Origin: a virus
Length of the DNA: 64,000 nucleotides
Virus record (IMG/VR): IMGVR_UViG_3300031652_000001
Strand: one strand, 5' to 3'
Part shown: positions 1 through 64,000 of the stretch, in pieces
How the letters are laid out: each line of letters opens with the position of its first letter
Numbering within the stretch: the stretch's first letter is position 1
Notes under the pieces: generated by a model
The model's database searches: none
Told to the model about the DNA's origin: nothing
The model's input: the letters and a program-made list of their open reading frames with translations, nothing else
Made by a program: the position numbers and the translations under genes

Positions 1-748
1 CACACCCTAACGCTCTTGCTGCTGCATTTGCATTTGGTTGCCCTGCCACCGATCTTAGTTTGTCCTCTGTTACATCATGCCTAAACCACGGATTCTTCCT
101 TTGTGAAAGTTTCCAATCTTCCTTCGTTTTTTGAGCATGGATACTCTTCATGTGCTCACTATGGAGACGTCTTCCTCGTTCACTCTCATTGAACATCTTT
201 AACCCATTACTCAAACTAGCTCTGTACTGCCTGTCCTCTTTGTGCCTCTTAACCGTATGCTTTCTAGAATGTTTAGAACGCTTAATGATTTCCAAATTCC
301 ATGGCCTGTTGTCTGTCTTTATTCCATTTTTATGATGGACAATCTCTGTTTCACTTGGAAACTCGCCATTAATAGCTCCATGCACCAAATGATGCGTTAA
401 CGTCTTTTTTCCGTTCTTGTCTGATACTGACTCGTACCCGCCATTGACGGGCCAATTTCGATTAATCGGCATCAGCCTATCAATCCCAGGAGTAAGATCC
501 TTTGCCATTTTATATGACCCATCCCACATCCTCCATAAATGTTCTGGTGTACATCTTTCTACAGCACCAGAATCAAGAACTACGTCTACCAACTCTCTTG
601 TATACCCGGTCAGTCTTCCCCTTGCTTTACCAGGTACAATCGATCCATCATCCCTACTCGCATAAACCCATTCCTCTACACCATCCAACTCAGAAATCTG
701 AGCACACGTCCCATCAAGCAAAGGGATTCGCGTACTTTCAACAAAACA
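1..748 (-). mobile_element. Intein with HNH homing endonuclease inserted in TerL (partial)
   Basis: After DHPPNG the frame continues CFVESTRIPLLDG (intein block A), then an HNH motif THHLVH...IVHHKNGIKTDNRPWNLE. The C-terminal splice junction is outside the window. Confidence 0.88.
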
Positions 749-2611
749 CCCATTGGGTGGATGGTCAACTTTTCCTTTATTATCATCCCTAACAAGTTGC
801 TCCATCTCCTGAATTAAAATCTGATAATCATAAACACTTATCCTGCCTTCATAAACAGCAGTTTTAAAACAGGTATATGGGTCAATTGTCTTGTCGACAG
901 AGATTATTTCACCATCAATCCCTTTTGCTGATAACTGCTGGAGCATGTCACGACTCTGGAATGAATCCATAGAAGCAAAAGAAATCGTATATCCATGTTT
1001 CTGAAAAGCATAAATTAACCCACGAATTTCACCGAAATCAATTTCGCCAATCGTTGGGGCAATAATTCTAAGAACCAAATCCACTTCAATCAACGGCACT
1101 TCTTCTTTAAAAGGCTCCCCCTCCTCACTTCTTCTTTCCATCGTTATATAGTCAACAACATGAGCAATGCATATACCCGCCGGATCAGAAAGACCAAGAC
1201 TCAAATCCAAATGAACAAACCTTGGGGCATCAGGATGTCGTCTTGGTCTCAATTCCTCAATATATTCACCCGGACCTATCCTCCTACGATGCCTTTGGGA
1301 TAACCTGTCCCACTTAATCTCAAGGGGTTCACTGGTACACCATTCATCGACATATACTGGTGAAGCAAGCGTCGTATCCGTAATCTCATAAATTCTTGAT
1401 CTTAACTGGAAGAACGGAGCAATACTCACAGTTACAACACCAGCAATATCCCTAATAGAATCCTCGATATTGCGATCAAAATCAGATTTAAAGTTCATCG
1501 GGACTCGAATAAACCTACACCCCTGAGCCTCAATACGCCTCCTACCTGATGACCCCATTCCCCGATACTCTTTTTTCGAAAGTACCTTATGAGGGATACG
1601 TTCATTCCCTACTCGAACCCAAAATCTATCTGGAGAAAAACGGTCTCTCGGAGCAACTTCATATATTGCATAATCACGACAGAAAACCATCGGATTCGTA
1701 GCCGCAGCACCAATCCTCCTGTTTGTGTAAGACTGCTTATGTCTGGCCGATGAAGTCATAAATAATTTACCCGGTAATACGCCAGCCCGGTCAAACCGGG
1801 ACTTCATCCTTCGGGTAATCGACTCATGAAGCTTTTCAACAAAAGATTTTTCACCTGGTTTATCCTGAACGTCGTTGATAATGGAACCATCTATGAAATC
1901 CGTTTCATCAAGCACTCCACCAAATACATCTCTACCAAGGGCATTCGCTGACTTTGCAGATATCGGAATAACCTTGATGTTTTTCTTTGGGTACTCAACA
2001 ATTGATGTTCCTATCCGTATTCCAAGATCTTTAAAAAAAGGTGAAACCTCTATTTTTCGCTTGAATCCACCAAAAGTGACCTCTCTGGCCAACTGTTGAT
2101 CTCGATTAAAACAGACAAGAACAATCTCAGACCCTGGCATTAAACCAAATGTAGACTGTGGATCCTTGAGCATGCAAAGCTCATAAAACATGTAGGCAAG
2201 GCCCATATCAGCAAAAGTAGTTTTACCAGAACCAATCGACCCAGTAAGAATGGCCTCATTGTATGGACGGGAATTTAGCTCAACCAGGTCATCCATCCAT
2301 ATCTCATAGAAATACTCTCCGACATGACCAAAATACCTTTTTGAAAGACAAAACTCTCTTACAGGAATAATAGGCTCTTCATAGTGGAGATAAAGATATT
2401 TCCTGAACATCATCGCCATCAATGCCATTTCATCGCTGGACTCGTAACCATCTTCCCCATCTTCAGCCATCTGTCTGATCTCATCTAAGATTTGATCAAG
2501 CCAAAACCGCTCTTCTTTGTTGAGATTATTTATCCTTTTCAACAAATCAGACTGAAGTTCTTCCTCTGTTACAATGGACCTACGTCTTCCAGTTGGGGTC
2601 TCGATTATCAT
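1..2611 (-). CDS. terL: Terminase large subunit (3' end runs off the window), with intein
   Basis: Manual translation from ATG at 2611 (absent from the ORF track because there is no stop in the window). Walker A NEAILTGSIGSGKT (~2220-2260), Walker B VFGGVLDETDF (~1895-1927), RNase H-like nuclease motif RFVHLDLSLG (~1195-1222), and DHPPNG near 750. Confidence 0.92.
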   Translation of the reverse strand, partial: MIIETPTGRRRSIVTEEELQSDLLKRINNLNKEERFWLDQILDEIRQMAEDGEDGYESSDEMALMAMMFRKYLYLHYEEPIIPVREFCLSKRYFGHVGEYFYEIWMDDLVELNSRPYNEAILTGSIGSGKTTFADMGLAYMFYELCMLKDPQSTFGLMPGSEIVLVCFNRDQQLAREVTFGGFKRKIEVSPFFKDLGIRIGTSIVEYPKKNIKVIPISAKSANALGRDVFGGVLDETDFIDGSIINDVQDKPGEKSFVEKLHESITRRMKSRFDRAGVLPGKLFMTSSARHKQSYTNRRIGAAATNPMVFCRDYAIYEVAPRDRFSPDRFWVRVGNERIPHKVLSKKEYRGMGSSGRRRIEAQGCRFIRVPMNFKSDFDRNIEDSIRDIAGVVTVSIAPFFQLRSRIYEITDTTLASPVYVDEWCTSEPLEIKWDRLSQRHRRRIGPGEYIEELRPRRHPDAPRFVHLDLSLGLSDPAGICIAHVVDYITMERRSEEGEPFKEEVPLIEVDLVLRIIAPTIGEIDFGEIRGLIYAFQKHGYTISFASMDSFQSRDMLQQLSAKGIDGEIISVDKTIDPYTCFKTAVYEGRISVYDYQILIQEMEQLVRDDNKGKVDHPPNGCFVESTRIPLLDGTCAQISELDGVEEWVYASRDDGSIVPGKARGRLTGYTRELVDVVLDSGAVERCTPEHLWRMWDGSYKMAKDLTPGIDRLMPINRNWPVNGGYESVSDKNGKKTLTHHLVHGAINGEFPSETEIVHHKNGIKTDNRPWNLEIIKRSKHSRKHTVKRHKEDRQYRASLSNGLKMFNESERGRRLHSEHMKSIHAQKTKEDWKLSQRKNPWFRHDVTEDKLRSVAGQPNANAAARALGC

Positions 2612-2616
2612 GGTAC

Positions 2617-3393
2617 CTACTGCGCCTTCTTCTGATCTTCATCAAACCCTGTATTGATATTCTGCTTTTTCTTCTTTTTTGGACGCCTTTTCTTGTCCTT
2701 CGCTCTGGCACGTGCAGAATCCAAAGTACTAACATTTTTGAACATCTCAGGATTGGACATCATGAGATCTATTATGCCCAAAACCTTATGTCTGGACTCG
2801 GGTTTTGCCATCACAGAATCGAGTTTTGTTTTCCCATGATAACCATCAGCCGTTCTCGTCATCTCAACAATACCACTGTCAAGCATATCCAGCTCTTTGA
2901 GCATTTTTACCAATTTTTCACCAATGGTAAACGAAACCGTGAACTCTTTATGTGTCCCCTTGAAAAGCTTTTTAAGCTTCAATTCCGTCTCAGTTTCCAT
3001 TTTTACTCGGTCATACATATTGAAAAATAAATCTTTCAAAGCATGACCAATTGAACTCGGATCATCCCGATTCAATCGTTTCGTATCGTCCGTAAAAACA
3101 TCCTCTTCCTTTCGGATGCCAACATCAGACAGTAAACCGTCCTTGAATCTCTGAACCTTGTATGAAAGGGCTTTAGTAGAAACATGTGTGAGTTCACCAC
3201 TATCATGTATGAACGCCACAATGTCCCTCGTATAGCACCCACTTTCAGCCATCTGACGGACCTGTTCAAAGCAATCAAGACCCTCAAGTATCCCTGCCGG
3301 ATTGAATGCTCTTGCATTTCCTTTCGATGTTTTTATCGCCTTCCTTCTCTTTTCTTCTGCATCCTTTGGCTTCCGCATCTTCTCACCTACCAT
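2617..3393 (-). CDS. Hypothetical protein, candidate terminase small subunit
   Basis: Basic, helical 258-aa ORF ending 5 nt upstream of terL; positional inference only. Confidence 0.45.
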   Translation of the reverse strand: MVGEKMRKPKDAEEKRRKAIKTSKGNARAFNPAGILEGLDCFEQVRQMAESGCYTRDIVAFIHDSGELTHVSTKALSYKVQRFKDGLLSDVGIRKEEDVFTDDTKRLNRDDPSSIGHALKDLFFNMYDRVKMETETELKLKKLFKGTHKEFTVSFTIGEKLVKMLKELDMLDSGIVEMTRTADGYHGKTKLDSVMAKPESRHKVLGIIDLMMSNPEMFKNVSTLDSARARAKDKKRRPKKKKKQNINTGFDEDQKKAQ

Positions 3394-4387
3394 TGTCTAT
3401 CCTACACTTTTTTTGCTTTCTCTTGCAAAATTCCAAAACAGACGAAAACTTTCCAGGGTCGAGCCTCCCATCTCGAATCGCCAAATATACTGCACTTATG
3501 GAGAGACCACATTCATTTGCAATGCTCTCAACATTATAAGACCATTCTTTCTTTCGACGTCCCTTAGTCCGCTCATTACTACAATATTGAACAATCTCAC
3601 TCAGAGACCAAACATTCAGATCACCATTACAAACAACCCGTCTTACTTGCCTCGGCGTTACACCAGCCGCTTCAGCAATGTCAGTTATTCTTATGTGACC
3701 ATCCTTCTCATTAAAAAAATACCGATAGAATTTCATGACAGAAATAAAATTAGACAAATCAACAGCATGCTCTTTTTCGTACTGTCGAAGACGACTGGTT
3801 TTGACACCAAAAGCTCTTGCGAGCTGTCTTATATTGTATACCCAAATAGACCTCGTCCTCTTTTTTGTGGGAGATACCAAAAAACAATCTGGAATAACAG
3901 AATCCAAATCAACTCCCTGAGCAGGAGAAATTATCCCCTCATCCACAATGCTTGCCGATAACGATGACAATAAAACAAGATTCCTGAGCGAATAATTCAA
4001 AGGATTCCTATCCAAATAACGAATTACAAAACCAGATGGTATCGATCCAAAAGCTTCTGTCCACGCATACCTATCGTAACGGATATAGGTTGGTTTACCA
4101 CAACCATAATTTCTTCTCAGGCAATATAAGTGTCCATCTCTCCACTTCCATTCTGGAAGACGGCCATCAATATCAATACTGTGATCACTACATTTCTCAC
4201 CAACATGGACAAGCCTGTTGCATCCATCAACACCACAAAAACACCATTTGGTCTTCGGATGCCTTTCGATCCAACACATCTCGGCAAGACCCTTTTCTTT
4301 GGCATTTTTTATTATGCCTCGATAGGCAAATATTCCACGGAAAGCCTTGGAGTTATCCCAAAGTTCTGAAAAACTCAAACCCTCCAT
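3383..4387 (-). CDS. Degenerate HNH-like plus multiple HTH DNA-binding protein
   Basis: IPSGFVIRYLDRNPLNYSLRNL resembles an HNH fold with the histidines lost; HTH-like repeats (IRQLARAFGV, ITDIAEAAGV, VESIANECGL). Confidence 0.55.
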   Translation of the reverse strand: MEGLSFSELWDNSKAFRGIFAYRGIIKNAKEKGLAEMCWIERHPKTKWCFCGVDGCNRLVHVGEKCSDHSIDIDGRLPEWKWRDGHLYCLRRNYGCGKPTYIRYDRYAWTEAFGSIPSGFVIRYLDRNPLNYSLRNLVLLSSLSASIVDEGIISPAQGVDLDSVIPDCFLVSPTKKRTRSIWVYNIRQLARAFGVKTSRLRQYEKEHAVDLSNFISVMKFYRYFFNEKDGHIRITDIAEAAGVTPRQVRRVVCNGDLNVWSLSEIVQYCSNERTKGRRKKEWSYNVESIANECGLSISAVYLAIRDGRLDPGKFSSVLEFCKRKQKKCRIDNGR

Positions 4388-4402
4388 ATCCTTTACCTCT
4401 CA

Positions 4403-4783
4403 TCATCCCAATAATTCTTCTTTCAAACTAAAAACAATTTCGATATCCAAACGCCAACCATCATCCGATTCTGACAATCCTTTTGGCTTTACCCTATCTG
4501 GATTCCCAACCTCAAAAGACCCCTCCCCTGTGTACTTGCCAAGCCAAGGAAAAACCTCGCGATAAACATCAACAACACCAACCTCTGGAGCAAACTCCGG
4601 GAAATCAAAAGGACCATCATATCCGACCATGTTTCGTATCGAATACTCATTTCGAATTTTCCACTTCTCAGTAACCTCCATCGGGTTGATAGGAGCAATT
4701 TTTTTCAAAATGACAAAACGACCATCTATAGTTTTCCACCTACCTGGACAGACATATTCCAATTCAAGCTTTCTGTTCCTCAT
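4403..4783 (-). CDS. Hypothetical protein
   Basis: ORF in tightly packed minus-strand operon. Confidence 0.6.
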   Translation of the reverse strand: MRNRKLELEYVCPGRWKTIDGRFVILKKIAPINPMEVTEKWKIRNEYSIRNMVGYDGPFDFPEFAPEVGVVDVYREVFPWLGKYTGEGSFEVGNPDRVKPKGLSESDDGWRLDIEIVFSLKEELLG

Positions 4784-5253
4784 CTGGCGCCATCCTGTTT
4801 TCGTTTTCTCAAAACCAAAGCGCCAACCGTAACCTTGTTTCTTCCACTCTCCTCCTTTATCCTGGAAGCTCTGAGCCTGTTTCTAATGACCGTATCTTTA
4901 TCTGAAAGCAATGGCTTTCGCTTTATCAACTCAAGACACCATGGACCATCTGAGCCTGTTCTAGACAACATCCTTACAGCTTCCCTAGGCGAATACTTGT
5001 TCACAAAAGTTGGTTGATATTTCTTTTCAAAAACAATCTTCTGAATAGGCTTCCTGTCCTTCCTCTCATCACAAAACAAAACAAGTCTCCCAGATTCTAT
5101 CCACGCCATAGCCTGTGTATTATCCCAAGGATCCTCATCAACAGAGTTCTGAAGTTCAGGCATTAAAAAACCATGAACAACTCGAATTATTTCAGAATCA
5201 AGATTCTCACGAGCAAATTTCATTGAGTAACGAAAGTATTTTTTGTTGTCCAA
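4780..5253 (-). CDS. Hypothetical protein
   Basis: GGAGG RBS; stop overlaps next start. Confidence 0.65.
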   Translation of the reverse strand: MDNKKYFRYSMKFARENLDSEIIRVVHGFLMPELQNSVDEDPWDNTQAMAWIESGRLVLFCDERKDRKPIQKIVFEKKYQPTFVNKYSPREAVRMLSRTGSDGPWCLELIKRKPLLSDKDTVIRNRLRASRIKEESGRNKVTVGALVLRKRKQDGAR

Positions 5254-5361
5254 AGATGACCTCCACTCAAAGACCTACCTATACGGTACATAGATCGAAA
5301 CAATCAATCAATGTTTCGCACCTATCCAACACCAGATAAATAGATGGGATAATTTAAAAAA

Positions 5362-5781
5362 TCACATCTTCAGATTAGGATCTATCGGTGCAGGCACAAG
5401 AATCATAATTTTGTACCTAAAACCAAACTCATCCGAGGCATGATGATGGATTGTACTTCTGACTCTGAAACTGTACTTCAAAACGAGGTCATTCATTTCG
5501 GTAAGCATCGAAACGACACGATCAAAATTTTTGAAAAACACCTCGATATTAGCTGTCCCATCCCAAATGTTTGAAAAATATTTTGCATCGTACTTCAAAC
5601 AGACAGCTTCGATTTTCAGCGTAAGCTGATCGATATTTAACCCACCATATATCGATGGCTTCTCGACATTATCAAAATTTTTTGTATCAGATAATGCGAC
5701 AGGTCTTTTATAAGCAATATCACTAGATGCAACATCACCAAACAAACTACCCTGCTTTTTTTCAGATTTTTTTGCCATCAA
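5362..5781 (-). CDS. Hypothetical protein
   Basis: Start overlaps upstream stop. Confidence 0.65.
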   Translation of the reverse strand: MMAKKSEKKQGSLFGDVASSDIAYKRPVALSDTKNFDNVEKPSIYGGLNIDQLTLKIEAVCLKYDAKYFSNIWDGTANIEVFFKNFDRVVSMLTEMNDLVLKYSFRVRSTIHHHASDEFGFRYKIMILVPAPIDPNLKM

Positions 5782-6242
5782 ACAAGAACATCTTTTAGCT
5801 TCTGAATAAAAGCTTTGAAATCGGTAATGACCTGAAACTTCCAGCTACCAGAGAGATTCAAATTGGCAACAGAAATCATCTTCTGGAGGTACTCTAAATT
5901 ATGGTACCTCTCGTGAGCACCAATGATAACCCGGTTCGCACCAGCACCAGCACAATACCTGCCCATCTGGATCCCCAGATCCAACATCTTGGTCTCTTGA
6001 TTCACATCACCTTTAGAAAACCAAAAGGCAGCAACATTTCCTGACCATGACGCCCGATACCTCCACTCCAAATCAGAAACAGTATCATCCGGACAGACAT
6101 ATATAGAACCTTTCTGAAGGCCCTTCACTGCCTCGACAATCTTCTCTGTACCAGACGTCCATGTCCCGTCAGCACTCAAATATAATGCCGGTCTCGGAAC
6201 ACCGTGGATATCATGCTTTGAATTAACGATCTTCATCGCCAT
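5778..6242 (-). CDS. Nucleoside 2-deoxyribosyltransferase-like protein (divergent)
   Basis: ALYLS...W...LEWRY...AAFWF...LDLG pattern loosely resembles the NDT-like family; start at MAMKIV after GGAGG. Confidence 0.4.
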   Translation of the reverse strand: MAMKIVNSKHDIHGVPRPALYLSADGTWTSGTEKIVEAVKGLQKGSIYVCPDDTVSDLEWRYRASWSGNVAAFWFSKGDVNQETKMLDLGIQMGRYCAGAGANRVIIGAHERYHNLEYLQKMISVANLNLSGSWKFQVITDFKAFIQKLKDVLV

Positions 6243-6540
6243 CCTGAACCTCCTTTTTTGCTCGTTGAACAACCAAATTCTTGTGCGCAAGCTTCTTCAT
6301 TTCAGATACAAAAGCATCAACAGCTTCATGCTCCAAACACAAGACAGATGATCCGATAATTTTCCCCTTGTCATCAATATTCCCAGATACTGCCGGTGAA
6401 TCAAGACCAACCATTACATCCCCATAAAACACAACAAACTCTTTAGAGTCCAAACTGTGCTTCTTTCCACAGATTGCACAGGTTACGACCTGTTCTGTCT
6501 TGGTCACACTAGCCAATACCTTATCCAAACCCTTTGCCAT
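6223..6540 (-). CDS. Hypothetical Zn-binding protein
   Basis: CxxC motif; coupled to neighbouring genes. Confidence 0.6.
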   Translation of the reverse strand: MAKGLDKVLASVTKTEQVVTCAICGKKHSLDSKEFVVFYGDVMVGLDSPAVSGNIDDKGKIIGSSVLCLEHEAVDAFVSEMKKLAHKNLVVQRAKKEVQDGDEDR

Positions 6541-6857
6541 TATCTTCTCCCTCTCCTGGTAGTCTGCATCGAGATTGGCATACCTCCATGCCTCCCTTCT
6601 TCACCAGGGGTTCTTTTACCAATAACCGCTTCAGACCATTTCGAGCCCGACCGTTTCTGATTATATTTCATCACCTCCTTTTCAGCATCCTCAAACGGAG
6701 GAACTTTATTTTTATCAAAAATAGCAGCCCTCTTGAGTGACTTGCCATTATTCAACAAATGAAGCTCCCATTTTGTATTCGAATTCCTAACAAGTCCCCA
6801 TTTCCTGTCCTTGCTTGTATATGCAAGGGGACTATTACTCGATTGATCCCATTCCAA
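6540..6857 (-). CDS. Hypothetical protein
   Basis: GGAGG RBS; coupled stop/start. Confidence 0.6.
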   Translation of the reverse strand: MEWDQSSNSPLAYTSKDRKWGLVRNSNTKWELHLLNNGKSLKRAAIFDKNKVPPFEDAEKEVMKYNQKRSGSKWSEAVIGKRTPGEEGRHGGMPISMQTTRRGRR

Positions 6858-6868
6858 GAAACACCTCC

Positions 6869-7324
6869 TTAATGGATATTGTGGTTCCCTCCAAAAGGCG
6901 AAAACCCTCCTCCATTTTCATCATCATCTTCACTATCTTCTCCCTGAACCTGCTCAACGCCAATAATCTTCATCAGTGGCATTCCAACTATCGACAGTGC
7001 ACCCATCATGGCACGATTCATAATCGCAACATCCGCAACCCTATGAAGCTTGCGAATCATCGATGTTGCAACAGCAACAGCACGATCAGACGCCTCAACA
7101 TCAGAAGCATTTACAAAATGAACCGTAATATCCATCATGCATTGAAGAACCCCAGGAATATCTCTCACAAAGGATCCGAACCCTTGACGGCCACCATCAT
7201 CCTTGCTCAAGATCTCTTCTTTTATGGCATAGAGCGCATCATGGACTTTTTTCAGTACTTCCCCCCTTGTCCGACACGTTTCGCAGCCACAGCCGTGCCA
7301 AATATCTCTGACCTCTTCACTCAT
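6869..7324 (-). CDS. Hypothetical protein
   Basis: AGGAG RBS before MSEEVRD. Confidence 0.6.
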   Translation of the reverse strand: MSEEVRDIWHGCGCETCRTRGEVLKKVHDALYAIKEEILSKDDGGRQGFGSFVRDIPGVLQCMMDITVHFVNASDVEASDRAVAVATSMIRKLHRVADVAIMNRAMMGALSIVGMPLMKIIGVEQVQGEDSEDDDENGGGFSPFGGNHNIH

Positions 7325-7474
7325 CTTTGATCTCCTTTGCATCAAAATACACAATACAGTAACATAAAAACACGAACTTTGACTTCATTAATCAATGAAA
7401 TATGTTCTTACAGTAAATACTTTTACAAGAAAATGAAACCCCGAGAAAGGCGAGGTTGTAGATGCATTATCCCT

Positions 7475-8482
7475 TTAGGATATACACACCGAAAATAGAG
7501 GAACCTTGCTATCCTTGTCAGTGATTACTTGTCCACCAAGCATAGGAACCTTTTCCGTCTTTGGCAAAACCACTGTCCTAAGCCTCATACCGCTTTCCTC
7601 ATCCTCACAAGGGGACAATCTCAAAGGATGTGCCCTGAGTGCCGACAATAGCCCCTCAGTAGCTGTATAGAGCTTTGCCTTACTCTCCAATAAGACGTCA
7701 TGTATCGCCTTGAGAGTTCGTTCTCTTGGCTGCAATGGCTCCCTTGACGAATCCGGAAACATGGGTAGCCTATCCTTGTTCTGCTGATAGCAGGCCCTTG
7801 CCAACGACCCGTAACAGACACGAATCAGTGGGTACCAGATAGACCGCCAATAGGCCCTTGTTGGCGAAAGCTCAACTCCCGCCACTTTACCTTCAAGCAA
7901 GACAACTGCCCCAACCTGATTATCAAGAAGCTCAAACTCCGCAACGAACTCATCCATTTGCTTCTTGAATGTATTCACAAAAACAGCAAGCTGCTGATGA
8001 TTTGAAAGACCGTGTCGAGAATTGAACTCACCCAGCTCACCCCAGATCAGATTGTATCCTTGCTCCTTACGCTTTGCCAAAGCAATGCTTCTGAGTTCTG
8101 CCGGTAAAATCAACATCTCTGTTGCACTCTTGATATATCCACCCTGGCTAGACTGAATACATCTTGCCGTCCTGATTATGGACTCAGAACCACCCTTCAT
8201 AATCTTGCCGCTACCAACAGCGTGATCCTGAGCTGCCTGCTCAACAACCCAACCGGCCCCAGGAGGAACAAAGTTCGTCCGACCAGATCTCTCTCGGATA
8301 TGAACCGTTCCATAATTGGAGGTCCTTACCTCAAAATCATCAGCCGTACCAAAATCGCTCTCATCAAAACGATCATTATCGGAAACCAATGGTATCACCC
8401 CCATATTTCCGACATACTGAGCCTCACCAGAGGAAACCCCGTCCAGGATGTCCCCCATTGTCAATGTCCGTCTCCTATTCAT
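7475..8482 (-). CDS. ARPP-type (ARG/rhodanese-phosphatase-associated, DUF6569-like) protein
   Basis: Motifs AQDHA, ARCIQSSQGG and EFVAEFE...QVGAVV...GVELSP typical of ARPP-1/ARPP-2 proteins; coupled (ATGA overlap) to the upstream vWA gene. Confidence 0.7.
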   Translation of the reverse strand: MNRRRTLTMGDILDGVSSGEAQYVGNMGVIPLVSDNDRFDESDFGTADDFEVRTSNYGTVHIRERSGRTNFVPPGAGWVVEQAAQDHAVGSGKIMKGGSESIIRTARCIQSSQGGYIKSATEMLILPAELRSIALAKRKEQGYNLIWGELGEFNSRHGLSNHQQLAVFVNTFKKQMDEFVAEFELLDNQVGAVVLLEGKVAGVELSPTRAYWRSIWYPLIRVCYGSLARACYQQNKDRLPMFPDSSREPLQPRERTLKAIHDVLLESKAKLYTATEGLLSALRAHPLRLSPCEDEESGMRLRTVVLPKTEKVPMLGGQVITDKDSKVPLFSVCIS

Positions 8483-10116
8483 GACTCACCTCCTAGTAAG
8501 CCTGAAAAGCCCTCACCTCCTGCCGTAAGCGCTATCCGAACCAGATTCTCAATACCCTGTCTCGGGTCACTCTCGATGAGACCTCGAACCATGGTAGTGC
8601 CGATCAATTCAGGAGACTTGACCGGCATTGTTACAACCTTGTCGATACCATCACAGATCGAACGTACAGCTCCAGTCTCAGCCGCAAAAACAGGATTGAA
8701 ATGAATAATTGGTGTGTCATTCCCATATTCCCTCGCAAGCCTGAGAACATCACCTGTCCGTCCAGCTGGAGCATTCTCATATCCATCACTGATAATGAAA
8801 ATTGCTTCAGGCTCATCCATCATCAAAAAGAGAAGTCGCTCAGCAAGATCAGTAGAACCCTTCGGTCTCGTCAATGTTGCTTTGTCTCCCTCATATGTCC
8901 CACCACACACCAACACAGATGCGGACTCGGCAGATGCAACCAAAGCATCTCTTAACGATAACGCAACAGCCATCGGCCTGAGAGGTTGCTCCCGGCTTCC
9001 TTCCATAGACTTCGAAGCGTCCAATAGGATGCCAATCCTATTATATGAAAAAGGCAACGTCGTTGCCGTTTTCTTCGCTTTCCTTGTAAGGGCGTCCTGG
9101 ACAATACCGGTCATGCCGTTCTCAAAAGCATGAATGTACAGCTCTACCGAACTGTAATCATCAACCCTCATTTCGACATCAACACCCGCTTCCTTTGCCC
9201 TCTTCTGAACAACTCTCCTTTCATGAGTTGTCATCGTTTTCGACTTCGCCTTTATCCTGATAATATCACCAGGCTTCGTATTTTGATGATATGTGCTTCT
9301 GATGCCCTCCAACACTTCAGTCGGAAGAATCGATCCCGCCTTGAGATCTTTCTTAGAACAAACAAAAGCATTCAACATTTTCATCTCTTTATAAAAACCA
9401 TCACGTTTTCCAAAAAGAAAAGCCAAACACTGACAAACTCGAACTCTTTTGTTGTGAACATCTGTGTCGCCGATAATATATCGGAAAACGTGATCCCGCA
9501 GAGCACCTCTATCTATCCTGCTCATCTTGCTGAACTTCGGATATTGCTTTACAGCCTCACCAATAAAAGAAGCCAATTTCTGGCCCCACGCATGAACCAG
9601 TGCTCCCTTCACCTTGTCACGATACTTCACAACCCAAAGCTCAAACCTCGGACTATTCAATATCGTCTTGAGTATCAACTTCCTGGTACGAGCATTGTTT
9701 GAACGCTTGATACCAAAATGACCCCCACGACCCCGAAGCGCGTCGAACATCTTTAAAAGCCGCTGAGGTGGCATTTCCCGAACGAATTTCTCCAAAATAT
9801 GACGTTCTATTTTGGGATCCAAAAACACATCGGCGCCCCGTGGGTTTGCCAATAATGTCGATATACCCAGTTGTCGAGAATGGTCTGTTGTACCCGGCAA
9901 AAGAAGCAACGTCTCATACAGATCTCGACACCTCCGAAATAACTCTGCATGAGCATGGATTTCCGAACTTACCTGCTGTTCCCTCGTATTGTAATGCGTA
10001 GAACGACCGTACGATGTAGTACAGACATCCAAGAACGACAAGACATGAGGAGCCAGATCTTCCGGCCTCAGGTGCTCAACCCGAAAAATGTCCTCCAATA
10101 GTGCAAGGTTCCCCAT
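8479..10116 (-). CDS. TROVE/Ro60-like protein with C-terminal vWA domain
   Basis: C-terminal vWA MIDAS motifs (LLDASKSM, GSTDL, IISDGYEN) after a ~350-aa basic helical region, the same layout as Ro60. Confidence 0.7.
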   Translation of the reverse strand: MGNLALLEDIFRVEHLRPEDLAPHVLSFLDVCTTSYGRSTHYNTREQQVSSEIHAHAELFRRCRDLYETLLLLPGTTDHSRQLGISTLLANPRGADVFLDPKIERHILEKFVREMPPQRLLKMFDALRGRGGHFGIKRSNNARTRKLILKTILNSPRFELWVVKYRDKVKGALVHAWGQKLASFIGEAVKQYPKFSKMSRIDRGALRDHVFRYIIGDTDVHNKRVRVCQCLAFLFGKRDGFYKEMKMLNAFVCSKKDLKAGSILPTEVLEGIRSTYHQNTKPGDIIRIKAKSKTMTTHERRVVQKRAKEAGVDVEMRVDDYSSVELYIHAFENGMTGIVQDALTRKAKKTATTLPFSYNRIGILLDASKSMEGSREQPLRPMAVALSLRDALVASAESASVLVCGGTYEGDKATLTRPKGSTDLAERLLFLMMDEPEAIFIISDGYENAPAGRTGDVLRLAREYGNDTPIIHFNPVFAAETGAVRSICDGIDKVVTMPVKSPELIGTTMVRGLIESDPRQGIENLVRIALTAGGEGFSGLLGGES

Positions 10117-10158
10117 CGCACACCTCCTGATTTTTAATAAAGTCCCCGGACAAAAAAA

Positions 10159-10224
10159 GACTGAGAAAATTCGTCAAATGTCTTTAGTAGTCCTCCACTG
10201 TAACATCTGATTCAGTCCTCAATC
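10159..10224 (-). ncRNA. Y-RNA-like structured RNA, unit A (no tRNA module)
   Basis: Terminal stem GAUUGAG/CUCAGUC, conserved GACU, second stem UCAGAUGU/ACAUUUGA; homologous to units B and C. Confidence 0.65.
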
Positions 10225-10240
10225 TGTGTATTATATAAAA

Positions 10241-10366
10241 GACCGAGATTTTTTAACAAACGGAGTTGGATAGAAATACGGGAATTGAACCCGTTACCGT
10301 TGGTTTAGAAGACCAATGCTCTAACCAGATGAGCTGATTTCTGAACCGTCTATTGAGTCCTCGGTC
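10241..10366 (-). ncRNA. Y-RNA-like (YrlA-like) RNA, unit B, with embedded tRNA-Arg(UCU)-like module
   Basis: Terminal stem GACCGAG/CUCGGUC enclosing a D arm, an anticodon arm (UUGGU-CUUCUAA-ACCAA) and a T arm (ACGGG-UUCAAUU-CCCGU); no free acceptor end. Confidence 0.75.
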
Positions 10367-10383
10367 ATTTTTTCAAAGAAAAT

Positions 10384-10510
10384 AGGCGAGATTATTTAAG
10401 AAACAGTGTGTGTAAAGAAAAACCGGATTCGAACCAGTAACTCTCAGCTCCCAATGCTGAAGCTCTACCAATGAGCTTTTTTCCCTGAACTGTCTCAACA
10501 GTCCTCGCCT
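10384..10510 (-). ncRNA. Y-RNA-like (YrlA-like) RNA, unit C, with embedded tRNA-Pro(UGG)-like module
   Basis: Terminal stem AGGCGAG/CUCGCCU enclosing a D arm, an anticodon arm (UCAGC-AUUGGGA-GCUGA) and a T arm (ACUGG-UUCGAAU-CCGGU). Confidence 0.75.
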
Positions 10511-10520
10511 TGCAAGAATT

Positions 10521-10550
10521 AATCTAACCCAATTTTCTGGAAGGTGTCAA
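10521..10550 (-). promoter_or_regulatory. Sigma70-type promoter for the Y-RNA-like/vWA/ARPP operon
   Basis: TTGACA-18 nt-TAGATT ending 10 nt upstream of RNA unit C. Confidence 0.7.
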
Positions 10551-10570
10551 CAGTAAAAACGAAATTGAAT

Positions 10571-10933
10571 TCACTTTATCCTGTTTACTGAGATATACGC
10601 CTGAAATGCATTAACAATTTCTTTTCTCGATACTTTGGCCCCCCATGTTTCGAGTTTCATTTTCAGATCAGACAATGACTTTGGGATCTCCATATGATTC
10701 GCAAGAACAGCCTTCATAAACGCCTCTACTCCTGTCTGTATGTTCTGCCTTGTCTTGGTATCCAGTGTTCCTCCAAGCCCTCTGAAGGCCCTTATGAAAC
10801 TCCTTGCCTGGTCCATGGTGACATCCTTCATCTTTGGCCTCGTTGTGCCCTCTGAAAGGTACGAGCGACGCCTCAATGTAGAGACACCAACACCATAATT
10901 CCTGTTTATTATTTTTGTACGAGACGTCCGCAT
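10571..10933 (-). CDS. Hypothetical protein (LRxRxYLxE motif)
   Basis: ORF containing TLRRRSYLSEG; start uncertain. Confidence 0.55.
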   Translation of the reverse strand: MRTSRTKIINRNYGVGVSTLRRRSYLSEGTTRPKMKDVTMDQARSFIRAFRGLGGTLDTKTRQNIQTGVEAFMKAVLANHMEIPKSLSDLKMKLETWGAKVSRKEIVNAFQAYISVNRIK

Positions 10934-10999
10934 CGTTTCTGTCCTCCTTCTTTACCAAGAAAGAGTGTCACGATACGAAAAGACGGTCAAATTTTCACA

Positions 11000-12409
11000 T
11001 CAAGACCAGCCACCTTCACGATAACAACAAAAGCTTGTTCCATAAGCATCACAATAACTGTCAAGATCCGAATAGTGTTCACCACCAGCGGAATAACAAT
11101 CATTGGCATAAAGACATGCCATCGAAAATTTCAAAGTACACGCATCAGGAACAATTTCCTCTGTTTCACTGTCACTGGTATCCGTTTCAGTCTCTTCTTC
11201 CGTATCCTCAATCGTTTCAGAATCAATATCCGTATCGTATTCAGTATCTTGCTCTGTTTCAGTATCCACCTCCGTATCAACAGGCAATTTCATAACAGCA
11301 CAACATAACCTTCCTTCTAATTCACCCCTACATACCCCCTCGGCTGTAACAAATCCCCACTCTGGATCTGGATAAGGAACATCCTCACATTTTTCCTTAT
11401 CCAAAGACAAACTTGGATGCATACAGAAATTACAATTCGGCTCTGTATCGCTATCAGTATCAAAGTCCGTGTCGGTGTCGGTGTCGGTGTCCGTATCAGT
11501 GTCCGTGTCAGTATCGGTATCGGTATCGGTGTCGGTGTCGGTGTCCGTGTCCGTATCTGTGTCCGTGTCAGTATCGGTATCGGTATCGGTGTCGGTGTCG
11601 GTGTCCGTGTCCGTATCTGTGTCCGTGTCCGTGTCCGTGTCGGTATCGGTATCGATATCAACATCCATACTACCTGAATCCTCACCAGCATCCAGATCTA
11701 TTCCGGTATCCCCATCTGTACCAACATCTTCTTCCGAGCCTGTGTCTGTATCAACGCTGTCATTGGTATCGGTATCAGTATCGGTATCGGTATCAGTATC
11801 AGTATCGGTATCGGTATCGGTATCGGTATCGGTGTCGGTGTCGGTGTCCGAGTCCGAGTCCGTATCTGTGTCCGTGTCCGTGTCCGTGTCGCTGTCAGCA
11901 TTACCGTCTGCATCAGTGTCTGTGTCCATATCACTATCCGCATCAGAATCACCATCCCCATCCCCATCGGCATCCCCATCGGCATCGGCATCGGCATCGG
12001 CATCGGCATCGGCATCCATATTCATATCCGTGTCAGTGTCCGCATCGGCATCAGTGTCCGCATCGGCATCAGTGTCCGCATCGGCATCCGCATCGGCATC
12101 GGCATCGGCATCGGCATCGGCATAGGTATCCGCACCACCATCAATACCGGCATCAAAATCACTGTCCGTATCGATATCTGTATCAAACTCAAAATCAAAA
12201 GAATCTGTCTCAGATTCAGAGCCTTCTACCCGGATATCCGTTCCAGTATCTATCGAATCTATATCGCAAATCATCCTATTTATAGCACTTGAAGAATCAT
12301 CTTCCTCGGTACCAAAAAAAGATGCATCACCGGCATCCAGCTCATCCCCATTGTCCTCTAAACAGGCCACCAAAAAAATAGCAACCAAAACAAAAAATGT
12401 CGTCCTCAT
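11000..12409 (-). CDS. Asp-rich (DT/DA repeat) lipoprotein with Cys-rich C-terminal modules
   Basis: Signal peptide with lipobox LVAC, long (DT)n/(DA)n tracts, small Cys-rich modules. Confidence 0.85.
11462..12122. repeat. Coding hexamer repeats (Asp-Thr/Asp-Ala) with a higher-order 60-nt duplication
   Basis: gtgtcg/gtatcg/gcatcg units; 11521-11569 recurs at 11581-11629. Confidence 0.9.
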
Positions 12410-12492
12410 ATCTTCCTCCTTATACCTAATGATAAGGATTTATAACATGAACGCAAGTTCACTTTCTCAAAAAATAACAAAAAATAGATTTA

Positions 12493-12563
12493 TGGCCCCT
12501 CCGGGGTTCGAACCCGGGCCAACGGCTTATGAGACCGACGCTCTACCAATGAGCTAAAGGGCC
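12493..12563 (-). tRNA. tRNA-Ile2/Met (CAU)
   Basis: Cloverleaf GGCCCUU..., loop CUCAUAA; body resembles ileX-type Ile2. Confidence 0.88.
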
Positions 12564-12567
12564 TCGT

Positions 12568-12930
12568 TTAATCCTCATAGGCAAGATCCATCCATTCATC
12601 CCATAGATTCCTCAACATACTGACACCTTTTTTGGTAAAGTATGCAAAATAAGAAACCCCCTCCCAGTCGGAATCACGGACTTTTTCGACATATCCCTTC
12701 TGTCTCAAAATATGAGCCTCATTTGGCGTCAAATATCTCTTAGAAAGACCTTTCTTTGATGCCACAGGAATACCATCCTCAGCCTTATCATAGACATCAT
12801 TTGCTTTTACAAGCGCATCAAAAAACGGGTATCTTTTCTTGAAAGCGGACCGACGCTTATCCTCAGCCGCATCCTCAGTTAGTTTTTCTTTGGCTTTCTC
12901 AAGTACAGTATTTATTTCACCAAGATGCAT
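12568..12930 (-). CDS. Hypothetical protein
   Basis: GGAGG RBS before MHLGEIN. Confidence 0.65.
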   Translation of the reverse strand: MHLGEINTVLEKAKEKLTEDAAEDKRRSAFKKRYPFFDALVKANDVYDKAEDGIPVASKKGLSKRYLTPNEAHILRQKGYVEKVRDSDWEGVSYFAYFTKKGVSMLRNLWDEWMDLAYED

Positions 12931-13025
12931 CTTCACACCTCCTTCGTGAAAATACACTATTGCCAATCCATAACCAACTTTTAGTACACTACATTTCCAA
13001 ATATGCAGACACAATATTCCCAATG

Positions 13026-13097
13026 TGGTCAGAACTGGAATTGAACCAGTGCATCTGGATTTTCAATCCAGCACTCTACCTACTGAGTTATCTGACC
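13026..13097 (-). tRNA. tRNA-Phe(GAA)
   Basis: Cloverleaf, CUGGA-UUGAAAA-UCCAG. Confidence 0.92.
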
Positions 13098-13104
13098 CTT
13101 TTAG

Positions 13105-13190
13105 TACCCGTGCTCGGATTCGAACCGAGACCGCCCTTTCGGGTGCCATAGGTTTTGAGCCTACCGCCTGTACCATTCGGCTACACGGGC
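13105..13190 (-). tRNA. tRNA-Leu(CAA)
   Basis: Cloverleaf with long variable arm, loop CUCAAAA. Confidence 0.92.
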
Positions 13191-13194
13191 ATTG

Positions 13195-13270
13195 TACGCG
13201 AGGGGGGACTCGAACCCCCAACCTCCAGATCCTTAGTCTGACGCCTCGTTCCAAATTGGGCTACTCGCGC
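13195..13270 (-). tRNA. tRNA-Leu(AAG), short variable loop
   Basis: UCAGA-CUAAGGA-UCUGG; 5-nt variable region. Confidence 0.85.
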
Positions 13271-13276
13271 ATGTTG

Positions 13277-13351
13277 TACACCGGAAGGGAGTCGAACCCT
13301 CACTGTCAGGATCCTGAGTCCTGTGCCTCTTCCAGATTGGGCTACCGGCGC
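13277..13351 (-). tRNA. tRNA-Leu(CAG), short variable loop
   Basis: CAGGA-CUCAGGA-UCCUG; 5-nt variable region. Confidence 0.87.
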
Positions 13352-13383
13352 ATAATGGAAGCAAGATTTTCTTTACCTGGTAT

Positions 13384-13707
13384 TTAGACGATAGGAAGGA
13401 TGTCCCTCAGTTTTTCCTTCCCGATTTTCTCTTTTAGAAAGGCCATCAGGTCCCTTCTAACAATGTTGTAATAGTTCTCCAGCTCGTACGGCATTCTATC
13501 TTCCTCGACTGCCTTCAGCTGGGCAATAAGGTCAAGCTTCTTGGCCGTCTTCGTTGCCCCGGCCCTCGTGGCCAAAATCTTCATGGCCTCAATATGCTCG
13601 CCCTTTCTCATCATGGCCTGGAGCTTTTCTATCGGTATCGCCCCCGAAGCCGTTGCCTCATCGAGAATATCCTCCTCGATGTATCCACGATTCCTCAGCT
13701 TTGTCAT
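13384..13707 (-). CDS. Hypothetical protein (LRxRGYIxE motif)
   Basis: MTKLRNRGYIEE N-terminus. Confidence 0.65.
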   Translation of the reverse strand: MTKLRNRGYIEEDILDEATASGAIPIEKLQAMMRKGEHIEAMKILATRAGATKTAKKLDLIAQLKAVEEDRMPYELENYYNIVRRDLMAFLKEKIGKEKLRDILPIV

Positions 13708-13731
13708 CTTGATTCTCCAGTCTTGTCTCGG

Positions 13732-14217
13732 CTAAATATAGCCGTATTTACCCTTGTGCCTGCTCGCCGATAGAAGCTCATCAAGATAAATCTTGTACGC
13801 CTCAATTTCAGCTTTTCTCTTCTTTATCGTAGATCCGACAGACCAATTCCCTGAAAGACTTTTGTAGAGCCCGTCCCTCTTCTTTAGGGCAGCTCTTACC
13901 TTTCGCTTACTACGAATCTTGTCCATCTCCTGCTTTGTCAGATCACCTGATGAATTCCAAGCTGCGGCCCTGGACTCAAGGCTCTTAAGCTCTTTGTCGA
14001 GCTTTTTGAGTTCCTCTTTCTCCTCCGGAGTTCCCTTCCCAATACTCTTCCTGGCACTCGCAAAAGGGTCAGCACTTTCACGGAGCCCCCCAATTTTGCC
14101 ACCGGCTACTGTTTTTCTAAAAACTTCTCCGTATTTTGGAAGTCTGTCCTTCCCCTCCCCTAAAACACTTACCGTGCTGATGAGCAACTGATTGATAAAG
14201 GAAAGATCCATTGACAT
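13732..14217 (-). CDS. Hypothetical basic protein
   Basis: GGAGG RBS. Confidence 0.65.
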   Translation of the reverse strand: MSMDLSFINQLLISTVSVLGEGKDRLPKYGEVFRKTVAGGKIGGLRESADPFASARKSIGKGTPEEKEELKKLDKELKSLESRAAAWNSSGDLTKQEMDKIRSKRKVRAALKKRDGLYKSLSGNWSVGSTIKKRKAEIEAYKIYLDELLSASRHKGKYGYI

Positions 14218-14274
14218 TGCCTCCTTGGTTCAATCTTACCCACAAAGTAGACACCGTCAACAAATCGTTTATTG

Positions 14275-14349
14275 TGCGACCACTGGGATTCGAACCCAGA
14301 ACTCTGTGATCTTAAATCACATGCCTCTACCAAATTGGGCCACAGTCGC
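14275..14349 (-). tRNA. tRNA-Leu(UAA), short variable loop
   Basis: UGUGA-UUUAAGA-UCACA; 5-nt variable region. Confidence 0.87.
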
Positions 14350-14369
14350 ATTGTTGTATTTCTATTTTC

Positions 14370-14445
14370 CAGGGGCATATGGAGTCGAACCCCCAACAAC
14401 AGATACTACTGGAAGCCTGCGCTCTACCATTTAAGCTATACCCCT
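14370..14445 (-). pseudogene. Aberrant tRNA-Trp-like gene
   Basis: Trp-type acceptor AGGGG.../G73, but a 12-nt anticodon loop containing CCA and a mispaired T stem. Confidence 0.6.
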
Positions 14446-14450
14446 ATTTG

Positions 14451-14534
14451 CTGAGGTGGAGAGATTCGAACTCTCAAGCCAGTCACCTGACCACGACTTA
14501 GCAGGCCGCTGCACTACCGTTGTGCGACACCTCA
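14451..14534 (-). tRNA. tRNA-Ser(GCU)
   Basis: Loop CUGCUAA, long variable arm, G73. Confidence 0.9.
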
Positions 14535-14538
14535 ATAA

Positions 14539-15192
14539 TTATCTCTTCCCCCACGATCTCAAAACATCACCAATATTTTTGGTCCTCTCCCACTCAGGAT
14601 ACATTGACAAAAACCTATCAACAGCCAAACCAGCCGTCCTCATGACTTTCTTCTTCTTCGTGTTCACAAGCCACATTTTACCAGGAGACTCAGAACCAAC
14701 CGGTGGAAGACTTATACCCGCCTTCCTAGACCACATCATCAATTTCTTATTGGCCTCACCAGGACTATCCGCTTCTCTTTGAACAATGATTTGCTCATAT
14801 CTTTTTCGTATCCCTTCTTCTTCTTTTCGCTTCACATCAAGATCTGTTACCTGTCTCTGAATAGCTCTCAATTGTCCTTGACCAAGCTCTTTTGGGTACC
14901 CAAGAAGCCGATGAAGATGATCCCCTCCAACCGGAACAATCTTTCCATCCTGATTCTTTACCCAATATACATGAACAATTTTTCTGTTACAGGTTGAACA
15001 CTTCAGAGCTTTATCCCAATCACTCACCTTCGCATCTACCATCCCATCCTCAGCCTTACTGAAAACAAGATCCCATTTCCAGATCCACTGATAAGCAATT
15101 GCTTCATTTCCATTTGGACCTCGAAAGTTTTTCTGTTTTGCAGCCGCCTTCACCTGTGCTGGAACGATATAGTTTCTCTGTCTCAATGTCAT
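14539..15192 (-). CDS. Hypothetical protein (CxxC-containing)
   Basis: MTLRQRNYI start; CSTC...H motif. Confidence 0.65.
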   Translation of the reverse strand: MTLRQRNYIVPAQVKAAAKQKNFRGPNGNEAIAYQWIWKWDLVFSKAEDGMVDAKVSDWDKALKCSTCNRKIVHVYWVKNQDGKIVPVGGDHLHRLLGYPKELGQGQLRAIQRQVTDLDVKRKEEEGIRKRYEQIIVQREADSPGEANKKLMMWSRKAGISLPPVGSESPGKMWLVNTKKKKVMRTAGLAVDRFLSMYPEWERTKNIGDVLRSWGKR

Positions 15193-15194
15193 TT

Positions 15195-15560
15195 TTAATA
15201 AATCTTAGCTTTTCTCAACAAGTCACTAACATATCTCGAAGACACATCTTTCATAAGCTTTGAAAGCGCACCCTCCCTTGTTATCCACCAAGCATTCCAA
15301 CCTTTAAACACTCCATCCAGTATCTGTGCACGATAACCAGTCTTCCCTTTCTTTGTCTTCGGTTGTGAACCAGGAGAAAAATCCGGTGTTGAAAAACTTT
15401 TCCAGTCTATTTCTTCTTTCGTATTATAAACAATCTTGACCTTTCCGAAAACCGTCTTTAGCACCACATCGTCTTTATAATTATGCCTGGACTCCTCGAT
15501 TAAACGTTTTCCAATTTCTGGTGAATCAATAGAATCAATAATTTTTTTCAAATTATTCAT
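15195..15560 (-). CDS. Hypothetical protein
   Basis: GGAGG RBS. Confidence 0.65.
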   Translation of the reverse strand: MNNLKKIIDSIDSPEIGKRLIEESRHNYKDDVVLKTVFGKVKIVYNTKEEIDWKSFSTPDFSPGSQPKTKKGKTGYRAQILDGVFKGWNAWWITREGALSKLMKDVSSRYVSDLLRKAKIY

Positions 15561-15673
15561 TACTTCTAACCTCCTTATTAAAGGAAATCATACCAAACCA
15601 AAAATGTCTATCTTTCATCGTAGTCGGCTTTTTGGGAGACGGTGGAATCGAACCACTCGCCTAACTAGAGGAG

Positions 15674-15760
15674 TGGATGAGGCAAGACTCGAACTTGCGA
15701 TGTTTACCCATAGGGTGGAAGATTTACAGTCTTCTGGGATCGCCACTACCCAACTCATCC
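15674..15760 (-). tRNA. tRNA-Tyr(GUA)
   Basis: GAAGA-CUGUAAA-UCUUC, long variable arm. Confidence 0.9.
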
Positions 15761-15817
15761 ATAATAAAAATCTTTCCATTTATCTCCAACATAATCTTGA
15801 AAATTCTTAATCTATAG

Positions 15818-15891
15818 AGTCCCGAGAGGGATTCGAACCCCCGTCCATGCTGAGTTGCAATCAACCGCCTATCCATCTCGGCTATCGGGAC
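15818..15891 (-). tRNA. tRNA-Cys(GCA)
   Basis: Loop UUGCAAC, U73. Confidence 0.9.
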
Positions 15892-15954
15892 ATCTCTAAA
15901 AATAATTTGTAAAAAACAACCCAAATACTACCATAACAAAAAGGAGGTACAAAA

Positions 15955-16218
15955 ATGAAAAAATGGTCAGCAGACGTAAAAACAAAATGGAGTCCCCCAA
16001 AGGGTTTCTTCTCTCAATCTGCATCTCAAATAGCATCAGGCTTGAAAGCAGCATCAAAAGACACCGCTCAAGCCATGAGCAGACTAAATTTCTATATCAA
16101 TCGAGCTGGAGCAAATCTGTCAGAAAAAGATAAGAAAAGACTCGAATCCGCCAAGCAAAAACTCATGGGTGAATCCATTCACAATCTCTTTGATTCCGTC
16201 GCTCTCATTTTGGGATAG
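15955..16218 (+). CDS. DUF3175-like protein
   Basis: KKWS...AMSRLNFYINRAG signature; AGGAGG RBS; the only clear plus-strand gene. Confidence 0.75.
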   Translation: MKKWSADVKTKWSPPKGFFSQSASQIASGLKAASKDTAQAMSRLNFYINRAGANLSEKDKKRLESAKQKLMGESIHNLFDSVALILG

Positions 16219-16294
16219 ATTTTGTTGCTCACGAAATACGATTTTTGAAACACAACCGCCTTTGATGCTCATACATTAAAACCAAAATCCCATA

Positions 16295-16383
16295 CTGAGG
16301 GTAAGGGACTCGAACCCTTATGCCGGAGCTACCGACAGCCTCGGTTTTCGAAACCGGCCGCTTACCAATTCGCGCAACCCTCA
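16295..16383 (-). tRNA. tRNA-Ser(CGA)
   Basis: Loop UUCGAAA, long variable arm, G73. Confidence 0.88.
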
Positions 16384-16384
16384 C

Positions 16385-16657
16385 CTATGTCATTTCACTT
16401 GGGTGTTTAGAAAAATCGATCCTGATTTTCCCGGGATCAGTTATTCTCTGTATATTCAAAGGGCTATACTGCACCCAGTAATCGTACCTCTTATCCATTA
16501 CCCCAGACGACAGCTTCTTCAGCAAGTGTTTACCCTCGTATCCCAAAGAGAACTTAGTAGGATCCTTACCCTTCGGCGCTATCCGTATCTGCGTATAGTT
16601 CACTGCCCTTGGACGTGATCCGGACTCGTCCAAATAGCCCCTGTGCCTCAATCCCAT
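16385..16657 (-). CDS. Hypothetical protein (LRxRGYLxE motif)
   Basis: GGAGG RBS before MGLRHRGYLDES. Confidence 0.6.
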   Translation of the reverse strand: MGLRHRGYLDESGSRPRAVNYTQIRIAPKGKDPTKFSLGYEGKHLLKKLSSGVMDKRYDYWVQYSPLNIQRITDPGKIRIDFSKHPSEMT

Positions 16658-17004
16658 GAAAACCTCCATATCGCTTCCCTCAATAAAATGACTTCTCTCA
16701 ATGCCTTCATTCTAAATACCCTGGAACTAGTAAATCACACCCACTGTAATCGTCCACTTTTCGTTAGAAAATTTTGATACGAAACTGATACTTTGAAAGC
16801 CCTATATCCGAACAATATCGAGACACACCTCTGGATATCCTGCCTCCGAATACCTTGCCGCCTCAACACCAAAACCATCCGGAAGCCTGCCCGAAAGGTC
16901 CTCCTTCGCCTCCTTTATCACCTCATCCAGCTCATCATCCGGTATCACTTCCCTACTCACTTGACTCATCATCATTCACCTCCACGAATATCTTATCACA
17001 CCAG

Positions 17005-17094
17005 AAGAGGGAAGGGGACTCGAACCCCTACGGCAGCCAATAACCGCCACTCCCGGGTTCAAACCGGGCGCCTTACCATTGAGACTATCCCTCC
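17005..17094 (-). tRNA. tRNA-Ser(UGA)
   Basis: CCCGG-UUUGAAC-CCGGG, long variable arm. Confidence 0.85.
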
Positions 17095-17113
17095 TTGTAC
17101 TGTCTTCGGATTC

Positions 17114-17632
17114 TTACTTTAATTTTTTGTAGTTGAAGCTGATCCGCTCAAGCGACCTTGCCTGGAATGTTCTGGCCTGGTCGATTAGCCACTTCCTCGC
17201 AGCATCCTTTGCTGCACGGACACTCTTGTACTCACCAATGATTGTTGTACTGGAAGGACTTCTTCTCATATAGACAGATGCTCGATACTTATTGGAACGT
17301 TTCGGTCCGTCTGGATCAAGATCATAAACAGAAAAAACAAGATCCCTTTTGACTCCTCGACCAATCATGCGAATTACCGAATGAAAGCTGTCAACACTTT
17401 CCAAATCCTTTTTCCAGGTCATTACCTGTTTCACAGCTCTCGGAATATCAACCGCTTTCACTGCTGATATTCCCTTGTGGTATTCAACATTTTTAGGATG
17501 TTCTGTCCTATCCTTAAGAGGAAGACTTTTTACGTCAGAGCTCAAGTCAGGCCACTCAATCTCAATCTTCTTCCCCTCTTTGAGCATATCAACCGTGCTG
17601 CTGAGGATTTCGTTTGCTTCTCTGAGTCCCAT
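17114..17632 (-). CDS. Hypothetical protein
   Basis: GGAG RBS. Confidence 0.65.
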   Translation of the reverse strand: MGLREANEILSSTVDMLKEGKKIEIEWPDLSSDVKSLPLKDRTEHPKNVEYHKGISAVKAVDIPRAVKQVMTWKKDLESVDSFHSVIRMIGRGVKRDLVFSVYDLDPDGPKRSNKYRASVYMRRSPSSTTIIGEYKSVRAAKDAARKWLIDQARTFQARSLERISFNYKKLK

Positions 17633-17643
17633 GAATATCTCCT

Positions 17644-18165
17644 CTACGCCTTGACCAAGAAACGCCGCCTACCGGTGGACCCAATTGATTCCTTCCCGTA
17701 CTTACCATCCGGATCACTGATCTCTACCACCTTAAGCTCTCCCCGTTTTATTAGCTTCAAGATGGCCGCATGCTCACTCTTCTTGAATCTAAAGAAGTCG
17801 CCATACAAAAGACATTTTGAAATGGCCCCGAGGTCAGCAGGAAGCTTGTTGCTGATCTTCGACAGAATAGCTTTCTCTGTCTTCCCCATCGACCTGCTGG
17901 GCTTTGCTGCCAGAGCCTTCACGAGCCCGCTCTGCTGCGTATATGTGGTGCTCAAAGCATCTTTTATCATCCGCTGTGTAACGTCTGCCTCTATCGGCAC
18001 AGGCGCCATCCCAGGGAAGTCCGGAAGCTTCAGGCTGCCCTCTGACTCAAGAATCCTCTCCTCGACAACCGCATCGACGGTATCTCGGACCATAAACCTC
18101 CGCTGGTATAAGCCTACAGCTTCACTAAGAAGCTCGTTTATCGTACCGAGAACATCTGGACTCAT
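17644..18165 (-). CDS. Hypothetical protein
   Basis: AGGAGG RBS. Confidence 0.65.
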   Translation of the reverse strand: MSPDVLGTINELLSEAVGLYQRRFMVRDTVDAVVEERILESEGSLKLPDFPGMAPVPIEADVTQRMIKDALSTTYTQQSGLVKALAAKPSRSMGKTEKAILSKISNKLPADLGAISKCLLYGDFFRFKKSEHAAILKLIKRGELKVVEISDPDGKYGKESIGSTGRRRFLVKA

Positions 18166-18280
18166 GGACTCCTCCTAGCAGTTGTTCCATTCCATTTGCC
18201 TGACTCAATCCCATGATAACCTCTTGATGAAATTCTCCTCCATCACGAGATGACAGTCAATAATCCACTGTTTTTTTTTT

Positions 18281-18367
18281 AGGAGGTACCCGTATTTAAA
18301 CCAAGACCGCTTTTTACCGCGCTCTATCCATTCCACAGACAGATCTTACCATTGAGGTTATCCCTCC
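18281..18367 (-). pseudogene. Degenerate tRNA-Ser(GGA) copy
   Basis: Aligns with 18499-18585, but the T loop (UUUAAAU) and stems are decayed. Confidence 0.65.
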
Positions 18368-18498
18368 ATTTTGTCATTTCACATTGACACAAAAAGTTTT
18401 TTTGGTAATATCCAAACCACCTAAGCACGCAACGTGCAACCCCCCCGTCTCTGAGGGCATCGGCTTCGCCAGTTGGTGCCCTCTTTTTTTATACTTTG

Positions 18499-18585
18499 CG
18501 GGAGCGCCTGGATTCGAACCAGAACCACGTTTTACCGTGCTCTATCCTTTCCACGGATGGGCCTTACCATTGAGGCTACACTCCC
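18499..18585 (-). tRNA. tRNA-Ser(GGA)
   Basis: CAUCC-GUGGAAA-GGAUA, long variable arm, G73. Confidence 0.85.
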
Positions 18586-18594
18586 TATCTCGCC

Positions 18595-18613
18595 TATTCA
18601 GTTGTCAACGAAC
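18595..18613 (-). promoter_or_regulatory. BoxA-like antitermination element
   Basis: GTTCGTTGACAACTGAATA just upstream of the tRNA cluster; resembles rrn leader boxA. Confidence 0.5.
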
Positions 18614-18880
18614 AACGACAAAATGCCTTCCGGACATACGGCGCCCGAAACAACACGAAACCCACCTCGTTATCTACGAGGTAAGGTCTACCAGCTCAAA
18701 TACGATGAAAATAAAAACAGACAGGATATGAGGAGCCCATTGACCATTGCGGTATGAATCATTTGTCTCTGCTCATTTTGTTCTCGATGCCTTTTCATGG
18801 CACACCTCCTGTCAGCAACAGCAAGAATACTTTGTGAAATTGATTTCAGTCAAGAAAAAAACAAGGTGGGTCAGAAAATA

Positions 18881-19795
18881 TCAACAGCACTGAGGAAGCG
18901 CTTGAGCAAGAGCTATAATCTGATCAACACGATTGGCAAGATCAGTCCTCCCAATATCAATAGCGTCTTGTCTCCTATCGTCCAACTCTGTCAAAATTTG
19001 CTCCCTGCTCAAATTGGCCGCATAAGCGATCACCTTCATCGTAGCAAGCCGATCCGCCTGATCAGGAAAAACCGCCTGGTAATCATTCACCACCTTATCC
19101 ACCAATGGATAAACGATCTCCCTCGAACAATTCATAATCTCAGGCAACAACAGATCCACGGTATGGCATTCGCCACACCCATCGATGACCTTCATCACCT
19201 TCGATGTATCCTCGTTGTCCCCAAAACAAACCCTTGCCCACAGCTTGTAACAGCCAGGAGGGACATCCATTTCCACATGGTTTATGTATTCCCCTGAAGG
19301 CGGCTGAATCTTAATCCGCTGTGCACCATGATAATACCTGGTACTGATACTGTACCCAGAACCCTGCTCAATAGGAGCCCACGCAAGATCACAGTTCCCA
19401 CCAATCACCAGTGTAGCCGATGGACCTTTATCCTCAGACGTAATGGTTATATGACCATCCTCCAAAGTTATTTCACAATCCGAAAAAACGTTTTTGATCT
19501 GACTATAGATCTCAACCTGTGTTGCCGCCGGTGTCGTGAATATATGTGTCTGAAGTGTTCCAGACCCAACCGTAACCTCCAAGGTTTTTCCGGATTGATC
19601 CACCAGAGGAAAATCTGTCAGTTCAAAAACCCTTGCCGGTTTTGAGTATCGATCTTTCAACTGATCAACGATCGGAAACACCTCATACAACGGAGTTCCA
19701 TTACACAACTGTACAACCAAATCCAGGAGCCAGCCTGTCTTTATCGGAACACAAGCGCTGTCTCTAACCATGACGTTCAAACGTGATGTACCCAT
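18881..19795 (-). CDS. Hypothetical protein (possibly virion-associated, beta-rich)
   Basis: GGAGG RBS; 304 aa. Confidence 0.7.
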   Translation of the reverse strand: MGTSRLNVMVRDSACVPIKTGWLLDLVVQLCNGTPLYEVFPIVDQLKDRYSKPARVFELTDFPLVDQSGKTLEVTVGSGTLQTHIFTTPAATQVEIYSQIKNVFSDCEITLEDGHITITSEDKGPSATLVIGGNCDLAWAPIEQGSGYSISTRYYHGAQRIKIQPPSGEYINHVEMDVPPGCYKLWARVCFGDNEDTSKVMKVIDGCGECHTVDLLLPEIMNCSREIVYPLVDKVVNDYQAVFPDQADRLATMKVIAYAANLSREQILTELDDRRQDAIDIGRTDLANRVDQIIALAQALPQCC

Positions 19796-19905
19796 TCAAT
19801 TCCTCCCTTTATCGTTCACATACCCAAATATTTCTGAAACCGACAAAGGTGATAGACCACGGAAAAAAACATCGCAACAAAAAATATTTATGGAAAAGAA
19901 AGGAA

Positions 19906-20355
19906 CTAAGAATTCAGAACATGATCGAAAGCTTGCAGTGCATCACAAATTTTCTCAATCCTCCTCGAAACCTTTTTCTCATGTTTTGAATGACCGGATG
20001 TTGCCCTTGCCAACTTCTCTGAAAGTCCCCTTGCCAAAGAAGCATAGTCAATCAACCCAATAACACTGTAAAGTTTATCCTTCGAATCAACACGATCAAC
20101 ATGCTCACCAACAACATAGACAGACTTATTCGTAATGAAAATATTATCGACTTTCAAAACTCTTCCTTCGAAGTCATCCATGTTGTCGCCAACAATATCT
20201 ATGACAGGAAATACGGCCTCAACCAAACGCCAAACAGCCTCAACCTTCAATGAAGAAAATTCCTTTCTAGCCTCCCCACTTTTATTCCACTCACTCAGCA
20301 ATCTCTCAACTTGCTGAACCAAAATCCCATCAATCTTCGACATCATTATCCTCAT
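19906..20355 (-). CDS. Hypothetical protein
   Basis: ORF overlapping the upstream stop. Confidence 0.6.
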   Translation of the reverse strand: MRIMMSKIDGILVQQVERLLSEWNKSGEARKEFSSLKVEAVWRLVEAVFPVIDIVGDNMDDFEGRVLKVDNIFITNKSVYVVGEHVDRVDSKDKLYSVIGLIDYASLARGLSEKLARATSGHSKHEKKVSRRIEKICDALQAFDHVLNS

Positions 20356-21193
20356 TCGTCTGCTGTATCAACGGATGATTCCAGTTCACTATCAGTACCC
20401 CAAAAGTATCAACATCACCCCTTCCCGATTTTTTATTTTCCCGCTTCCAAACATTCCTCTTCTCCATCTCAATAATGGTCTCCCTGATGTCCTTTCTCGC
20501 CAATTCAGGAAATCTATCAGACAAGAAATTGATAAAAGGAGAAAGCCAGAGCTCTGGGTTATTATACCGCGCTCTCATCTCGTGAGCGACATGAGCAAAA
20601 GCCTCCCATCTCTCAGCTTCCTCTTTATCAATCCCCTTTGGAATAGCACTCTTCTTCTTCTTCTTTTCATCAGCTTTTTTAGGAATCGTGGATGGCGCCA
20701 ACAGCATACACTCCACAAGTTTAGTTGGATCAAAGAAACTCTTTTCTCCAATAAATCTCAAAAGATCTCCGGACATGGACTGAGGCATTGAACAGACAAA
20801 ACACCTTTTACCAAGCTCTTTCAGTTTGGCAACCACCGGTATAAAATCACGATCCCCACCAATTATACAAAACGTTTCAATGTTCGGTCTCGTGTAAACA
20901 GTCTCAATAGCGTCAACGGCCAACATGAGGTCAGCAGAATTTTTGGATAGCTCGGCAAGCACATGCATCGAAACAAAGCCATCAAGGGCAAGCTCATTCG
21001 CCATGGATGCATATTCATGATCTCCAAAGGGGAGATAGCTCCTTCTTATCACCACAGTAGAATCGAACTCTGTTTCTATCTTAGATATTACCGCCTCAAT
21101 GATGTTCATGAAGAGAATGTCGTGTTCCTGATATTTGCCACGTAAAGACAAATACAGATTCTCATAGTCAAGAAGTATCGCCGCCAAACTCAT
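20330..21193 (-). CDS. NYN (LabA/DUF88, PIN-like) RNase domain protein
   Basis: LLDYEN, KNSADLMLAVDA and GGDRDFIP acidic motifs. Confidence 0.9.
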   Translation of the reverse strand: MSLAAILLDYENLYLSLRGKYQEHDILFMNIIEAVISKIETEFDSTVVIRRSYLPFGDHEYASMANELALDGFVSMHVLAELSKNSADLMLAVDAIETVYTRPNIETFCIIGGDRDFIPVVAKLKELGKRCFVCSMPQSMSGDLLRFIGEKSFFDPTKLVECMLLAPSTIPKKADEKKKKKSAIPKGIDKEEAERWEAFAHVAHEMRARYNNPELWLSPFINFLSDRFPELARKDIRETIIEMEKRNVWKRENKKSGRGDVDTFGVLIVNWNHPLIQQTNEDNDVED

Positions 21194-21196
21194 AGT

Positions 21197-21433
21197 TCAC
21201 CTTTCTTTCTTGATAATGTCGGTCACCTCTTTTCTCATCCTCTCACAATTCTTAACATCCTTCATGATGGACAGAAAAGACAGCTCGGTCATGGTCAACG
21301 ATCTACTCCTCAGGCGATCATCCCTGTAGCAAATTCTCATCAAACCCTTCCTCTCCTGGTAATGAAGGGTATACCCATTTCTCATCCCCGTCTGAATCGC
21401 TTCAACCGCTTGTTCTCTCGAAACCTTTCCCAT
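21197..21433 (-). CDS. Hypothetical protein
   Basis: GGAGG RBS before MGKVSRE. Confidence 0.55.
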   Translation of the reverse strand: MGKVSREQAVEAIQTGMRNGYTLHYQERKGLMRICYRDDRLRSRSLTMTELSFLSIMKDVKNCERMRKEVTDIIKKER

Positions 21434-21496
21434 CTTATAAAAACCTCCATAAAAAAGTCGAGCCCCACCTTTGAGGCCCGACCATGTCTCGCTCAA

Positions 21497-22678
21497 TTAT
21501 GCCGCTTTGTTGTCAACAACCTTTATATTGCACCTGGTAAGAACTGTCTGTTTCACACCCTTGTACGCATCATGTTTTTTGACAGTACCAGTAACCACCA
21601 CCTCTGCACCAATCTCATAGTCGACATCAGTGGAGGTAAACCACTTGAACTTGTTTCCATCGGAATCCTCGAAAAGAACCATGAAGCACTCACCAAACTG
21701 CCCGTAAAAACCACGAACCATGGTGATAACCGCTTTGATCCCTTTGATTCTCTCACCTATATTACCAATGTGCTCGGAGACCTTTTTCACCGGCTTCTTC
21801 GCTCTCACGTTGTCCCTGTCGTATGCCGCCACCAAAGACGCCACCAAACCCCTTGTCCGCCCCGTAACGTGGTCCAGATTGCACGCAACCTGAAGATTCC
21901 AGATGTATTCGCTCCACATTCCATCTTGCTTCGCTTTGATCCAAGCCATCGCCGCATCGGCCTTTTCGAAATCTCCCTTGGTCGGTTGACTGCGCTGCCA
22001 CTGTTCAATATCGTACCTGTTCTCCGTCTTCGGGAGCGGCCAATACAAGAACTCAGCAGACCTCACAGTCGCCTTGTTATCCTTGGAGGGATAGAAGCAC
22101 CCATCTTGCCTTACGGCCGCACACGCGCACGCCACGAAGTCTCTCGTTTCGGGGTAACCGGCTGTCACATCATAATCCCTGTACGTCCCCTCGTTGTACT
22201 CTTTCTCAAAACTGGCCCAGAACATGAAATATGAAGCCACCTTGTCAACGTCGATGTCCCTGATGAAGTCCGCCAAACAGGTTCTACCAACCTGCATGAT
22301 GATTCCAGTCTCAACGTGCTCGACGAAGAAGGTGTCCTTCCGACGCCGATTCGTGGAACAGTGGTCGCAATTCGGTTTCGCCGAACGCCAGTCGCCAATG
22401 TCCTTTATACTGTCGATCCGGGTAATGATGTTCCCCTTCTCAGTATGCTCAACCCTCGCAACAAGGCGATAGCCGTTCACTACAGGGATCTCCCCGGCCA
22501 ACTCGAACCGAACAGCTTCCACCTTGACGGATCTACCTCTGGCTACTTCGACCCTAAAAAAGGTTTCCTCAACGTTCTCGATGGAGATTCCACCACCAAT
22601 CTTCCGTCCCCTCTTATTGAGAGCCGCTACCTTTTTTTTGAATTTTGGGAAATGACTTGCTTCGATTACGTATGCCAT
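21497..22678 (-). CDS. Conserved phage protein with CxxC motif and C-terminal OB-fold-like domain
   Basis: CDHC...R.RKDTF...QVGRTCL and SEHIGNIGERI motifs; own promoter. Confidence 0.7.
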   Translation of the reverse strand: MAYVIEASHFPKFKKKVAALNKRGRKIGGGISIENVEETFFRVEVARGRSVKVEAVRFELAGEIPVVNGYRLVARVEHTEKGNIITRIDSIKDIGDWRSAKPNCDHCSTNRRRKDTFFVEHVETGIIMQVGRTCLADFIRDIDVDKVASYFMFWASFEKEYNEGTYRDYDVTAGYPETRDFVACACAAVRQDGCFYPSKDNKATVRSAEFLYWPLPKTENRYDIEQWQRSQPTKGDFEKADAAMAWIKAKQDGMWSEYIWNLQVACNLDHVTGRTRGLVASLVAAYDRDNVRAKKPVKKVSEHIGNIGERIKGIKAVITMVRGFYGQFGECFMVLFEDSDGNKFKWFTSTDVDYEIGAEVVVTGTVKKHDAYKGVKQTVLTRCNIKVVDNKAA

Positions 22679-22724
22679 TGTTTGCCTCCGCAGCAACCAT
22701 GAGGACTCCGCATCCTCTTCTACA

Positions 22725-22753
22725 AAGCTAATACGTATTCAGGGTCGCGTCAA
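22725..22753 (-). promoter_or_regulatory. Sigma70-type promoter
   Basis: TTGACG-17 nt-TAGCTT. Confidence 0.6.
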
Positions 22754-22781
22754 GCGATAATGCGAAATTGATTTCACATTA

Positions 22782-23681
22782 TCAAAAATCGCACAATCCC
22801 CACTTCATACAGGAAGACCTGTCCGGACTCCAAAATAACTCATACTGGACGCCCCCCCTCGACGTCTTTGACCACTCGACCACCTCATCTATCGGAGAAA
22901 AAACGGTCTTGCCCTTGACCTTTCTGGAAAAAAACGTCGGAGGAAGATAACCAAGAGACTCAAACGTCTCCCCTTTTGCAGCATACCTATCCCGAGCAAG
23001 CTTCTCCACCTTGCCCTCTATCTCCCTTATTAACGATATTTTCTCCGGAGACATCTCAGACACAAGACGGATCTCGTCTTTCCTGGCAAAAATACACGGC
23101 CAACACCCAACCCGCTTCACCCCTTTCGTATACAAAGAATTCGGTGGAATGTTGTGTCTCTTGTGAATGGCGATGACATCATCCTCTGTCCAAGTGATCA
23201 TCGGCCTCCAGGTGTCCACCCAATCAACGTCCTCCCACTCCTCAAGTTTCGATCTCGCTTTCGATTCAGCAGCTCGAACACCAACAGCGTTTACGATCTT
23301 GTCCTCCCCAAAGACCTCCTCAACCCAAGCCATGAATGGATAGATCTTCAAGCTCTGAGTACAGAACCGATTCATCCTCCCAGGAAACATCCCCTTCGAC
23401 AAAATTAATTCTTCCATGCCAAACCGTGGTTTTATCCACTCAATGTCACAGATTGTCTTGCTCAAAACATCACGGATATAGTCGTCCGTCGACGGATGTT
23501 CCCACCCCGTATCCATATGGACAGCCCGATATTCAATGCCAAGCTCCTTCAGAAGCAAACAAAGCGCTGTCGAATCCTTACCGCCTGATACACTGGCAAC
23601 AACAGGACGGCCATTCACCCTACCAATGTCCATATGCTCACCCAGAAATGGAAATTCCCGCTTGCTATGCCCCTTCATCAA
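22782..23681 (-). CDS. Phosphoadenosine phosphosulfate reductase family (PP-loop) protein
   Basis: SVSGGKDS, DTGWE, RFCT..LK, GVRAAES..R and RVGCWPC motifs. Confidence 0.9.
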   Translation of the reverse strand: MMKGHSKREFPFLGEHMDIGRVNGRPVVASVSGGKDSTALCLLLKELGIEYRAVHMDTGWEHPSTDDYIRDVLSKTICDIEWIKPRFGMEELILSKGMFPGRMNRFCTQSLKIYPFMAWVEEVFGEDKIVNAVGVRAAESKARSKLEEWEDVDWVDTWRPMITWTEDDVIAIHKRHNIPPNSLYTKGVKRVGCWPCIFARKDEIRLVSEMSPEKISLIREIEGKVEKLARDRYAAKGETFESLGYLPPTFFSRKVKGKTVFSPIDEVVEWSKTSRGGVQYELFWSPDRSSCMKWGLCDF

Positions 23682-24030
23682 ACTTCTCCTCGTTTTCTTT
23701 CTTCAACTCACACCCAGGTTGAGGATCGACAAAATATCAGGAGACCTGATACGGCCACCACACCCATAATATCGTGTCTAGTCTTTTTCTTTTGTCTTAT
23801 ATTTATGGAAAGGACTTTTTACAATATCAAAAGAAATCAACTGGTAATCAACAACCCTCTCAACACCATCCTCACCAACAACAGTCCTACCCTTCCCACC
23901 AATTGAAATTGATATAGAAGCCGGTCTCCTTCTTCGAAGGTATTCGCTGTAGTGCCATATCCTGATTCTTGAAAACCACCAATATATCAAGACCAAAGAT
24001 AGTAGAAGAGCACCTCCAACAATTAGCAGA

Positions 24031-24729
24031 TCACAGAGCATTACCAAACTCCAACGCCTTCTTTATCTCGAATTCCGTTTTGGTCATAAATGAATACCGG
24101 AAACCACTTTTGTTATCCTTCAAAGCACGACACCACTTCTTCCAGTATTTCGATCTCGGAGCAACAATGTATGCCCCTCCCTCGGCGCCATATTCCGGAT
24201 CATCCACATCCTCACAAAGAAACCGAACCACGTTTGGATTCCAGCTCGTATGACCGGCCGTCTTGTGCGCGTCGACCCACCCATCCGTGATCCCCCTCCG
24301 GACCATCTCATCCCTGAGCATATCCGCAAACCCTCCGTCTGTCCCAGGTCCTACCCCCTTGACGTTTGTATCCCTGACATTGTTCTCGGCTGCCAGGCAA
24401 GCATAGAGCCCCACCTTCAGGTCCTCTTCTGCCCTAAGATTCGCCACCAAAAGATCAACGTACTTCAACGTCAAACCGAACTTGATGCCATGAGGAAAAC
24501 CATGACCAAAAAAGGCCAACACCTGCAACCCTTCTCGTTTGGAGATTTCCCCAAGGACCAGATCCCTCCTATTCGCCGGTTTGTTACCCCTCGTACAATC
24601 GACGCCGATGAAATTTTCATCAGGTATGCCGTAATAACGTTTGAAGGCTTTCGCCTCGGGTATAAAAGCCCCCGTCGCGTCAACTCTTCCAGGTTCGTTT
24701 TTCTTCGAATAAAAGACCAATGCTTTCAT
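24031..24729 (-). CDS. Hypothetical protein (possible His-Cys peptidase-like)
   Basis: FFGHG and LYAC motifs reminiscent of a caspase-like His/Cys dyad; weak. Confidence 0.5.
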   Translation of the reverse strand: MKALVFYSKKNEPGRVDATGAFIPEAKAFKRYYGIPDENFIGVDCTRGNKPANRRDLVLGEISKREGLQVLAFFGHGFPHGIKFGLTLKYVDLLVANLRAEEDLKVGLYACLAAENNVRDTNVKGVGPGTDGGFADMLRDEMVRRGITDGWVDAHKTAGHTSWNPNVVRFLCEDVDDPEYGAEGGAYIVAPRSKYWKKWCRALKDNKSGFRYSFMTKTEFEIKKALEFGNAL

Positions 24730-25139
24730 GAGTCATCTCCATTCTTTCTAAAAACCATCGTGGCATAATTTGATGGCCTTTCCGCCATTATGTACACATG
24801 GATTTTTATCTCAGAACAATTCTCGTCAACAACAGCCCTCGCCGGTACACCGTGATACCTCAGACCGATGGACATGCAGTTTGCAAAAAAATGCTCCATA
24901 CCTTGACCCAATTCTCGCAAGATGTTCTCAATCTCTGCCATTGAAACAAGCTTCCGAATGGCATCAATAGAAAACTTCGCAGTAGCCCATTCTTTGAATT
25001 CCGGAGTCTTATTCAGATTCTCAAGAAAAACTACCCGTCTCGAAAAAAAACCAGTTATCTTGGCAACTACTCCATCACAAATGACCGTTTCACCAACAGA
25101 AAACTGTCCTACTCTTTTCATCTTTTTCCTATCAACCAT
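24726..25139 (-). CDS. Hypothetical protein
   Basis: GAGG RBS; ATGA overlap. Confidence 0.6.
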   Translation of the reverse strand: MVDRKKMKRVGQFSVGETVICDGVVAKITGFFSRRVVFLENLNKTPEFKEWATAKFSIDAIRKLVSMAEIENILRELGQGMEHFFANCMSIGLRYHGVPARAVVDENCSEIKIHVYIMAERPSNYATMVFRKNGDDS

Positions 25140-25240
25140 CTCTTACCTCATAAATACATCTACAACAAAAATTCTTATCTTGTTGTTACATCAATTGAAA
25201 AAAACCGGATACCGGAGCACGTTATTCCACATGCTCCGGT

Positions 25241-25360
25241 TGCGACAGGCTCCGGAAAACCTACGGTCCCTTTGGACCGGCCAGTGGCCTTAATTCGGAC
25301 GAAAGGAGATAGGGAATGAGGAACCCCATTAAATTTCCGAAACACTGGTCTTGTGTCGCA
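25241..25360. ncRNA. Candidate structured RNA
   Basis: Nested stems tgcgaca/tgtcgca, ggccagtg/cactggtc and ttcgga/tccgaa, plus an adjacent hairpin at 25211-25240. Confidence 0.45.
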
Positions 25361-25595
25361 CATAGCGCCTCCACCAGGATGCTTTTATCGCCAAGCCCAG
25401 AGCGCGTCCAAACCCACCTTGTCGGACGTATCAAGTGGACTGAAAGAGGACACCCCTCCAATCCCTTTATCAGGTAATCCCAAGTCTGCTCTCAATTCAA
25501 AAACTTCTTGGCGACTACTTGTTACTGAAAAATGTTTCGTGTCACTAGCCAATTTCAATATCCTATTCCACGATTCAATATCCATGTCTTCTCCA

Positions 25596-25811
25596 TCAAG
25601 CATCAATAATAATAGACAGAGCCTCTTTTTCTTTTTTTGAAAACCCAATAGCAAAAGAAGCAAACTCTACCGTTCTTTTGTCTATCAAGCTCTCTATACC
25701 ACCCTCTATATTGGACTTCTCAAAGACATCACCAGAATCAGGATCTCCACCACAAGCCTTCACATACGCCCTTACCCGCTTAAAGAGATCCAGTCTATCC
25801 TTTGCCCTCAT
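25596..25811 (-). CDS. Hypothetical protein
   Basis: Short ORF downstream of tRNA. Confidence 0.5.
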   Translation of the reverse strand: MRAKDRLDLFKRVRAYVKACGGDPDSGDVFEKSNIEGGIESLIDKRTVEFASFAIGFSKKEKEALSIIIDA

Positions 25812-25829
25812 TGGAAATCACCATCCTTG

Positions 25830-25903
25830 TTGCGGGGGCCGGATTTGAACCGACGACCTTTTGGTTATGAACCAAATAAGCTACCAGACTGCTCTACCCC
25901 GCA
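25830..25903 (-). tRNA. tRNA-Met(CAU), initiator-like body
   Basis: UGCGGGG...AGAGCAGUCUGGUAGCU...CAU; fMet-like but U1-A72 paired. Confidence 0.87.
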
Positions 25904-26052
25904 AGATGAGTAGGATAGCTGCAACCATCCTACTCTGATAGATTTGGATCACGACTCTATCAATCGCTGCTACACCGAGAGGGAATATTACAAAAAAAAA
26001 CCTCGGCCGATCCATTCCCATAGTGCCTAACCCCTCAGTCACTACATAAAGC

Positions 26053-26307
26053 CTAATGCATTACATACATGATCGCAAGGCCAATACCCGTCAATAATGA
26101 AAAAATAAAAGCCACCCTGGCAACAATATAAAATGATCTACTCATTGGAACAACCCTGTAGAAACCATACTCCTCATTCACCTCGTCCAAAACTTTTTGG
26201 ACCTCATAGGAAGACATCTTCCCCACATCAATATATTCAACTTTTCGTTCAGGACGTGGCCAAGGCTCCTGTGGCTCAACATGTTCTGGTATTAACGGAT
26301 TACTCAT
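26053..26307 (-). CDS. Hypothetical membrane protein
   Basis: C-terminal TM helix. Confidence 0.55.
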   Translation of the reverse strand: MSNPLIPEHVEPQEPWPRPERKVEYIDVGKMSSYEVQKVLDEVNEEYGFYRVVPMSRSFYIVARVAFIFSLLTGIGLAIMYVMH

Positions 26308-26644
26308 CGTTTGTATCCCATTTCATCACATATACAGACTCACCTCGACTTATAACAAACCTCCCCTTTGAGTCCTTCTCATTTCTGTCGATGTCGTCAC
26401 AAGTCAAAAACACTCCATCTGGCATGGCAACATGCTCATTGAACCATTTTACAAAATCATTCTTGTCCATTTTTCTTTTCCTGGTCATCCAGCCAATCAC
26501 GAACCTTTTCGTGATCAACACGAGAAAACAACTGAATGGTCCCGTCATCCTTGTCGACTTGAGCACCGATAGCACCATAATGCGTATCATACATATCGTC
26601 ATCAATTCCGAAAAGACCATTCAATATCCCAAGAACACCAACCT

Positions 26645-26965
26645 TCAACCTTTTTCCCATTCATAAAGATATTTTATTGGGGGTGGTTCAGGAACAGGTG
26701 GAACCGCATTTGGAACAATATCTGTCCACTTTGACAAATCACCATCTTCACACAGTTGATCATCTGTCCTGTTATCGATCTGTATCAACAGAACATAAGG
26801 CAAGTCGAGTTGCCCCGTGAAAGCCTTTTCGACAATACCCACTGGAGCATGCATAGCTCCAACATCAAGCTCCTCAGAGTCAACTGAAAATCCGTGGAGG
26901 AAACCGTAATAGTCAACCTCCTTCTGTTCCCTCGTCTTATAGACAATTACCCTTTTTTTCATCAA
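26645..26965 (-). CDS. Hypothetical protein
   Basis: GAGG RBS. Confidence 0.55.
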   Translation of the reverse strand: MMKKRVIVYKTREQKEVDYYGFLHGFSVDSEELDVGAMHAPVGIVEKAFTGQLDLPYVLLIQIDNRTDDQLCEDGDLSKWTDIVPNAVPPVPEPPPIKYLYEWEKG

Positions 26966-26981
26966 TGACCTCTCAATCCAG

Positions 26982-27055
26982 CACGCCCGGCCCGACTCGA
27001 ACGGGCGACCTCCGGTTTAGGAAACCGATGCTCTATCCTGCTGAGCTACGGGCGC
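26982..27055 (-). tRNA. tRNA-Arg(CCU)
   Basis: Canonical cloverleaf, loop UUCCUAA. Confidence 0.92.
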
Positions 27056-27067
27056 AAAAAAATAACA

Positions 27068-27376
27068 TCAAATCCTATGGCCACTCTCTCTTCCAGGATC
27101 AGCTCCACTAATAGTGGTCCCTGGATTCATAGAGACTCTCACTGAAGAAGTCGGAACATTATGCTTATCTCGCTCAACAGCTTCCTCGCCAAAAGCAACC
27201 ACGGCATCAAACGCAACTCTCGCAAGAACATAATCCGGAGTGTTCGAGTAAGCCTCAAAACCATTCCTATTGAACAGCTCTCTGAGCTGACTCAATATTT
27301 CACGCTCGACTTCCCTCGACGGCTTCTTCCCAAACTTATCGTTGATACGTGTTTCAATTTTGTTTTCCATCTTCAA
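27068..27376 (-). CDS. Hypothetical protein
   Basis: SNTPDYVLA motif, common in phage proteins. Confidence 0.6.
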   Translation of the reverse strand: MKMENKIETRINDKFGKKPSREVEREILSQLRELFNRNGFEAYSNTPDYVLARVAFDAVVAFGEEAVERDKHNVPTSSVRVSMNPGTTISGADPGRESGHRI

Positions 27377-27785
27377 GACCTTTTATGATTTTTTCACTGT
27401 ATTTCAAAGCAAACGATGTCTCAGAATAGTTGAGACAAATCATCTTCACAGCAATCGTCGATATATCAGAAACCTTTTCGACCAATGCTGTATATCCAGT
27501 ATGGATTGTCTTCCCGTGAGCAACCCTTACCCTCCAACCAGTCTGAAACGGCTTTAGTGAAACTGAAATCAAACTTTCAAAAGCATCAGAAAGCACTTCT
27601 TCAAGGTTCCACATCCCACCAAACAAAACCTCATTTATTACCCGTATCGGTACATCCTGACCCAACAATCTAATGTACTCAATAACAACAGAATGAACAT
27701 CATCATCAACGATACTGTGTTCAAGAAGATCCCAATTGTAATTAATCTTTTTTGCAAAAACAGAATACACAATCACCACCTCTTG

Positions 27786-27859
27786 TCGGGACGAGAGGAT
27801 TTGAACCTCCGACATCCGGTTCCCAAAACCGGCGCGCTACCAAACTGCGCTACGTCCCG
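27786..27859 (-). tRNA. tRNA-Pro(UGG)
   Basis: Canonical cloverleaf, loop UUUGGGA. Confidence 0.93.
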
Positions 27860-27862
27860 AGA

Positions 27863-27970
27863 GGAACACCAACAGAATTCGAACCCAACGCTTTGACAAT
27901 CGGTCAACCTTGTCTCACGTAGACTGACTTTAGCCAGCCTGAACGATTCCAAACATTCCTATGATGCCCC
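27863..27970 (-). ncRNA. tRNA-like element (atypical)
   Basis: Acceptor-like stem GGGGCAUCA/UGGUGUUCC and a GUUCGAAU T loop, with no recognisable D or anticodon arm. Confidence 0.4.
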
Positions 27971-28004
27971 ATATTTTTTCTTCTCATTCCCCTCAGAAGG
28001 AGGA

Positions 28005-28391
28005 TTATTCGATTTCAAAAAAATTATCCGCTCGCGCACTCGGTTTTTCAACATCAAAGTTCTCCCATGAGGGCTTTCTCCTCAAGATAAGATGGTCGCT
28101 GTTGTTAACGGTACCACTCTTTCGAACTTCTCTTCCTATCACCCAATACAACATCGTTCCTTCTTTTATCAGATGTTGTTCGCCTTCAGCGATAGACCGA
28201 AATTTGAACTCACCCTCAATAATCTCTGTGCTTTCGGCTCCAACTTTGTGAAGGTGTGCGATGAAAGAATCTTCGAGTACTTTCTTGATACAGCCGTCCC
28301 ATTCCTCAACCAATCCACCCATCGAACGACTTTTGCCACCCCTGTAAATCACAGTAGGATTACTCTCCATTTCCCTGTTTCTTTTTCCCAA
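28005..28391 (-). CDS. Hypothetical protein
   Basis: AGGAG RBS. Confidence 0.6.
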   Translation of the reverse strand: MGKRNREMESNPTVIYRGGKSRSMGGLVEEWDGCIKKVLEDSFIAHLHKVGAESTEIIEGEFKFRSIAEGEQHLIKEGTMLYWVIGREVRKSGTVNNSDHLILRRKPSWENFDVEKPSARADNFFEIE

Positions 28392-28563
28392 CTTATCTCC
28401 TGTTTACACCGTAAATAAACTCAGCCGGAGTGTCCACTTATCAAAACGACTAAATACCCTGTCCAGAACCGTCCAAAGGTAATCTGCTTGCCTGACAAGC
28501 CACGAACTATCGCCCCCGGCCTGAACCCCCGGAAGGACCTTTCGGTAGTCCCAGAAGCTCTTG

Positions 28564-28731
28564 TGGGCCAAGCAGGATTCGAACCTGCACAGATGCTCTG
28601 ATGTTGGTATTCCCTGGTACGCGACTGTCCACCGATAGAATACCCATTTTCCAGTCAGCTTCAACACGCATCGATTCAGCATCTTATCCAACACGTCACC
28701 AGTTAGCGTCTACCTTTTCCGCCATTGGCCC
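28564..28731 (-). ncRNA. tRNA-Leu-like RNA with ~90 extra nucleotides in the anticodon/variable region
   Basis: Perfect acceptor GGGCCAA/UUGGCCC-A, Leu-type D arm GGCGGAAAAGGUAGACGC and perfect T arm GCAGG-UUCGAAU-CCUGC; 168 nt long. Confidence 0.7.
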
Positions 28732-28897
28732 ATTCTATCGAAGATCTTCCAGTGGATCGTCGTATTCTCCAAGCACCCAACCGAGAGCACTGGCGACACC
28801 ATCCAGAAAGGCATCATCCTCGTTCTCTTCTCTCATCTTCAATGCCTCTTCGTAAATCCTCTGAATATCTGGTCTGTCCATTTACCACCTCATTTTG

Positions 28898-29283
28898 AGG
28901 ACACGCCGGGAATCGAACCCGGGTCCGAATATCGTCATCGGCATGAATCTTCCACATGCTTGGTCTGTCAATATACCCTCATCTCAATGGCAACAGACAA
29001 CCATCGAAATATTCGTTTCTGGAATATCGCTTTCGCTCGCCACTACTTACGACGTCACTGCATGCATCCCAGAAAATACAGCAGCTATCCTGTTGAAAAT
29101 GACGCCCTTATGCCTACACAGGCACTCGACAATCGGACGGCTCAAGCAGCTATTTCAAACTGTTGAACAGGTGTGTTGTCTCTTTTGGCAACTGTTTTTG
29201 AGCATTCTTTTTAACCCGCTGAATACACAAAGCGGGACATGCTCCACACGGAATCATGATACCCGTCGAATCCAATCGTGCCC
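28898..29283 (-). ncRNA. ssrA: tmRNA; tag peptide AKRDNTPVQQFEIAA* (29189-29142)
   Basis: 5' GGGCACGAUUGGAUUCGAC, G3-U70 acceptor stem, 3' T arm CCGGG-UUCGAUU-CCCGG, tag ending in AA-stop. Confidence 0.93.
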
Positions 29284-29294
29284 ATTTCTGTGCA

Positions 29295-29467
29295 GAGAGC
29301 GGCCAACATACCCAGAGCGGCACGGATACGCTCTGATTTTCATAGTAACCAATTTGTCCAGGGACGGTCTGGTCACAATACTTGTCAGAGCTAAACTCCT
29401 AACACATACCATCCGCCTAAGATGGCAGTGTCGCCGAGGCTGTTCTTTGAATATGTTGACCATTCTC
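29295..29467 (-). ncRNA. Unknown structured RNA (~175 nt) upstream of tmRNA
   Basis: Long closing stem GAGAAUGGUCAACAUA/UAUGUUGGCCGCUCUC with two internal helices. Confidence 0.6.
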
Positions 29468-29476
29468 CACACAGAA

Positions 29477-29532
29477 TTAAATTTCCAAAGAACCTTTTTA
29501 TAGAAATTACTATCCAAAATATAAGCTGTCAA
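29477..29532 (-). promoter_or_regulatory. Promoter plus boxA-like element heading the ncRNA/tmRNA/tRNA transcript
   Basis: TTGACA-17 nt-TAATTT (29532-29504) followed by GGTTCTTTGGAAATTTAA. Confidence 0.65.
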
Positions 29533-29551
29533 CTATTAAGCGAAATCAATT

Positions 29552-30265
29552 TCATATTTCAGATGCACGTTCAAGCTTCTCCGATAAGACCTTCTGAGCT
29601 GTCCTCATAGATTTCGAAGACGAATAATGATTCGGAACATTTTTAAACAACTCATCCCACCCAGCATCAGGATGATCTTTTCGATATTCCTCAATCCTAC
29701 GTCTAACATCCTGTGCAGGTCCTTTACCTTTTAAACACGGCAACCCACCAATACCTCCAGGAACACTACGTCTCATGATTTCTATCAGACTATCTAACCG
29801 CCAATTACAACCCTTTATCTCTTTTATTAATGGCGCCAAAAGCTCTATAACAATTGCCCCATCAACCTTCAATATCCCAATACCCATTTTCTTACATCGT
29901 TCAACCCCCGTTGCTCTCGGCTCGCTCATCACAGCAACATAGGCTTCCTCGGTAATCCCCTTGCAGTGACACCCTTGATATATCAAACCATTGGTCAAAC
30001 TACGTTTCAGTTCAACAGCAATAATCCTATCGGCACCATCCCATCCGATCAGATCTATACCTCGCATCCAATGTCTTGGTGATACTTCAGCGTATGGTTC
30101 GAGCCCCTTCGATCTCAACCAATTTGAGACCGGTTCAGACATCGTTGATTCAAGGAGTTCCAAGCTCTTCTTCCGAAGGGAAGAACTCAATCTCATTATC
30201 GTAGATCGCAAATCTTCCAGGATGAATCTGTCTTCCATTCGCATCGGCCGTCCACTCACAGTCAC
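29552..30265 (-). CDS. PD-(D/E)xK nuclease-like protein
   Basis: IDLIG...IIAVELKRS...Q motif. Confidence 0.6.
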   Translation of the reverse strand: MTVSGRPMRMEDRFILEDLRSTIMRLSSSLRKKSLELLESTMSEPVSNWLRSKGLEPYAEVSPRHWMRGIDLIGWDGADRIIAVELKRSLTNGLIYQGCHCKGITEEAYVAVMSEPRATGVERCKKMGIGILKVDGAIVIELLAPLIKEIKGCNWRLDSLIEIMRRSVPGGIGGLPCLKGKGPAQDVRRRIEEYRKDHPDAGWDELFKNVPNHYSSSKSMRTAQKVLSEKLERASEI

Positions 30266-30827
30266 TACACACCTTCACAGGAAAATCATAGCACAACCAT
30301 GAGCTTCGAAAAACAACACTGAGCGAAGAACAGGCCGGACAATGCCCCCTTGCTTCCGACGACAACAATGCTCCCTCACCAGATACATCTTTGTCTTTTA
30401 CCTCTTTGGCGTTCGAAAACAAAAAATCGCAATATGCCTCAAGACCTTTAAAATCAGTAAACTCAAAGCCCTTTGGTATGCTAATTTTTCGCTTCCGTAC
30501 CAAAGCAGCATATTCCGGAGTAAGAGGATTGAATAAACCACCAGCTTTGTCATGAAGGTGATAGTCCCCAGTTATCACACCACATTTCGAACAATGATTT
30601 GCGTAATAGCTTCTGTTCTGCTTTTTGACATACTTGAACTTGTACATCGGGAACCTAACCGAAACAGCTTCCTTCACAACTTCAGGCATTTCTTCGAGGT
30701 ACCTAAAAATCAAAGGATGATTATGCCGCCAACCTTCCGTTATAACGATAGCAACAGCACGATACCTCTCACCGCACCTCCAACATTGAGTTTCACCATC
30801 AACCAACCATAACTTCTCTTTTGACAT
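30150..30827 (-). CDS. Hypothetical Zn-binding protein
   Basis: CWRC and YYANHCSKCG motifs. Confidence 0.55.
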   Translation of the reverse strand: MSKEKLWLVDGETQCWRCGERYRAVAIVITEGWRHNHPLIFRYLEEMPEVVKEAVSVRFPMYKFKYVKKQNRSYYANHCSKCGVITGDYHLHDKAGGLFNPLTPEYAALVRKRKISIPKGFEFTDFKGLEAYCDFLFSNAKEVKDKDVSGEGALLSSEARGHCPACSSLSVVFRSSWLCYDFPVKVCSDCEWTADANGRQIHPGRFAIYDNEIEFFPSEEELGTP

Positions 30828-30846
30828 CCTATGCCCTCTCTTTCAT

Positions 30847-31164
30847 CTATCTGTCGACTATTCTGAACCCCTCGACTCTGAATCCATGTTCCGACCAGAA
30901 ATATGTAAATTTGTCGAAATTAGGTTTTTCACTACATGAAAAATAATCAACAACAACAAAGTTCTTTTCAGGCCAACTATGCACCGAGGCATGGCTCTCT
31001 GAGAGAATCGCAAAAACAGAAACACCAACTGGATGAAAAAAATACTTTCCAGTCGTCCTGATATGAGCACCCGAAAAATCACAAGCTCCAAAAAGAACTT
31101 CCGAAATCTCATTCTCAGAAATAACACTAGGATCATAATAGGCCCTAAACAATAAATGCTTCAT
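30847..31164 (-). CDS. speD: S-adenosylmethionine decarboxylase proenzyme
   Basis: GVSVFAILSESHASVHSWPE (ES self-cleavage site) and DYFSC. Confidence 0.9.
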   Translation of the reverse strand: MKHLLFRAYYDPSVISENEISEVLFGACDFSGAHIRTTGKYFFHPVGVSVFAILSESHASVHSWPEKNFVVVDYFSCSEKPNFDKFTYFWSEHGFRVEGFRIVDR

Positions 31165-31694
31165 GATCTCCTGAATCCTTTTCCAATGGCGTAAGCTGCC
31201 TCCTCATGCTGACTTCCACGATATGCTTCCTCTCCCCTTAGAATGGCAATCACGCATCCTGAGATAGTACTGAGGAGCCCTCCAAGAGCCCAATATGCAA
31301 GCACCAATAAATAAATCTCCGAAAACTGTTTTCTGATAACCGAATTCAAAACGAAACCGAATAAGATCACAAAAACAAAGAACATCACAACTTCATACTG
31401 CTCAACATGAACATGCTCGTGATACTCCAATTTTGTATCAATTCCATCATCCCCCATCAAATCTAATTGATACCAACCTCCATGTCCCATCGCTCCACCG
31501 GTAATGTTCCCAGCCTTCTTGCACCAAAAAGAATCCTTTGAAATACCCACCCATAACCCATTTTGCCAAACCAGTTTATCACCGAACAACCCCCAAATAA
31601 CCAACACCAATGCCCAGCAAATAAGATCCCCTGGAAGACAGAAAAAATAGACTAATAAGTGTTTCCTCGGAAAATTCGTTTGCTTGATACTCAT
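31161..31694 (-). CDS. Membrane protein with HExxH motif
   Basis: TM helices, YHEHVH and EEAAY. Confidence 0.6.
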   Translation of the reverse strand: MSIKQTNFPRKHLLVYFFCLPGDLICWALVLVIWGLFGDKLVWQNGLWVGISKDSFWCKKAGNITGGAMGHGGWYQLDLMGDDGIDTKLEYHEHVHVEQYEVVMFFVFVILFGFVLNSVIRKQFSEIYLLVLAYWALGGLLSTISGCVIAILRGEEAYRGSQHEEAAYAIGKGFRRS

Positions 31695-32027
31695 AACACA
31701 CCTCTCTGATCCCCTCCCCCGCTTAGGATACTACCGCTTGAAATACTACCATCAGAAAGGAATCTCTTCACTATTTAAGCATCTCTTCTTTAAGTTTTTC
31801 ACAACGCTCTTCCGCCTCAACAATTGTGTCCAACAACCTTATCAACGACTTATCAAAAGCATCTGTCCTATGGGGATACCGAAAACGGTCTTGGAGTCGA
31901 CGCCTGATCTGACAAAGCTCATCTTCAGTGTTCGTAATCCCCTCTATCCAAATCCTAATGTCTTTATCCTTGCTTTCCATAACCAAAAATTATCACGCTA
32001 TTTACTCTGAAATCAAGTTCGCTTTTA

Positions 32028-32069
32028 AAAAAAAAGAGGGGAGTCGATTCGGCTGAAAAGACTCCCCTG
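32028..32069 (-). terminator. Rho-independent terminator
   Basis: AGGGGAGTC...GACTCCCCT stem followed by a U-run. Confidence 0.65.
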
Positions 32070-32476
32070 TCTCATGTCATGTGTTTCCATTAAAAAATTC
32101 CTCCAATGTATCCCCTCATTAAGTGAATGTGGACCTATTACGAATCATCCATTTAGGCTTCCGTAGATACCGACCACGCTTAAACTGCCTATCGCAAAAA
32201 CCGCATTCAACTTCCCTCAGCAAACTATGTTTGTATCGACATGGAGGCTGATCAATGGTCACGCATTTTTCATCATCCAAATCCTCCACACATCTAAAAC
32301 CAACAATCGTACAGTCCGTCGTTGACGAAATATCATACTCCATACCAGTATCGTCTGATTCTACGACGACAAGGTAAACCGTTGGAATATGTATATAAGC
32401 TGGTATCATTGTTTTAGATTGAAACTTTCGAGTCTACTGAGTGCCCATTCAATCCCGTAGTGCAACCACTTTCACA

Positions 32477-32920
32477 TTATAGTCGCCACAGAATAGGACG
32501 GTTTATTTCGGGGCGGTTTTCGCTTTCAGTAGTAATTGAGTAAATATTCTCACCGTACGAAAAACAAAAACAAAGAAGAATTGCGTTTCGTTGTCCGTCG
32601 GTAATCGTCGTCCAATGGCTGCCCTCCATGACCTGTATATTTTGGTGATCCATATAAAAGTTCATAAAATTTACATCAACACTGGAGGTTGCAACAATCC
32701 GTATGATATTGCCGAAATCGACCACCTCCTGATTCTCCACTGACTCGAAATCGTTGTTCAGTAGTCCATCCGGCGCAGCCATCGCTTTGACGCCTTCATT
32801 TTGACTGTCGACCTGTTGTACCTCCACATCATCAATGTCGGGAACCACCTCCGAAGATAGGGCTACCGCCGACACCGAGATAAAGAGAAGGAACAACAGC
32901 AACACCACACTTTTTTTCAT
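32477..32920 (-). CDS. Secreted hypothetical protein
   Basis: Signal peptide MKKSVVLLLFLL...AVA. Confidence 0.6.
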   Translation of the reverse strand: MKKSVVLLLFLLFISVSAVALSSEVVPDIDDVEVQQVDSQNEGVKAMAAPDGLLNNDFESVENQEVVDFGNIIRIVATSSVDVNFMNFYMDHQNIQVMEGSHWTTITDGQRNAILLCFCFSYGENIYSITTESENRPEINRPILWRL

Positions 32921-33276
32921 GTCCTTATCCTTTCCCTATTTGGCCACCATTTGACCTTAGATCCAACTGCTTTGCAGGTGGGTTTCTGTCCCTTGGATTG
33001 AAGCTCTTGCTCACAAAGTGCTTTGTCTACGATAGCCGACGTCCTCTTCCGATGAGCTATCATATCATCCTCTGTGACTACACCACAGATACACATCTTT
33101 GGTTGCCCTTCAGCGTATCTCTGTTCCCACAGCTTCATAGGATCCACATTCTTTGAGAATAACCATTTCAAGTATACAAAAATCGTCATAAGCTTAACGG
33201 TAGAATAATTCACAAAAACTGTCCAGCTTTTGCACAAAAATATTAAGATATAATCGTCTTTATCTACCAAACTCAT
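32917..33276 (-). CDS. Hypothetical protein
   Basis: ATGA-coupled ORF. Confidence 0.55.
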   Translation of the reverse strand: MSLVDKDDYILIFLCKSWTVFVNYSTVKLMTIFVYLKWLFSKNVDPMKLWEQRYAEGQPKMCICGVVTEDDMIAHRKRTSAIVDKALCEQELQSKGQKPTCKAVGSKVKWWPNRERIRT

Positions 33277-33683
33277 AGATCATCAAACCCGCCGATCACA
33301 CGAATTCGGTTTCCACTCTCTTTTTTATTCAATTTTTTGAAAAACTCACCCCCTTTGGTGAAGAAACGTACCAACCGTTTAACAGCCTCCTCCTCGGCAG
33401 AATCACGGTCAAAAAAGACATCATCAAAGTCTATAAGAAAACAACAATCCTTAGTCTCGAAAACCGCACCATTAACATCAGACCAATAATTCATCGATGA
33501 TCCAACCCCCACCAACATTGAAAAATCAGGATCATCAGAACAGACCATTTCCCTGAATCTATCAACCCAACCATCACCATTCTTTTCACTGATCACAGTC
33601 GGAAACAATAAAAAGAACAACTCATCAAGATCTTCATCATCTCCCTTTTCAGTGGCCTTTACATAAAATTCATCCTTCGTCAT
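33273..33683 (-). CDS. Hypothetical protein
   Basis: ATGA-coupled ORF. Confidence 0.6.
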   Translation of the reverse strand: MTKDEFYVKATEKGDDEDLDELFFLLFPTVISEKNGDGWVDRFREMVCSDDPDFSMLVGVGSSMNYWSDVNGAVFETKDCCFLIDFDDVFFDRDSAEEEAVKRLVRFFTKGGEFFKKLNKKESGNRIRVIGGFDDL

Positions 33684-34291
33684 TTCATTCTCTCCTTGAT
33701 CTCACCAATAGTTGAGATAACACTCCTCTTGACAAAATCATAATTTAGAACTGATTCAGGCAACAAACTGCCATCTCCGAGCTGATAAATCCATTCCTCT
33801 CGGCGCCCACTCCAAGCCCTTATTCTCGCAATTTCATGAAGCCCCGTATGCTTGCACACAACAAGGACTTCAAATGCTTTGGTATCATCTTTTAGTCCAA
33901 AAATTTCAAGCTCACTGAACAGCAATTTCTCAAGCTCAACCGTCTTCGAAACAGGAAATTCAGCCTTCGATTTCACCTCAACATTGCGCCACATTGAAGT
34001 ATTAGAAATCCCAATAAATATTCTGTCACCACTCTCTTCTGTGTCAAAGACGACCTTAAATCTATTCATCAAAACACCAAGAATCGGCTTTCTCCCTGCC
34101 AACGAATCATTTGTAGCCTTCTCAGTAAAAACAAAATCGTTAACCGTCCACAAAGCTATCACGACAGGAAAAACTCCCATACCAACAACCACACAATCAA
34201 TCGGTCGAGCCTCTTCAGCATGAAACCTACCGGCCTCCTTCAGAATACGGACCAAAATCCTTCTTGCATGAACCACTACATCATCAAACAT
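33680..34291 (-). CDS. Hypothetical protein
   Basis: Coupled ORF. Confidence 0.6.
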   Translation of the reverse strand: MFDDVVVHARRILVRILKEAGRFHAEEARPIDCVVVGMGVFPVVIALWTVNDFVFTEKATNDSLAGRKPILGVLMNRFKVVFDTEESGDRIFIGISNTSMWRNVEVKSKAEFPVSKTVELEKLLFSELEIFGLKDDTKAFEVLVVCKHTGLHEIARIRAWSGRREEWIYQLGDGSLLPESVLNYDFVKRSVISTIGEIKERMK

Positions 34292-34493
34292 CTTTTCCTC
34301 GTTTTGACTTGTAATCTGTAGCGTACCAACCAGATCCCTTCAAAAGAAAATCAGTTTTAGGAACAATCCTTTTCGCTATACCATCACAGTCGTGATACTG
34401 ACATTCAACTTCCTTTGGCTGAGGTTCTGTCGTTCTGAATAAGACCTCAAAAGTACGCAAACACTTTTCACATCGATAATCCCTCAACGGCAT
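34284..34493 (-). CDS. FmdB-family zinc ribbon protein
   Basis: MPLRDYRCEKC...FLLKGSGWYATDY. Confidence 0.85.
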   Translation of the reverse strand: MPLRDYRCEKCLRTFEVLFRTTEPQPKEVECQYHDCDGIAKRIVPKTDFLLKGSGWYATDYKSKRGKDV

Positions 34494-35076
34494 CTATCTA
34501 CTCCACCAATTAAACGTAACCATCTTTCCCAACCGATCTCTCCAGCTCCCGAATAACAAACCCCTCGGTCTCTTTATTGACGTCGCTATCTTCCTCAATA
34601 GAAACATCCTCCTCATCCTCCTCCTTCTGACGCCTATCCATCTCTTCACGGTATTTTTTCTCAAGGGTGAAATAACTTCTTGGCCATCCCCCTGCTCAGA
34701 GTTTCACTCCTCTTCAAGATTTCTTCTTCGATAGAAGCCATAACCTCAAGAATCTTATGGATATGAGATTCACGTTTGGCTTTTTCCTGAGAATCAAACC
34801 TTTCACCGGTAAGAGACGCATATACCGTAATTCTTTCCGCCAAAAACGTATATTTAGGCATCAAATTCACCAGTTCCTTCCCTCATTACATCATCGACCA
34901 TTATGGAGACATGCCCTAGGAGCTCCTCAGCCTTCTCAAGGACGAGTAAAGCACCAGCAGTAAGCTCACCATGGGCATTCGCTTTATGGTACTCTACAAT
35001 AGCTTTAATAAGTCTCCTGCTAGCATCCAAGTATTCCTTTGCACAATCCCCAACTCTTTGCTTCAACAAAAACTTA

Positions 35077-35472
35077 TTATCCGTCGTCATCGGGATCCAT
35101 CCCAAACCCAAACACATCACTCATTGTCTTCTTGAAAACATCTCTATGTATTTTTTCAATTTCCGGATCTGAACCCATCACAAAACAATCAAAAAACAAA
35201 TCAAAAATCGTCGCATTCACATAAGATTGACCTTGTGACGCTTTCTTAGACCCCCCCTGATGTCTTTCCATCCATCCATTCCTGATAGCCTCCTTTATAA
35301 CCGAATGAGCTTCAGAAAGCCTCTTGAACTTCTCTGCACAATCTTTGTCACCTGGATTACGATCTGGATGAACATCAAATGACAATTTCCGATATACCCT
35401 CTCAATCTCACGTTCCTTCGTACCGCGTTCAATCCCGAATACAGACAAAGCCTCATCTAATCCCATCCCCAT
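35077..35472 (-). CDS. DnaJ (J-domain) protein
   Basis: YRKL...HPDRNPGD...FKRLSEA. Confidence 0.88.
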   Translation of the reverse strand: MGMGLDEALSVFGIERGTKEREIERVYRKLSFDVHPDRNPGDKDCAEKFKRLSEAHSVIKEAIRNGWMERHQGGSKKASQGQSYVNATIFDLFFDCFVMGSDPEIEKIHRDVFKKTMSDVFGFGMDPDDDG

Positions 35473-35475
35473 GTC

Positions 35476-35718
35476 TCAAATACCCGTCAAGGCGCCAAGG
35501 CTACTAATAAACATCTCGTGGGCCATCCGTTTAGCCTTCATCTTCAGTGCAGCAACACCGGTATGAACCTGTAATCTCATACCTGCATATTCCGATGGAG
35601 AAAGTCCCCTCTTCATCTCGGTATCTTTTACGATCGCCAAAATTGCATCAATCTGAGGTTGTATCTCATCCATAATATCATTGTAGTAGGCATCCTCACC
35701 TTTTATCCCAGTACTCAT
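35476..35718 (-). CDS. Hypothetical protein
   Basis: Coupled ORF. Confidence 0.55.
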   Translation of the reverse strand: MSTGIKGEDAYYNDIMDEIQPQIDAILAIVKDTEMKRGLSPSEYAGMRLQVHTGVAALKMKAKRMAHEMFISSLGALTGI

Positions 35719-36173
35719 TTTTCACCTTTACCCCACCACCGAACAAACACTTTTGCCCGCTCCCCATAACCAGTATAGTTCGAATGATGGACATACTTAT
35801 TACTTCGTAAAATGCCCTCAGCTCTCAAAAGTGGCAAAACTGCTTTCTGAACAAAAAGCTTTACTCTCCACTCCCAGTTCACAGAACACCTGGTGTTGCA
35901 CATTTTATCGCCAGTCAAAAACAAAAAAATCAAGTGCTGCTTTGAAGCAATCAAACCCTCCAACCAACCTTCTGGAGAAAAATTCGCAAGATCCATCTCC
36001 GGTGGAATCTTTAAAAGCCTCGATTCATCCTTTATGATATCCGGCCACTTCGACGGATCTCCACTCCACTCATCAACTTCCGAAGGAGCAACATATAAAT
36101 CACTGTCTCCAGTACTCTTGACCTTCTCTTCTGTTTTTTTCGAAAAAAGACCAAGCTGCTCCATCTTACCCAT
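35715..36173 (-). CDS. Hypothetical protein
   Basis: Coupled ORF. Confidence 0.55.
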   Translation of the reverse strand: MGKMEQLGLFSKKTEEKVKSTGDSDLYVAPSEVDEWSGDPSKWPDIIKDESRLLKIPPEMDLANFSPEGWLEGLIASKQHLIFLFLTGDKMCNTRCSVNWEWRVKLFVQKAVLPLLRAEGILRSNKYVHHSNYTGYGERAKVFVRWWGKGEK

Positions 36174-36188
36174 CCGTTTAATGTCGAG

Positions 36189-36767
36189 TTATGTATGAAC
36201 TCGATTTCGTTTATTCTTGACCCATTTCCTCTCAAAGTCAAGAATATTTACAGGCTTCGTATCAGCTTTATTCATCAAGTAGAGAGGATGCTTCGGCTGT
36301 CCCATATCAGTCATACTGAAATAACACATCGGTTTCTTCATATCCCAAAGCATCTTTATTACCTGTTCCCCTCTGCCCCTATACATACCATGGTTTCCCC
36401 AAGCCAAAACAATCTTACCAAAATTATCATCAGAATAAATCAGTGGATTATCTGGACCTATTGGATCTCTTTCTTTGTACAACGCTCCCGGATCAGTGGA
36501 TCGCAAAGAAAAAATATTCCTCACTTCCATCCATCCATATCCCCACCTCGTTGCAAATCCTATGCACCTTCTCACAGTAGGATCTTCTTTCTCATCATCA
36601 GCCGTAGAAGGATTCAACATAATAAACAGAATTCCCGGCAATCGCCGATCCCACTCCCGAAACAATCTCGAACGATACCTGTTGCACTTAGAGAATTCAG
36701 CCCCACGCTTTATCTCTCGCATCACATCTTCGATGCTCCATTTTAAATCCATATTTGGGAGCAACAT
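36189..36767 (-). CDS. DUF1643 domain protein
   Basis: FIMLNPSTAD...DPTVRRC...AWG...PKHPLY. Confidence 0.9.
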   Translation of the reverse strand: MLLPNMDLKWSIEDVMREIKRGAEFSKCNRYRSRLFREWDRRLPGILFIMLNPSTADDEKEDPTVRRCIGFATRWGYGWMEVRNIFSLRSTDPGALYKERDPIGPDNPLIYSDDNFGKIVLAWGNHGMYRGRGEQVIKMLWDMKKPMCYFSMTDMGQPKHPLYLMNKADTKPVNILDFERKWVKNKRNRVHT

Positions 36768-36829
36768 GACTTATCTCTTTTCTCTGACGTTACAGGAATT
36801 TCAACTTTCCTGTATACGGATTAAAAACT

Positions 36830-37282
36830 TCACCCGTGGCCATCAGAATCATCCTTCGAACGGGAAACAACAACATCTGATGGAGGACTCCCATCTTTGA
36901 CATTGAACGTCATCAACGAATAATCATCGCAAACCTGATTGTCTTTCACCGTTCCATATCCGACAGAGCCACATGAAATCTCTTTTTTAACACCAACAAG
37001 AGCCAATAAAGCATCACCCTTTACGGTGCCACGAATTATTCGTATTTCACCCATTACCCTGTCACCATCTATCCATGCCCTTACAACCTGATGAGAAACA
37101 TCAACAAGTCGAAGCTTACCATTAAACTGACTCTCAAGAGTGCCAAGGACAGAAGGCTGCCCTTGAGCAAACCTTCTGTCGATGGCTTCTTGCATCGTAC
37201 TTTTACGGATCGTCCAGCCCTGTGATGTCGGCCTATCGACAACTCCAAGTTGTACCGTCAATGTATCCTCTTTCCCCATCAA
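36830..37282 (-). CDS. T4 gp21-like prohead protease paralog
   Basis: VLGTLE...L.DVSHQV...WIDGDRVMG...T.KG...SCGSVGYG...DY.LMTF matches the gp21 (peptidase U9) motif order. Confidence 0.65.
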   Translation of the reverse strand: MMGKEDTLTVQLGVVDRPTSQGWTIRKSTMQEAIDRRFAQGQPSVLGTLESQFNGKLRLVDVSHQVVRAWIDGDRVMGEIRIIRGTVKGDALLALVGVKKEISCGSVGYGTVKDNQVCDDYSLMTFNVKDGSPPSDVVVSRSKDDSDGHG

Positions 37283-37724
37283 AAAATTCTCCTTTTCGCT
37301 GTCTTCATGAAATAGTTTTGTTCTCCAAATATCTCATCCATAAAGCCACGATCATTCGGACTCGGAAGACCCTCCCCATAATCCGTATCATCCGACGGTC
37401 TATTCATGTCCGCCAAAATCTTCTTCTTCTCTTCTCCCGTCATTGCCGCAGAACACTTCCTCAGTTTCTCCATTGTCGTCGTTCTCCTCGTTTTCAGCCT
37501 GGTATTTACAGAGCCCCCATTTGGCTCCACAAATATCGGACTCGTGATAATGTACACACACCCCATCGGCCGTAACCTCACCACCAGAACAGATTTTATC
37601 CATCGCGCTTGACGTCGAAGCCAAACACAACTTTGCCTTCACCTCCCCACCTATCAGGACATCCTTCCATAGCGGCTTAAGGCCAATTCTATCAGTGTGC
37701 TCAGTCATGCCTTGAGTAAGATTA

Positions 37725-38003
37725 TCACCGCTTCAGAGACTTCTCAAGAATGTAGTCACCAAGTAAACAACCATCGGCATTAAATCGACCACAAGGACTA
37801 TCCTCAAACCAATCAAAGTGATGAACTTTGCAAGAATAGTTCCCAGGTTTGTCGCCTTCAAGATGAGGACATTTTTCTTCTAGGGTATTTATTGACTTGA
37901 CGTTTCCCTCTTCATACCCAATTTCAGGATCAACAATTATCGACACCAAATATTTGGTACAGCAATATCCACAACGAACACATGGTTTGCGTTTGATACT
38001 CAT
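37725..38003 (-). CDS. YkgJ/FliB-type cysteine-cluster protein
   Basis: CxxCGxCC...CPHL...C..H...C. Confidence 0.7.
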   Translation of the reverse strand: MSIKRKPCVRCGYCCTKYLVSIIVDPEIGYEEGNVKSINTLEEKCPHLEGDKPGNYSCKVHHFDWFEDSPCGRFNADGCLLGDYILEKSLKR

Positions 38004-38389
38004 TTTTCAATAGCTTCTTTTGTCTTCTCAAGAATGGAAACAAAGTCTCTATGTCGCCAACACCATATTTCTTTTTTTGTCGACACCAATATCATCCTAA
38101 GCAATTCATCAACCCTATCAACAGTCTTCAAATATCGAACAGCCTCCTCAACACTTTCGCATGACATCGTCATCCATCCTGTATTAGGACTACCGAATAC
38201 AGGACGAGCCTCAATATTCCGAACACCAGGAGATAGTTCACCCTTCTTTTCAATATAGCCAATCAATGCATTATTCAGAACGGCTCTCACCTCCTTATCT
38301 TCTTTTTTGCCTTCAAAACGACGAAACAGTTTCACACCAAGGATTTCTTCAGTCATCATCCTATCCTCAAAATAGCCAACAGAAATCAC
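38000..38389 (-). CDS. Hypothetical protein
   Basis: Coupled ORF; start uncertain. Confidence 0.55.
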   Translation of the reverse strand: MISVGYFEDRMMTEEILGVKLFRRFEGKKEDKEVRAVLNNALIGYIEKKGELSPGVRNIEARPVFGSPNTGWMTMSCESVEEAVRYLKTVDRVDELLRMILVSTKKEIWCWRHRDFVSILEKTKEAIEK

Positions 38390-38427
38390 AACACTTCGAT
38401 CAGCCCATCACCATCATAGTTTTCCGC

Positions 38428-39090
38428 TTACTCTGAAAGAACACGCCTGCCAGTACGAATCCGTCGATAGTTGGCACCAGCTCCACCCCATGCATTGAAA
38501 AAGTTATGCTTTTGAACACGGTTTTTAAAAAACCGTGGGAGAGCACCATCTTTCAATGCCTGAGAAACGAGACCGTAAAAAACAGCCCTCAGTAGGGTAC
38601 TACTTTTCTTTTTCTCATCATACTCGATAGTGTTATTATAGCTCGGATCCAACATCGACGAAACGAGCCGATACCCAAGTATCCCACGCGCAATTCTGTC
38701 GCTCCATTTCCTTGCTTTGACGTCTTCTGGTGTACACATGCAGTAGGCATATCTGTAGGTGTGCTTAGGCGAAACTGTCTCCAAAGCAAACGCGATACCG
38801 ATGGAGAAATCGCTTCCGTATATCACAAACATCCTCACAGTGTCGGCTGCCAATTCGTCGCAGCTCAGATACTGCCGACCGATCTCTTGCTCCCTCAAAA
38901 ACCTCTCTCGCTCGAAGGACTTCGCCGCCGACAATAAAATTCTTTCCTTCAAAGAATTAACGTTTCCGAGGTTGTTCGCCTTGTTGACGATCTCAGTAAC
39001 CTTCTTATCGACTCTGATACCCATACTTTTCTGCACTTCATTGCACCATTCAGTATGGGTCTTCATCAACTGTTTCATTTTATCCGTCAT
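38428..39090 (-). CDS. Hypothetical protein
   Basis: ATGA-coupled ORF. Confidence 0.6.
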   Translation of the reverse strand: MTDKMKQLMKTHTEWCNEVQKSMGIRVDKKVTEIVNKANNLGNVNSLKERILLSAAKSFERERFLREQEIGRQYLSCDELAADTVRMFVIYGSDFSIGIAFALETVSPKHTYRYAYCMCTPEDVKARKWSDRIARGILGYRLVSSMLDPSYNNTIEYDEKKKSSTLLRAVFYGLVSQALKDGALPRFFKNRVQKHNFFNAWGGAGANYRRIRTGRRVLSE

Positions 39091-39401
39091 CTTTTGTTTC
39101 CTTTCTTCCGTACTGAACCATCTTCGTTCATGCGGGTCAATAGCTCCATAAGAAGCCCCGTCTCAAGACTCTTGTTCCCACAATTACTGCTTGTTGTTAT
39201 CAAGTCATCCGAAAGATCTATCTCGCACTTGATCTCATAGATTTCTCTTTCTTCGGGATAACTTTTATCCTTCCCGGCCCCAATCTTGGATCTGACAACT
39301 TCGCCAAGAATCTCCTTCAAAGAAGAATCCTTGATGTCAGACGTTACAGAAAAATCATCATCCGCAAAATTGTACAATACACGAATATATAACTTGCTCA
39401 T
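39087..39401 (-). CDS. Hypothetical protein
   Basis: ATGA-coupled ORF. Confidence 0.6.
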   Translation of the reverse strand: MSKLYIRVLYNFADDDFSVTSDIKDSSLKEILGEVVRSKIGAGKDKSYPEEREIYEIKCEIDLSDDLITTSSNCGNKSLETGLLMELLTRMNEDGSVRKKGNKR

Positions 39402-41269
39402 TTTGTCTCAAGGATTACCCTTACAGGATGCCCCCCCGTGGGCCACGATGGCCTTGGTTCTGAGATAGAACCCAACCCATAAGGATCCCATTGTAACCCC
39501 TCCACGGCCTTCTCATGCTCCACGTAGGGGGCAATGAAAGCCTCATCGATACCATCCTCAAATTTGAGCCCACGATTGATATCGTCCTTAATCACGCCAA
39601 TTAAAGAAACATCGTAAGGACTGAACGTATTCACAATATCATCGTCCAGACAATCAATCTCGCGATCAATCTCGTAGTAGAAACCCTTCCACCGAACCTT
39701 GCCAATTTCCCCCCAGTTGTAGCTCCCGAGGAGATCCTTATTCGGACAGACTCGTTTTTCTGGACGTCCAACCCGAAACAGTAAACTCAAATCCTTAACC
39801 TTGACCTTATGCCCCCCTGTCAAAAGGACGGTTCTGTTGTCGTATGGAAAAAGCTCACCCTCTATTCCGACAACGACCTCGATACCGGAGACCTTCCTGA
39901 TGACACTGCCTTCGACTACTACCCGAACAACTTCGTCTCCTTCAAGAAGCTGTTCAACCGACATGATAGGATCCATCTTGTCAACACCGAGCTTTTCCTT
40001 TTCAAGAATAGCAACGAGATGCAATAGCATGCCCCTTTTACCGACACCAAAACCGGGAAATATTGACATACCATCATTGGACAACATATCACCCGCGAGC
40101 ATCCTTGCTCCCTCCATGTACGTGTCATACATCTCTTTATTGTTCGTCGATTGAGCATGAGAAATCCGATCCAACAACTGAATCATGTTGAATTTTCGTC
40201 TGTCTCCCTCCTTATCGTAAAAAGCGATCTGACGATTGACACTTGGATCCCCCAACAACTCCCATGTGAGCGGATCTCGTTGCACCGAATAGCTCTCCCG
40301 GTTGTATCTCCTCATGGGGTAAGGATCTTCCTGATTACCATCCGGACCATCGTATCTAGCAAGCACCTTCGTATAAACCGGACTTGCCAAGCCGTCGAGC
40401 TTAACCCTTCCCAACATCACTCCTATTTCACTCATCTCCATCTCAAAAGACTCGACCGCATACACTTCACCGTAGTGCTGACCGACGATGAACACAACAG
40501 TGTTCCCAGGATACAGCGGACCGTCAAGAATTGGATCTATCGGCACCAACGTCCTGATTTGGCTCTCAGAGAGCCTTTTCCTGTTATTCTCCGGCCTACG
40601 ATGGCCGGGAATTCTTTCTATTCCTTCATCCATTTCCTTACCCTCTTTTTCTCCTGACTCGAACTTATAGTCCCAGTGAAAAATCCCTTTCACAGGCGCC
40701 GTCATTGGCTGCACTTTGAATAGATCATCCACTTTGAATAGATCATCTATTGAAACAGGTGGCCTAGACCTGACAAGTGGAATAAGACTGGCCAAAATAG
40801 GAACACCTCTTTCAACCGAAAGATCTCTAAGCTCTTTTACTTTTCTTTCTGCCAATTCATATGGTGAAAGCTCAGAATTATCGACAGCCTTCAGATCTTC
40901 CTTGGGTGGATCTTCCTTGGGTAATTCACCATAATACTCTCTGATCCCCTCATAGAATTTAGGAAAACTATGAGCCCTCATAAAGTCACAGGGATAAGAA
41001 GAAAGGAACAGATTGTCTTCTTTTGGTTCTTCATTAGCCTTCGAAGAAACTTTGATACCAGCTTCCCTTGTTTTCCTGAACAACTCCGAATAGGTCCTTT
41101 TGTTTTTCGTAATCACTGGAAATGTTCCTTTCAAAAAAACAGTGTCATCGACTTTTATAAACTCCGCAATAATAGTCTCATCAACCTTGATTCTTCTATC
41201 CGCAAAATCACAACCAATGATAAAATCCGTTTTATCAGGAATCGTCTTTTTTTTTCGCCTGAACTTCAT
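39398..41269 (-). CDS. Mosaic hypothetical protein containing a major-capsid-like (gp23 VQPM) segment
   Basis: ILASLIPLVRS...DDLFKVQPMTAPVKGIFHWDYKF. Confidence 0.6.
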   Translation of the reverse strand: MKFRRKKKTIPDKTDFIIGCDFADRRIKVDETIIAEFIKVDDTVFLKGTFPVITKNKRTYSELFRKTREAGIKVSSKANEEPKEDNLFLSSYPCDFMRAHSFPKFYEGIREYYGELPKEDPPKEDLKAVDNSELSPYELAERKVKELRDLSVERGVPILASLIPLVRSRPPVSIDDLFKVDDLFKVQPMTAPVKGIFHWDYKFESGEKEGKEMDEGIERIPGHRRPENNRKRLSESQIRTLVPIDPILDGPLYPGNTVVFIVGQHYGEVYAVESFEMEMSEIGVMLGRVKLDGLASPVYTKVLARYDGPDGNQEDPYPMRRYNRESYSVQRDPLTWELLGDPSVNRQIAFYDKEGDRRKFNMIQLLDRISHAQSTNNKEMYDTYMEGARMLAGDMLSNDGMSIFPGFGVGKRGMLLHLVAILEKEKLGVDKMDPIMSVEQLLEGDEVVRVVVEGSVIRKVSGIEVVVGIEGELFPYDNRTVLLTGGHKVKVKDLSLLFRVGRPEKRVCPNKDLLGSYNWGEIGKVRWKGFYYEIDREIDCLDDDIVNTFSPYDVSLIGVIKDDINRGLKFEDGIDEAFIAPYVEHEKAVEGLQWDPYGLGSISEPRPSWPTGGHPVRVILETK

Positions 41270-41669
41270 CTCTTACCCTTCTCCCAACACTCAGGACAGA
41301 AATCCTTTCCTCCTGGAAGATTTACCCTCCACCCATAAAGAGAATACATATACCGTATCGTGTGGAGCTTATCCCGATCGCTACCCTTCTTCTTCAGCTC
41401 TAATGGTGGAAACCCAACACAGCTCTTACCACACCCATCACATATAATGTCGTGAAACACCATCAGTCATACCCTATCCGATACCCTCCGATAACGACGA
41501 TCACGATGACGATCTTCGCTTTCAATCATTATCTTTGTTATCAGAATTCATCATCAACCAATATCTATGTCCATTACCGGCACATCATCTCATCAATATC
41601 CAAGTATACCCACCTCAATAAAAGCTTCAAACTAAAAAAGAAAAAATACCCAATTTTATGAAATTAAGT

Positions 41670-42446
41670 TCACTGAAAAACGTCCGATACAGCACCAATA
41701 ATCGACTCTATGTTTGCAGCGTAAAATCCAGCAGAGTTGAAACAGCCCAGTTCTATTACCTTGTAATCTCCATAGTGAAGACCAATATCCATCACAAAAA
41801 CCCTGGATGGAGAATACAGATCACAAAGATTTTTTGTTATCCCAATAAGGTCTTCGGGATACCCAGCTGAAACATCCAGTCTTGACCGCTTTCGATACTG
41901 ACTTCCGGATACTACCTGATTATCAACGATCCAAAGCCTCCACTCTCTCTCTATATTCCGAGGACTCGAAATCATTATCGGCTCACCATCTAGATCTGTT
42001 CCGTGAACCTTTCCAGAAAAAACCAGTATATCTTCCTCCCGAATCAACTGACCGTTGAATGCCTTATTATCTCTGTCCGGCCTCACAAAGACCAAACCAT
42101 CGCATGAAAGCTCCTTTGCTATATCAACCGTCTCTTCTGACCCGAGTCGAGCAAAAACACCATCATTGTTCAGCACCATATCACCATATATCGGCATCCA
42201 AACCGAACACACCGAACTCGGATTAAAAAACGTACCAGGCGCCCAACTACCCTTTTCCTGAATTCGCTCTATCCACTTTGTGGCACCATAAAAAATAGTC
42301 GGAACACCATTATCGACATCCGGAAGGTCATCAGAAAACGGAATCACCTCCACCCCATAAAAATCGTGTCCGTACTTTTCACACGCCCTTTTTATGGCTT
42401 CAACATCATCAGTTTTTCCGAGGTTATTCTGACACACCCACTTCAT
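41670..42446 (-). CDS. ATP-grasp domain protein (DUF4343/R2K-like)
   Basis: FVRP...KAFNG, EWRLWIV, FVMDIG...VIELGCFNSAGFY. Confidence 0.85.
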   Translation of the reverse strand: MKWVCQNNLGKTDDVEAIKRACEKYGHDFYGVEVIPFSDDLPDVDNGVPTIFYGATKWIERIQEKGSWAPGTFFNPSSVCSVWMPIYGDMVLNNDGVFARLGSEETVDIAKELSCDGLVFVRPDRDNKAFNGQLIREEDILVFSGKVHGTDLDGEPIMISSPRNIEREWRLWIVDNQVVSGSQYRKRSRLDVSAGYPEDLIGITKNLCDLYSPSRVFVMDIGLHYGDYKVIELGCFNSAGFYAANIESIIGAVSDVFQ

Positions 42447-42461
42447 CTCAGACCTCCAATT

Positions 42462-42788
42462 TCAATCATCAAAATCCGGAATCTCCACCGTCTTTCCCGA
42501 AAGGAAATGAGTGCTGTCAGTAAGGTATCGAATCTTCCCATCCGTCACAAATGAATGACAAAGGTTCTCACCGGTGCGTGCACGAATACTCGGTTTCACA
42601 GTTGGTTTGTCATCCTCAACACCGGAAACCGTCCAACGCGGCCGTGGTCCCCTCACCCTCACTGAATGAGCAAAGCCACACCCCGGACAATGAAAGGCAT
42701 ATTGTTTTTCTGTTTCATTATCCATAAGCACTATGAACTTCATATTAACCTCACTCTTGATGTTATTCTTTCGGAATATCTTTACCAT
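42462..42788 (-). CDS. DUF6527-like protein
   Basis: FHCPGC...H...PT..PSI...CHSFVTDGKI.YL.DSTH. Confidence 0.75.
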   Translation of the reverse strand: MVKIFRKNNIKSEVNMKFIVLMDNETEKQYAFHCPGCGFAHSVRVRGPRPRWTVSGVEDDKPTVKPSIRARTGENLCHSFVTDGKIRYLTDSTHFLSGKTVEIPDFDD

Positions 42789-43288
42789 CAGACATTCTTC
42801 AGACCTTTTGCCTTTCTCTCTCTCGTCATGGCCCTTCTCACCGCAGCCAAATCTTTTTTCAGTAACCGGATTTGCTCTTGAACCGTTATGACCTCACCAT
42901 CTTCTTCATCGTCTTCAAAATCACCTGCCAAGTATCTCACCAAGTCTTTCTCTTCTCTCTTCAATGCCTGAAGTTTAGTGGTAAACAACCACTCAAACTT
43001 ACTTGGCCTCAAAGAACCATCGTCGAGAAGATGAAGGACAGTCTTGTCGCTTTTGGATATACTTTTAGCCCAACCATAGTCGAAATGCTTCTTCGATTTC
43101 TTGACCCACGTATACTTATTTTTGCAAGTAAGATATGCACGTCTTTCATACGATCCAGAATCAGGATACCCAGGTATCGGCTTGAAATCACACCGACGCT
43201 GGATGCTTGTGATGATCCACTCCCTAAAAAAAATCTTCCCTTCATCAACAAGCGCACTCCAAAAAGACTGTCCAACTTTAGGTTTCAT
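42788..43288 (-). CDS. Hypothetical protein
   Basis: ATGA-coupled to 43285-43839. Confidence 0.6.
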   Translation of the reverse strand: MKPKVGQSFWSALVDEGKIFFREWIITSIQRRCDFKPIPGYPDSGSYERRAYLTCKNKYTWVKKSKKHFDYGWAKSISKSDKTVLHLLDDGSLRPSKFEWLFTTKLQALKREEKDLVRYLAGDFEDDEEDGEVITVQEQIRLLKKDLAAVRRAMTRERKAKGLKNV

Positions 43289-43839
43289 TCATTACCACCC
43301 TCTCTATCCGAAATTTTTCCAGGTAACAAATCGGCCGGATCTACTTTAGGACGCTTCTTAATATCCCCTTCTGAAATTTTTGGGATTCCACTTTCCACGG
43401 GAGCAAAAATAGGGACTTCTCCCTTTTTGATTTTTCTGAGTGTCGTTATCATCCGGCTCCCAAGAATAATGCCCTTTTCCCAGCTTGCTCTACCATCAGG
43501 AGTCAAAAGATTTAAATCTGTACGGTTCAGTACTTGTTGAGACCGAAGAACTTTCCTAAACGCAGTCTTCCTGGTTCTTTCTGCATAGTCTGGATTCGAC
43601 TCATCTTCCAAAATACGTATTCCCAGCCTTTCGCATTTACATACCAATAATCTACCTGTCTGATCGGAAAGATCCTCTATCTTCTTTGCCAATTTAACTG
43701 TCTCTAGTTGATACCTAGGAAAATCATCCTCTCTTTTTACACCGTGTATCTCTTCACATCTACTTGGAGAAATCCATTCTCCTTTTTTTAAAAGTGTAAC
43801 ATCAAGAGGATAAAACTTGACTTGCTGTACAACATCCAT
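43285..43839 (-). CDS. Hypothetical protein directly downstream of the pentamer array (candidate accessory protein)
   Basis: Starts ~20 nt after the last repeat; basic, helical C-terminal half. Confidence 0.65.
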   Translation of the reverse strand: MDVVQQVKFYPLDVTLLKKGEWISPSRCEEIHGVKREDDFPRYQLETVKLAKKIEDLSDQTGRLLVCKCERLGIRILEDESNPDYAERTRKTAFRKVLRSQQVLNRTDLNLLTPDGRASWEKGIILGSRMITTLRKIKKGEVPIFAPVESGIPKISEGDIKKRPKVDPADLLPGKISDREGGNE

Positions 43840-43860
43840 TGAAAAACCTTTTGTCTTTAA

Positions 43861-44815
43861 TTAGACCTCAAGCTTTGAAGTGATCTCTACCCGAGGTACC
43901 CTTCCGATCCATTCCTTTCCATTCCCTTCCTCTCCCATCCGTTCCACTCCGGTCCGTTCCTCTCCAATCCAGTATTAGACCTCAGGCTTTGACATGATCT
44001 CCACCCGAGGCACCCTTCCTCTCCATTCCTCTCCATTCCTCTCCGTTCCAATCCGTTCCCGTCCGATCCGCTCCAGTCCTATCCCGTCTCAGACCTCAGG
44101 TTTTGAAGCGATCTCCACCTGAGGTACCCTTCCTCTCCCTTCCGATCCATTCCCTTCCGCTGCTTTCCGATCCCTTCCGGTCCGAACCCGTCCCTTCCTT
44201 TACAATCCCTTCCATTCCAGTCCGATCCCATGTTAGACCTCAGGCTTTGACATGATCTCCACCTGAAGTACCCTTCCTTTCCTTTCCGGTCCTTTCCCAT
44301 CCATTCCTCCCCAATCCAATCCAGTCCTTTCCACTTCATTCCCCTCCAATCCAGTCCTTTCCACTTCATTCCCCTCCTATCCAATCTCAGACCTCAGGTT
44401 TTGACATGATCTCCACCTGAAGTACCCTTCCTCTCCTTTCCCTTCCAATCCTATCCGTTCCAGTCCGTTCCCTTCCCCTCCAATCCAGTATTAGACCTCA
44501 GGCTTTGAAGTGATCTCTACCCGAGGTACCCTTCCTTTCCATTCCGGTCCTATCCGTTCCAATCCTGTCCGCTCCCGTCCGATCCGCTCCAGTCCAATCC
44601 AGTCTCAGACCTCAGACTTTGAAGTGATCTCCACCCGAGGTACCCTTCCTCTCCCTTCCATTCCTCCCCTGTCCAATCCATTCCATTCCACTCCGTTCCT
44701 CTCCCCTCCAGTATTAGACCTCAGGCTTTGACATGATCTCCACCTGAAGTACCCTTCCTCTCCCTTCCTTTCCTATCCTTTCCTTTCCATTCCATTCCTC
44801 TCCTATCCGGTCCCT
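43861..44815 (-). repeat. Array of 8 units: (NN-GGA)12-22 tract plus 44-nt hairpin repeat (candidate guide-RNA array)
   Basis: Repeats start at 43861, 43973, 44087, 44231, 44385, 44489, 44603 and 44712. The tracts hold 14, 14, 20, 22, 12, 14, 13 and 12 phased pentamers; 114 of 121 have exact TCC (GGA on the minus strand). Confidence 0.95.
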
Positions 44816-44833
44816 TTAATCACCATTTTACTG

Positions 44834-45412
44834 CTAAAGAAACTCGACGTTGAATCGACCAAATCTCGGTCGATAATCACCGACCCCCTTGTCGCCGCAC
44901 ACCTCCAAAATTGACTGAAGCTTTTGCTCCGTAAATGGAGCACCATAGGCAATGACACCCTCCGCAACCCACCCCTTGAACATCGGCCTCGTCCTAAGGA
45001 CCTTCTTCTTGGCGACGTTGACCAAACACTGATACATGCAGTTCATGTCACCATATCGTTTTCTGGGATCCGACGGACCTTCGAAATCCGTCAACTTGAA
45101 GGGCTCCTCCACCAAAATTGTCTGAACGGTTTCGGCTTTCGAAATCTTCGCCTCATTCCATCCTGCATCTCGTATCATCGCGACAATATGATCCACCGGA
45201 ATGATGTATTTGCCATCGCCATCCATAATGAGACCACCAAAAAATTCCGCCTTGGCGATGGCCTCATAATTCTCGGAAGTTTTCTTTTTTCCACCACGGT
45301 CTGTCTCTTCCTTCACACGTTGTGATGCCGGATCCATTGGATTCGCCAATCGATTGTTGTGTTGAAGATACGCAGAAAGCCCAACAAATCTCACCCTCAT
45401 CTCTTTTTTCAT
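44834..45412 (-). CDS. RAMP/Cas7-like small protein heading the pentamer array
   Basis: N-terminal strand VRFVGLSAYLQHN, RTRPMF..W, and C-terminal Gly-rich loop GVGDYRPRFGRFNV, as in RAMP-fold proteins; the stop is 18 nt from the array. Confidence 0.7.
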   Translation of the reverse strand: MKKEMRVRFVGLSAYLQHNNRLANPMDPASQRVKEETDRGGKKKTSENYEAIAKAEFFGGLIMDGDGKYIIPVDHIVAMIRDAGWNEAKISKAETVQTILVEEPFKLTDFEGPSDPRKRYGDMNCMYQCLVNVAKKKVLRTRPMFKGWVAEGVIAYGAPFTEQKLQSILEVCGDKGVGDYRPRFGRFNVEFL

Positions 45413-45472
45413 GATCCTATCCTCTTTCTATATCTGTTTCTTTTTGGTCCCTATTGACCAAAACTCACCATC

Positions 45473-45916
45473 TTATTCGACCTTTTCTCTATCTTCCCCC
45501 ATTGAAGCTCTCACCACCATAGCTTTCGCTATTTCTCCGTGCTTTGCTTCACAAATCCTAATTGCCTCATCAATGTGACTCATCGCCTGAATCAACGTCG
45601 TAGCATTAGCTGAATTCACCCATGTCTGAAGGAGGCTAGCAAGCAATCCCTTTTGCTCATCAAGAGCACCACAAACCCCATGAAGACTCAGTCCAAGGCT
45701 CTTTGTTTTTTCGACATCAGAAAAAACAACTTTCTCAAGACACTGAATCGGCCACCAACCAAACCTGGTTCCGTAGAGCTCTTCACCCTCATCGGATTTT
45801 ACATCCATAACATGACAAGTTTCACCAATACTGTTTCGGGTCACAGGACGTTCAACGATCCACTTTCGAGTGAAACTGTTATCAACAATCCTTACCAGAT
45901 CCCCTTTTGACGGCAT
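45473..45916 (-). CDS. Hypothetical protein
   Basis: GGGAG RBS before MPSKGD. Confidence 0.55.
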   Translation of the reverse strand: MPSKGDLVRIVDNSFTRKWIVERPVTRNSIGETCHVMDVKSDEGEELYGTRFGWWPIQCLEKVVFSDVEKTKSLGLSLHGVCGALDEQKGLLASLLQTWVNSANATTLIQAMSHIDEAIRICEAKHGEIAKAMVVRASMGEDREKVE

Positions 45917-46259
45917 GATTGCTCCCTTCATACGCCCGGATGAGAGCTGAAAAGATATCGTTAATATCAGCAGGTTTGTAAACAATCTGGACACCAGGAT
46001 AATGTGCTTTTGAATCCCCCGTATGGAGGACAACCGGTATCGGAGACATCTCGACGACTCGATAACCACTGTCCTTCGTCGGACAGTCGAGGTCACTGAG
46101 AACGATATCATACTTGCCGGTCTTGATCTCGGATATACCAGCATCCGTCGAAAGCGCCACAGTAATGCTTTTCCAGTTTCTTCGCAAACACCTGACCAGC
46201 ATCCGCGCTACCGGCTCTTCATCCTCGATGACCAAAAGATTCATTTCGTTCGTTCTCAT
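45882..46259 (-). CDS. Single-domain response regulator (REC)
   Basis: LLVIEDE, DIVLSD (phosphoacceptor), VVLHTG and KP. Confidence 0.85.
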   Translation of the reverse strand: MRTNEMNLLVIEDEEPVARMLVRCLRRNWKSITVALSTDAGISEIKTGKYDIVLSDLDCPTKDSGYRVVEMSPIPVVLHTGDSKAHYPGVQIVYKPADINDIFSALIRAYEGSNHAVKRGSGKDC

Positions 46260-46302
46260 ATCTCCCCCGTTTCTTCGGGCACCTAGCCCGGCATCTCCTA
46301 TG

Positions 46303-46340
46303 AGTCTATCCATTAAAAACGCGAAGTCAAGTTCACTTTT
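46303..46340 (-). promoter_or_regulatory. Phage promoter (GAAC-TTGACT family)
   Basis: TTGACT-16 nt-TAGACT; heads the REC / RAMP-like / array operon. Confidence 0.65.
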
Positions 46341-46374
46341 AAAACCTAACTCTCTTTTAGTCTGAAAACCTCTT

Positions 46375-46689
46375 TCATATCGATACCCCTACCAAACGTT
46401 TCTTCAAAAACATTTTCTCCCCATCCTTCATAAGAACGACCTCAATCATAGGTACTCTGTCGAGGAAGATAATATTCTTGAACATAACATCTCTGGATCT
46501 CCCCGGCCCGAAACCGACAATGACCCTTTTTCTCACTTCACTCAACCTCGGTTTTACTTCGAAAAATATCTCAACAAGTTGATTTATCGACTCCAGAATC
46601 AACTTATCCATCTCAACTTGTATGTTCTTACTGTACCGAGCCATAGCCTCATTCTCGAAGCTATCGATGCCACCTATGACCTTTACCAT
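46375..46689 (-). CDS. Hypothetical protein
   Basis: GGAGG RBS. Confidence 0.55.
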   Translation of the reverse strand: MVKVIGGIDSFENEAMARYSKNIQVEMDKLILESINQLVEIFFEVKPRLSEVRKRVIVGFGPGRSRDVMFKNIIFLDRVPMIEVVLMKDGEKMFLKKRLVGVSI

Positions 46690-46924
46690 ACCAAAACCTC
46701 CATCAACTCATAGTAAACCGTTTCCTCACAATCAGCTCATCAATTCTCAGCCTCAAATCCATCGCTAAAAACATTCCAGGCACCGTCATACCATGAATAC
46801 ATCGCCCATGTTTCATCTGGCCATACCAACGTAACCGTCGAACAATCCTCGGGATCCACCTCTATCGATGCCGCCTCACCAGATTTACTGGTCGCCAGAT
46901 CAAAAAGCTTTCCCCACTGGTCCA

Positions 46925-47191
46925 CTATGCCGATCTCCTTCTCGCTCGCTTACGAATGTTCCTGGCACGGCGCCTCTCATTCTCGTGATGAAATGTTGAC
47001 ATGACCTTCGGTGCCACTTCGTTGAAGATGGCTTCTACTCTCTCCTTTCTGGTTTTCCGATTCACCGGATAACCGCACGCCTCAAGCGCCTCGATTTTTT
47101 CGATTCTTGTTGCATCTTCTTTTCTAGCAACCGACTCGAACTTGGAAAGCGCAAACCTGGTTTCTTTCTCTTTTACACTGTGTCTTCTCAT
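46925..47191 (-). CDS. Hypothetical basic protein
   Basis: Coupled ORF. Confidence 0.55.
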   Translation of the reverse strand: MRRHSVKEKETRFALSKFESVARKEDATRIEKIEALEACGYPVNRKTRKERVEAIFNEVAPKVMSTFHHENERRRARNIRKRARRRSA

Positions 47192-47683
47192 CTTCTTAGT
47201 CCTCCATACTCCATTTCACAGGAGATCCATCACGATAAAAAATCTCAAACTTAATACCAACTCTAACGGCATCCCATTCAGCCTGTTGCCTTCTGGCTAA
47301 TTGGATTGCCTTCCCTCTCGTAAGACTGCCTTTCCTAAAACCATTCGTACCAACAACAACATAATTGCCGTCATCTACTGGAATACTAATTTTATTCCCC
47401 ACGATAGCCTCCATGGTCCTCAAATTGGATTCCCCGTCTACATCATTTTCCCTTGTTGAAAACGAAACCAGAAATCTCACGCTTTTCAATCTCACGATAC
47501 GACAACTTCTCGTCATCTAGTTTTCGCCTATTGAATACCAAAAAGCTGTCCGACCATTTATGAGACACAACAACAACACCGAACACCACAAAGCCGACTT
47601 CGCCGTCAGAATCAACAATCCACCTGGCCTTGCCGAGCTTCAAAAATACCTTCATGATCCAGCTCAACATCCCCCACCCCCAA

Positions 47684-48094
47684 TTAGATGACACCGAGTT
47701 TGATGAGCCACGATGGATGACCGTGCGGACACACGCCATCCGGCTCCACCGTACAGCCATCCGTGGCCTCGACTACCGAATCACACGCCCACGCCTCAAG
47801 CTGGTCCATATCCGGCTCAGGTTCTGTCGGCTCCGGCCAAATCCCCTTCGATTGAGCTTCGACGATCCTGTCAACGGTAACCGCCCACGGACCGTTACAA
47901 TCCGCAACCACGACCACGTCACCGGCCAGCTCACCGACCACGATACCATCAGGAGAAATCGTCCTGATGTTCTCAAGACCGGCATCTTTCGCCGCATCCG
48001 AAGGGCTCATATCCTCTTCACCGACAGCGTATCCTCGACCAGAATCGTTCCCTGAACGCCACGCATTCAACAGTTCTTTGTCCGTCATAGCCAT
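47684..48094 (-). CDS. Hypothetical protein (C-terminal CxVEPDGxCxHGHxS module)
   Basis: First gene after promoter; AGGAG RBS. Confidence 0.65.
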   Translation of the reverse strand: MAMTDKELLNAWRSGNDSGRGYAVGEEDMSPSDAAKDAGLENIRTISPDGIVVGELAGDVVVVADCNGPWAVTVDRIVEAQSKGIWPEPTEPEPDMDQLEAWACDSVVEATDGCTVEPDGVCPHGHPSWLIKLGVI

Positions 48095-48141
48095 GATTAA
48101 AGCTCCTTGTCTTCGGGTTACTAACCCGGCATCTACAAACA

Positions 48142-48180
48142 AGCTTAGTTCCGACTAAGGGTGAAGTCAAGTTCATGTTT
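48142..48180 (-). promoter_or_regulatory. Phage promoter (GAAC-TTGACT family)
   Basis: TTGACT-17 nt-TAAGCT. Confidence 0.7.
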
Positions 48181-48270
48181 TAAAAAAAATGAATCAGTCA
48201 GAAAATAGTCAGAAAATCAGTTCGAGACAGCATTGAAGCCCAGACTTGAATCGATAGTTGCACCTGGACA

Positions 48271-48735
48271 TTATAAGAATCTCCATTTTCCGGTATATGG
48301 ATTATAGGTTTCCCCTGATCGGTCTACATCTCCATTTTTTTCATCCGAACCAAATGACCAATTGGACTTCAATTTATGCTTAACTCTATTCGGATCGATA
48401 TCCTTCGTTTCGATTCTCACTTCGACCGTTGGAACATCATCAGGATGCCGATACCTCATAAAAAATCCATTGGCTCCATATCGATTCTTTTCGACATGGA
48501 GATTCACTATTCCCCTCTGGTTCATGATACGAACAATGACAGCACAATTGTATGAGAACATCGTTCTCTGCATCGGACCAAAGTCAGCAACGTGACAAGC
48601 AAAATCAGACATCATCCTTGTCTCAGCAACGCCAGGATCTCCATAAAACATCGTTATTTTGTCGACTGGTATCCCGCCACCGAGGGCTCTATTCAGCTCA
48701 TCGCTAGGAGTCTTTATTCTCATTATAACCTCCAA
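48271..48735 (-). CDS. Truncated/degenerate RecA/RadA-like ATPase
   Basis: RIKT..DELNRALGGGIP...ITMFYGDPGVAET (Walker A Lys lost) and VEKNRYG. Confidence 0.6.
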   Translation of the reverse strand: MEVIMRIKTPSDELNRALGGGIPVDKITMFYGDPGVAETRMMSDFACHVADFGPMQRTMFSYNCAVIVRIMNQRGIVNLHVEKNRYGANGFFMRYRHPDDVPTVEVRIETKDIDPNRVKHKLKSNWSFGSDEKNGDVDRSGETYNPYTGKWRFL

Positions 48736-48964
48736 TTAGATTCCGTTCCCACCATTTGACTTGAGTGGTCGGAGAGCATATGCAGTAGGAATCCCTGAAT
48801 GCATGCTCTTCCCATTTATCCCTACAATCAGGGCACTGCATCTCATACGGCCAGCCAAGATCACAAGCGCACCCACTTATGCCTTTCTTACAGTACCCAC
48901 CGTCGTCGAGCTTCTCTTTTAATACCTTTACAGAAAATTCTACATATGGCTTTCCCTTATTCAT
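48704..48964 (-). CDS. Cys-rich hypothetical protein
   Basis: Coupled ORF. Confidence 0.5.
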   Translation of the reverse strand: MNKGKPYVEFSVKVLKEKLDDGGYCKKGISGCACDLGWPYEMQCPDCRDKWEEHAFRDSYCICSPTTQVKWWERNLIGGYNENKDS

Positions 48965-48973
48965 CGCCTTAAA

Positions 48974-50371
48974 TCATCCTCCCTCCGGAAGCCACTTCTT
49001 CCCATCGCACGCGATCCTATTGAATTTGTCCCAGAGACCGGCATCCTTGAACTCAAAATGCCCAGTACCCTTCTGATAGCACTTTATCCGAAAAAAAGTA
49101 GACTCGACCGGCCAACCTTCCTTGCACCCTCTATCAATCGCCTTGTTTATCGACTCTATTTCCTCGATTCTCTTCCCGGTAATGGTGCACATCGCCGTAT
49201 CAATATCGTTCAGCTCACTTGGCCTATTCCATGACGGACGCATCCCCCACTGTCGTTCCCATGTCACGATATACGGAAGAATAAACTTTCGCTTCACCTT
49301 CCATCTGTCATTCGTCTTCCACCCTTCAGGATGAACACGATTCTCTTTGTGGTACTTGGTCAGATAGTCAAAAACATCCACAATATTCTGCTTGAAAATA
49401 TCGCTGTTGCTCAGAATAAGAGACTCCATGACTTTCAAAATATTTTCTACATTGAAAGCAAGCCCCGTATTCGCCTCAACAAACTTGTCAAAATCCCGCC
49501 TGCATGAAGTGGTCATGTATTTGGCAAATTCACCTTCCCTAAGAAGAGCATCCCAACAACCCTTCTTCAGCGAATCGACCATGTCATTGTACGACTCCGC
49601 CAAACCATCTTTTTGAACGCACTCTTTTATCATGTTGTCGAGAGAAGTCCTTGAAACCAACATCCCAACATGACCCCTGATTCTACCTACCGCCTCAAGC
49701 ATATCCCGGATCGCCCCAACAGCATCGCCGTATTGACCCACAATCGTCGATACCATGTCCCTCCTTACCAAACCATGGTCGATAACAGACTTGGATTCTG
49801 GAGGCCCTGAGACATCCACAACAGGATTAAAGGAAAACACCTTCAGTTCTGGGTCTGGTTTTCGAACAACAACCTTCAAAACTCTCACATCAGTTTTTCT
49901 CTCAGCAGCAAAGAAAGCACTTCCAAGATACTCGGCTTTGCCATGATCCTCGATGATCCTCGCCAACGTCTCAGTCTTTTTGTTTCCAGGACCAATAGCT
50001 CTCTCCGGAAGAATGGCCACAATCTCCCTGGCCTTACAGACATTCCAAGCATGTAAAAAATGGTCAATACAATTACTAAAGGGAGGATTCATTACAACAA
50101 GATCAAAATAGTGCTCCCCTCCATATTGAAAGAAATCATTACCAAGTATTGTGACTTTCTTCTCTCGAAGGATCGAACAAAGCTCAAGACTCTGCTCTAT
50201 ACCATAGACCTTTGTCCGCCATGAATTACGACTGAGAAAAGGAGCAAGCAAGTCGCCTTTTCCTGCCGACGGATCAAGTACACTTATTACCTTCCCAACG
50301 TAATCACCAACAATCTTATAAGCCAAATGAGGAGGTGTCGGATAGAATTCCCTATGGAAATCACCGTGCAT
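48974..50371 (-). CDS. DNA methyltransferase with DUF4942 domain
   Basis: FYPTP, VLDPSAGKG and VMNPPF motifs; C-terminal FFRIKCYQKGTGH. Confidence 0.88.
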   Translation of the reverse strand: MHGDFHREFYPTPPHLAYKIVGDYVGKVISVLDPSAGKGDLLAPFLSRNSWRTKVYGIEQSLELCSILREKKVTILGNDFFQYGGEHYFDLVVMNPPFSNCIDHFLHAWNVCKAREIVAILPERAIGPGNKKTETLARIIEDHGKAEYLGSAFFAAERKTDVRVLKVVVRKPDPELKVFSFNPVVDVSGPPESKSVIDHGLVRRDMVSTIVGQYGDAVGAIRDMLEAVGRIRGHVGMLVSRTSLDNMIKECVQKDGLAESYNDMVDSLKKGCWDALLREGEFAKYMTTSCRRDFDKFVEANTGLAFNVENILKVMESLILSNSDIFKQNIVDVFDYLTKYHKENRVHPEGWKTNDRWKVKRKFILPYIVTWERQWGMRPSWNRPSELNDIDTAMCTITGKRIEEIESINKAIDRGCKEGWPVESTFFRIKCYQKGTGHFEFKDAGLWDKFNRIACDGKKWLPEGG

Positions 50372-50841
50372 CGTCGCCAATTTTCCTCGACGGAAGTACT
50401 TTCGAAACATCGGAAAGAATATCAACGAAAACAGGACCTATGTGAGCCGCAAAAATACGGTTACCCTTCGTCTTGAGAATGTATGTATCCGCCCCTTTAT
50501 AATCCTCGACCGTAACAAATTCAAAAGACTTGCCATTGAATAAATAAACCTCATCTCCAATCTTGAACGGATCTCCACTTCTATCAAAATCACTCATCAG
50601 AATTCATCTTTGCATCTATCAAAGCCCTTTCAGCCCCAATAGAATCAAACGTTTCCCATTCTCCACAGCGACCATCCCTCCACGTCTCCAGACCATAGAA
50701 TGAAGACTTGTCGCAACGGCACTCCCCCTCAATCATCATTCGTCCCTCCTCTGTAAACCAATCCTTGCACGTCCGACATTGACCCCACCAATCAAGATGA
50801 ATACGTATCGACTCTTCAATATCCATGGTCAACCCTTTCGC

Positions 50842-51258
50842 TCAGAGACTACCTTGACCTTTTTTTATACACCCACGCCAATGCATATTACTGGCCTCTC
50901 CATATCCAAGGTTTTCACGTCCACAGAATTTACACTTGTACTTTAAACCGAACTGTGTCGATTTCACATAGTAGAGGCTTTTCTTCCCCCTTGATTTCCA
51001 CCCCCTCGGTTTCTCAATCTCGACGGCCGGAATAGAGGTGAATTCAACCCTCTCACCATCGACCATCAATCTGAAATAGTCCTCTTTATTCTCAATCACA
51101 CCATCCGGATGAACCGAGTTGGACACCTCAAGAGGAAGCTCCACCGAAATCGAAAACCAAACATCAAGATCTATGCCATGTACCGAATGACTTGGGACTT
51201 CCGCAAATTGGCCCGAATTTTTATTGACAATATACGAAACCTCATTGGTTTCCTTCAT
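50842..51258 (-). CDS. Hypothetical protein
   Basis: First gene after promoter; AGGAG RBS. Confidence 0.6.
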   Translation of the reverse strand: MKETNEVSYIVNKNSGQFAEVPSHSVHGIDLDVWFSISVELPLEVSNSVHPDGVIENKEDYFRLMVDGERVEFTSIPAVEIEKPRGWKSRGKKSLYYVKSTQFGLKYKCKFCGRENLGYGEASNMHWRGCIKKGQGSL

Positions 51259-51302
51259 AAAGATCTCCTATCTTCAGGTCACTAACCTGGCATCTACCCT
51301 GA

Positions 51303-51340
51303 AGCTTAATTCGGTTTTAAAGTGAAGTCAAGTTCGTGTT
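51303..51340 (-). promoter_or_regulatory. Phage promoter (GAAC-TTGACT family)
   Basis: TTGACT-17 nt-TAAGCT. Confidence 0.7.
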
Positions 51341-51487
51341 TTACTCTTCAACACAACAAGATGAGTTTTTTTTATCCATATGACCAAGCTCACACACTCT
51401 CATGCCGACCAGAAATCCTACCCCTCCCATCATCATCAATAAAAAAAAACAGGATAACCAACATCACCTTAGGAAACTCAATGTCCA

Positions 51488-51712
51488 TCACCTCCCCCTC
51501 TTTACCTTTACACGGTAATTTCCTCTCTCGCTCCTCTCCAGAAGACCTTCTTTAACAAGAGCCTTGCAAACCGGACTCGCCACAGATGAACCCGTCGTGA
51601 ACTCAGAATGAGGTATCGCCGCATCTCCGATTTCCGTCGGCTTCGCCCAATCCCCTTTCTCCCTGAGATATTTCAAGACCCTCTCCTTTTTCTCATCCAT
51701 TCGCATTTTCAT
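51488..51712 (-). CDS. Winged-helix-like protein
   Basis: VLKYL...KPTEIG...CKALVKEGLLER...G.Y. Confidence 0.55.
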   Translation of the reverse strand: MKMRMDEKKERVLKYLREKGDWAKPTEIGDAAIPHSEFTTGSSVASPVCKALVKEGLLERSERGNYRVKVKRGR

Positions 51713-51834
51713 TTCCTTCCGGCGCCGTCAATATCCTACCAAGGATGCGCCCAGTTTTATCCTGAAGCCTAATTTCACCTTTCAGAACTTCCGGATCAAC
51801 AACTATTTTCATCCCTAAAAAACTGCCTACCGTT

Positions 51835-52359
51835 CTATTTTTTCCACTTCTGAAACAAGATATTGGTCTGTATATCAAGATGATCCACCTTTATACCGAC
51901 AGTTTGGAATACCGTTGCCGCCTTGTCGTCATGGTAATCATCTAAATAGTAAACCTGAACAACCCCACCCAACTGCACAAGACGTTTCGCACATGCCCTA
52001 CATGGATAAACCGTTACGAATACAACCTTCTCCGTTACCCTCGGCTCTGAGCAAGAGATGACCGCATTCTCTTCGGCATGAATGCACCCACACCCACCAG
52101 ACTCATCTGGATTGTCACACTGATTCGGGAGCCCAGCAGCATTCCCATTGTACCCAACAGAAAGAACTCGCCTGTAGTCGGACGATGTTATCGCGCAACC
52201 TACCTGTCTTCTTGAACAGGTAGACCGCAAAGACATTATGACCGCCAACAACATATAACTCTCCTGAAAAGACGGTCTCATGTTCATCCTAAGACCCAGT
52301 CCATTCCTTGGACACCTACACTTCTCATCTGACACTTCATCCCCTTTTTCTAGGTACAA
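51835..52359 (-). CDS. dCMP deaminase
   Basis: RSTC.RRQVG, GYNG, HAEENA and PCRAC. Confidence 0.9.
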   Translation of the reverse strand: MYLEKGDEVSDEKCRCPRNGLGLRMNMRPSFQESYMLLAVIMSLRSTCSRRQVGCAITSSDYRRVLSVGYNGNAAGLPNQCDNPDESGGCGCIHAEENAVISCSEPRVTEKVVFVTVYPCRACAKRLVQLGGVVQVYYLDDYHDDKAATVFQTVGIKVDHLDIQTNILFQKWKK

Positions 52360-53227
52360 TCACCCCAGCAATATCGAACAAGGAATTCTCAAAATCCCTG
52401 CTGAAATCCTCATAAAACGCTATTGGAACACGAATCTCCTTTTCGTTCTCTAGCAATTTTCCAGGATGCAAATCAACCCGACCCACCCCGGTATCCTTGT
52501 CATAAACGGCATAAAAAAATCCATCGTCAAACCAATTGTTGAACATATCTCTCGTGTCCCAAACAGCAAATTTTCTCCGGAAGACCGCCAAATCGAAGAC
52601 CGCCAAATCATCTCTTTGGAACAACGTGTTCGTAAACCCCTCCGCATACCTCGACCATGACACAAAAAAAGTTGAACGAATCACCTTGGAACCAATCATC
52701 TTATACACACTATTGGACCAAAAACCTTCACCATCGTTGTCTATGATGAAAGCAGCATAGATCTGACTTGAAAAAAGTTCACGACAATAGATGTCCTTCT
52801 CCGTTGGATCAAAAGCGATCTCTACGTTCAATTTAGGAATGTAAATCTTCTTCCTCAAAGGATCGCTTTTTACAAACTCTCCAAAATATTCTGTTCGTTC
52901 CAAGAGAGATCTCATAGCATTGAAATGTATATCGAACATCTCTCTGTCCTTTATGAAAAAAGGAAGCCAGATTACCCTGGCAGGATTCAGTTTCAACCGA
53001 ATTCTTTCGTTCTCATCCATCGTCGCCAACTCGTAGAGCATCCTCAATGCGACAAGACGAATAAATGAATTCTTACCGGTCCCTACAGCACCGGTAATCA
53101 ACCCGAGACTGTAATCACCATTGAAGAAATCAACAAACGACTCAGCCAACTTTGGAAACATGTGCCCGGCAAAACCATTGACATAGGTTTTGTCACTCAA
53201 AAAATCAGATGGAGACACCCTTTTCAT
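52337..53227 (-). CDS. Degenerate paralog of the TerL ATPase domain
   Basis: GLITGAVGTGKN...LYEL and IRVPIAFYEDF...DIAGV align by eye with TerL at 1-2611. Confidence 0.75.
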   Translation of the reverse strand: MKRVSPSDFLSDKTYVNGFAGHMFPKLAESFVDFFNGDYSLGLITGAVGTGKNSFIRLVALRMLYELATMDENERIRLKLNPARVIWLPFFIKDREMFDIHFNAMRSLLERTEYFGEFVKSDPLRKKIYIPKLNVEIAFDPTEKDIYCRELFSSQIYAAFIIDNDGEGFWSNSVYKMIGSKVIRSTFFVSWSRYAEGFTNTLFQRDDLAVFDLAVFRRKFAVWDTRDMFNNWFDDGFFYAVYDKDTGVGRVDLHPGKLLENEKEIRVPIAFYEDFSRDFENSLFDIAGVIVPRKRG

Positions 53228-53239
53228 CTCCTACTCCTT

Positions 53240-53599
53240 TCAGTTAATTATCTCTTCATAAAAGCCAGGAACTTTTATTCCCAATGAAGTCCACAGCATC
53301 AAAAAATCCAGCTTCTCCTGTCGCTCTTCCATATACTCAAGAAAAGCCGCCCCACCCATTACCCTGCTCCTTACCAATAAAACCCTTGCCTCTTTTCGCA
53401 ACGAAATAAGATCCTCAATGGAATTGTCAGAAATCTTCCTTCGTTCAACCATCCGGTAAGATAATTGGGTGATCGGAGTTATCCAAAGTGCAACATGAGG
53501 AACAACCTCATTCGTGTCACCAATCAAGAAAGTGAAAGCATCTGTGTCCCACTGCCAAAAATGATCCTTGCGTTCATAAAATCCCGTCTTATCAACCAT
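53240..53599 (-). CDS. Hypothetical protein
   Basis: Packed ORF. Confidence 0.55.
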   Translation of the reverse strand: MVDKTGFYERKDHFWQWDTDAFTFLIGDTNEVVPHVALWITPITQLSYRMVERRKISDNSIEDLISLRKEARVLLVRSRVMGGAAFLEYMEERQEKLDFLMLWTSLGIKVPGFYEEIIN

Positions 53600-53825
53600 G
53601 ACTCACGCTCTTGAACGTCTACATTCAAAAGCAGCTATCGCGATACTCAGTAAAGTATCACTCTCATTGATAGCACACTTTGAATTGCACTCACCACCAA
53701 CCCGATAAATACAGTCATCATCCACCATCGTCTTTGCAGCATGAAGACAAGGCTCGCCAAGGCATTCATACTTTCCGTCTTTTGTCCTTCGACACGAACT
53801 TGGTTCATGTCTATCAATCTTCCTG

Positions 53826-54323
53826 TCACTCATTTTCTTCTTCCAAAAAACTCAACATCTGTGTGTCTACACGATAAATTATCCCCGAAAAATCCTTCCT
53901 GAAATTCCCCCTCTTACAGTCCGGTTCCCCCTTGACCCAAACTCTAGATGCCTCCTTCTTTGTTATTTCAAGCGGCAAATACCGACGCAAAAGCCCAACA
54001 TGAAGCACCCCTTCTCTATCCTGTCTTGGAATATACACTCCAACCAGCTTCAGTATCGGCAATGCTCGCTTGAGTTTTATCGATCCTTCGATCTCATCAG
54101 CCAATAGCTCATACCAGAAAATATCATCAGGAATTTTCTGGACCTTCAATACTCTGTATTTCGATAATCTGAAAATGAAACTGAATACACCGAAATCAAT
54201 ATGGTCGAGAAGAATCAACTCCTCATGATCCTGAACCTTTATGCCATATGCATCGCCGATAATCCTCAAGCTCGCCATGCTCGGGAAATCAGTAAGTTTC
54301 TCTGTCTCACATCTCAACTTCAT
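53826..54323 (-). CDS. Small kinase-like protein
   Basis: Gly-loop-like DFGVFS, VLKV, DCKRGNF (DxKxxN) and YRVD. Confidence 0.45.
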   Translation of the reverse strand: MKLRCETEKLTDFPSMASLRIIGDAYGIKVQDHEELILLDHIDFGVFSFIFRLSKYRVLKVQKIPDDIFWYELLADEIEGSIKLKRALPILKLVGVYIPRQDREGVLHVGLLRRYLPLEITKKEASRVWVKGEPDCKRGNFRKDFSGIIYRVDTQMLSFLEEENE

Positions 54324-54679
54324 CCAAGACCATCAATCAGAATCTTCATCAAAAATATCGATCTCATCACCTTCGACGTAATCAGGATGATGAACACAGA
54401 GACTGGTTTGCTTTACGGATCTATCATGAATGTAGCAATATCCAATATCTTGCTCACCTGAATACACAAACTCATCACATGTCCAGCAAGTAGCATCACT
54501 TTTAGACTCTATCAAATTCTCCGACATCGGAGACTCTTCCCTGTTACCTAAAACCCAATCCAAAGCAGCTATTACACCTTCTTCATACGTCATACCTGGA
54601 AAATTAGAACCGTCATCAATAGAATCAGATGCCTCTCTTATCTGCTCATCAATTTCAATCTTATTGATTTTTATTTGCA

Positions 54680-55096
54680 TCACTGACCAATCAATTTTCC
54701 GTTGATATTCAGATTCTGAAGCACCTCTTTGCATCCACCGGCGCCCCAAATATTGACATCCCAATAGTCAGTCGGACAATTGAGAACAATCTTCTCTCTA
54801 GAATCCAACACCAGATTACAGGTTCCGTACCCGTCATTGTCAGAATCACCAGCACAACTCCACCTGGATACAGAAAGCCCATTCTTCTCGATGTACTTCT
54901 GTGCTCCATCGCTTGCCCGCTGTTCGGTCCATGCCCTGTTGTTCAGACAACCATTCCCGATAGTCAGACCGACAATGATGAAAACCGAGACAACAAACAA
55001 CAATTCAATTACCGTAAAACCCTTCGAAAGCTTCATTATCTTATCCTCCTTTTCATACCCAATAGCTCCGTCAAACCCTCTTCTTCTTACTACCAC
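54680..55096 (-). CDS. Prepilin-type N-terminal cleavage/methylation protein (likely start MKLSKG)
   Basis: KG|FTVIELLFVV class III signal peptide, hydrophobic helix, C-terminal Cys pairs. Confidence 0.75.
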   Translation of the reverse strand: MVVRRRGFDGAIGYEKEDKIMKLSKGFTVIELLFVVSVFIIVGLTIGNGCLNNRAWTEQRASDGAQKYIEKNGLSVSRWSCAGDSDNDGYGTCNLVLDSREKIVLNCPTDYWDVNIWGAGGCKEVLQNLNINGKLIGQ

Positions 55097-55421
55097 TCTT
55101 CCGTTTTTTCTGTGATCGTCCTTTACCTTTTTTAGTCGTCACGATAGTCCTCGTTTTCGGCATCGGCCCAATCGGCTCGAAAGTGATTTCATCTGGTTTT
55201 ATCTCCTTCACTTTGAACCGATACCCCTTGAGCCTGAATTCTTCCCCCACTGAAAATACCGGGTAATTTTCAGGAACAGGGGAACCATCCTCTCGAACAA
55301 AATCCCCCTCCATTACCCTCATCCGCCTATTATGCTCGGACACGAGTTCAGCCACCTGTTTTTCGTACTCAGCATCTTTTGGATGAACTGCTTCAAACCT
55401 GTTTGTCTCAGGATTCATCAT
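55071..55421 (-). CDS. Hypothetical protein
   Basis: Packed ORF. Confidence 0.55.
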   Translation of the reverse strand: MMNPETNRFEAVHPKDAEYEKQVAELVSEHNRRMRVMEGDFVREDGSPVPENYPVFSVGEEFRLKGYRFKVKEIKPDEITFEPIGPMPKTRTIVTTKKGKGRSQKKRKSGSKKKRV

Positions 55422-55633
55422 GACTTACTCTACTCCTTCTCCAATTATTGATTTCGCCATGGCCTCTTGAAAAGTCTCCACCTCACCTCGACGGGGATGT
55501 CCCATCTTGGCTTGCCTATCTTTATACCATAACGCGAAATCGATTGCACATCTACCACAAAGTAAACTTGGCCCCCTCGAACTCAAAACCCACCCCGTTG
55601 CCTCATGGGCAGGCCCACCGCAACAGAGACACC

Positions 55634-56356
55634 TCATTTATACCGAGTAAAAAATATCGAAATATTGTCCGATCTGGTCGCTGTATCAATCCGTTCAGCC
55701 GCCCGTTCAGCCGCCTTGGTGACCTTCGACATCACCAACGTACAATACTCGTCAATGAGCTGTTTAGGCATCGGCTCAATCAATGCAACACGCACGCCAT
55801 ACTGGTCCATTCTCCATCTATAAAAATCATCCTCTGATACCCACCTGGTCCTCAATAGCTCTGGTGTAAGCTCCCACGTCCCACTTCCTTGGCTAGAAGT
55901 AACCTCCGAAATATCCTTAAATTTTCGTTCCCTAGTACATAAAAAAGGCTCTCCATTTATTCGTATATTAGAACATCCATCAACTAATCTCACTGGATAC
56001 TTCCCACAGTACTTCATCATGTGATCCAGTGTCGGCCACTCCGGATGTTCGTCCCTCGCTGCAATCTCATCCTCGATGTCGAGAATCACCCCCTCAGCCT
56101 CCTCGATACTTCTGCCTTCATGAAGACGATCACTGTTCTCTATATGAACCCTCAGAGAATCAATCGCTTCTTCGCATGTCTCCATCTCACAAAGCCAATC
56201 AAATTCACGATGGTCCCTCCATGTCTCTTTCCATAGATATTTCTTCTCAGTTTTTTCATCCATCTTGTCCTCCTGAAAAAATATTAACGAACAGCCCCTT
56301 TTTCTCCCAAAATGCGTTAGTTCATTCTTTATCGTACACCCACTCAAACTCGCCAA
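55634..56356 (-). CDS. Hypothetical protein (start probably MDEKTE)
   Basis: AGGAGG RBS before the internal ATG. Confidence 0.6.
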   Translation of the reverse strand: MASLSGCTIKNELTHFGRKRGCSLIFFQEDKMDEKTEKKYLWKETWRDHREFDWLCEMETCEEAIDSLRVHIENSDRLHEGRSIEEAEGVILDIEDEIAARDEHPEWPTLDHMMKYCGKYPVRLVDGCSNIRINGEPFLCTRERKFKDISEVTSSQGSGTWELTPELLRTRWVSEDDFYRWRMDQYGVRVALIEPMPKQLIDEYCTLVMSKVTKAAERAAERIDTATRSDNISIFFTRYK

Positions 56357-56526
56357 GCAACGCGCAGCAAGTTTCCCCCGAATCTGCTTTGAACGCGACT
56401 TTATGTGTCCTGGATGATCCCTTTTCTGTGTGTATTTTTGTTATTTTATACACGTTCCCTTTCTTGCAATTGTGCTTACTCGCTATCGGTAAATCTACAA
56501 TTAATTTTATTTTATTCGGACTAGCT

Positions 56527-56901
56527 CTATTCATTACTGACTTCCTTTTCCAGAATTTCACCCCCCTCTTTAGTATCACCTTCATCTTCCCGCATCTGCT
56601 CCGTGGCTGCGCCCATTTCTTCTATATCGTCATTCATAACCGTTAATCCCATTCGCTTATAAAAGTCGATGAGCACGCCCTTTGGAATACTGCCCTCCTT
56701 CGGACTTGCCGTAATGCCTATACATCCTGTATACCCATGAGACCGGATCGCGCTTATCGCCGCGAGGAGAATTTCTTTAGCCCTCCCCTGTCTCCTATTG
56801 TCCTCGCTCACGTACAAATTGTATATGCACGCTCCATAGTCTTCGTCTATATCATAATTGCAGTACCCAAACTCTGTCTTGATAAATATGTATCTACACA
56901 T
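56527..56901 (-). CDS. GNAT-family acetyltransferase
   Basis: LYV...RRQGRA (acetyl-CoA motif) and FYKRMG. Confidence 0.8.
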   Translation of the reverse strand: MCRYIFIKTEFGYCNYDIDEDYGACIYNLYVSEDNRRQGRAKEILLAAISAIRSHGYTGCIGITASPKEGSIPKGVLIDFYKRMGLTVMNDDIEEMGAATEQMREDEGDTKEGGEILEKEVSNE

Positions 56902-56903
56902 CT

Positions 56904-57350
56904 TTATCGGACCTTTCCAATGCCCCTCAGTTTTCCTTTCAAAAAGTCATCCCTGATGTTCATCAATATTTTTCCAAGATGGTTTTCACCTTTGCCATTA
57001 CAACATCCCCAGTATTCGTCCCCCCACGTATTACCCTCCACAATCTCACCATCAATCTGAGTGAGCGCCCAAGTCAAATCTCTATACATAGTGAACTTGT
57101 ATCGGACCAATGCTTCCATCAGTTCAATCTTCTTCATCTCCCACCCATCCTTGAGCTCCAGCTTCCTGCCAAGCCTCCTGGCCTCTTTAGGCTTACAAAT
57201 CTGGAAGGAAACCCTCTCTTCACGGTTATCCGTTTTCATCGCCTGGAAAGCATTCTCGGTTGATGGATATGCCATTCCATCAACCACCACCCGACACGGA
57301 TACATATTGCTCAAAAAAAAGAATTCACCAGTAAACGATTCAACATCCAT
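56904..57350 (-). CDS. NADAR (YbiA/DUF1768) family protein
   Basis: FLSN.Y, STE.AFQAMK, EGNTWGD.YWG and G.N.LGKILM..R. Confidence 0.92.
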   Translation of the reverse strand: MDVESFTGEFFFLSNMYPCRVVVDGMAYPSTENAFQAMKTDNREERVSFQICKPKEARRLGRKLELKDGWEMKKIELMEALVRYKFTMYRDLTWALTQIDGEIVEGNTWGDEYWGCCNGKGENHLGKILMNIRDDFLKGKLRGIGKVR

Positions 57351-57615
57351 TGCCCATTGATCCTCTTCACATCAATACGGTTTATCTCTGTCGTCGAGCC
57401 CCTTTACAATTCCATCAACACGATCCCAATCAATCGTTATCACCTTCCTCGATGCCAAATCCAACAATATTTTTGCATCCATTTCCGTCTGTCGCTGATC
57501 ATTGTATTTGAATACATGAAACAACATCGACATCACCCAATACTTTCTAGATGCCTCTTTTGCCTCTTCCTCTGTTGTGTATGTCCGACCATCCTCTGCC
57601 TGATACCCTGTCGGA

Positions 57616-58008
57616 TCAGCTCTGAACTCCATCCTTCTTCTCCATTTCCAAAAAGAAGACCGATCCAACCGGCCTACTCATCGGCTGAATGTCAAACCCG
57701 CCATCCATTTTAATCAGCTCACTGTGAACACGCCTGATAGGAAATTGTTTCATGGCCCTCCACCACGCAAACCAGCTATCCGGATCATTGATCATCGACT
57801 CCATCCTCTGAAGGTTTCTCTCGACGTCATCTTGAAGCTTCCATATCTCTTCATGAAGAGGAGTTACCTTTTCAGCACACTCAGAACAATAGTGATAACC
57901 AACCCCCTTAGCCTCATTCCAAATACTCGGGTCAACACCATATCCCGAAGTCATGAACCCATAGGTGCTGCCACAGAACCAACATTCCCTTTTGACGATG
58001 ATGGTCAT
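57616..58008 (-). CDS. Hypothetical Zn-binding protein
   Basis: Two CxxC motifs. Confidence 0.55.
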   Translation of the reverse strand: MTIIVKRECWFCGSTYGFMTSGYGVDPSIWNEAKGVGYHYCSECAEKVTPLHEEIWKLQDDVERNLQRMESMINDPDSWFAWWRAMKQFPIRRVHSELIKMDGGFDIQPMSRPVGSVFFLEMEKKDGVQS

Positions 58009-58445
58009 TGCCCTAACTCCTCAAGCTTTCTCCATGTATCCTCGACAGAAATACCTCCAACCAACCATCTCCACTGTAGAAACACTTCCTGATTCTCTTC
58101 ATTCTTGTCATACCACTTCGACAAGTTCTCATGGTCATACATATCAGCCCCAGCAAAACACAATTCCGCAATGAAATAATCGTATTGATCAGGAAGTCCC
58201 TCAACCACATCTTTTACTGTCCTACCCCCCCACAGCCTCCTGGCTTCGAGGTCCGCTCCAGTTGGGATATCCATTTCCTCTTCTTCGTCGGTCCGCTCAT
58301 AATCTATCACAAGCGGTCCTGTGGCCTTGCAATTTGAACACCACCAACAAAAGCATTGACCATCCTCATCTGCGGAAATCGTCTCTCCCTCTACCGACAA
58401 ACAATGAGGACAAGAAACAACTTCAACATGATTTTTCTCATCCAT
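58005..58445 (-). CDS. Lar-like zinc-ribbon protein
   Basis: CPHC...WCSNCKATGP...A...W.R. Confidence 0.5.
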   Translation of the reverse strand: MDEKNHVEVVSCPHCLSVEGETISADEDGQCFCWWCSNCKATGPLVIDYERTDEEEEMDIPTGADLEARRLWGGRTVKDVVEGLPDQYDYFIAELCFAGADMYDHENLSKWYDKNEENQEVFLQWRWLVGGISVEDTWRKLEELGQ

Positions 58446-58874
58446 CTACTTCATCTCCTTTTGACAAAGCTCAGCTATCTGTTCATCCAGTTTCTTCATC
58501 GCCAGAACAACATTCTCATGCCTAGTGACATGCTCTTTACTGTCGACATAAATACCAGTCGGAACATGGGTCACACGGACACACCTGGAATCCTCATTCA
58601 CTCCCTGACCAGAGTGCCGGAAGTAGTCGACACGGACATCATCATCGACCCCGCCATACGTCGCTGGATCACACGTGAAGCACCGGTTCCTGTACTTAGC
58701 CGGGTCCATGAACCTCGCCTCCGGATCTCCCTCGTATATCCTGACCATGATGCTGTTGCAGTTCGGACAGACACCCCCTATCCCTAGTTCCTCCGGCTTG
58801 GTCTTCCGGAATCTTCCATTTCCGGCGCGATAGATGATCCGCCTCCCTTGACCCTTCTTGTATGAACTTGGCAT
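58446..58874 (-). CDS. Zn-ribbon plus peptide-release-factor (GGQ-domain)-like protein
   Basis: DVRVDYFRHSGQGVN..S.CVRVTHVPTGI.V...R.EN matches the RF-1 domain, with SGQ in place of GGQ. Confidence 0.7.
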   Translation of the reverse strand: MPSSYKKGQGRRIIYRAGNGRFRKTKPEELGIGGVCPNCNSIMVRIYEGDPEARFMDPAKYRNRCFTCDPATYGGVDDDVRVDYFRHSGQGVNEDSRCVRVTHVPTGIYVDSKEHVTRHENVVLAMKKLDEQIAELCQKEMK

Positions 58875-58980
58875 CGCCTGACCTTTCCCTATTCCGAGTT
58901 CCCCGTCTTCTTCTCGCTCTGCTTCAAAAGGCGTGCAACTGTCTCCCTGCCTCCAATCTTCTCGAACATCCTCATATCGT

Positions 58981-59511
58981 CTACTCCTTCCTCTCTGGTT
59001 TCTCAGCAAACGGATGGTTCTTTGACCTCCCTCTCCTTTCACCGTCCATGCTTTCCCAGTCGCTGATGCAACACGCTGAGCCAACCTTGAACCGACTCAC
59101 AAGCAGGCTGCCATCTTTCCCTAGTGAACCGTCGCTCACATAGAGGTGACCACCTGGGCCACGAACAACTTCACCCTGCTTCGGAACCCAATCAGGATCC
59201 AGACCAACCTTCGCGCCATCGTCGCTGTCGTCCCTCACCCATTGACCGTCCACCTTCCTCCACCCGGACCTGGACACCATCGCTTCCTCGAAGTCGCTCG
59301 AACTCCACATCAGGTCACCGTTGAGCATCACCTCGATGCCGCCATCACGCATGGCGATCCCGAAACATCCCAGGTCTGTGATGATGCCTACCCCGTTGTA
59401 GACCTCTGTCAGCTCGACATCATGAGCCGCGTTGACATCAATCTCTGTCCATGTCGGTTCGTTACAATTCTCGGGATCGACTGCCTTCCCTATCCGTATT
59501 TTCATTATCAT
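58981..59511 (-). CDS. Hypothetical protein
   Basis: GAGGA RBS. Confidence 0.55.
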   Translation of the reverse strand: MIMKIRIGKAVDPENCNEPTWTEIDVNAAHDVELTEVYNGVGIITDLGCFGIAMRDGGIEVMLNGDLMWSSSDFEEAMVSRSGWRKVDGQWVRDDSDDGAKVGLDPDWVPKQGEVVRGPGGHLYVSDGSLGKDGSLLVSRFKVGSACCISDWESMDGERRGRSKNHPFAEKPERKE

Positions 59512-59602
59512 CCTCCTCTGTTATCTGGAGCCAACAAAGAAGACAGATATTCTCCCCATCGTACTTCGTCAGCTCCCGTATCTGTTGCACGGACCTATTT
59601 CT

Positions 59603-60007
59603 CTATTCGTCTCCATCCTGCTCCATGAGTTCTTCGGCATTGTGGTCCATTCCGCTACTGTTCTGAAGACGGTCAATCTCGGCAGCAATAAGCGCACCCG
59701 CCTTCACCAATAAGTCGACTCTCTCCTCTTTGGTATAAGTGTCGGGATCTGGAAGTACACTCGATATATTTATGCCGCCATACTCACGCCTCTTGTCCCT
59801 CCAATTATCAGGGAAAGGATCATAGAAGATCACACCAGTGGCTGTCTCCTCACTCATGAATATTCTCGTTGGGGCAGCATAGGCAATCGCCGCCAAAGAC
59901 AACTCTCCACTTTTGTGGTAATCATCATGAATAACGTCATAACCTTCTTCAACAATTTGACGGCCTCTCTCGGCAGCAATCAGCTCAACACCTGTTTTGT
60001 TTTTCAT
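59603..60007 (-). CDS. Conserved phage protein (AERxRQ...LVKAGALIAAEIDR family)
   Basis: Recognisable all-alpha phage family motif. Confidence 0.7.
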   Translation of the reverse strand: MKNKTGVELIAAERGRQIVEEGYDVIHDDYHKSGELSLAAIAYAAPTRIFMSEETATGVIFYDPFPDNWRDKRREYGGINISSVLPDPDTYTKEERVDLLVKAGALIAAEIDRLQNSSGMDHNAEELMEQDGDE

Positions 60008-60894
60008 CGAATATACCTTTCATTCTTCTCAGCTGACTTTATGAATGCAGGTCGCGCCCACATTCTCTGAAATCTTCTCCACCTATAGTCAGTCTCCCCG
60101 TCGCGCCCCCTCCACAACATCGCCATCGGAGTAAACCCAGCACGGACCGTTTTTCTGAGCCGCTCCTCAGCTGCCTCGATCGTATCCCGCTTGTACCCGA
60201 TGAGCACGTATGCCCTCAGTGTCTTGCTCGCCGTCGTCCACCCGGCCCCAAGGAGCTTCCTCCCGGCTTCGACCAAAGGCTCGTAATCATCCTCTGTGTC
60301 GTAGGCAAAGAACATCTGCTTCGGCCTGATCTCCCTGAGAAGCTCCACGTGCCAATCTCTAAGTCTCGCAGCCTCCAACCCACCGGTGAACTCAATCCTC
60401 TCCCCACGGTGCCTCTTAAGCATCGAGAACACTCCTCTGATGTGTTCCTCGGAACACGCCAGAAGATTATCATCGAGAATGTTCCTGCCATCAGTTATCG
60501 GAAGCTCCCGAATCCCTCCATCTCGCTTCCACACATCACAGAACCAACACCTATTCGGACACCCCCTAGAAGTGATGACGTACCCATACTTCACGTACAT
60601 GCCCGGAACAAAATCAAGCCCCATGGTCCCTATCGCCGGTCCACCAACCTTCACTGGTGCCACAGCCTCCCATTGCCTAGCCAACCACTCAGCATGAGGG
60701 ATGTCCCATGAAAACGTCACAGAGACATGAACCTCATCAACAGTCGGAGGGAACAATCCTGGCCCATCGAAAAACACCAGATTATCGCTTGGCGTTGCTA
60801 CTGTCTTCCTCGGGAATACCCTGGCTATTCTTGCAGCCATCCTCATCCTCTTCGCGAACACTAATCTTCGCGTAAAAATACGTCTTGTGAACAC
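60004..60894 (-). CDS. Radical SAM protein
   Basis: TSRGCPNRCWFC (CxxxCxxC) and LDDNLLA; true start probably MRMAARI. Confidence 0.85.
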   Translation of the reverse strand: MFTRRIFTRRLVFAKRMRMAARIARVFPRKTVATPSDNLVFFDGPGLFPPTVDEVHVSVTFSWDIPHAEWLARQWEAVAPVKVGGPAIGTMGLDFVPGMYVKYGYVITSRGCPNRCWFCDVWKRDGGIRELPITDGRNILDDNLLACSEEHIRGVFSMLKRHRGERIEFTGGLEAARLRDWHVELLREIRPKQMFFAYDTEDDYEPLVEAGRKLLGAGWTTASKTLRAYVLIGYKRDTIEAAEERLRKTVRAGFTPMAMLWRGRDGETDYRWRRFQRMWARPAFIKSAEKNERYIR

Positions 60895-60970
60895 CCAAGC
60901 TCAAGCCCACATCCAACACAGACTATTGACCCAAAAACCATCTCCTTGTCGGCAGGGTGGCTGTCAGTCC

Positions 60971-61294
60971 CTATCGAGCGAATTTTTCGAGCGCCGCCTT
61001 GCAGTATCTGTTTTCGTTCCATCGCCGATCCCAATACGGCTCGACATTCAGTGTCCCCTGCTGTAAAGCACTTTTTACCATATTCTCCCAATAGTCAGTC
61101 TCTCTGACCGCATGCCCATCTATCGATGAGCACACACCGACACAATCGCCGCCTTGTAGCGCGCATGTAATAGGATCGTGATCTTCCCGCCAGTACTTGG
61201 CGGACTCGACCCCATCAAGCATCTCATGCCCGTCGTCTCCGTCTACCCAGTATCCGCGCGTTTTGCTACAGTATACGTTTTCACAATAATGCAT
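60971..61294 (-). CDS. Hypothetical protein
   Basis: GGAG RBS. Confidence 0.5.
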   Translation of the reverse strand: MHYCENVYCSKTRGYWVDGDDGHEMLDGVESAKYWREDHDPITCALQGGDCVGVCSSIDGHAVRETDYWENMVKSALQQGTLNVEPYWDRRWNENRYCKAALEKFAR

Positions 61295-61372
61295 TTTCTT
61301 TCTCCATTGTTATGCCCTAGACAGGCAGCCAATCCCACCGGCCACTCTCGTGTCCGGCATGGTGGGTGTCAG

Positions 61373-61705
61373 TTACTTTTGCCTCAGTATTGTTAATACG
61401 TCATCAATTGGAACAGTTAGCCACCGATACTGTGGATAATACCCATTACGCTCAACAAGACCGCTCTGTGTCAACTCACAATCCCAATAGTGGAAAATCT
61501 TGCGAACGCCGGAATCAGTTCTCGATGCCGATTCGCGTGGATAGCCACGGGCATCGAGCTTATTAACACCATGCACAGTCGCAACAGGATGCCCATCCAC
61601 GATAACAAAGTCATATTGACATTCTGTTGCGGTATCAATTAATGATCTTACTGCATCGATACATGTGCATTTCAATTTATTTACTGGGTTAAATATACGT
61701 ACCAT
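61373..61705 (-). CDS. Hypothetical protein
   Basis: AGGAG RBS. Confidence 0.55.
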   Translation of the reverse strand: MVRIFNPVNKLKCTCIDAVRSLIDTATECQYDFVIVDGHPVATVHGVNKLDARGYPRESASRTDSGVRKIFHYWDCELTQSGLVERNGYYPQYRWLTVPIDDVLTILRQK

Positions 61706-62072
61706 TTTATTGTCTCCTTTTTGCTAATTATTTTGGCATCCAATGCGACCCACCTCTGTAGAGATAAGTCGGATGGAGATCAGTTAGTCAACGTCAATCC
61801 GTTTCTGAGCGCAGTAGCCAGTCAGTCTACCGCTTCTTCATGTGCAGACAATAATGGTAAATGCTCATGCAACGGAGCTAACTGCGTCCCGTAGTCATCC
61901 GCATAGACACATTGTAGAAGCACTAATCCAGCGCACTCTGGACTTCCAGTTTCTTCGTTTTCTTCCCATCGACAGTATACGTCTATCTTCCCTTGTGGGC
62001 CGTATGCTGGACATGATCCGCTAGATTGATACAGGTCACTTTCGTTAATTCTTTTTATTCTTATCATAATTA

Positions 62073-62459
62073 TCACTTTATTTTTAATACAAGCTTTTTG
62101 AATAGCTCCCACGAAATAGAAACCTTGCCGACCTCTGGGATGGCGATGGTCTCCTCTATCCCATTGGCCTGAGCAAATGCATCAACCTTCTGTTTGAAAG
62201 CAACTCCCTCAGCCCAAAGCTTCATCCAGGTATCCATGTTCTCATCATTGATTCTCTCAGACCTGCGATGAATCCTGAGATGAATCTCACACGCCGGTGT
62301 TCCGTCCTTTAGATTTCCCTTGGCCTTATTTCCACATGGGGTAGCCTTTGTCCCTCCTCTGTGGATAAGGACTTGACATCTCTCAACCGGCTCGACCTCT
62401 TCCTTTTTACTTGCCATCAGTTGCCCCTTTGATTTTTTTGCCGTCCGAAAACACGCCAT
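62073..62459 (-). CDS. Hypothetical protein
   Basis: C-C-C-H Zn-like pattern. Confidence 0.55.
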   Translation of the reverse strand: MACFRTAKKSKGQLMASKKEEVEPVERCQVLIHRGGTKATPCGNKAKGNLKDGTPACEIHLRIHRRSERINDENMDTWMKLWAEGVAFKQKVDAFAQANGIEETIAIPEVGKVSISWELFKKLVLKIK

Positions 62460-62681
62460 CAGCAGAGATTGTGATTACGCCGTAATAGTCAGGGTTAAAT
62501 TTCCCCTTCACGTATCGATCCCGTATTGATTCCCGTCTGTCCTCAGATATTGAGGATAGATATGCCTCAAAATCATCGACAGAAACATCAATATCGCCAC
62601 GGATATCAACAAGTATAATCCCTGAAGCTTCTTTTTTTTCATCGGACACACAAACCACTGGACACCTCCTCATTCATAATA

Positions 62682-62720
62682 AGGGTAAGACAAGGCAAAT
62701 GTGAAGTCAAGTTCACTTTT
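62682..62720 (-). promoter_or_regulatory. Phage promoter (GAAC-TTGACT family)
   Basis: TTGACT-17 nt-TACCCT. Confidence 0.6.
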
Positions 62721-62729
62721 TACCTGGTA

Positions 62730-63446
62730 TTAATCTTTTTGGGAATTCAGTTCTTTTTCAGCCGCATCGCCGACTTCTGGACTCACTATCTCCACCCGGA
62801 TACCAGGATGGATGATAACGATTTTAGTATCACGAAAAGCGTGCTTGAAACAAGAAAGAGTCAAAGAAGCATACTCCTCCCATTTTGGCATCATCGGGAT
62901 AGTGACCAAAATCACCTCACCTGGTTTAATGTCCATCCGTCGAACATCATTGAGCGCTATCATTTTGTCATTCGGTGGTGCTGGTGGAGGAACTGGCTTC
63001 ACAGCACCAACATCTTCCGGCCTCGGGTTTCCTTTCTTCATCTCTTCTCCTATTCGTTTGAAGCCAATCTTGGTAAGGTATCCATCCTTGAACGTCTCTG
63101 TACATCCAGTTCCAAAATGAACAACCCTTCCCTTTTCAAGGCTTGTTTCTACTTCGCCAATATAGCTATAACAATTCGACATACCAAAAGAGAAGGTGTC
63201 ATCCTCAGACGATACCAAAACCAAATCACCATTCTCTATCGGGCCATGCTCTTCAAATATCTCGACAATCATTAATTTATCATTGTCGAAAATACTCCCA
63301 AGAGCTTTATTGAAACGGACTCTGGATTTTCCACCATCATGAGGATAAAACTTACCAATACTATCCTCCCAATAGCTCTCTGGATCTGTAACGATCACCC
63401 ACACTACACCAGTCTGTTGAAGACTCTTTATGAAAGCATTCATCAA
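62730..63446 (-). CDS. Hypothetical protein
   Basis: 238-aa ORF. Confidence 0.6.
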   Translation of the reverse strand: MMNAFIKSLQQTGVVWVIVTDPESYWEDSIGKFYPHDGGKSRVRFNKALGSIFDNDKLMIVEIFEEHGPIENGDLVLVSSEDDTFSFGMSNCYSYIGEVETSLEKGRVVHFGTGCTETFKDGYLTKIGFKRIGEEMKKGNPRPEDVGAVKPVPPPAPPNDKMIALNDVRRMDIKPGEVILVTIPMMPKWEEYASLTLSCFKHAFRDTKIVIIHPGIRVEIVSPEVGDAAEKELNSQKD

Positions 63447-63635
63447 AAAATTCCTTTCAATATCTGACTATCAAGATGAGACCAAGGACAAAAAAAGATG
63501 CCAATACCAACACCAATAGCACCCCATGGATTTGCCAATACCTATTCTCACGCGCACGCTCACGCCTATATCGTTTAAGGTCCCCAAGATCATTTGGCCT
63601 CGGCGGTCTCGTATGTGGAAATTGTCCCATTCAAC

Positions 63636-63965
63636 CTACTGAGAAACCCTGTCTCGATAAGATGAAATCGTTTTCATCATATCAATACCACTCTCCAATA
63701 CCTCGATTTCTCCCTTGTGTTGCTCCATCATAATGATCATGGCGCCAATTAACGCTTGCTTCGAAAACCTAGTTGTTATCTCAACACCAAGGATTTTCCC
63801 AATTTGACCACTGTGCTCATTGAATTTTCTTTCAAGGACCTCCTCGACCGAACCGTTGAGCCCAGAAGCATCAACAACCTCCCCACGTTCTACCATTTGA
63901 CTCTCAGCAAATCTGTCCCCAATTTTACGGAGACAAGTCCGGCAATACACCAAACCATCGACCAT
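63636..63965 (-). CDS. Hypothetical protein
   Basis: ORF near the window end. Confidence 0.5.
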   Translation of the reverse strand: MVDGLVYCRTCLRKIGDRFAESQMVERGEVVDASGLNGSVEEVLERKFNEHSGQIGKILGVEITTRFSKQALIGAMIIMMEQHKGEIEVLESGIDMMKTISSYRDRVSQ

Positions 63966-64000
63966 AACCGAACAACCAATACTCCTACATTTATGAATGA

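Follow-up and report, generated by a model that had tools for sequence, protein, structure and literature searches.

Ro60/Y-RNA particles are conserved from bacteria to humans and, to our knowledge, the role of the tRNA-like end of the bacterial Y RNAs is not yet known. The bacterial Y RNAs YrlA and YrlB have been described with Rsr (Ro60) in Salmonella, M. smegmatis and mycobacteriophages (RF02553; PMC4201824; Wang et al. 2018, bioRxiv 10.1101/312249). Chen et al. (2014) reported that YrlA lies on the same strand as rsr and within 4 kb of it in more than 250 bacteria and 22 phages (PMC4201824). YrlA has a 5' GNCGAAN0-1G motif, which is the presumed Rsr site, and nearly invariant D and T stems; its tRNA-like domain is arranged in the order T arm, closed acceptor-like hairpin and D arm, and YrlB is a second RNA without such a domain (PMC4201824). 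In addition, the Ro60 of Thermus phage phiLo binds two upstream stem-bulge-stem Y-like RNAs, Yrl1 and Yrl2 (PMC12135203; PDB 9KOP, 9L5Y).

In the present study, we analysed three tandem units, C, B and A, which lie on the minus strand of the window (the whole 64-kb stretch of viral DNA that was analysed) upstream of a gene for a 545-aa protein (Table 1). We consider, with a probability of roughly three in four, that these units are non-coding RNAs in tandem which belong to the Y-RNA kind, have YrlA/YrlB as their closest counterparts and are the partners of a diverged Ro60-type ring protein encoded by the downstream gene. A literature search found no description of a Ro60-like/ARPP operon with complete or permuted tRNAs mounted on an RNA handle, and the locus is apparently a diverged, unpublished branch of the Ro60/Y-RNA (YrlA/YrlB) system with a complete, non-permuted tRNA module. 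An earlier sequence-only reading of the same DNA had noticed the RNA units and missed the key context, the Ro60-like gene downstream.

Table 1. Positions of the RNA units, promoter-like sites and protein genes of the locus in the window
Feature	Position	Strand	Details
Unit C, 127 nt	10384..10510	minus	cargo: complete tRNA shape, anticodon UGG, 10485-10414
Unit C outer stem	10510-10503 with 10391-10384	minus	AGGCGAGG/UCUCGCCU
Unit C inner stem	10496-10489 with 10407-10400	minus	GAGACAGU/ACUGUUUC
Unit C motifs	GAGGACU 10506-10500; UCAG handle 10488-10485	minus	
Unit B, 126 nt	10241..10366	minus	cargo: complete tRNA shape, anticodon UCU, 10343-10267
Unit B outer stem	10366-10359 with 10248-10241	minus	GACCGAGG/UCUCGGUC
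Unit B inner stem	10354-10346 with 10263-10255	minus	AAUAGACGG/CCGUUUGUU
Unit B motifs	GAGGACU 10362-10356; UUCAG handle	minus	
Unit A, 68 nt, 'empty', YrlB-like	10158..10225	minus	19-nt hairpin instead of tRNA; then U7 at 10157-10151
Unit A outer stem	10225-10217 with 10166-10158	minus	
Unit A inner stem	10210-10202 with 10182-10174	minus	
Unit A motifs	GAGGACU 10220-10214; ACAG handle	minus	
Sigma-70-like promoter, TTGACA-18-TAGATT, 5' of unit C	10521..10550	minus	consensus scan, 10/12 matches; consensus match only
Second promoter-like site, TTGTTA-18-TATAAT, overlapping the unit B 3' end	10230..10259	minus	10/12 matches; consensus match only
Ro60/Rsr-like protein, 545 aa; predicted helical-repeat ring and vWA domain with MIDAS D366, S368, S370	8479..10116	minus	AF2 model, Foldseek, VIA-align
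ARPP-1-family protein, 335 aa	7475..8482	minus	Pfam PF20208, E 5e-22

ARAGORN called 17 tRNA genes and a tmRNA in the 64-kb window, every one on the minus strand, among them tRNA-Arg(UCU) at 10343..10267 and tRNA-Pro(UGG) at 10486..10412. The Rfam tRNA model (RF00005, gathering threshold 29) scored these two units at 57.1 and 54.7 bits, respectively. We found that units C, B and A share a common plan, which from 5' to 3' begins with the 5' strand of an outer stem, its last bases being GAGG. An internal loop that starts with ACU, an inner stem and an unpaired U(U/A)CAG lead to the cargo, after which both stems are closed by their return strands and a U-rich tract follows. GAGGACU is common to the three units; B and C have CGAGGACU at this site, and A has UGAGGACU. 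The stem sequences vary among the units with the base-pairing maintained. The sequence-only reading had taken B and C for tRNA-shaped modules on a common RNA scaffold and A for the scaffold alone, and this description holds: B and C each have two nested stems around a module that the tRNA model recognises, and A has both stems and the motif with a hairpin in place of the tRNA. Unit A is also kept in the sister loci. Among the 19 tRNA-like genes of the window, the pairing of leader with trailer is clearest in units B and C, whose duplex energies were attained by 0/200 and 2/200 shuffles; the nearest other gene, tRNA-Met at 25829-25903 (3/200 shuffles), is without any handle motif.

The Ro60-fold gene has the same orientation as the units and starts 42-268 nt after their 3' ends, the 42 nt being the distance from unit A to the start of the 545-aa ORF. 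A strong SD sequence, AGGAGG, is placed 7 nt 5' of the ATG. At the position equivalent to the sigma-70-like promoter of the window, a syntenic sister-phage locus (L018) has TTGACA-N17-GATAAT, and the second putative promoter, judged by its sequence, could separately drive unit A and the operon. This arrangement between promoter and SD, together with the U-rich tract after each outer stem and the U7 after unit A, might also be that of a structured 5' leader, attenuator or terminator array for the cis control of the Ro60-like operon, in which the tRNA shapes serve as stabilisers only. We regard such an array as very improbable: a locus has from one to four units with very different cargo, a terminator needs no conserved single-stranded ACU and UUCAG, and known Ro60 loci have trans-acting Y RNAs in that position (PMC4201824). 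A terminator scan flagged T arms only and not the long-range stems. Hammerhead, HDV-like and twister ribozymes flanking the tRNAs were also looked for, and there was no Rfam match at E up to 10 and no core motif by eye.

The handle is a conserved, covarying RNA structure. For this analysis, we made a MAFFT alignment of 16 units of standard topology, whose sources were huge phages, Minicystis rosea and four Pirellulaceae, and RNAalifold predicted the two scaffold stems together with the D, anticodon and T arms, with compensatory changes in 23/30 pairs. In the 16 scaffold pairs, 94.4% of the cells were paired versus 70.1% in shuffles, none of 500 shuffles attained this value, and double-sided changes were seen in 13 of the 16. 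Sliding the partner by 1-3 columns brought the scaffold pairing to 44% or less. The MAFFT/RNAalifold covariation was used instead of a test of own versus swapped partners, which is biased because the units were chosen for pairing.

A search of viral contigs using the 545-aa protein alone gave no matches, and a profile from 38 homologues was required to retrieve its viral relatives. With this protein-family profile, the set grew to 23 loci in viruses and a further 43 in the genome collection, the latter being mostly bacterial genomes and MAGs, with two archaeal-labelled records. Across the family the consensus of the 5' motif is GRGRACU, and the handle occurs almost exclusively just upstream of the gene family of the 545-aa protein. 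The handle detector found 58 units within 650 nt upstream, on the same strand, of 56 homologous loci, versus 1 unit in each of three equal-sized control regions. The specificity of the detector comes from the combination of motifs and position, because stems without the handle motifs gave 22 matches in the whole window versus 6-15 in shuffled sequence and are not specific alone. The detector became informative once the CAG of the handle was required and control regions were compared. A leader-motif scan of viral contigs gave 23 matches, of which only L018 has a handle with tRNA-like cargo; the remaining 22 look like chance. L018 is syntenic with the window and has, in order, the promoter, four units, the SD and a gene 47% identical to the 545-aa ORF. 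The first of its units is a tRNA whose anticodon loop is odd; a circularly permuted tRNA-Arg(UCU) and a tRNA-Ala(UGC) come next, and the last unit is empty and has U7 after it.

Inverted repeats around each tRNA and cargo that varies by locus are features that would also be shared by a repeat at the DNA level, or by a mobile cassette of MITE- or attC-like type, that moves tRNA genes. We find this explanation hardly credible, as G-U pairs and compensatory changes maintain the pairing, and do so on only one strand, target duplications are absent, and the position and orientation to one gene are fixed in phages and bacterial chromosomes alike. Furthermore, additional copies in the 64-kb window were not above chance level. 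An integron attC-like site was also considered, and the R''/R' consensus is absent from the stem ends.

The 545-aa protein is not recognised from its sequence. It has no Pfam family at E up to 0.01 (TROVE PF05731 included) and no PHROG match, and a sequence profile of the Ro60-like family against the PDB sequences had no match, Ro60 included. Its AlphaFold (AF2) model was obtained with pLDDT 85 and pTM 0.78. This model resembles every solved Ro60, and no other structure, along its whole length. The top 12 Foldseek matches of this model were all Ro60 (human, Xenopus, Deinococcus Rsr and Thermus phage phiLo) with E 9e-8 to 3e-3, at TM-scores of only 0.43-0.54. By VIA-align the best match was 2i91_B (Z 18.3, rmsd 4.5, 412 residues, model residues 23-517), and the Ro60 entries ranged from Z 18.3 down to 11.9, with the phiLo Ro60 9l5y_A at Z 15.3. 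The non-Ro60 chains above the lowest Ro60 entry were MIDAS/vWA domains only (Z 12.1 or less), which cover the C-terminal third. The MIDAS DxSxS residues are invariant across the 38 homologues. According to the predicted structure, the protein is a remote Ro60/Rsr homologue with a TROVE-type ring and a vWA domain.

The start of the ARPP-like gene overlaps the stop of the Ro60-like gene (ATGA), and this gene is directly downstream of the Ro60-like gene in 55/59 loci. Prediction of a complex of the two proteins gave a score of 0.66 (runs 0.67, 0.66 and 0.64) versus 0.00 for the best control; in the calibration, 0.66 was attained by 58/80 solved complexes and by 2/110 mismatched pairs. The contact agreement between the runs was at least 81% and the pLDDT of the partner at least 80. 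The predicted interface consists of the MIDAS serines and vWA helices (368-370, 420-466) on the Ro60-like side, and of residues 20-25, 181-186 (with the invariant E184) and 246-271 on the ARPP side. C108, Q113 and H87 of ARPP are invariant as well. The ARPP-like protein is thus predicted to dock on the vWA/MIDAS face of the Ro60-like protein. Structural relatives of ARPP were searched by Foldseek, which gave none at E up to 1e-3, and by VIA-align, in which the best of 48,161 chains had Z 4.4. The describers of ARPP propose an enzyme acting on ribose moieties, and Ro60 is not mentioned there (PMC9503650).

The likeness to YrlA and YrlB extends over several features. In both cases, tandem small RNAs directly precede a gene for a Ro60-fold protein and share its strand, and a handle of stem, internal loop and stem joins the 5' and 3' ends and bears a conserved purine-rich motif on its 5' strand. 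As in YrlA, the tRNA-like module has conserved D and T arms, and the D-arm consensus UAGCUCAUUUGGUAGAGC is that of the YrlA model. As with YrlB, there is a second RNA (unit A) without a tRNA module. The differences are also considerable. The tRNA module of the window is complete and has a 7-nt anticodon loop, whereas YrlA has no anticodon loop; it is not permuted, and the handle joins it at the acceptor end, whereas that of YrlA joins at the anticodon stem. The motifs here are GRGRACU and U(U/A)CAG, and GNCGAAN0-1G is absent. Furthermore, unlike in the YrlA systems, the protein is missed by Pfam TROVE, the operon partner is ARPP versus RtcB/RtcA, and the anticodon is hypervariable. When the window units (10000-10700) were compared with Rfam at E up to 10, only the tRNA model matched and YrlA did not. 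Judged as a member of YrlA (RF02553), the locus has a Ro60 homologue within about 4 kb on the same strand and tRNA-like D and T arms; it does not have the 69-bit gathering score, GNCGAAN0-1G or the permuted order without an anticodon loop.

The locus resembles that of Thermus phage phiLo in having a phage-encoded Ro60 and two Y-like RNAs upstream with a stem-bulge-stem layout. In contrast, the Yrls of phiLo have a CGAA bulge and lack a complete tRNA, an ARPP partner has not been described for phiLo and its protein is detectable by sequence. There is also a parallel with the Rsr-Yrn1-PNPase particle of Deinococcus radiodurans (RYPER), for which the working model is that a Y RNA, via its tRNA-like end, links an effector to the Ro60 ring; here, the coupled protein is ARPP and is predicted on the vWA domain, not on the RNA. 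Like tmRNA and viral tRNA-like structures (TYMV TLS), the units are larger RNAs that mimic tRNA. Those RNAs have a free CCA and are aminoacylated, whereas the tRNA ends run into a paired handle in the present case.

We found that the cargo is diverse among the relatives. In a census of 72 distinct units from 39 loci, 24 had standard tRNA shapes, 11 were circularly permuted and 37 were empty or of another kind. The handle is attached at the acceptor end in the window, and at the 26/27 junction or the variable region in the permuted relatives. In these, the acceptor end is shut by a loop, as in YrlA, and the anticodon arm is retained. The tRNA 3' half is encoded ahead of the 5' half in L034, L035, L036, L048, L049 and L052. 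The permuted unit of L034 gave 37.2 bits with the Rfam YrlA model (gathering 69; E 1.5e-6 locally and 1.6e-4 in 66 kb), and that of L035 gave a sub-threshold 31 bits. The leader of the L034 permuted unit is nearly identical to that of unit B of the window. In the sister phage, the unit L018:1624-1770 (minus), which is the same as L034:3586-3743, takes the place of unit B and is a circularly permuted tRNA-Arg(UCU), with the order anticodon arm, T arm, acceptor 3' strand, A-CCA, 5-nt loop, acceptor 5' strand and D arm; ARAGORN made no call on it. Circularly permuted tRNA genes are also known from Cyanidioschyzon merolae and from some green algae and archaea, and these genes yield functional tRNAs via bulge-helix-bulge cleavage and circularisation. 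Unlike these, the present loci have no evident bulge-helix-bulge motif or endonuclease, and the units of the window are not themselves permuted.

In L048 (Minicystis rosea CP016211), L035, L049 and L052, the operon and the Y-like RNAs are embedded amid dozens of tRNA genes, and such arrays around the operon are found in both bacterial chromosomes and huge phages. L048 also has tmRNA-model matches below threshold.

The absence of a free CCA end had been claimed in the sequence-only reading. In one respect this is right, since the chain runs on into the trailer; in another it is not, since unit B, which has a C1/A72 mismatch, encodes U-CCA directly after the acceptor stem. CCA is encoded in none of the other tRNA genes of the window, and its absence in unit C is uninformative because no free tRNA gene of the phage encodes CCA. 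Unit B and L027 encode N-CCA, and several permuted relatives have ACCA ahead of the closing loop. RNase P and 3' trimming could free usable tRNAs from units B and C. The RNAs would then be in dual use, as Y-like precursors bound by the ring from which RNase P and 3' processing free or open a chargeable tRNA, the handle being a cage that controls the release. The encoded CCA ends agree with this, and so does M. smegmatis YrlA, which is cut by RNase P and gets CCA while bound to Rsr (PMC4201824). We nevertheless hold dual use to be unlikely, given that the identity elements are missing and the anticodon switches without a change of the body, and that Planctomycete orthologues have only an interrupted acceptor-like helix (5/7), partly derived from the handle.

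The anticodon turnover was seen directly in two sister phages, L090 and L091, whose Ro60-like proteins are 90% and 88% identical to that of the window. Their scaffolds and tRNA bodies are almost identical to those of the window, but the anticodon loops differ. In unit C, the loops of the window, L090 and L091 are AUUGGGA, AUUGAGA and UUUUGGA, with the anticodons UGG, UGA and UUG, respectively. In unit B, they are CUUCUAA, CUUUCUAA (8 nt) and AUUGCUA, with the anticodons UCU, none and UGC; ARAGORN gives a 4-base anticodon for the copy with the 8-nt loop (L090:2273-2349). Variable columns accounted for 7/15 in the anticodon loops versus 52/404 elsewhere (Fisher p = 0.002). Among the Planctomycete orthologues, CUU, UUU and UAG are found on one body, and a fourth has AUU with a different anticodon stem. 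Such fast anticodon change between near-identical sister loci fits an anticodon-specific role. The swappable, grafted cassettes of the sequence-only reading overstate the capture of foreign tRNAs: the modules have a common conserved D arm, and as this is also the YrlA consensus, they look like diverging descendants of one Y-RNA tRNA module.

Pro and Arg identity rules are established tRNA knowledge. The scaffold Pro unit has G1-U72, U73 and A8, versus C1-G72, A73 and U8 in the free tRNA-Pro(UGG) of the phage (27785-27859); the scaffold Arg unit has U20, C8 and C1/A72, versus A20 and U8 in the free tRNA-Arg(CCU). The Pro and Arg identity elements are missing at U73/U72 of the Pro unit and at U20 of the Arg unit. 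In addition, Ser, Leu and Tyr anticodons are found on class-I bodies across the family. A body with a short variable arm and UGA cannot be a bacterial tRNA-Ser, and SerRS should not accept it. For a translation tRNA, the anticodon would be stable among orthologues and matched by the identity elements; here, it changes between orthologues and the elements do not match.

The view that these are ordinary phage tRNA-Pro and tRNA-Arg genes, with the leader-trailer pairing as a processing or stabilising stem and the Ro60-like neighbour unrelated, draws on the quality of the modules. With 57 and 55 bits, units B and C are good cloverleaves with 7-nt canonical anticodon loops, U33, a purine at 37 and acceptor helices of 6-7 bp. 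CCA is encoded in unit B, no other tRNA-Arg(UCU) was seen in the window, and the locus adjoins a genuine 15-gene tRNA array, so that the tRNA association could partly reflect location. This view is quite unlikely in our judgement. The same handle bears permuted, acceptor-less and empty cargo, and it is linked to the Ro60-like gene across phyla; the anticodon identity switches on an unchanged body in the sister phages, including UGA on a short-arm body; the identity elements are missing; and a canonical tRNA-Pro(UGG) is already present in the phage. From these sequence comparisons, the most likely role of units B and C is that of structural tRNA modules within Y-like RNAs, and not that of translation tRNAs. 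Two observations, the missing identity elements and the Ser, Leu and Tyr anticodons on short-arm bodies, suggest that they may not be chargeable, as the sequence-only reading had inferred.

The surrounding tRNA genes have some features of their own. At 28564-28731 (minus), adjoining the tmRNA at 28897-29283, there is a tRNA-model match of 32.5 bits over 168 nt, which looks like a tRNA-like RNA with an insert of about 95 nt. Three tRNA-Leu (AAG, CAG and UAA) at 13194-13351 and 14274-14349 (minus) are 76-77 nt in length and have no long variable arm, and Leu(CAA) at 13104-13190 is 87 nt. A weak tRNA-model match (31.4 bits) with no ARAGORN call is located at 14370-14445 (minus) between tRNA-Ser and tRNA-Leu. 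A 72-nt direct repeat, 78% identical, occurs at 18289-18360 and 18507-18578; the second copy is inside tRNA-Ser(GGA), and the first is perhaps a decayed copy of a tRNA or a variant of one. Apart from the tRNAs, a 469-aa ORF at 11000-12409 (minus) is made of DNA with 12/18-nt periodic repeats, including 35 copies in one repeat family, and its product has a long acidic Asp/Thr-rich tract.

On the Y-RNA reading, transcription would begin from the promoter at 10550-10521 and probably give one precursor that is able to read into the Ro60-like/ARPP-like operon. Each RNA would present a handle, in which an outer stem with GAG at its end is followed by an internal loop that contains the conserved (G)ACU, by an inner stem and by the unpaired U(U/A)CAG. 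We infer that the ring protein binds the RNA and that the handle is its likely docking site. The far end of the handle would display the cargo, which is just a hairpin in unit A and, in units C and B, a full L-shaped tRNA body whose anticodon loop has the canonical 7 nt. The putative ARPP-like enzyme would sit on the ring protein, at the MIDAS face of the vWA domain. In such a particle, a factor that recognises tRNA may be tethered or baited by the tRNA module, and the anticodon would be the variable element that sets the specificity. In its most specific form, this would be a programmable tRNA-bait particle, in which a Ro60-like ring with MIDAS-docked ARPP carries handle-mounted tRNAs whose anticodon stem-loop acts as a decoy or sensor. 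We offer this form tentatively and think it possible rather than probable. Its targets might be factors directed at the anticodon, such as the anticodon nucleases or tRNA-modifying toxins that take part in conflicts between phage and host. If it were true, an anticodon arms race would account for the anticodon flips between sister phages with the rest of the RNA fixed.

This branch is widespread, with at least 287 proteins in huge phages, Myxococcota, Planctomycetota and Actinomycetota; its proteins are missed by Pfam and its RNAs by Rfam. For annotation, it is probable that some of the 'tRNA genes' counted in the tRNA arrays of phages and bacteria are not tRNAs for translation. A whole tRNA with a fast-evolving anticodon, together with an obligate enzyme-like partner, leads to the idea that the tRNA module may be the specificity element of the particle.

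What the first reader, a model, noticed from the sequence alone, without database searches (positions are those of the whole stretch)
43285..45412. Candidate RNA-guided system: RAMP/Cas7-like gene, array of (NN-GGA)n tracts with hairpin repeats, and accessory gene
SEEN: a 192-aa gene ending in a Gly-rich loop (GVGDYRPRFGRF) is followed 18 nt later by 8 units. On the coding strand each unit is a perfectly phased run of 12-22 pentamers NN-GGA followed by a conserved 44-nt repeat. The GGA is nearly invariant (114/121) while NN uses all 16 dinucleotides and differs between units, so the information sits only in NN. A 184-aa gene starts ~20 nt after the last repeat. No cas1/cas2/nuclease gene is present in the window. 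KNOWN: RAMP proteins such as Cas7 have a C-terminal Gly-rich loop and oligomerise along guide RNA with a fixed nucleotide period. INFERENCE: each unit is a guide RNA, one protomer binds each GGA, and the NN pairs read a non-contiguous (gapped) target, for example in competing phages or host genes. From memory, and unverified here, phage systems with a RAMP-like protein and RNAs of alternating GGY/NN motifs (called VIPR) were reported recently. If this locus is related, it would be a GGA-scaffold variant with hairpin-delimited multi-guide units.
Basis: partly seen in the sequence, partly recalled or inferred. Interest (0 to 1): 0.97.

Follow-up and report, generated by a model that had tools for sequence, protein, structure and literature searches.

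The report
Phage VIPR system with GGA-scaffold guides
This large uncultured phage carries a VIPR system, a CRISPR-related RNA-guided DNA silencer first described in 2026: the kind is known, but its eight guide RNAs use GGA where published ones use GGC/GGT, and the protein pocket that reads that base differs to match.

Summary
On the minus strand a 192-aa gene (45412-44834) is followed 17 nt later by eight head-to-tail units. Each unit is 13-23 A-NN-GG pentamers (A 126/129, GG 125/129, all 16 NN used) plus a ~41-nt hairpin. A 184-aa gene (43839-43285) follows.

The 192-aa protein is a full-length homolog of the solved SUSP1 Vipr protein (E 3e-19) and folds like Cas7. The 184-aa gene is a divergent vap1-family accessory gene. 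This scan has already noted VIPR loci on other DNA (94 notes, at least 85 genomes).

What differs:
- The scaffold is GGA, not GGY. The published SUSP1 pocket excludes purines.
- The G1/G2-reading residues are invariant in all but 7 of ~135 Viprs examined, whereas the third-base pocket positions are changed in the GGA clade.
- The array sits between vipr and vap with no internal promoter detected.
- The tail is a covarying 9-bp hairpin with a conserved loop.
- A sister phage with 99% identical flanks has 7 units, showing guide turnover by duplication, loss and point change.

No natural target was found. This is a new variant of a known kind, of moderate interest.

The parts
44834..45412 (-). 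vipr gene: 192-aa Vipr protein (minimal Cas7-like RAMP)
   Evidence: phmmer hit to PDB 36pp_D 'SUSP1 Vipr protein', E 3.2e-19, residues 4-191 vs 3-189. phrog_4652, E 1e-30. AF2 model pLDDT 93.9. Foldseek matches type VII Cas7, Csm3 and Cmr4 at prob 1.0, TM ~0.5. H18, K34, R142, D179, Y180 and R181 correspond to SUSP1 H17, K33, R138, D177, W178 and R179.
44713..44816 (-). vrRNA unit 1: 13 A-NN-GG pentamers (44816-44752) plus hairpin tail
44604..44712 (-). vrRNA unit 2: 14 pentamers (44712-44643) plus hairpin tail
44490..44603 (-). vrRNA unit 3: 15 pentamers (44603-44529) plus tail. It is a paralog of unit 7 (shared run CT GC TC CG) and is absent from the sister phage L086.
44386..44489 (-). vrRNA unit 4: 13 pentamers (44489-44425) plus tail
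44232..44385 (-). vrRNA unit 5: 23 pentamers (44385-44271) plus tail. It holds an internal 6-pentamer tandem duplication that the sister phage lacks.
44088..44231 (-). vrRNA unit 6: 21 pentamers (44231-44127, three imperfect) plus tail; identical in the sister phage
43974..44087 (-). vrRNA unit 7: 15 pentamers (44087-44013) plus tail; identical in the sister phage
43858..43973 (-). vrRNA unit 8: 15 pentamers (43973-43899) plus the last hairpin tail; identical in the sister phage
43285..43839 (-). vap: 184-aa accessory gene, a divergent vap1-family member with a predicted winged-helix-like N-domain and a long helical hairpin
   Evidence: Conserved downstream of the array in L081 (40% id, E 2e-39) and L082 (33%, E 4e-21). 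The family has 1,400 representatives, mostly ~150 aa. Its HMM hits the ORF just after vipr in 26/86 loci, including Felixounavirus wV8 vap1 at E 3e-5. hhalign to wV8 vap1 gives prob 64%, E 6e-5. AF2 model pLDDT 87.7. Only weak winged-helix matches.

Best explanation
The locus is a VIPR (Viral Interference Programmable Repeat) system of a ~162-kb uncultured phage, organised as one operon: vipr, eight vrRNAs, vap.

By analogy with the characterised SUSP1 system, the array is transcribed with vipr and cut into eight vrRNAs, each made of 13-23 A-NN-GG repeats capped by a 3' hairpin tail. Vipr protomers polymerise one per repeat into a helical filament. Conserved H18/D179 and R142/Y180 hold the two flipped-out guanines. 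The third scaffold base (A here, a pyrimidine in published systems) sits in the neighbouring protomer's pocket, which is remodelled in this clade: D74/H75 replace E71/M72, and the G-loop is one residue shorter and lacks the C173 equivalent. The exposed NN pairs read double-stranded DNA with one target base skipped per repeat. The bound filament, helped by the Vap DNA-binding partner, represses transcription of a competing mobile element.

Shown here: homology, anatomy, conservation, hairpin covariation, and the residue pattern. Inferred: transcription, processing, filament formation, the skip rule and the biological target.
For: - **Sequence homology:** the protein aligns over its full length to the solved SUSP1 Vipr protein (E 3.2e-19). 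It has a Cas7-like fold.
- **G1/G2 readers conserved:** the published G1/G2 and target-backbone contact residues are conserved. R138, D177, an aromatic at 178 and R179 are invariant, and H17 holds in all but 7 of ~135 Viprs.
- **Arrays travel with the gene:** all 80 IMG/VR relatives, the close metagenomic relatives and most genome relatives carry period-5 GG arrays, mostly on the vipr strand.
- **One GGA clade:** the window, L081, L082-84 and L001 form a single Vipr clade (SH-aLRT 98, quick tree). They share a tail hairpin whose 9-bp stem is 94% paired, with compensatory changes in 8/9 pairs, against 20-49% in slid controls. The loop GAGATC..TCA is invariant.
- **Pocket tracks the scaffold:** GGY loci have bulky aliphatic or Cys residues at 172-173. 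The GGA clade has a shorter loop with Lys, or Asn-Thr in L001, and Q/H at 72. Distant A-rich lineages (L147 26/26 GGA, L146, L131/140/141/145) have Gly173.
- **Published support:** the SUSP1 pocket 'sterically excludes purines', and a GGY>GGA guide variant was among the perturbations reported to abolish silencing.
- **Accessory gene:** the vap gene is conserved and belongs to the family found directly after vipr, including Felixounavirus vap1.
- **Single transcript plausible:** no promoter or terminator signal lies inside the array.
- **No self-targeting:** no self-target in the window under the 1-nt-skip rule, as published for other VIPRs.
- **Selection on guides:** the sister phage with 99% identical flanks differs in guide content while three guides are identical.
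Against: - There are no expression or binding data for this locus.
- The scaffold base is one that inactivated SUSP1 guides, so the mechanism is carried over from a 28%-identical homolog with a different RNA specificity.
- The pocket explanation is correlative. The GGA clade is a single origin in my tree. Gap placement in the G-loop is ambiguous. Lys at 173 also occurs in GGY lineages, and Ser173 (L108) goes with GGC.
- How eight promoter-less units are processed is unknown.
- The Vap fold has no confident match.
Confidence: 0.82

Rival explanations
1. It is a VIPR-family system, but the GGA clade reads targets by a different rule or reads a different substrate: another skip length, RNA rather than DNA, or cleavage rather than silencing. 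The published 1-nt-skip DNA-silencing mechanism would then not transfer.
For: The scaffold base and its pocket differ from every characterised system. The published rule was established only for type II GGY systems.
Against: K34 (SUSP1 K33, which contacts the target backbone next to the skipped base) and the thumb arginine are conserved. No nuclease gene accompanies the locus; the partner belongs to the vap1 family, which the paper calls predicted DNA-binding. Skip rules 0, 2 and 3 did no better than skip 1 in the DNA I hold.
Confidence: 0.12
2. The array mainly produces decoy or hijacking RNAs aimed at rivals' Vipr proteins, as satellites do with solo vrRNAs, rather than guides for the adjacent Vipr.
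For: Solo vrRNAs that redirect another element's Vipr are documented (abstract). The scaffold differs from the common GGY.
Against: The array sits 17 nt after its own vipr gene. GGA arrays co-occur with the remodelled-pocket Vipr in every member of the clade. GGY-type Viprs are expected to reject GGA, so GGA RNAs would be poor decoys for them.
Confidence: 0.04
3. The repeats act at the DNA level (iteron-like protein-binding sites, recombination substrate or structural DNA), and the neighbouring RAMP-like gene is unrelated to them.
For: No transcript data exist for this locus.
Against: The compensatory changes in the tail stem point to an RNA structure on the vipr strand. Arrays are on the gene's strand in nearly all loci. 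The homologous SUSP1 arrays are proven guide RNAs bound by Vipr.
Confidence: 0.02

Closest known systems
Type II VIPR system of Escherichia phage SUSP1 and other Felixounaviruses (bioRxiv 10.64898/2026.04.26.720920; structures 10.64898/2026.04.26.720927; PDB 36pp)
   Same: A homologous Vipr protein over its full length, with the same G1/G2-reading and target-backbone residues. Pentamer guides with two fixed Gs and a variable NN. A structured 3' tail. A vap1-family gene. Phage-borne, with no adaptation genes.
   Different: About 28% protein identity. The scaffold is GGA rather than GGT/GGC, and the third-base pocket positions differ (E71/M72/C173 versus D74/H75 and a shorter loop). Gene order is vipr-array-vap rather than vrRNA-vipr-vap-vrRNAs. 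There are eight head-to-tail units with no spacer large enough for separate promoters, where wV8 has ~40-nt spacers. The tail is a simple covarying hairpin with a conserved GAGAUC..UCA loop instead of a hairpin plus pseudoknot. Vap is 184 aa, not 146.
Non-canonical VIPR repeat units (bioRxiv 10.64898/2026.10.21.760802; also 'NNNGG, YNNNG, NNNNG' in the discovery paper's methods)
   Same: Divergent VIPR systems whose fixed trinucleotide departs from GGY, found next to Vipr-like folds.
   Different: The motifs named in the text I could read are GAC/NN, CAC/NN, WGT/NN and TGH/NN. GGA/NN is not named, and the figures and tables were not readable. No link to pocket residues is described there.
'Staggered' vrRNA arrays (discovery paper, fig. 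S18 legend)
   Same: Head-to-tail vrRNAs in which the end of one marks the start of the next. Here the last bases of each tail form the first pentamer of the next tract.
   Different: Only the legend is available, so I cannot tell whether that architecture has this hairpin tail, this scaffold or this Vipr clade.
Class 1 CRISPR backbone (Cas7: Csm3, Cmr4, type VII Cas7)
   Same: An RRM core, a Gly-rich loop and a thumb, oligomerising along a guide with a fixed period. Best structural matches at TM ~0.5.
   Different: A period of 5 with only 2 reading bases per subunit. No repeat-spacer array, no Cas5/Cas6/Cas10/Cas1/Cas2. The guides are genomically hard-wired.

Membership tests
VIPR system | Vipr protein: a minimal RAMP homolog with an RRM core, G-loop and thumb | tested here: met
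   E 3.2e-19 to the solved SUSP1 Vipr over the full length. Cas7-like model.
VIPR system | Residues that read the two scaffold guanines (SUSP1 H17, D177, R138, W178) | tested here: met
   H18, D179, R142 and Y180. R138, D177, an aromatic at 178 and R179 are invariant, and H17 holds in all but 7 of ~135 relatives.
VIPR system | Adjacent vrRNA genes: tandem pentamers with a fixed trinucleotide and hypervariable NN | tested here: met
   129 units; GG 125/129, A 126/129, all 16 NN used.
VIPR system | Canonical GGY scaffold (pyrimidine at the third fixed position) | tested here: not met
   A in 126/129 units. The papers allow 'a related consensus', so this marks a variant rather than exclusion from the family.
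VIPR system | Conserved structured 3' tail after the repeat tract | tested here: met
   A 9-bp stem, 94% paired, with 8/9 pairs showing compensatory change across 18 tails from 4 loci. A SUSP1-type pseudoknot was not examined.
VIPR system | vipr-accessory (vap) gene in the locus | tested here: met
   The 184-aa gene is conserved in clade loci. Its family lies directly after vipr in 26/86 loci, including wV8 vap1.
VIPR system | Guides match natural targets by the 1-nt-skip rule and do not self-target | tested here: inconclusive
   No self-target in the window. No target found in the DNA held, in IMG/VR seeds for guides 2, 3, 4, 6, 7 and 8, or in a metagenome seed for guide 7.
VIPR system | vrRNAs are expressed, bound by Vipr, and direct DNA binding or silencing | not testable with these tools
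   Needs sRNA-seq, pull-down and reporter assays.
VIPR type II (SUSP1 / P. fulva type) | Placement in the authors' Vipr phylogeny, plus a vap1 partner | tested here: inconclusive
   The vap shows weak but consistent vap1-family homology. In my quick tree the GGA clade is separate from wV8. The authors' type table (data S4) was not available.
CRISPR-Cas | Repeat-spacer array with contiguous spacers, plus cas1/cas2 or multi-subunit effector genes | tested here: not met
   The variable tracts are pentamer repeats, not spacers. The flanking ORFs show no Pfam or cas match.

The most novel reading that the evidence does not exclude
The GGA scaffold may be a 'private' guide alphabet. A change in the third-base pocket (positions 72 and 173 and the length of the G-loop) would make this Vipr load only GGA guides and ignore GGY guides, and the reverse for GGY Viprs. 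That would insulate the phage from rivals' decoy or solo vrRNAs and allow orthogonal VIPR systems to coexist in one cell. A-type scaffolds with Gly173 in unrelated Vipr lineages (a Nanoarchaeota MAG, Chitinophagaceae, Actinomycetota) would then be repeated, convergent switches of scaffold specificity in an arms race.
Probability: 0.3. Interest if true: 0.6.

Novelty: new variant of a known kind. Interest (0 to 1): 0.4.

Why it matters
VIPR was described only in 2026, and its published rule set is built on GGY guides. The SUSP1 structure explains GGY through a pocket that excludes purines, and published vrRNA callers are written as GG[C/T]NN, so they would skip loci like this one.

A natural, conserved GGA clade whose Vipr keeps the guanine readers but alters the third-base pocket offers two things. 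First, it is a ready-made comparison for working out how scaffold specificity is set. Second, it is a candidate orthogonal Vipr/guide pair for multiplexed programmable silencing.

The sister-phage comparison also shows how hard-wired guide arrays change without Cas1/Cas2: by unit duplication and loss, internal tract duplication and NN point changes. None of this alters the basic picture of VIPR, and the scan has met many VIPR loci already, so the interest is moderate.

Tried and rejected
- **Family libraries:** Pfam found nothing for vipr, vap or either neighbour. Rfam found nothing in 43200-45500 at E<=1.
- **Whole genome:** none is held for this window. The metagenome records behind L081, L082 and L086 are not searchable as whole records.
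- **Local target scans (1-nt skip):** all eight guides were scanned against the window plus 85 loci under skips 0-3, and 17 guides from L081, L082 and L001 against 1.0 Mb under skips 0-2. Nothing rose above shuffled-guide controls. The perfect skip-3 hits are the arrays matching themselves.
- **Collection target scans:** exact 10-11-dinucleotide seeds of guides 2, 3, 4, 6, 7 and 8 gave 0 hits in IMG/VR. A 9-dinucleotide seed of guide 7 gave 13 hits in JGI metagenome contigs, about the chance number. None extended, and the best was 23/30. These seeds needed exact matches and the host is unknown, so this says little about whether targets exist.
- **Host and relatives:** no close relative of the phage is in the phage collection. 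No GGA-clade Vipr is in the 185,579-species genome collection; the best match is 35%.
- **Vap fold:** Foldseek against the PDB gave no hit at E<=0.001, only weak winged-helix proteins. VIA-align wide matched only the generic helical hairpin at Z<8.
- **Other vrRNAs:** a weak period-5 signal near 50745-50789 is ordinary coding sequence.
- **Rejected readings:** a CRISPR array, because the variable parts are pentamer repeats and no cas genes are present. Coding sequence, because a period of 5 is not a multiple of 3.
- **Not run:** I decoded the guides as degenerate peptides by eye, but no tool allowed a degenerate-motif search of large protein sets.
Full report
**1. Observation.** Reading the minus strand of 43000-45700 with the ORF list confirms the layout.
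- A 192-aa ORF lies at 45412-44834 and ends ...GVGDYRPRFGRFNVEFL.
- After 17 nt come eight head-to-tail units, running to about 43858.
- After a further 18 nt comes a 184-aa ORF at 43839-43285.

In the register used in the literature (Y-NN-GG) there are 129 units, in tracts of 13-23. The first base is A in 126/129 and GG is present in 125/129. All 16 dinucleotides occur at NN. The conserved element between tracts is about 41 nt. Its last 2-3 bases vary because they form the first pentamer of the next tract. The small ORFs called inside the array are artefacts of the repeat.

**2. What the protein is.** Pfam has no match. PHROGs gives phrog_4652, of unknown function (E 1e-30). Against the sequences of solved structures the only hit is 36pp chain D, 'SUSP1 Vipr protein', at E 3.2e-19, aligning residues 4-191 to 3-189. 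An AlphaFold2 model from 44 homologs (pLDDT 93.9) matches Cas7-family subunits: type VII Cas7, Csm3 and Cmr4, at Foldseek probability 1.0, E 1e-5 to 1e-3 and TM about 0.5. The 'RAMP/Cas7-like' reading is therefore correct, and the closer statement is that this is a Vipr protein.

**3. The literature.** VIPR systems are described in bioRxiv 10.64898/2026.04.26.720920.
- A phage-borne minimal RAMP (Vipr) works with vrRNAs of 9-16 Y-NN-GG repeats followed by a conserved 3' tail, and usually one vap gene.
- The NN pairs read double-stranded DNA with one target base skipped per repeat, which silences transcription.
- Natural targets are competing satellites and prophages.
- Seven types are defined, 'all using GGY/NN or a related consensus'. 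Array forms include staggered head-to-tail vrRNAs.

The structure paper (10.64898/2026.04.26.720927) shows one protomer per repeat. G1 is read by H17 and D177, and G2 by R138 and W178. Y3 sits in the next protomer's narrow pocket (E71, M72, C173, T175, R179), which 'sterically excludes purines'. K33 contacts the target backbone. A GGY>GGA guide mutant was among the scaffold perturbations tested in SUSP1, and perturbing the motif abolished silencing.

A third paper shows satellites using solo vrRNAs as decoys. A fourth reports 21 clusters of non-canonical repeat units (GAC/NN, CAC/NN, WGT/NN, TGH/NN) next to Vipr-like folds. GGA/NN is not named in any text I could read, and the figures and data tables were not available.

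**4. Relatives and their arrays.** The word-index search found 65 homologs, of which six are 54-72% identical and the rest 42% or less. A scan of IMG/VR gave 80 loci at 37% identity or less. Every one carries period-5 GG arrays, nearly always on the vipr strand, and the third base is mostly C or T.

The exceptions define a GGA group:
- the window
- L081 (56% identical Vipr, on a 164-kb contig)
- L082-84 (55%, on a 92-kb element with integrase, ParB and DnaB)
- L001 (37%)

These use A in 79-100% of units. In a quick maximum-likelihood tree they form one clade (SH-aLRT 98). L001 branches deepest and a GGC locus is sister. So this is a single origin, and the careful tree search did not finish.

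A scan of 185,579 species genomes found no member of this clade; the best match was 35% identical. It did reveal A-rich scaffolds in very distant Vipr lineages: a Nanoarchaeota MAG with 26/26 GGA and simple T-run tails, a Chitinophagaceae MAG with 67% A, and Actinomycetota and Blastocatellia MAGs with 50-64% A.

**5. Pocket versus scaffold.** Felixounavirus wV8 served as a numbering proxy, since its H17, K33, E71, M72, R138, C173, D177, W178 and R179 match the published positions. R138, D177, an aromatic at 178 and R179 are present in all ~135 Viprs examined. H17 is replaced in seven distant loci: by Asn in six and by Arg in one.

The third-base pocket varies with the scaffold:
- GGY loci have L/M/Y plus I/V/C at 172-173, and mostly N, M or L at 72.
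- A large clade ('QN ALIGL') uses A, C or T but never G.
- The GGA clade has Q or H at 72. Its G-loop is one residue shorter and ends in Lys (..GDK-GVGD..), or carries Asn-Thr in L001.
- The distant A-rich lineages have Gly at 173, whereas their GGY cousins with the same H72 have V, K or N.

This fits relief of the steric exclusion described for SUSP1, but it is correlative. Gap placement is ambiguous, Lys173 also occurs in GGY lineages, and Ser173 goes with GGC in L108.

**6. The tail.** Eighteen tails from the window, L081, L082 and L001 align with an invariant loop core, GAGATC..TCA. The 9-bp stem around it is paired in 94% of cells, 8 of 9 pairs have changes on both sides, no shuffle reached the observed score (0/500), and slid controls give 20-49%. 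This supports a structured RNA on the vipr strand. Rfam has no match. It differs from the hairpin-plus-pseudoknot tail of SUSP1-type vrRNAs.

**7. The accessory gene.** The 184-aa protein has no Pfam or PHROG match. It is conserved after the array in L081 (40% identity, E 2e-39) and L082 (33%, E 4e-21). A profile search found 1,400 representatives, mostly about 150 aa. An HMM of this family hits the ORF directly after vipr in 26 of 86 loci, including wV8 vap1 (E 3e-5) and strong hits in L001, L004, L006 and L045. Profile comparison to wV8 vap1 gives probability 64% and E 6e-5 over 103 columns.

The model (pLDDT 87.7) has an N-terminal helix-helix-hairpin module and a long antiparallel helical hairpin. 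Foldseek gives only weak hits, nearly all winged-helix DNA binders. The wide structural search matched only the generic helical hairpin. I read it as a divergent vap1-family protein, probably DNA-binding.

**8. Organisation and expression.** In wV8 the order is vrRNA, vipr, vap1, vrRNAs, with spacers of about 40 nt. Here the array lies between vipr and vap with no spacers. No promoter or terminator consensus lies inside it, and no other vrRNA is present in the window. The simplest reading is one transcript that is processed at or near the hairpins. Which nuclease does this is unknown. This resembles the 'staggered' arrays mentioned in a figure legend.

**9. Array evolution.** A second contig from another sample (L086) is 99% identical in the flanking genes but has seven units.
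- The window's unit 3 is missing. It is a paralog of unit 7, shares the run CT GC TC CG, and differs by a one-dinucleotide indel.
- The 6-pentamer internal duplication in unit 5 is absent.
- Units 1, 2 and 4 each differ at one position.
- Units 6-8 are identical.

Guides therefore turn over by duplication, loss and point change.

**10. Targets.** Using the published NN?NN? scan, I found no self-target and no hit above shuffled controls in about 1 Mb of DNA held locally, for this phage's guides or for those of L081, L082 and L001. Exact seeds of six guides gave nothing in IMG/VR. One metagenome seed gave only chance-level hits that did not extend. The host is unknown. The window has 17 tRNAs and a tmRNA, 44% GC, and no close relative among the phage genome records searched. 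The biological target is unresolved.

**11. Verdict.** This is a genuine VIPR system. The kind is already published, and this scan has noted it on many other genomes. What is specific to this locus is the GGA scaffold with a matching change in the third-base pocket, the compact vipr-array-vap operon with a covarying hairpin tail, and direct evidence of guide turnover. I rate it a new variant of a known kind, of moderate interest.

Noticed in passing
window 10267-29283 (minus strand): ARAGORN tRNA genes and a tmRNA (28897-29283, tag AKRDNTPVQQFEIAA) in this stretch. ARAGORN scores them as ordinary tRNAs.
   Followed up: partly
window 41670-42788 (minus strand); same genes in L086:5052-6170: Just downstream of the VIPR operon lie a 108-aa protein with a precomputed Pfam BubE hit and a 258-aa protein with R2K_2/R2K_3 (ATP-grasp-like) hits, also phrog_7313. 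Upstream (45882-46313) is a 143-aa protein with a weak response-regulator receiver hit. No link to VIPR was tested.
   Followed up: no
whole window: Nearly all long ORFs lie on the minus strand. GC skew on the plus strand is strongly negative throughout (-0.20 to -0.38), so the coding strand is very G-rich over C.
   Followed up: no
L081:8964-9313: The related 164-kb phage carries a second GGA array of three units, with the same hairpin tail, about 1 kb downstream of its vap gene and separated from the main array by three genes.
   Followed up: no
L001:3880-3930 and L081:7277-7330: The last vrRNA of an array in these two distant GGA-clade loci ends not in the usual hairpin but in a shared ...GAAACGGGCTTCGGCCCGTC... 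element, a GC-rich tetraloop hairpin. It could be a terminator or a different cap.
   Followed up: no
L011-L019, L029-L065 and others (IMG/VR loci with Vipr pocket 'QN ALIGL'): A large Vipr clade uses A, C or T but never G at the third scaffold position (GGH). This probably corresponds to the 'NNNGG' class mentioned in the discovery paper's methods.
   Followed up: partly
tail loops, e.g. window 44735-44740: The invariant loop core GAGATC contains the palindrome GATC. In RNA that could allow loop-loop pairing between two tails. The structure paper reports a class in which two filaments meet at their 3' ends. This is pure speculation and was not tested.
   Followed up: no

Follow-up and report, generated by a model that had tools for sequence, protein, structure and literature searches.

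What is the short hairpin that recurs between two genes of this viral DNA, and on which strand does it act? The window analysed here is a stretch of 64,000 nt from the IMG/VR virus record IMGVR_UViG_3300031652_000001. It resembles part of a huge phage, with 18 tRNA matches, a tmRNA and a strong GC skew throughout; all of its genes lie on the minus strand, and no nucleotide similarity of the window to deposited phages was found. A 168-nt tRNA match (32.5 bits; 28564-28731) adjoins the tmRNA and represents a tRNA with a long insertion. The hairpin lies in a non-coding array of ~960 nt that separates the minus-strand genes at 44834-45412 and 43285-43839. The array consists of eight purine-rich tracts, each followed by a conserved unit of ~46 nt, and the repeated units span positions 43856-44754 on the minus strand.

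Each tract contains 13-23 in-phase GGANN pentamers, counting a final GGUAC. Anticipating the probable identification made below, we number the tracts as the guide tracts of vrRNAs 1 to 8 and the conserved units as their tails. On the minus strand, vrRNA 1 begins with a guide tract of 12 GGANN units plus GGUAC (44755-44813), delimited by pentamer phase, and its tail (44709-44754; hairpin 44718-44750) was placed by alignment, pairing, a covariance model and fold energy. The subsequent guide tracts are those of vrRNA 2 (44646-44708; 14 units including the final GGUAC), vrRNA 3 (44532-44599; 15 units), vrRNA 4 (44428-44485; 13 units), vrRNA 5 (44274-44381; 23 units, with an in-phase exact 30-nt duplication), vrRNA 6 (44130-44227; 21 units, two of them degenerate), vrRNA 7 (44016-44083; 15 units) and vrRNA 8 (43902-43969; 15 units), the last of which has a candidate target. 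Tails 2 to 8, placed by alignment, pairing and the covariance model, lie at 44600-44645 (hairpin 44609-44641), 44486-44531 (44495-44527), 44382-44427 (44391-44423), 44228-44273 (44237-44269), 44084-44129 (44093-44125), 43970-44015 (43979-44011) and 43856-43901 (43865-43897), respectively; tail 8 is situated ~20 nt before the ATG of the next gene. Successive units are separated by an A/U-rich linker of only 7-8 nt (CUAAUACU or CUGAGACU). The first element of the array is a tract, every hairpin in the window and in the arrays of relatives is preceded by a tract, and a hairpin follows 8/8 tracts in the window, while the last hairpin has no tract after it. Tracts 3 and 7 have their 5' units in common (CT GC TC CG). 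The duplication in tract 5 and the shared 5' units of tracts 3 and 7 suggest that guides may diversify by duplication and recombination.

The eight units can be aligned without gaps at 90% identity. Each contains a stem of 9 bp, ACCUCAGGU / RCCUGAGGU, closed in the window by a loop of 15 nt. On the minus strand all 72 stem cells of the eight copies form standard pairs, 16 of them as G-U, in line with the minus-strand stem proposed by the first-pass annotation. Six of the nine pairs vary, every one via a single transition that yields G-U on the minus strand; on the plus strand only 56/72 cells (77.8%) pair, and the same 16 cells become A-C mismatches. The annotation had stated that most stem variants favour the minus strand, and the count is stronger than that, since all 16 varying cells do so. 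One-sided variation within a single array nevertheless carries modest statistical weight (6/6 independent columns, chance ~1/64). The predicted fold energies are -13 to -15.8 kcal/mol for the minus-strand RNA versus -5.3 to -8.7 kcal/mol for the plus-strand RNA, the latter being indistinguishable from shuffled sequences. The two inner loop pairs and the G2/G3-C/U extension predicted by RNAalifold are supported by invariant bases only, and no co-variation was seen between loop variants and 3'-linker variants in the window.

The pentamer phase of each tract runs into the repeat (...GGAAG GGUAC CUC...), as the first-pass annotation had noticed, so that the last in-phase GG, that of GGUAC, abuts the stem. 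The copies of the 44-nt repeat described there, and their positions, were reproduced; its length was not, because the two to three preceding pentamers (GGAGA GGAAG) are likewise conserved and conservation thus extends over more than 44 nt. A covariance-model search of the 64-kb window returned exactly eight copies, every one of them on the minus strand.

The identity of the array becomes clear from the gene that precedes it. This gene (44834-45412, minus strand) encodes a 192-aa protein, P0001, which is a single-RRM, Cas7-like RAMP according to AlphaFold, Foldseek, BLASTP and its membership in phrog_4652; no Pfam family was found for it. Its AlphaFold model has a pLDDT of 94, and the best Foldseek matches are type VII Cas7, Csm3 and Cmr4 (E 3e-5). 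By BLASTP, residues 3-192 align over the full length with the Vipr protein of Escherichia phage SUSP1 (YP_009199429.1) at 28% identity (E 7e-27). The G-loop, GVGD(Y/W)RPRFGRF, and the RxRP thumb are conserved in P0001, and H18, R142, D179, Y180 and R181 are counterparts of the published residues that hold G1 and G2, each at least 90% conserved in 63 homologues.

VIPR is a CRISPR-like DNA-silencing system that was first described in 2026 preprints (bioRxiv 10.64898/2026.04.26.720920). According to these preprints, Vipr, a small phage-encoded RAMP, polymerises on vrRNAs made of YNNGG pentamers, in tracts of 9-16 units, and the exposed NN dinucleotides read double-stranded DNA with a one-base skip, the skipped base of natural targets falling at the codon wobble position. 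Behind every pentamer tract lies a 3' tail, both structured and conserved, which caps the Vipr filament (10.64898/2026.04.26.720920, section 6; 10.64898/2026.04.26.720927, section 6). The same preprints treat the tail as making the RNA competent for Vipr complex formation; in SUSP1 it is kept at the RNA 3' end, where it is visible in cryo-EM, it caps and registers the filament at that end, and DNA is unwound starting from the end nearest the tail.

The locus is a VIPR system in the order vipr, eight vrRNAs and a vap-like gene, because P0001 is Cas7-like and homologous to Vipr, the tracts consist of GGANN pentamers, and a vap-like gene follows the array. Other candidates, namely a CsrA/TRAP-type protein sponge, a Shine-Dalgarno decoy, G-quadruplex DNA and a centromere or origin, were dropped because the RAMP fold and the homology to Vipr had been found. 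Assignment of the accessory gene (P0002, 184 aa; 43285-43839, minus strand) is based on synteny and a family profile. Homologues of P0002 that are 33-47% identical follow vipr and the array in four relatives (L027, L028, L031 and L033). When the P0002 family profile was compared by hhalign with the gene after vipr in more distant systems, the values were 88.6% for L043, 60% for L015 and a weak 35% (E 4e-4) for SUSP1 vap1. Word-based homologue searches with P0002 recovered only P0002 itself, while exhaustive ones returned 229 distant relatives. Its model has a pLDDT of 88, and a fold search in the PDB gave no significant match, only weak rows of winged-helix regulators.

Homologues of P0001 were collected from 26 viral contigs, and in 26/26 a period-5 GG array lies on the same strand beside the gene. 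The closer relatives (54-72% identity; L027, L028 and L030-L033) have the same hairpin in their GGANN arrays, while their stems are wholly different in sequence (CCUACCC, CCCUCUG, CCCCAUA, CCUGCGCG, GCACCC, CCUUCCAG and others). When 26 hairpins were aligned with MAFFT, 93.6% of the stem cells proved to be paired and both partners had changed in 9/9 pairs; 0/500 shuffles equalled this, and pairing dropped to 23-49% if the partner was displaced by 1-3 columns. Extending the set to 42 homologous hairpins from 10 loci gave 93.9% paired stem cells and 123 cells with double changes, with compensatory change again in 9/9 pairs. The covariance model also found three hairpins outside its building set, and 16 hairpins outside the model set (in L030, L031, L032, L043, L049 and L052) each possess a complementary stem of their own. 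An all-against-all column scan for a second helix or pseudoknot detected covariation in the main stem only. The loop behaves in the opposite manner to the stem: in the 42 hairpins it is 15-16 nt long and nearly invariant, reading G-A-G-A-U-C-R-Y-(G)-U-U-C-A-A-A. The first-pass annotation had proposed folding and covariation analysis of the eight copies and of homologous arrays as a check of its hairpin, and on both counts, the stable minus-strand folds and the covariation of 9/9 pairs, the hairpin holds.

Across the 42 hairpins there are 44 G-U cells against 5 A-C cells, and 41 against 2 if only the inner eight pairs are counted, which fixes the transcribed strand. Together with the G-U asymmetry within the window and the orientation of every window gene, this bears out the proposal of a minus-strand RNA. 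The same data bear on the idea of a DNA-level element, such as a palindromic protein-binding site, an iteron, a centromere or a packaging repeat. Such an element would account for the regular spacing, the partial palindrome and the central GATC of the repeat. However, strand-asymmetric variation of this kind is absent from DNA duplex sites, the stem sequence changes freely while its pairing is kept, and the hairpin always lies on the gene-sense strand beside vipr. A DNA-level role is therefore very improbable.

Together, our results make it very likely that the 44-base hairpin forms the 3' tail on all eight VIPR vrRNAs, in an operon transcribed from the minus strand. This kind of element is already in print, and the locus in the window is a GGA, simple-hairpin variant of it. 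The first-pass annotation had suggested a 3' cap that delimits each guide; that suggestion fits the published tail architecture, as arrays start with a tract and a hairpin follows the tract.

The closest point of comparison is the type II system of SUSP1, with Vipr YP_009199429.1, vap1 and its vrRNAs (10.64898/2026.04.26.720920; 10.64898/2026.04.26.720927; 10.64898/2026.10.15.759431). Both systems are phage-encoded and comprise a ~190-aa single-RRM RAMP with a G-loop and thumb, guides of pentamers in which GG is fixed and two bases vary, a structured and conserved 3' tail of ~40 nt after each tract, and an adjacent accessory gene of ~150-190 aa, that of the window having weak profile similarity to vap1. 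They differ in the tail, which is a plain 9-bp stem with an invariant 15-16-nt loop in the window and an H-type pseudoknot in SUSP1; the tails of SUSP1 and wV8 have the pattern GUAG..GUCUCA..CUAC..UGAGAC, and our covariance model gave no match to either. Since the tail in the window is not an H-type pseudoknot and the model misses the tails of SUSP1 and wV8, a capping role is transferred to the plain hairpin by analogy. The layout is different as well. In the window, vipr and vap flank a head-to-tail series of eight guides with gaps of 7-8 nt, whereas the SUSP1 vrRNAs are separately spaced, have a conserved repeat sequence of ~40-50 nt between them and are located after vap. The tracts in the window also reach 23 units, and two of them (21 and 23 units) exceed the published range of 9-16.

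Hairpins that delimit guides are familiar from CRISPR systems. The repeat hairpins of type I-E and I-F CRISPR are kept at the crRNA 3' end by Cas6, and the hairpin described here resembles them in being a short, RAMP-associated hairpin that delimits a guide at its 3' end. Unlike those systems, the locus has pentamer-coded guides instead of contiguous spacers and shows no Cas6, Cas1 or Cas2 among the 10 neighbouring genes scanned, and the conservation resides in the loop while the stem covaries freely. Might the repeat, then, be a canonical CRISPR repeat, or else serve to terminate or attenuate transcription? Such readings would lead one to expect a stable hairpin and an array of repeat-spacer type beside a RAMP gene. 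Yet the putative spacers are low-complexity GGANN tracts with lengths in multiples of five, none of these 10 neighbours matched cas1, cas2 or any further cas family, and there was no Rfam CRISPR-DR match. More generally, no Rfam family matched the array at gathering score or at E<=10, in a search that covered ribozymes (including the hammerhead), CRISPR-DR and known sRNAs. As for a terminator, no U-run follows the stem, its place being taken by CUAAUACU or CUGAGACU, and a terminator scan of the array was empty. Both readings have only a minimal chance of being correct.

A more serious alternative concerns what happens to the hairpin after transcription. It could be mainly a processing signal, cut off or cut within by RNase III, by a Cas6-like activity of Vipr or by Vap, or it could be the 5' handle of the next guide, instead of a retained 3' cap. 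The spacing gives this idea some substance, as gaps of 7-8 nt leave no room for promoters and cleavage would be required to obtain single guides. The invariant loop could be the site of a nuclease or an assembly factor, and Cas6, a relative of Vipr within the RAMPs, cleaves at repeat hairpins. Several points speak against it, however. The first tract of each array has no preceding hairpin and the last hairpin in the window has no following tract. The SUSP1 tail is retained at the 3' end in the cryo-EM structure, a 9-bp stem is short for RNase III, and the nearest structural neighbours of Vipr are Cas7 backbone subunits and not Cas6. Taking both sides into account, we regard a hairpin that serves mainly as a processing signal or 5' handle as improbable, and prefer the retained 3' tail.

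The retained tail does not preclude cleavage nearby. The term "processing site" used in the first-pass annotation is plausible, because 7-8 nt between units leave no room for a promoter, while any role of the RAMP protein or RNase III in cleavage is pure conjecture. A scan for promoter-like or terminator-like sites inside the array found none, and owing to this and to the close spacing, a single processed precursor is the most likely source of the guides. In needing to be resolved from a contiguous multi-guide array into single vrRNAs, the locus is like the "staggered" and ribozyme-interspersed VIPR arrays (figs S18 and S19 of the preprints). It is unlike them in that no Rfam ribozyme lies between the guides in the window and each guide has its own hairpin tail, compared with the 1-nt overlap between neighbours in staggered arrays. 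Since the loop is invariant over a freely covarying stem, sequence-specific recognition of the loop by Vipr, Vap or a host nuclease is suggested.

The pentamers themselves deviate from the canonical code. Among 125 in-phase units in the window, the third base is A in 91%, T in 7% and C in 0%, so the canonical GGY third base is absent as a rule at this locus; within the clade A accounts for 66-91%. By comparison, the third base is T or C in ~90% of the units of SUSP1 and wV8, and C, T or A in the group of relatives L001-L026. Positions 4 and 5 show near-even base use, and tract lengths are multiples of five. The text of the VIPR preprints names "a related consensus", NNNGG, YNNNG, NNNNG, GAC/NN and others, whereas GGA/NN is not named in it. 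As "a related consensus" is allowed there, the GGA third base is a variant that leaves membership in VIPR intact. In SUSP1, GGY>GGA is among the disabling substitutions and was used as a loss-of-function control (VIPR preprints, 2026). Given that GGA disables SUSP1, the Vipr proteins of the GGA clade would have to differ from SUSP1 Vipr in third-base specificity. Sequence comparison may point to where: only the GGA-clade Viprs carry one extra residue in helix 1 and lack one residue directly ahead of the G-loop (P0001 residues 82 and 175-176). Helix 1 and the pre-G-loop site form the purine-excluding (pyrimidine, Y3) pocket of SUSP1 Vipr in the structure paper (VIPR preprints, 2026). The two indels thus appear to fall at the published pyrimidine-pocket sites, with the reservation that the residue numbering of the legend maps imperfectly onto SUSP1.

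The hairpin is not confined to arrays with the GGA code. The exact tail pattern of the window was found nowhere else in viral contigs, but a search of these contigs with the 16-nt loop word revealed more arrays, in L043, L049 and L052. The tail hairpin, with loop GGAGAUCACGUUCAAA, occurs there at L043:7300-7990, L049:2000-2200 (minus strand) and L052:60-640, in arrays whose pentamer third base is dominated by C and T. The arrays of L043 and L049 adjoin distantly related Vipr genes (hhalign of the L043 Vipr with the family, 99.4%), and the L052 contig is too short to show one. Because the same hairpin caps these C/T-third-base arrays, the tail class extends beyond the GGA clade. A different VIPR clade is seen at L015:5420-5990 and the other loci of the L001-L026 group, where arrays lie upstream of vipr and the third base is C, T or A. 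The tail in this clade is longer and composite, built of three hairpins: one with GCUGUUAACAGC, one that covaries and one of GNRA type, GGUG-GCAA-CACC.

We propose a mechanistic model for the locus. The operon of vipr, eight copies of tract plus hairpin, and vap would be transcribed from the minus strand. The array would most likely be made as one precursor, probably together with vipr, and be cut in the short single-stranded linker after each hairpin, which would leave a hairpin at the 3' end of each guide. Each Vipr protomer would then bind one GGANN pentamer, by extrapolation from SUSP1, holding GG(A) and leaving the two variable bases exposed. The filament would end at the last in-phase GG, that of GGUAC, directly against the stem, and the stem-loop would cap the 3' end of the filament and set its register. 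The invariant loop probably marks the RNA as a Vipr substrate.

If the guides act in this way, what do they target? When the window and the fetched loci were searched as targets, no guide scored above shuffled guides under a skip of 0, 1 or 2 nt; a 3-nt skip, used as a positive control, recovered the guides themselves. Exact-pattern scans with guide 3 gave no match in viral, metagenome or genome contigs, and those with guide 8 none in viral contigs. Under the NNx rule, however, guide 8 (43902-43969) matches a metagenome contig (L057:223-254, minus strand) at 22/22 NN bases over its first 11 units. It also matches L058:1311-1339 (plus strand), equivalent to G001:C29:57311-57339 in a Fibrobacter metagenome-assembled genome from yak reticulum, at 20/20 bases plus one more (21/22). 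By rough estimate, a 22-base match is expected by chance ~0.1 times per metagenome scan and a 20-base match about once per genome scan. The two matches fall in the same conserved 289-aa ORF, with each skipped base at a codon wobble position. The four 3'-terminal units of guide 8 are unmatched, two of them being part of the conserved repeat. The ORF stands at the end of a contractile-injection-system operon, in which genes for a VgrG-like spike, baseplate J, a CIS tape measure and an AAA ATPase precede those for proteins with eCIS-core domains. A candidate target was obtained for one of the eight guides only, and the other seven did not converge on the Fibrobacter contig. The match of guide 8 in the Fibrobacter eCIS operon is thus a lead, and it hints at the host and at an unusual class of target.

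It is tempting to speculate further, although we hold the following combination to be doubtful. The locus may carry a re-specified VIPR code, in which the third base has changed from pyrimidine to adenine through the two pocket indels. The hairpin with its GAGAUC...UUCAAA loop, common to GGA-type and GGY/GGH-type arrays (L043, L049 and L052), might be a dedicated site for precursor cleavage or filament nucleation, a step similar to that at Cas6 repeats and new to VIPR. At least one guide might be aimed at the eCIS operon of a Fibrobacter host and not at a rival phage.

The basic picture of VIPR is unchanged by these results, and the hairpin is the expected vrRNA tail. VIPR is, however, a discovery only months old with clear potential as a tool, and a natural GG-A-NN clade is of interest since this very substitution puts the model SUSP1 system out of action. 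The clade offers a ready comparison for studying how the third base is fixed by Vipr, and the two systems may prove to be orthogonal. A plain covarying hairpin tail with an invariant loop, reused across Vipr clades in tight arrays, points to an undescribed step of maturation or assembly, and the tail class provides a good handle for vrRNA annotation.

Two further observations concern the surroundings of these systems. Second or third vrRNA arrays occur in relatives, upstream of vipr or after vap (L027:7950-8330, L031:6430-6880 and L028:4630-4960), and the last guide of these extra arrays ends in a terminator-like hairpin instead of the standard tail. In the closest relatives a small response-regulator receiver-domain gene lies just upstream of vipr (L030:1095-1451 and L032:274-630). 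Its counterpart in the window is at 45882-46313, with a sub-threshold Pfam score, and the gene may be a conserved neighbour of the GGA VIPR clade.

Follow-up and report, generated by a model that had tools for sequence, protein, structure and literature searches.

VIPR was first described in 2026 as a CRISPR-related, RNA-guided silencer of DNA (10.64898/2026.04.26.720920). Its code of fixed GGY and variable NN, the one-base skip, the placement of the skips on wobble positions and the silencing itself were all demonstrated by experiment, and the published guides have 9-16 repeats, with NNNGG, YNNNG and NNNNG reported as alternative repeats (10.64898/2026.04.26.720920). A change of GGY to GGA was among the perturbations made in SUSP1, and the GGY perturbation as a whole abolished silencing (10.64898/2026.04.26.720920). 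A further report (10.64898/2026.04.26.720927) places the third base of the SUSP1 unit in a pocket of E71, M72, C173, T175 and R179 that excludes purines, finds K82 to be required for silencing, and describes pairing with RNA in vitro as well. Two other papers state that satellites redirect the SUSP1 Vipr by means of their own decoy GGY guides (10.64898/2026.10.15.759431) and that 21 clusters have non-GGY motifs, with GAC, CAC, WGT and TGH among the repeats (10.64898/2026.10.21.760802). A strict natural GGA scaffold is not named in the accessible texts of the VIPR papers, and the logos in figs. S17 (10.64898/2026.04.26.720920) and S10 (10.64898/2026.10.21.760802) may show one.

The 64-kb stretch of viral DNA analyzed here (the window) carries eight tracts of five-base units on the minus strand (44816-43862), each followed by a near-constant 40-nt tail and all lying between the genes listed in Table 1. 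These tracts very likely represent guide RNAs belonging to a VIPR system of the phage. The locus has the defining features of VIPR that can be tested, the scaffold agreeing only as a "related consensus". There is a homologous stand-alone RAMP protein with thumb and G-loop, an adjacent set of non-coding five-base repeats (13-15 units in six of the eight tracts, 21 and 23 in two), an invariant structured 3' tail on all eight tracts, and a vap accessory gene that is vap1-like by profile. The fixed motif GGA fits the "related consensus" wording, and strict GGY is absent.

With the SUSP1 type II VIPR the locus shares a homologous Vipr, a vap1-like partner, carriage by a phage and the lack of a second RAMP match in the window, as well as five-base units with fixed GG and variable NN and a structured 3' tail on each guide. 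It differs from SUSP1 in having eight guides between vipr and vap1, two of them of 21-23 units. The architecture is type-II-like, although in the protein tree a grouping of this clade with SUSP1 is not strongly supported. A non-GGY scaffold beside a Vipr gene is also common to the alternative-repeat VIPRs, and A-NN-GG formally fits NNNGG, but the position is fixed as A here rather than relaxed. The RAMP fold and a guide array with constant handles recall Cas7/Csm3 of class 1 CRISPR; here, however, the code is non-contiguous and lies within the repeat, and there is a single small RAMP. Neither an array of contiguous spacers between repeats nor a set of several cas genes was found at the locus, and the Vipr profile matched only once in the window.

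Table 1. Coordinates of the guide tracts and associated features in the window
Feature	Position	Strand	Description
Promoter-like motif	46317..46340	minus	TTGACT in short inverted repeat; ahead of the vipr-bearing gene run; putative role
vipr	44834..45412	minus	192-aa stand-alone RAMP (Cas7-like) protein
vrRNA T8	44715..44816	minus	13 A-NN-GG units (44816-44752) and hairpin tail
vrRNA T7	44606..44712	minus	14 units (44712-44643) and tail
vrRNA T6	44492..44603	minus	15 units (44603-44529) and tail
vrRNA T5	44388..44489	minus	13 units (44489-44425) and tail
vrRNA T4	44234..44385	minus	23 units (44385-44271) with 30-nt internal duplication, and tail
vrRNA T3	44090..44231	minus	21 units (44231-44127), three imperfect, and tail
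vrRNA T2	43976..44087	minus	15 units (44087-44013) and tail
vrRNA T1	43862..43973	minus	15 units (43973-43899) and last tail
vap1-like accessory gene	43285..43839	minus	184 aa; downstream of the array

Guide tracts and hairpin tails

An independent parse of the minus strand matched, unit for unit, all eight NN strings given in the original prediction, which had rightly left out a last unit that is invariant (NN = AG in 8/8 tracts) and is part of the unit counts given here. Perfect A-NN-GG units make up 122 of the 129, the other seven being imperfect, and the fixed A, the third scaffold base, is kept in 126/129; in SUSP1 that base is a pyrimidine, with no A in the 18 units seen (L209). The longest GGA-NN run comprises 14 units, compared with at most five in 1000 first-order Markov resamples and two in the remainder of the window outside the array; these runs are beyond chance. 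All 16 NN types are present, carrying 3.79 of 4 bits over 121 units.

The ends of the tracts are less free than their interiors. The third-last unit begins with A in all eight tracts and the second-last ends in A in seven of eight (p ~4e-4 for each against interior frequencies), while among the seven tracts that come after a tail, unit 1 begins with C in five and unit 2 with T in six. Other GGA arrays have fixed end units too; at L053 the last three are fixed in 16/16 tracts. Since the tract ends are partly fixed, the 24-44 informative bases per tract first proposed, on 12-22 variable units, are an overcount, and the free code is about 18-34 bases once unit 1, the final three units and the T4 duplicate are subtracted, a cut that was chosen after the data had been seen. 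That duplicate is a stretch of six units (30 nt) repeated within T4, and T6 and T2 have four consecutive units in common.

The 40-nt tail that closes each of the eight tracts is predicted to fold as a hairpin. Six of its 13 predicted pairs vary among the eight copies, always by exchange of Watson-Crick and G-U pairing and with none broken; two-sided changes were absent from all pairs in the eight copies. Folding energies on the minus strand range from -13.0 to -17.6 kcal/mol and are always lower than those of the opposite strand. A pseudoknot can be drawn, with a second helix that is invariant across copies, and is only possible; in this, and in having no Rfam match to its sequence, the tail differs from that of SUSP1. 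A search for a sigma-70-type site at the array found none.

Vipr, its neighbors and the GGA scaffold

The vipr gene ends 18 bases upstream of the array. Its product had a single match among 177,635 PDB sequences, the SUSP1 Vipr (E 3.2e-19, residues 4-191), and matched phrog_4652 with an E value of 1e-30. The predicted model has a pLDDT of 86.5, and its nearest folds are RAMPs of the Cas7/Csm3/Cmr kind. Sixty-five relatives were found among 110 candidates, six of them at 54-72% identity. The RNA-binding residues H17, K33, R138, D177 and R179 of SUSP1 are kept as H18, K34, R142, D179 and R181, as are the thumb and G-loop residues that set the geometry. The third-base pocket differs, with D74, H75 and K175 in place of E71, M72 and C173; the G-loop is one residue shorter than in SUSP1, and K82 is replaced by W85 or a neighbor. 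From these replacements we infer that the changed pocket takes A.

The gene downstream of the array was compared using a profile of 14 ORFs from other loci, which matched this ORF (E 6.2e-20) and also the gene that follows vipr in SUSP1 (E 6.5e-13), and of whose 60 matches 58 lay directly downstream of a vipr gene. Because the profile seeds were chosen by likeness to this ORF, the independent part of this result is the SUSP1 match together with the gene order. Compared pairwise, this ORF and the SUSP1 gene reached an E value of only 0.005, and the predicted fold of the protein is of low confidence (pLDDT 33.5). Pfam and PADLOC searches of the locus genes gave no match except for one response-regulator domain. 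This receiver domain is encoded by a stand-alone gene (45882-46313, minus strand) two genes upstream of vipr and right behind the promoter-like motif. The TTGAC motif occurs five times in the window, each time on the minus strand and ahead of minus-strand genes (12443-12466, 46317-46340, 48157-48180, 51318-51341 and 62697-62720), and resembles a phage promoter with an overlapping operator.

The window has the dense small ORFs on one strand of a viral context, and the Vipr protein is also recorded on a 162-kb contig. Seventeen tRNA genes and a tmRNA gene (28897-29283) lie on the minus strand between 10267 and 29283. The tmRNA, compared with 301 genomes in the phylum of the genome of L183, matched only in short pieces and gave no clue to the host. 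A 469-aa protein (11000-12409, minus strand) begins with a signal-like segment, carries long repeats of Asp-Thr and of Asp-Ala, and is Cys-rich at its end; against adhesin models it gave low-complexity matches far below the cut-off.

Viral contigs were scanned for eight GGA-NN units, which gave at least 126 loci, with full flanks for 80. A GGA array adjoins a Vipr gene in at least 20 of the 126 loci listed, representing by our own count at least 13 distinct proteins; most of the others among those listed are simple repeats with at most five NN types and no Vipr gene. Of 54 Vipr loci in cellular or proviral DNA, 15 or more units were present in 29, one of which was GGA. GGA is a minority form among Vipr scaffolds. 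A tree was built from 68 of 90 proteins after 22 near-duplicates were dropped; on this quick tree, which has long branches and in which unlabelled rows are counted as other, GGA needs six changes. Each side of one split, supported at 95%, contains both GGA and GGY rows, and GGA therefore does not form a single clade. An AU test on the same tree (p 4e-60) was not relied on, being inflated by unlabelled close relatives left out of the GGA set.

The Vipr described here falls with six other proteins in a clade (support 100) whose members, 7/90 in all, are the only ones to be one residue short in the G-loop. As a general determinant of GGA this deletion was rejected, since none of the ten other GGA-labelled proteins carries it; they keep a normal loop, and the deletion is therefore at most this clade's route to GGA. 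A column scan of 11 GGA against 24 GGY proteins had a best p of 1e-4 among 1504 tests and is confounded by kinship, and we make no claim from it. In the SUSP1 K82 column, K is present in 17/24 GGY and 1/11 GGA proteins, a difference that is not significant after 1504 tests and is likewise confounded by kinship.

Other arrays seen in these scans varied in form. Twenty-six viral Vipr loci (L001-L026; 30-33% identity) are near-copies of one lineage, with the array upstream of the gene and a mostly mixed third base, A, C and T all being common. Large tail-less GGA arrays punctuated by a short non-GG unit were seen at L053 (minus strand, 16 tracts parsed), L051, L062 and L096, adjoining a divergent, long-branch Vipr group. 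In L058 (2981, minus-strand count) and L148 (301), GGA tracts run for 35-39 units with little or no interruption, far beyond the length of the published guides, and a tRNA-like stretch follows the tract in L148. At L061 (3001-3090) an 18-unit GGA tract, possibly a stand-alone guide, is separated by several kb from the vipr gene (L059) that its contig carries.

Guide variation and the search for targets

Contigs of four runs were compared over 42700-46300, the phage-bearing runs being salt-marsh and wetland metagenomes. The set of guides varies from one population to another while the genes on either side remain ~97-99% identical, with flank differences of 14 in 1196 bases for contig X2 and 27 in 1483 bases for X5. 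In X2 the last tail is joined to a T4-like end. The X5 array shows 25 differences over 184 bases, and inserted in it is a tract that the window lacks and that was read by hand as five A-NN-GG units and one C-NN-GG unit. X1, which may be the source of the window, has loose ends with other tracts. Taken with the six-unit repeat inside T4 and the units that T6 and T2 have in common, these population differences suggest slippage in a five-base register and exchange between tails. That the array differs between populations of near-identical phage bears on the origin of new guides.

A self-target scan of the window on both strands at gaps 0-3, with 30 shuffles each, gave nothing clear of the shuffles, and the guides compared with 1.17 Mb of fetched loci and with their own array gave nothing above them. 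The excess at one gap size by which the target code was originally to be checked is therefore lacking in both collections, neither of which amounts to well-sampled related data. Amino-acid readings of the guides found no match among 65 Vipr proteins. When 97 tracts of 21 other GGA loci were compared with the fetched DNA, 27, 29, 32 and 29 reached 80% at gaps 0, 1, 2 and 3, counts so alike that no gap stands out and there is no gap-1 excess.

Seven collection scans were made by exact match at gap 1, using guides T1, T2, T3, T4 and T6. A 24-base pattern of T6 had no exact gap-1 match in genomes, nor did 20 bases of T1, 18 of T2 and 20 of T4 in viral contigs. The 16-base scan of T3 returned 51 matches, the best with 12/24 held-out bases and the mean 6.4 over 50 scored, and that of T6 returned one, with 1/14 held-out bases; both results are chance-like. 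The blank scans say little because an alignment scan and a protein scan did not find the clade of this phage in the viral set.

A 22-base pattern of T1 had a single match, on a 1572-bp metagenome contig (L028), covering 22/22 searched bases (11/11 units). The matched strand is the coding strand of an ORF, whose third codon positions coincide with the skipped bases, and the unmatched T1 units are those found to be partly fixed in the tracts. None of eight held-out bases match, which brings the total to 22/30, under the 80% cut-off of 10.64898/2026.04.26.720920. Chance T1 matches would be expected at ~0.03-0.1 by our own estimate, the collection size in bases not being given, and seven scans were made. 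The L028 gene had no Pfam match, no homologue among 14 candidates and atlas scores below 0.9; no link to a mobile element was found, and its neighbor had no plasmid match. The match is probably due to chance, and L028 is unlikely to be a real target of T1.

Proposed mechanism, alternatives and meaning

The original prediction read the NN pairs as a target code with a one-base gap on third codon positions. This is the published VIPR mechanism (10.64898/2026.04.26.720920), and the parts of a VIPR are present here, so the idea was right in kind and already in print; by analogy it may be extended to these guides. The support for this reading comes from family membership rather than from a target found here.

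We consider it highly probable that the eight RNAs load Vipr filaments that bind double-stranded DNA at two of every three bases and silence a competing element. By this mechanism a phage of ~160 kb would carry a complete type-II-like VIPR module, consisting of vipr, eight tailed guides and the vap1-like gene, all on the minus strand. Judging from SUSP1, the array would be transcribed and cut into RNAs of ~100-150 nt, and Vipr would polymerize on each with one subunit per five bases, burying GGA and displaying NN. The NN pairs would read two of every three bases in double-stranded DNA, with the skip tending to fall on the wobble position, and binding would silence genes of a satellite, prophage or rival phage competing in the same host. 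At this locus, unit 1 and the final two or three units of a tract may serve in part as scaffold, and new guides could arise by slippage in the five-base register and recombination between tails.

A genuine VIPR might instead be read by a changed rule (a skip of another length, targeting of RNA, or reading confined to core units), in which case one-base-gap decoding would be wrong here. Pocket and clamp residues that differ from SUSP1, partly fixed tract ends, two tracts beyond the published length range, the lack of a convincing gap-1 target in exact scans of five guides and the pairing of SUSP1 VIPR with RNA in vitro (10.64898/2026.04.26.720927) all lean in this direction. Against it, the residues of thumb and G-loop on which the geometry depends are conserved, and the unit is still five bases; the blank collection scans, being exact-match and at gap 1 only, do not favor another gap. 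We regard a changed rule as improbable. More improbable still is a decaying or inactive VIPR whose strings are drifting repeats with no current targets. The T4 duplication, the 7/129 imperfect units, the units shared by T6 and T2 and the failure to find a target in the window, the fetched loci or the five-guide exact scans would agree with decay, but the vipr and vap1-like frames are intact, the eight tails show only pair-preserving changes, and changes are concentrated at NN, with well-formed new tracts in other populations. A simple satellite or coding repeat unrelated to the neighboring gene is scarcely credible: GGA-NN patterns do fit simple repeats as well, as at most of the 126 loci listed, but all 16 NN types, structured tails, the adjacent vipr and vap1-like genes, a longest stop-free frame of 104 codons and a period of five out of step with codons argue against it.

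Since the decoding rule was already published, the locus adds no new mechanism to guide-directed silencing by Vipr, and its value lies in the GGA variant. The near-exclusive A at a position where SUSP1 excludes purines makes it a natural test case for the scaffold specificity of Vipr, and this GGA VIPR is a candidate orthogonal partner to that of SUSP1. Tentatively, and with rather more doubt than confidence, we propose that GGY has given way to GGA repeatedly and in step with changes in the protein, a change of scaffold that would render the Vipr described here, together with its guides, orthogonal to GGY systems. If so, this salt-marsh clade would have reached GGA by its own route, through a shorter G-loop and a changed pocket, and a second VIPR channel that does not cross-react would be available for engineering. 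The phage would then ignore the decoy GGY guides of satellites, and the scaffold letter itself would be a trait in the arms race.
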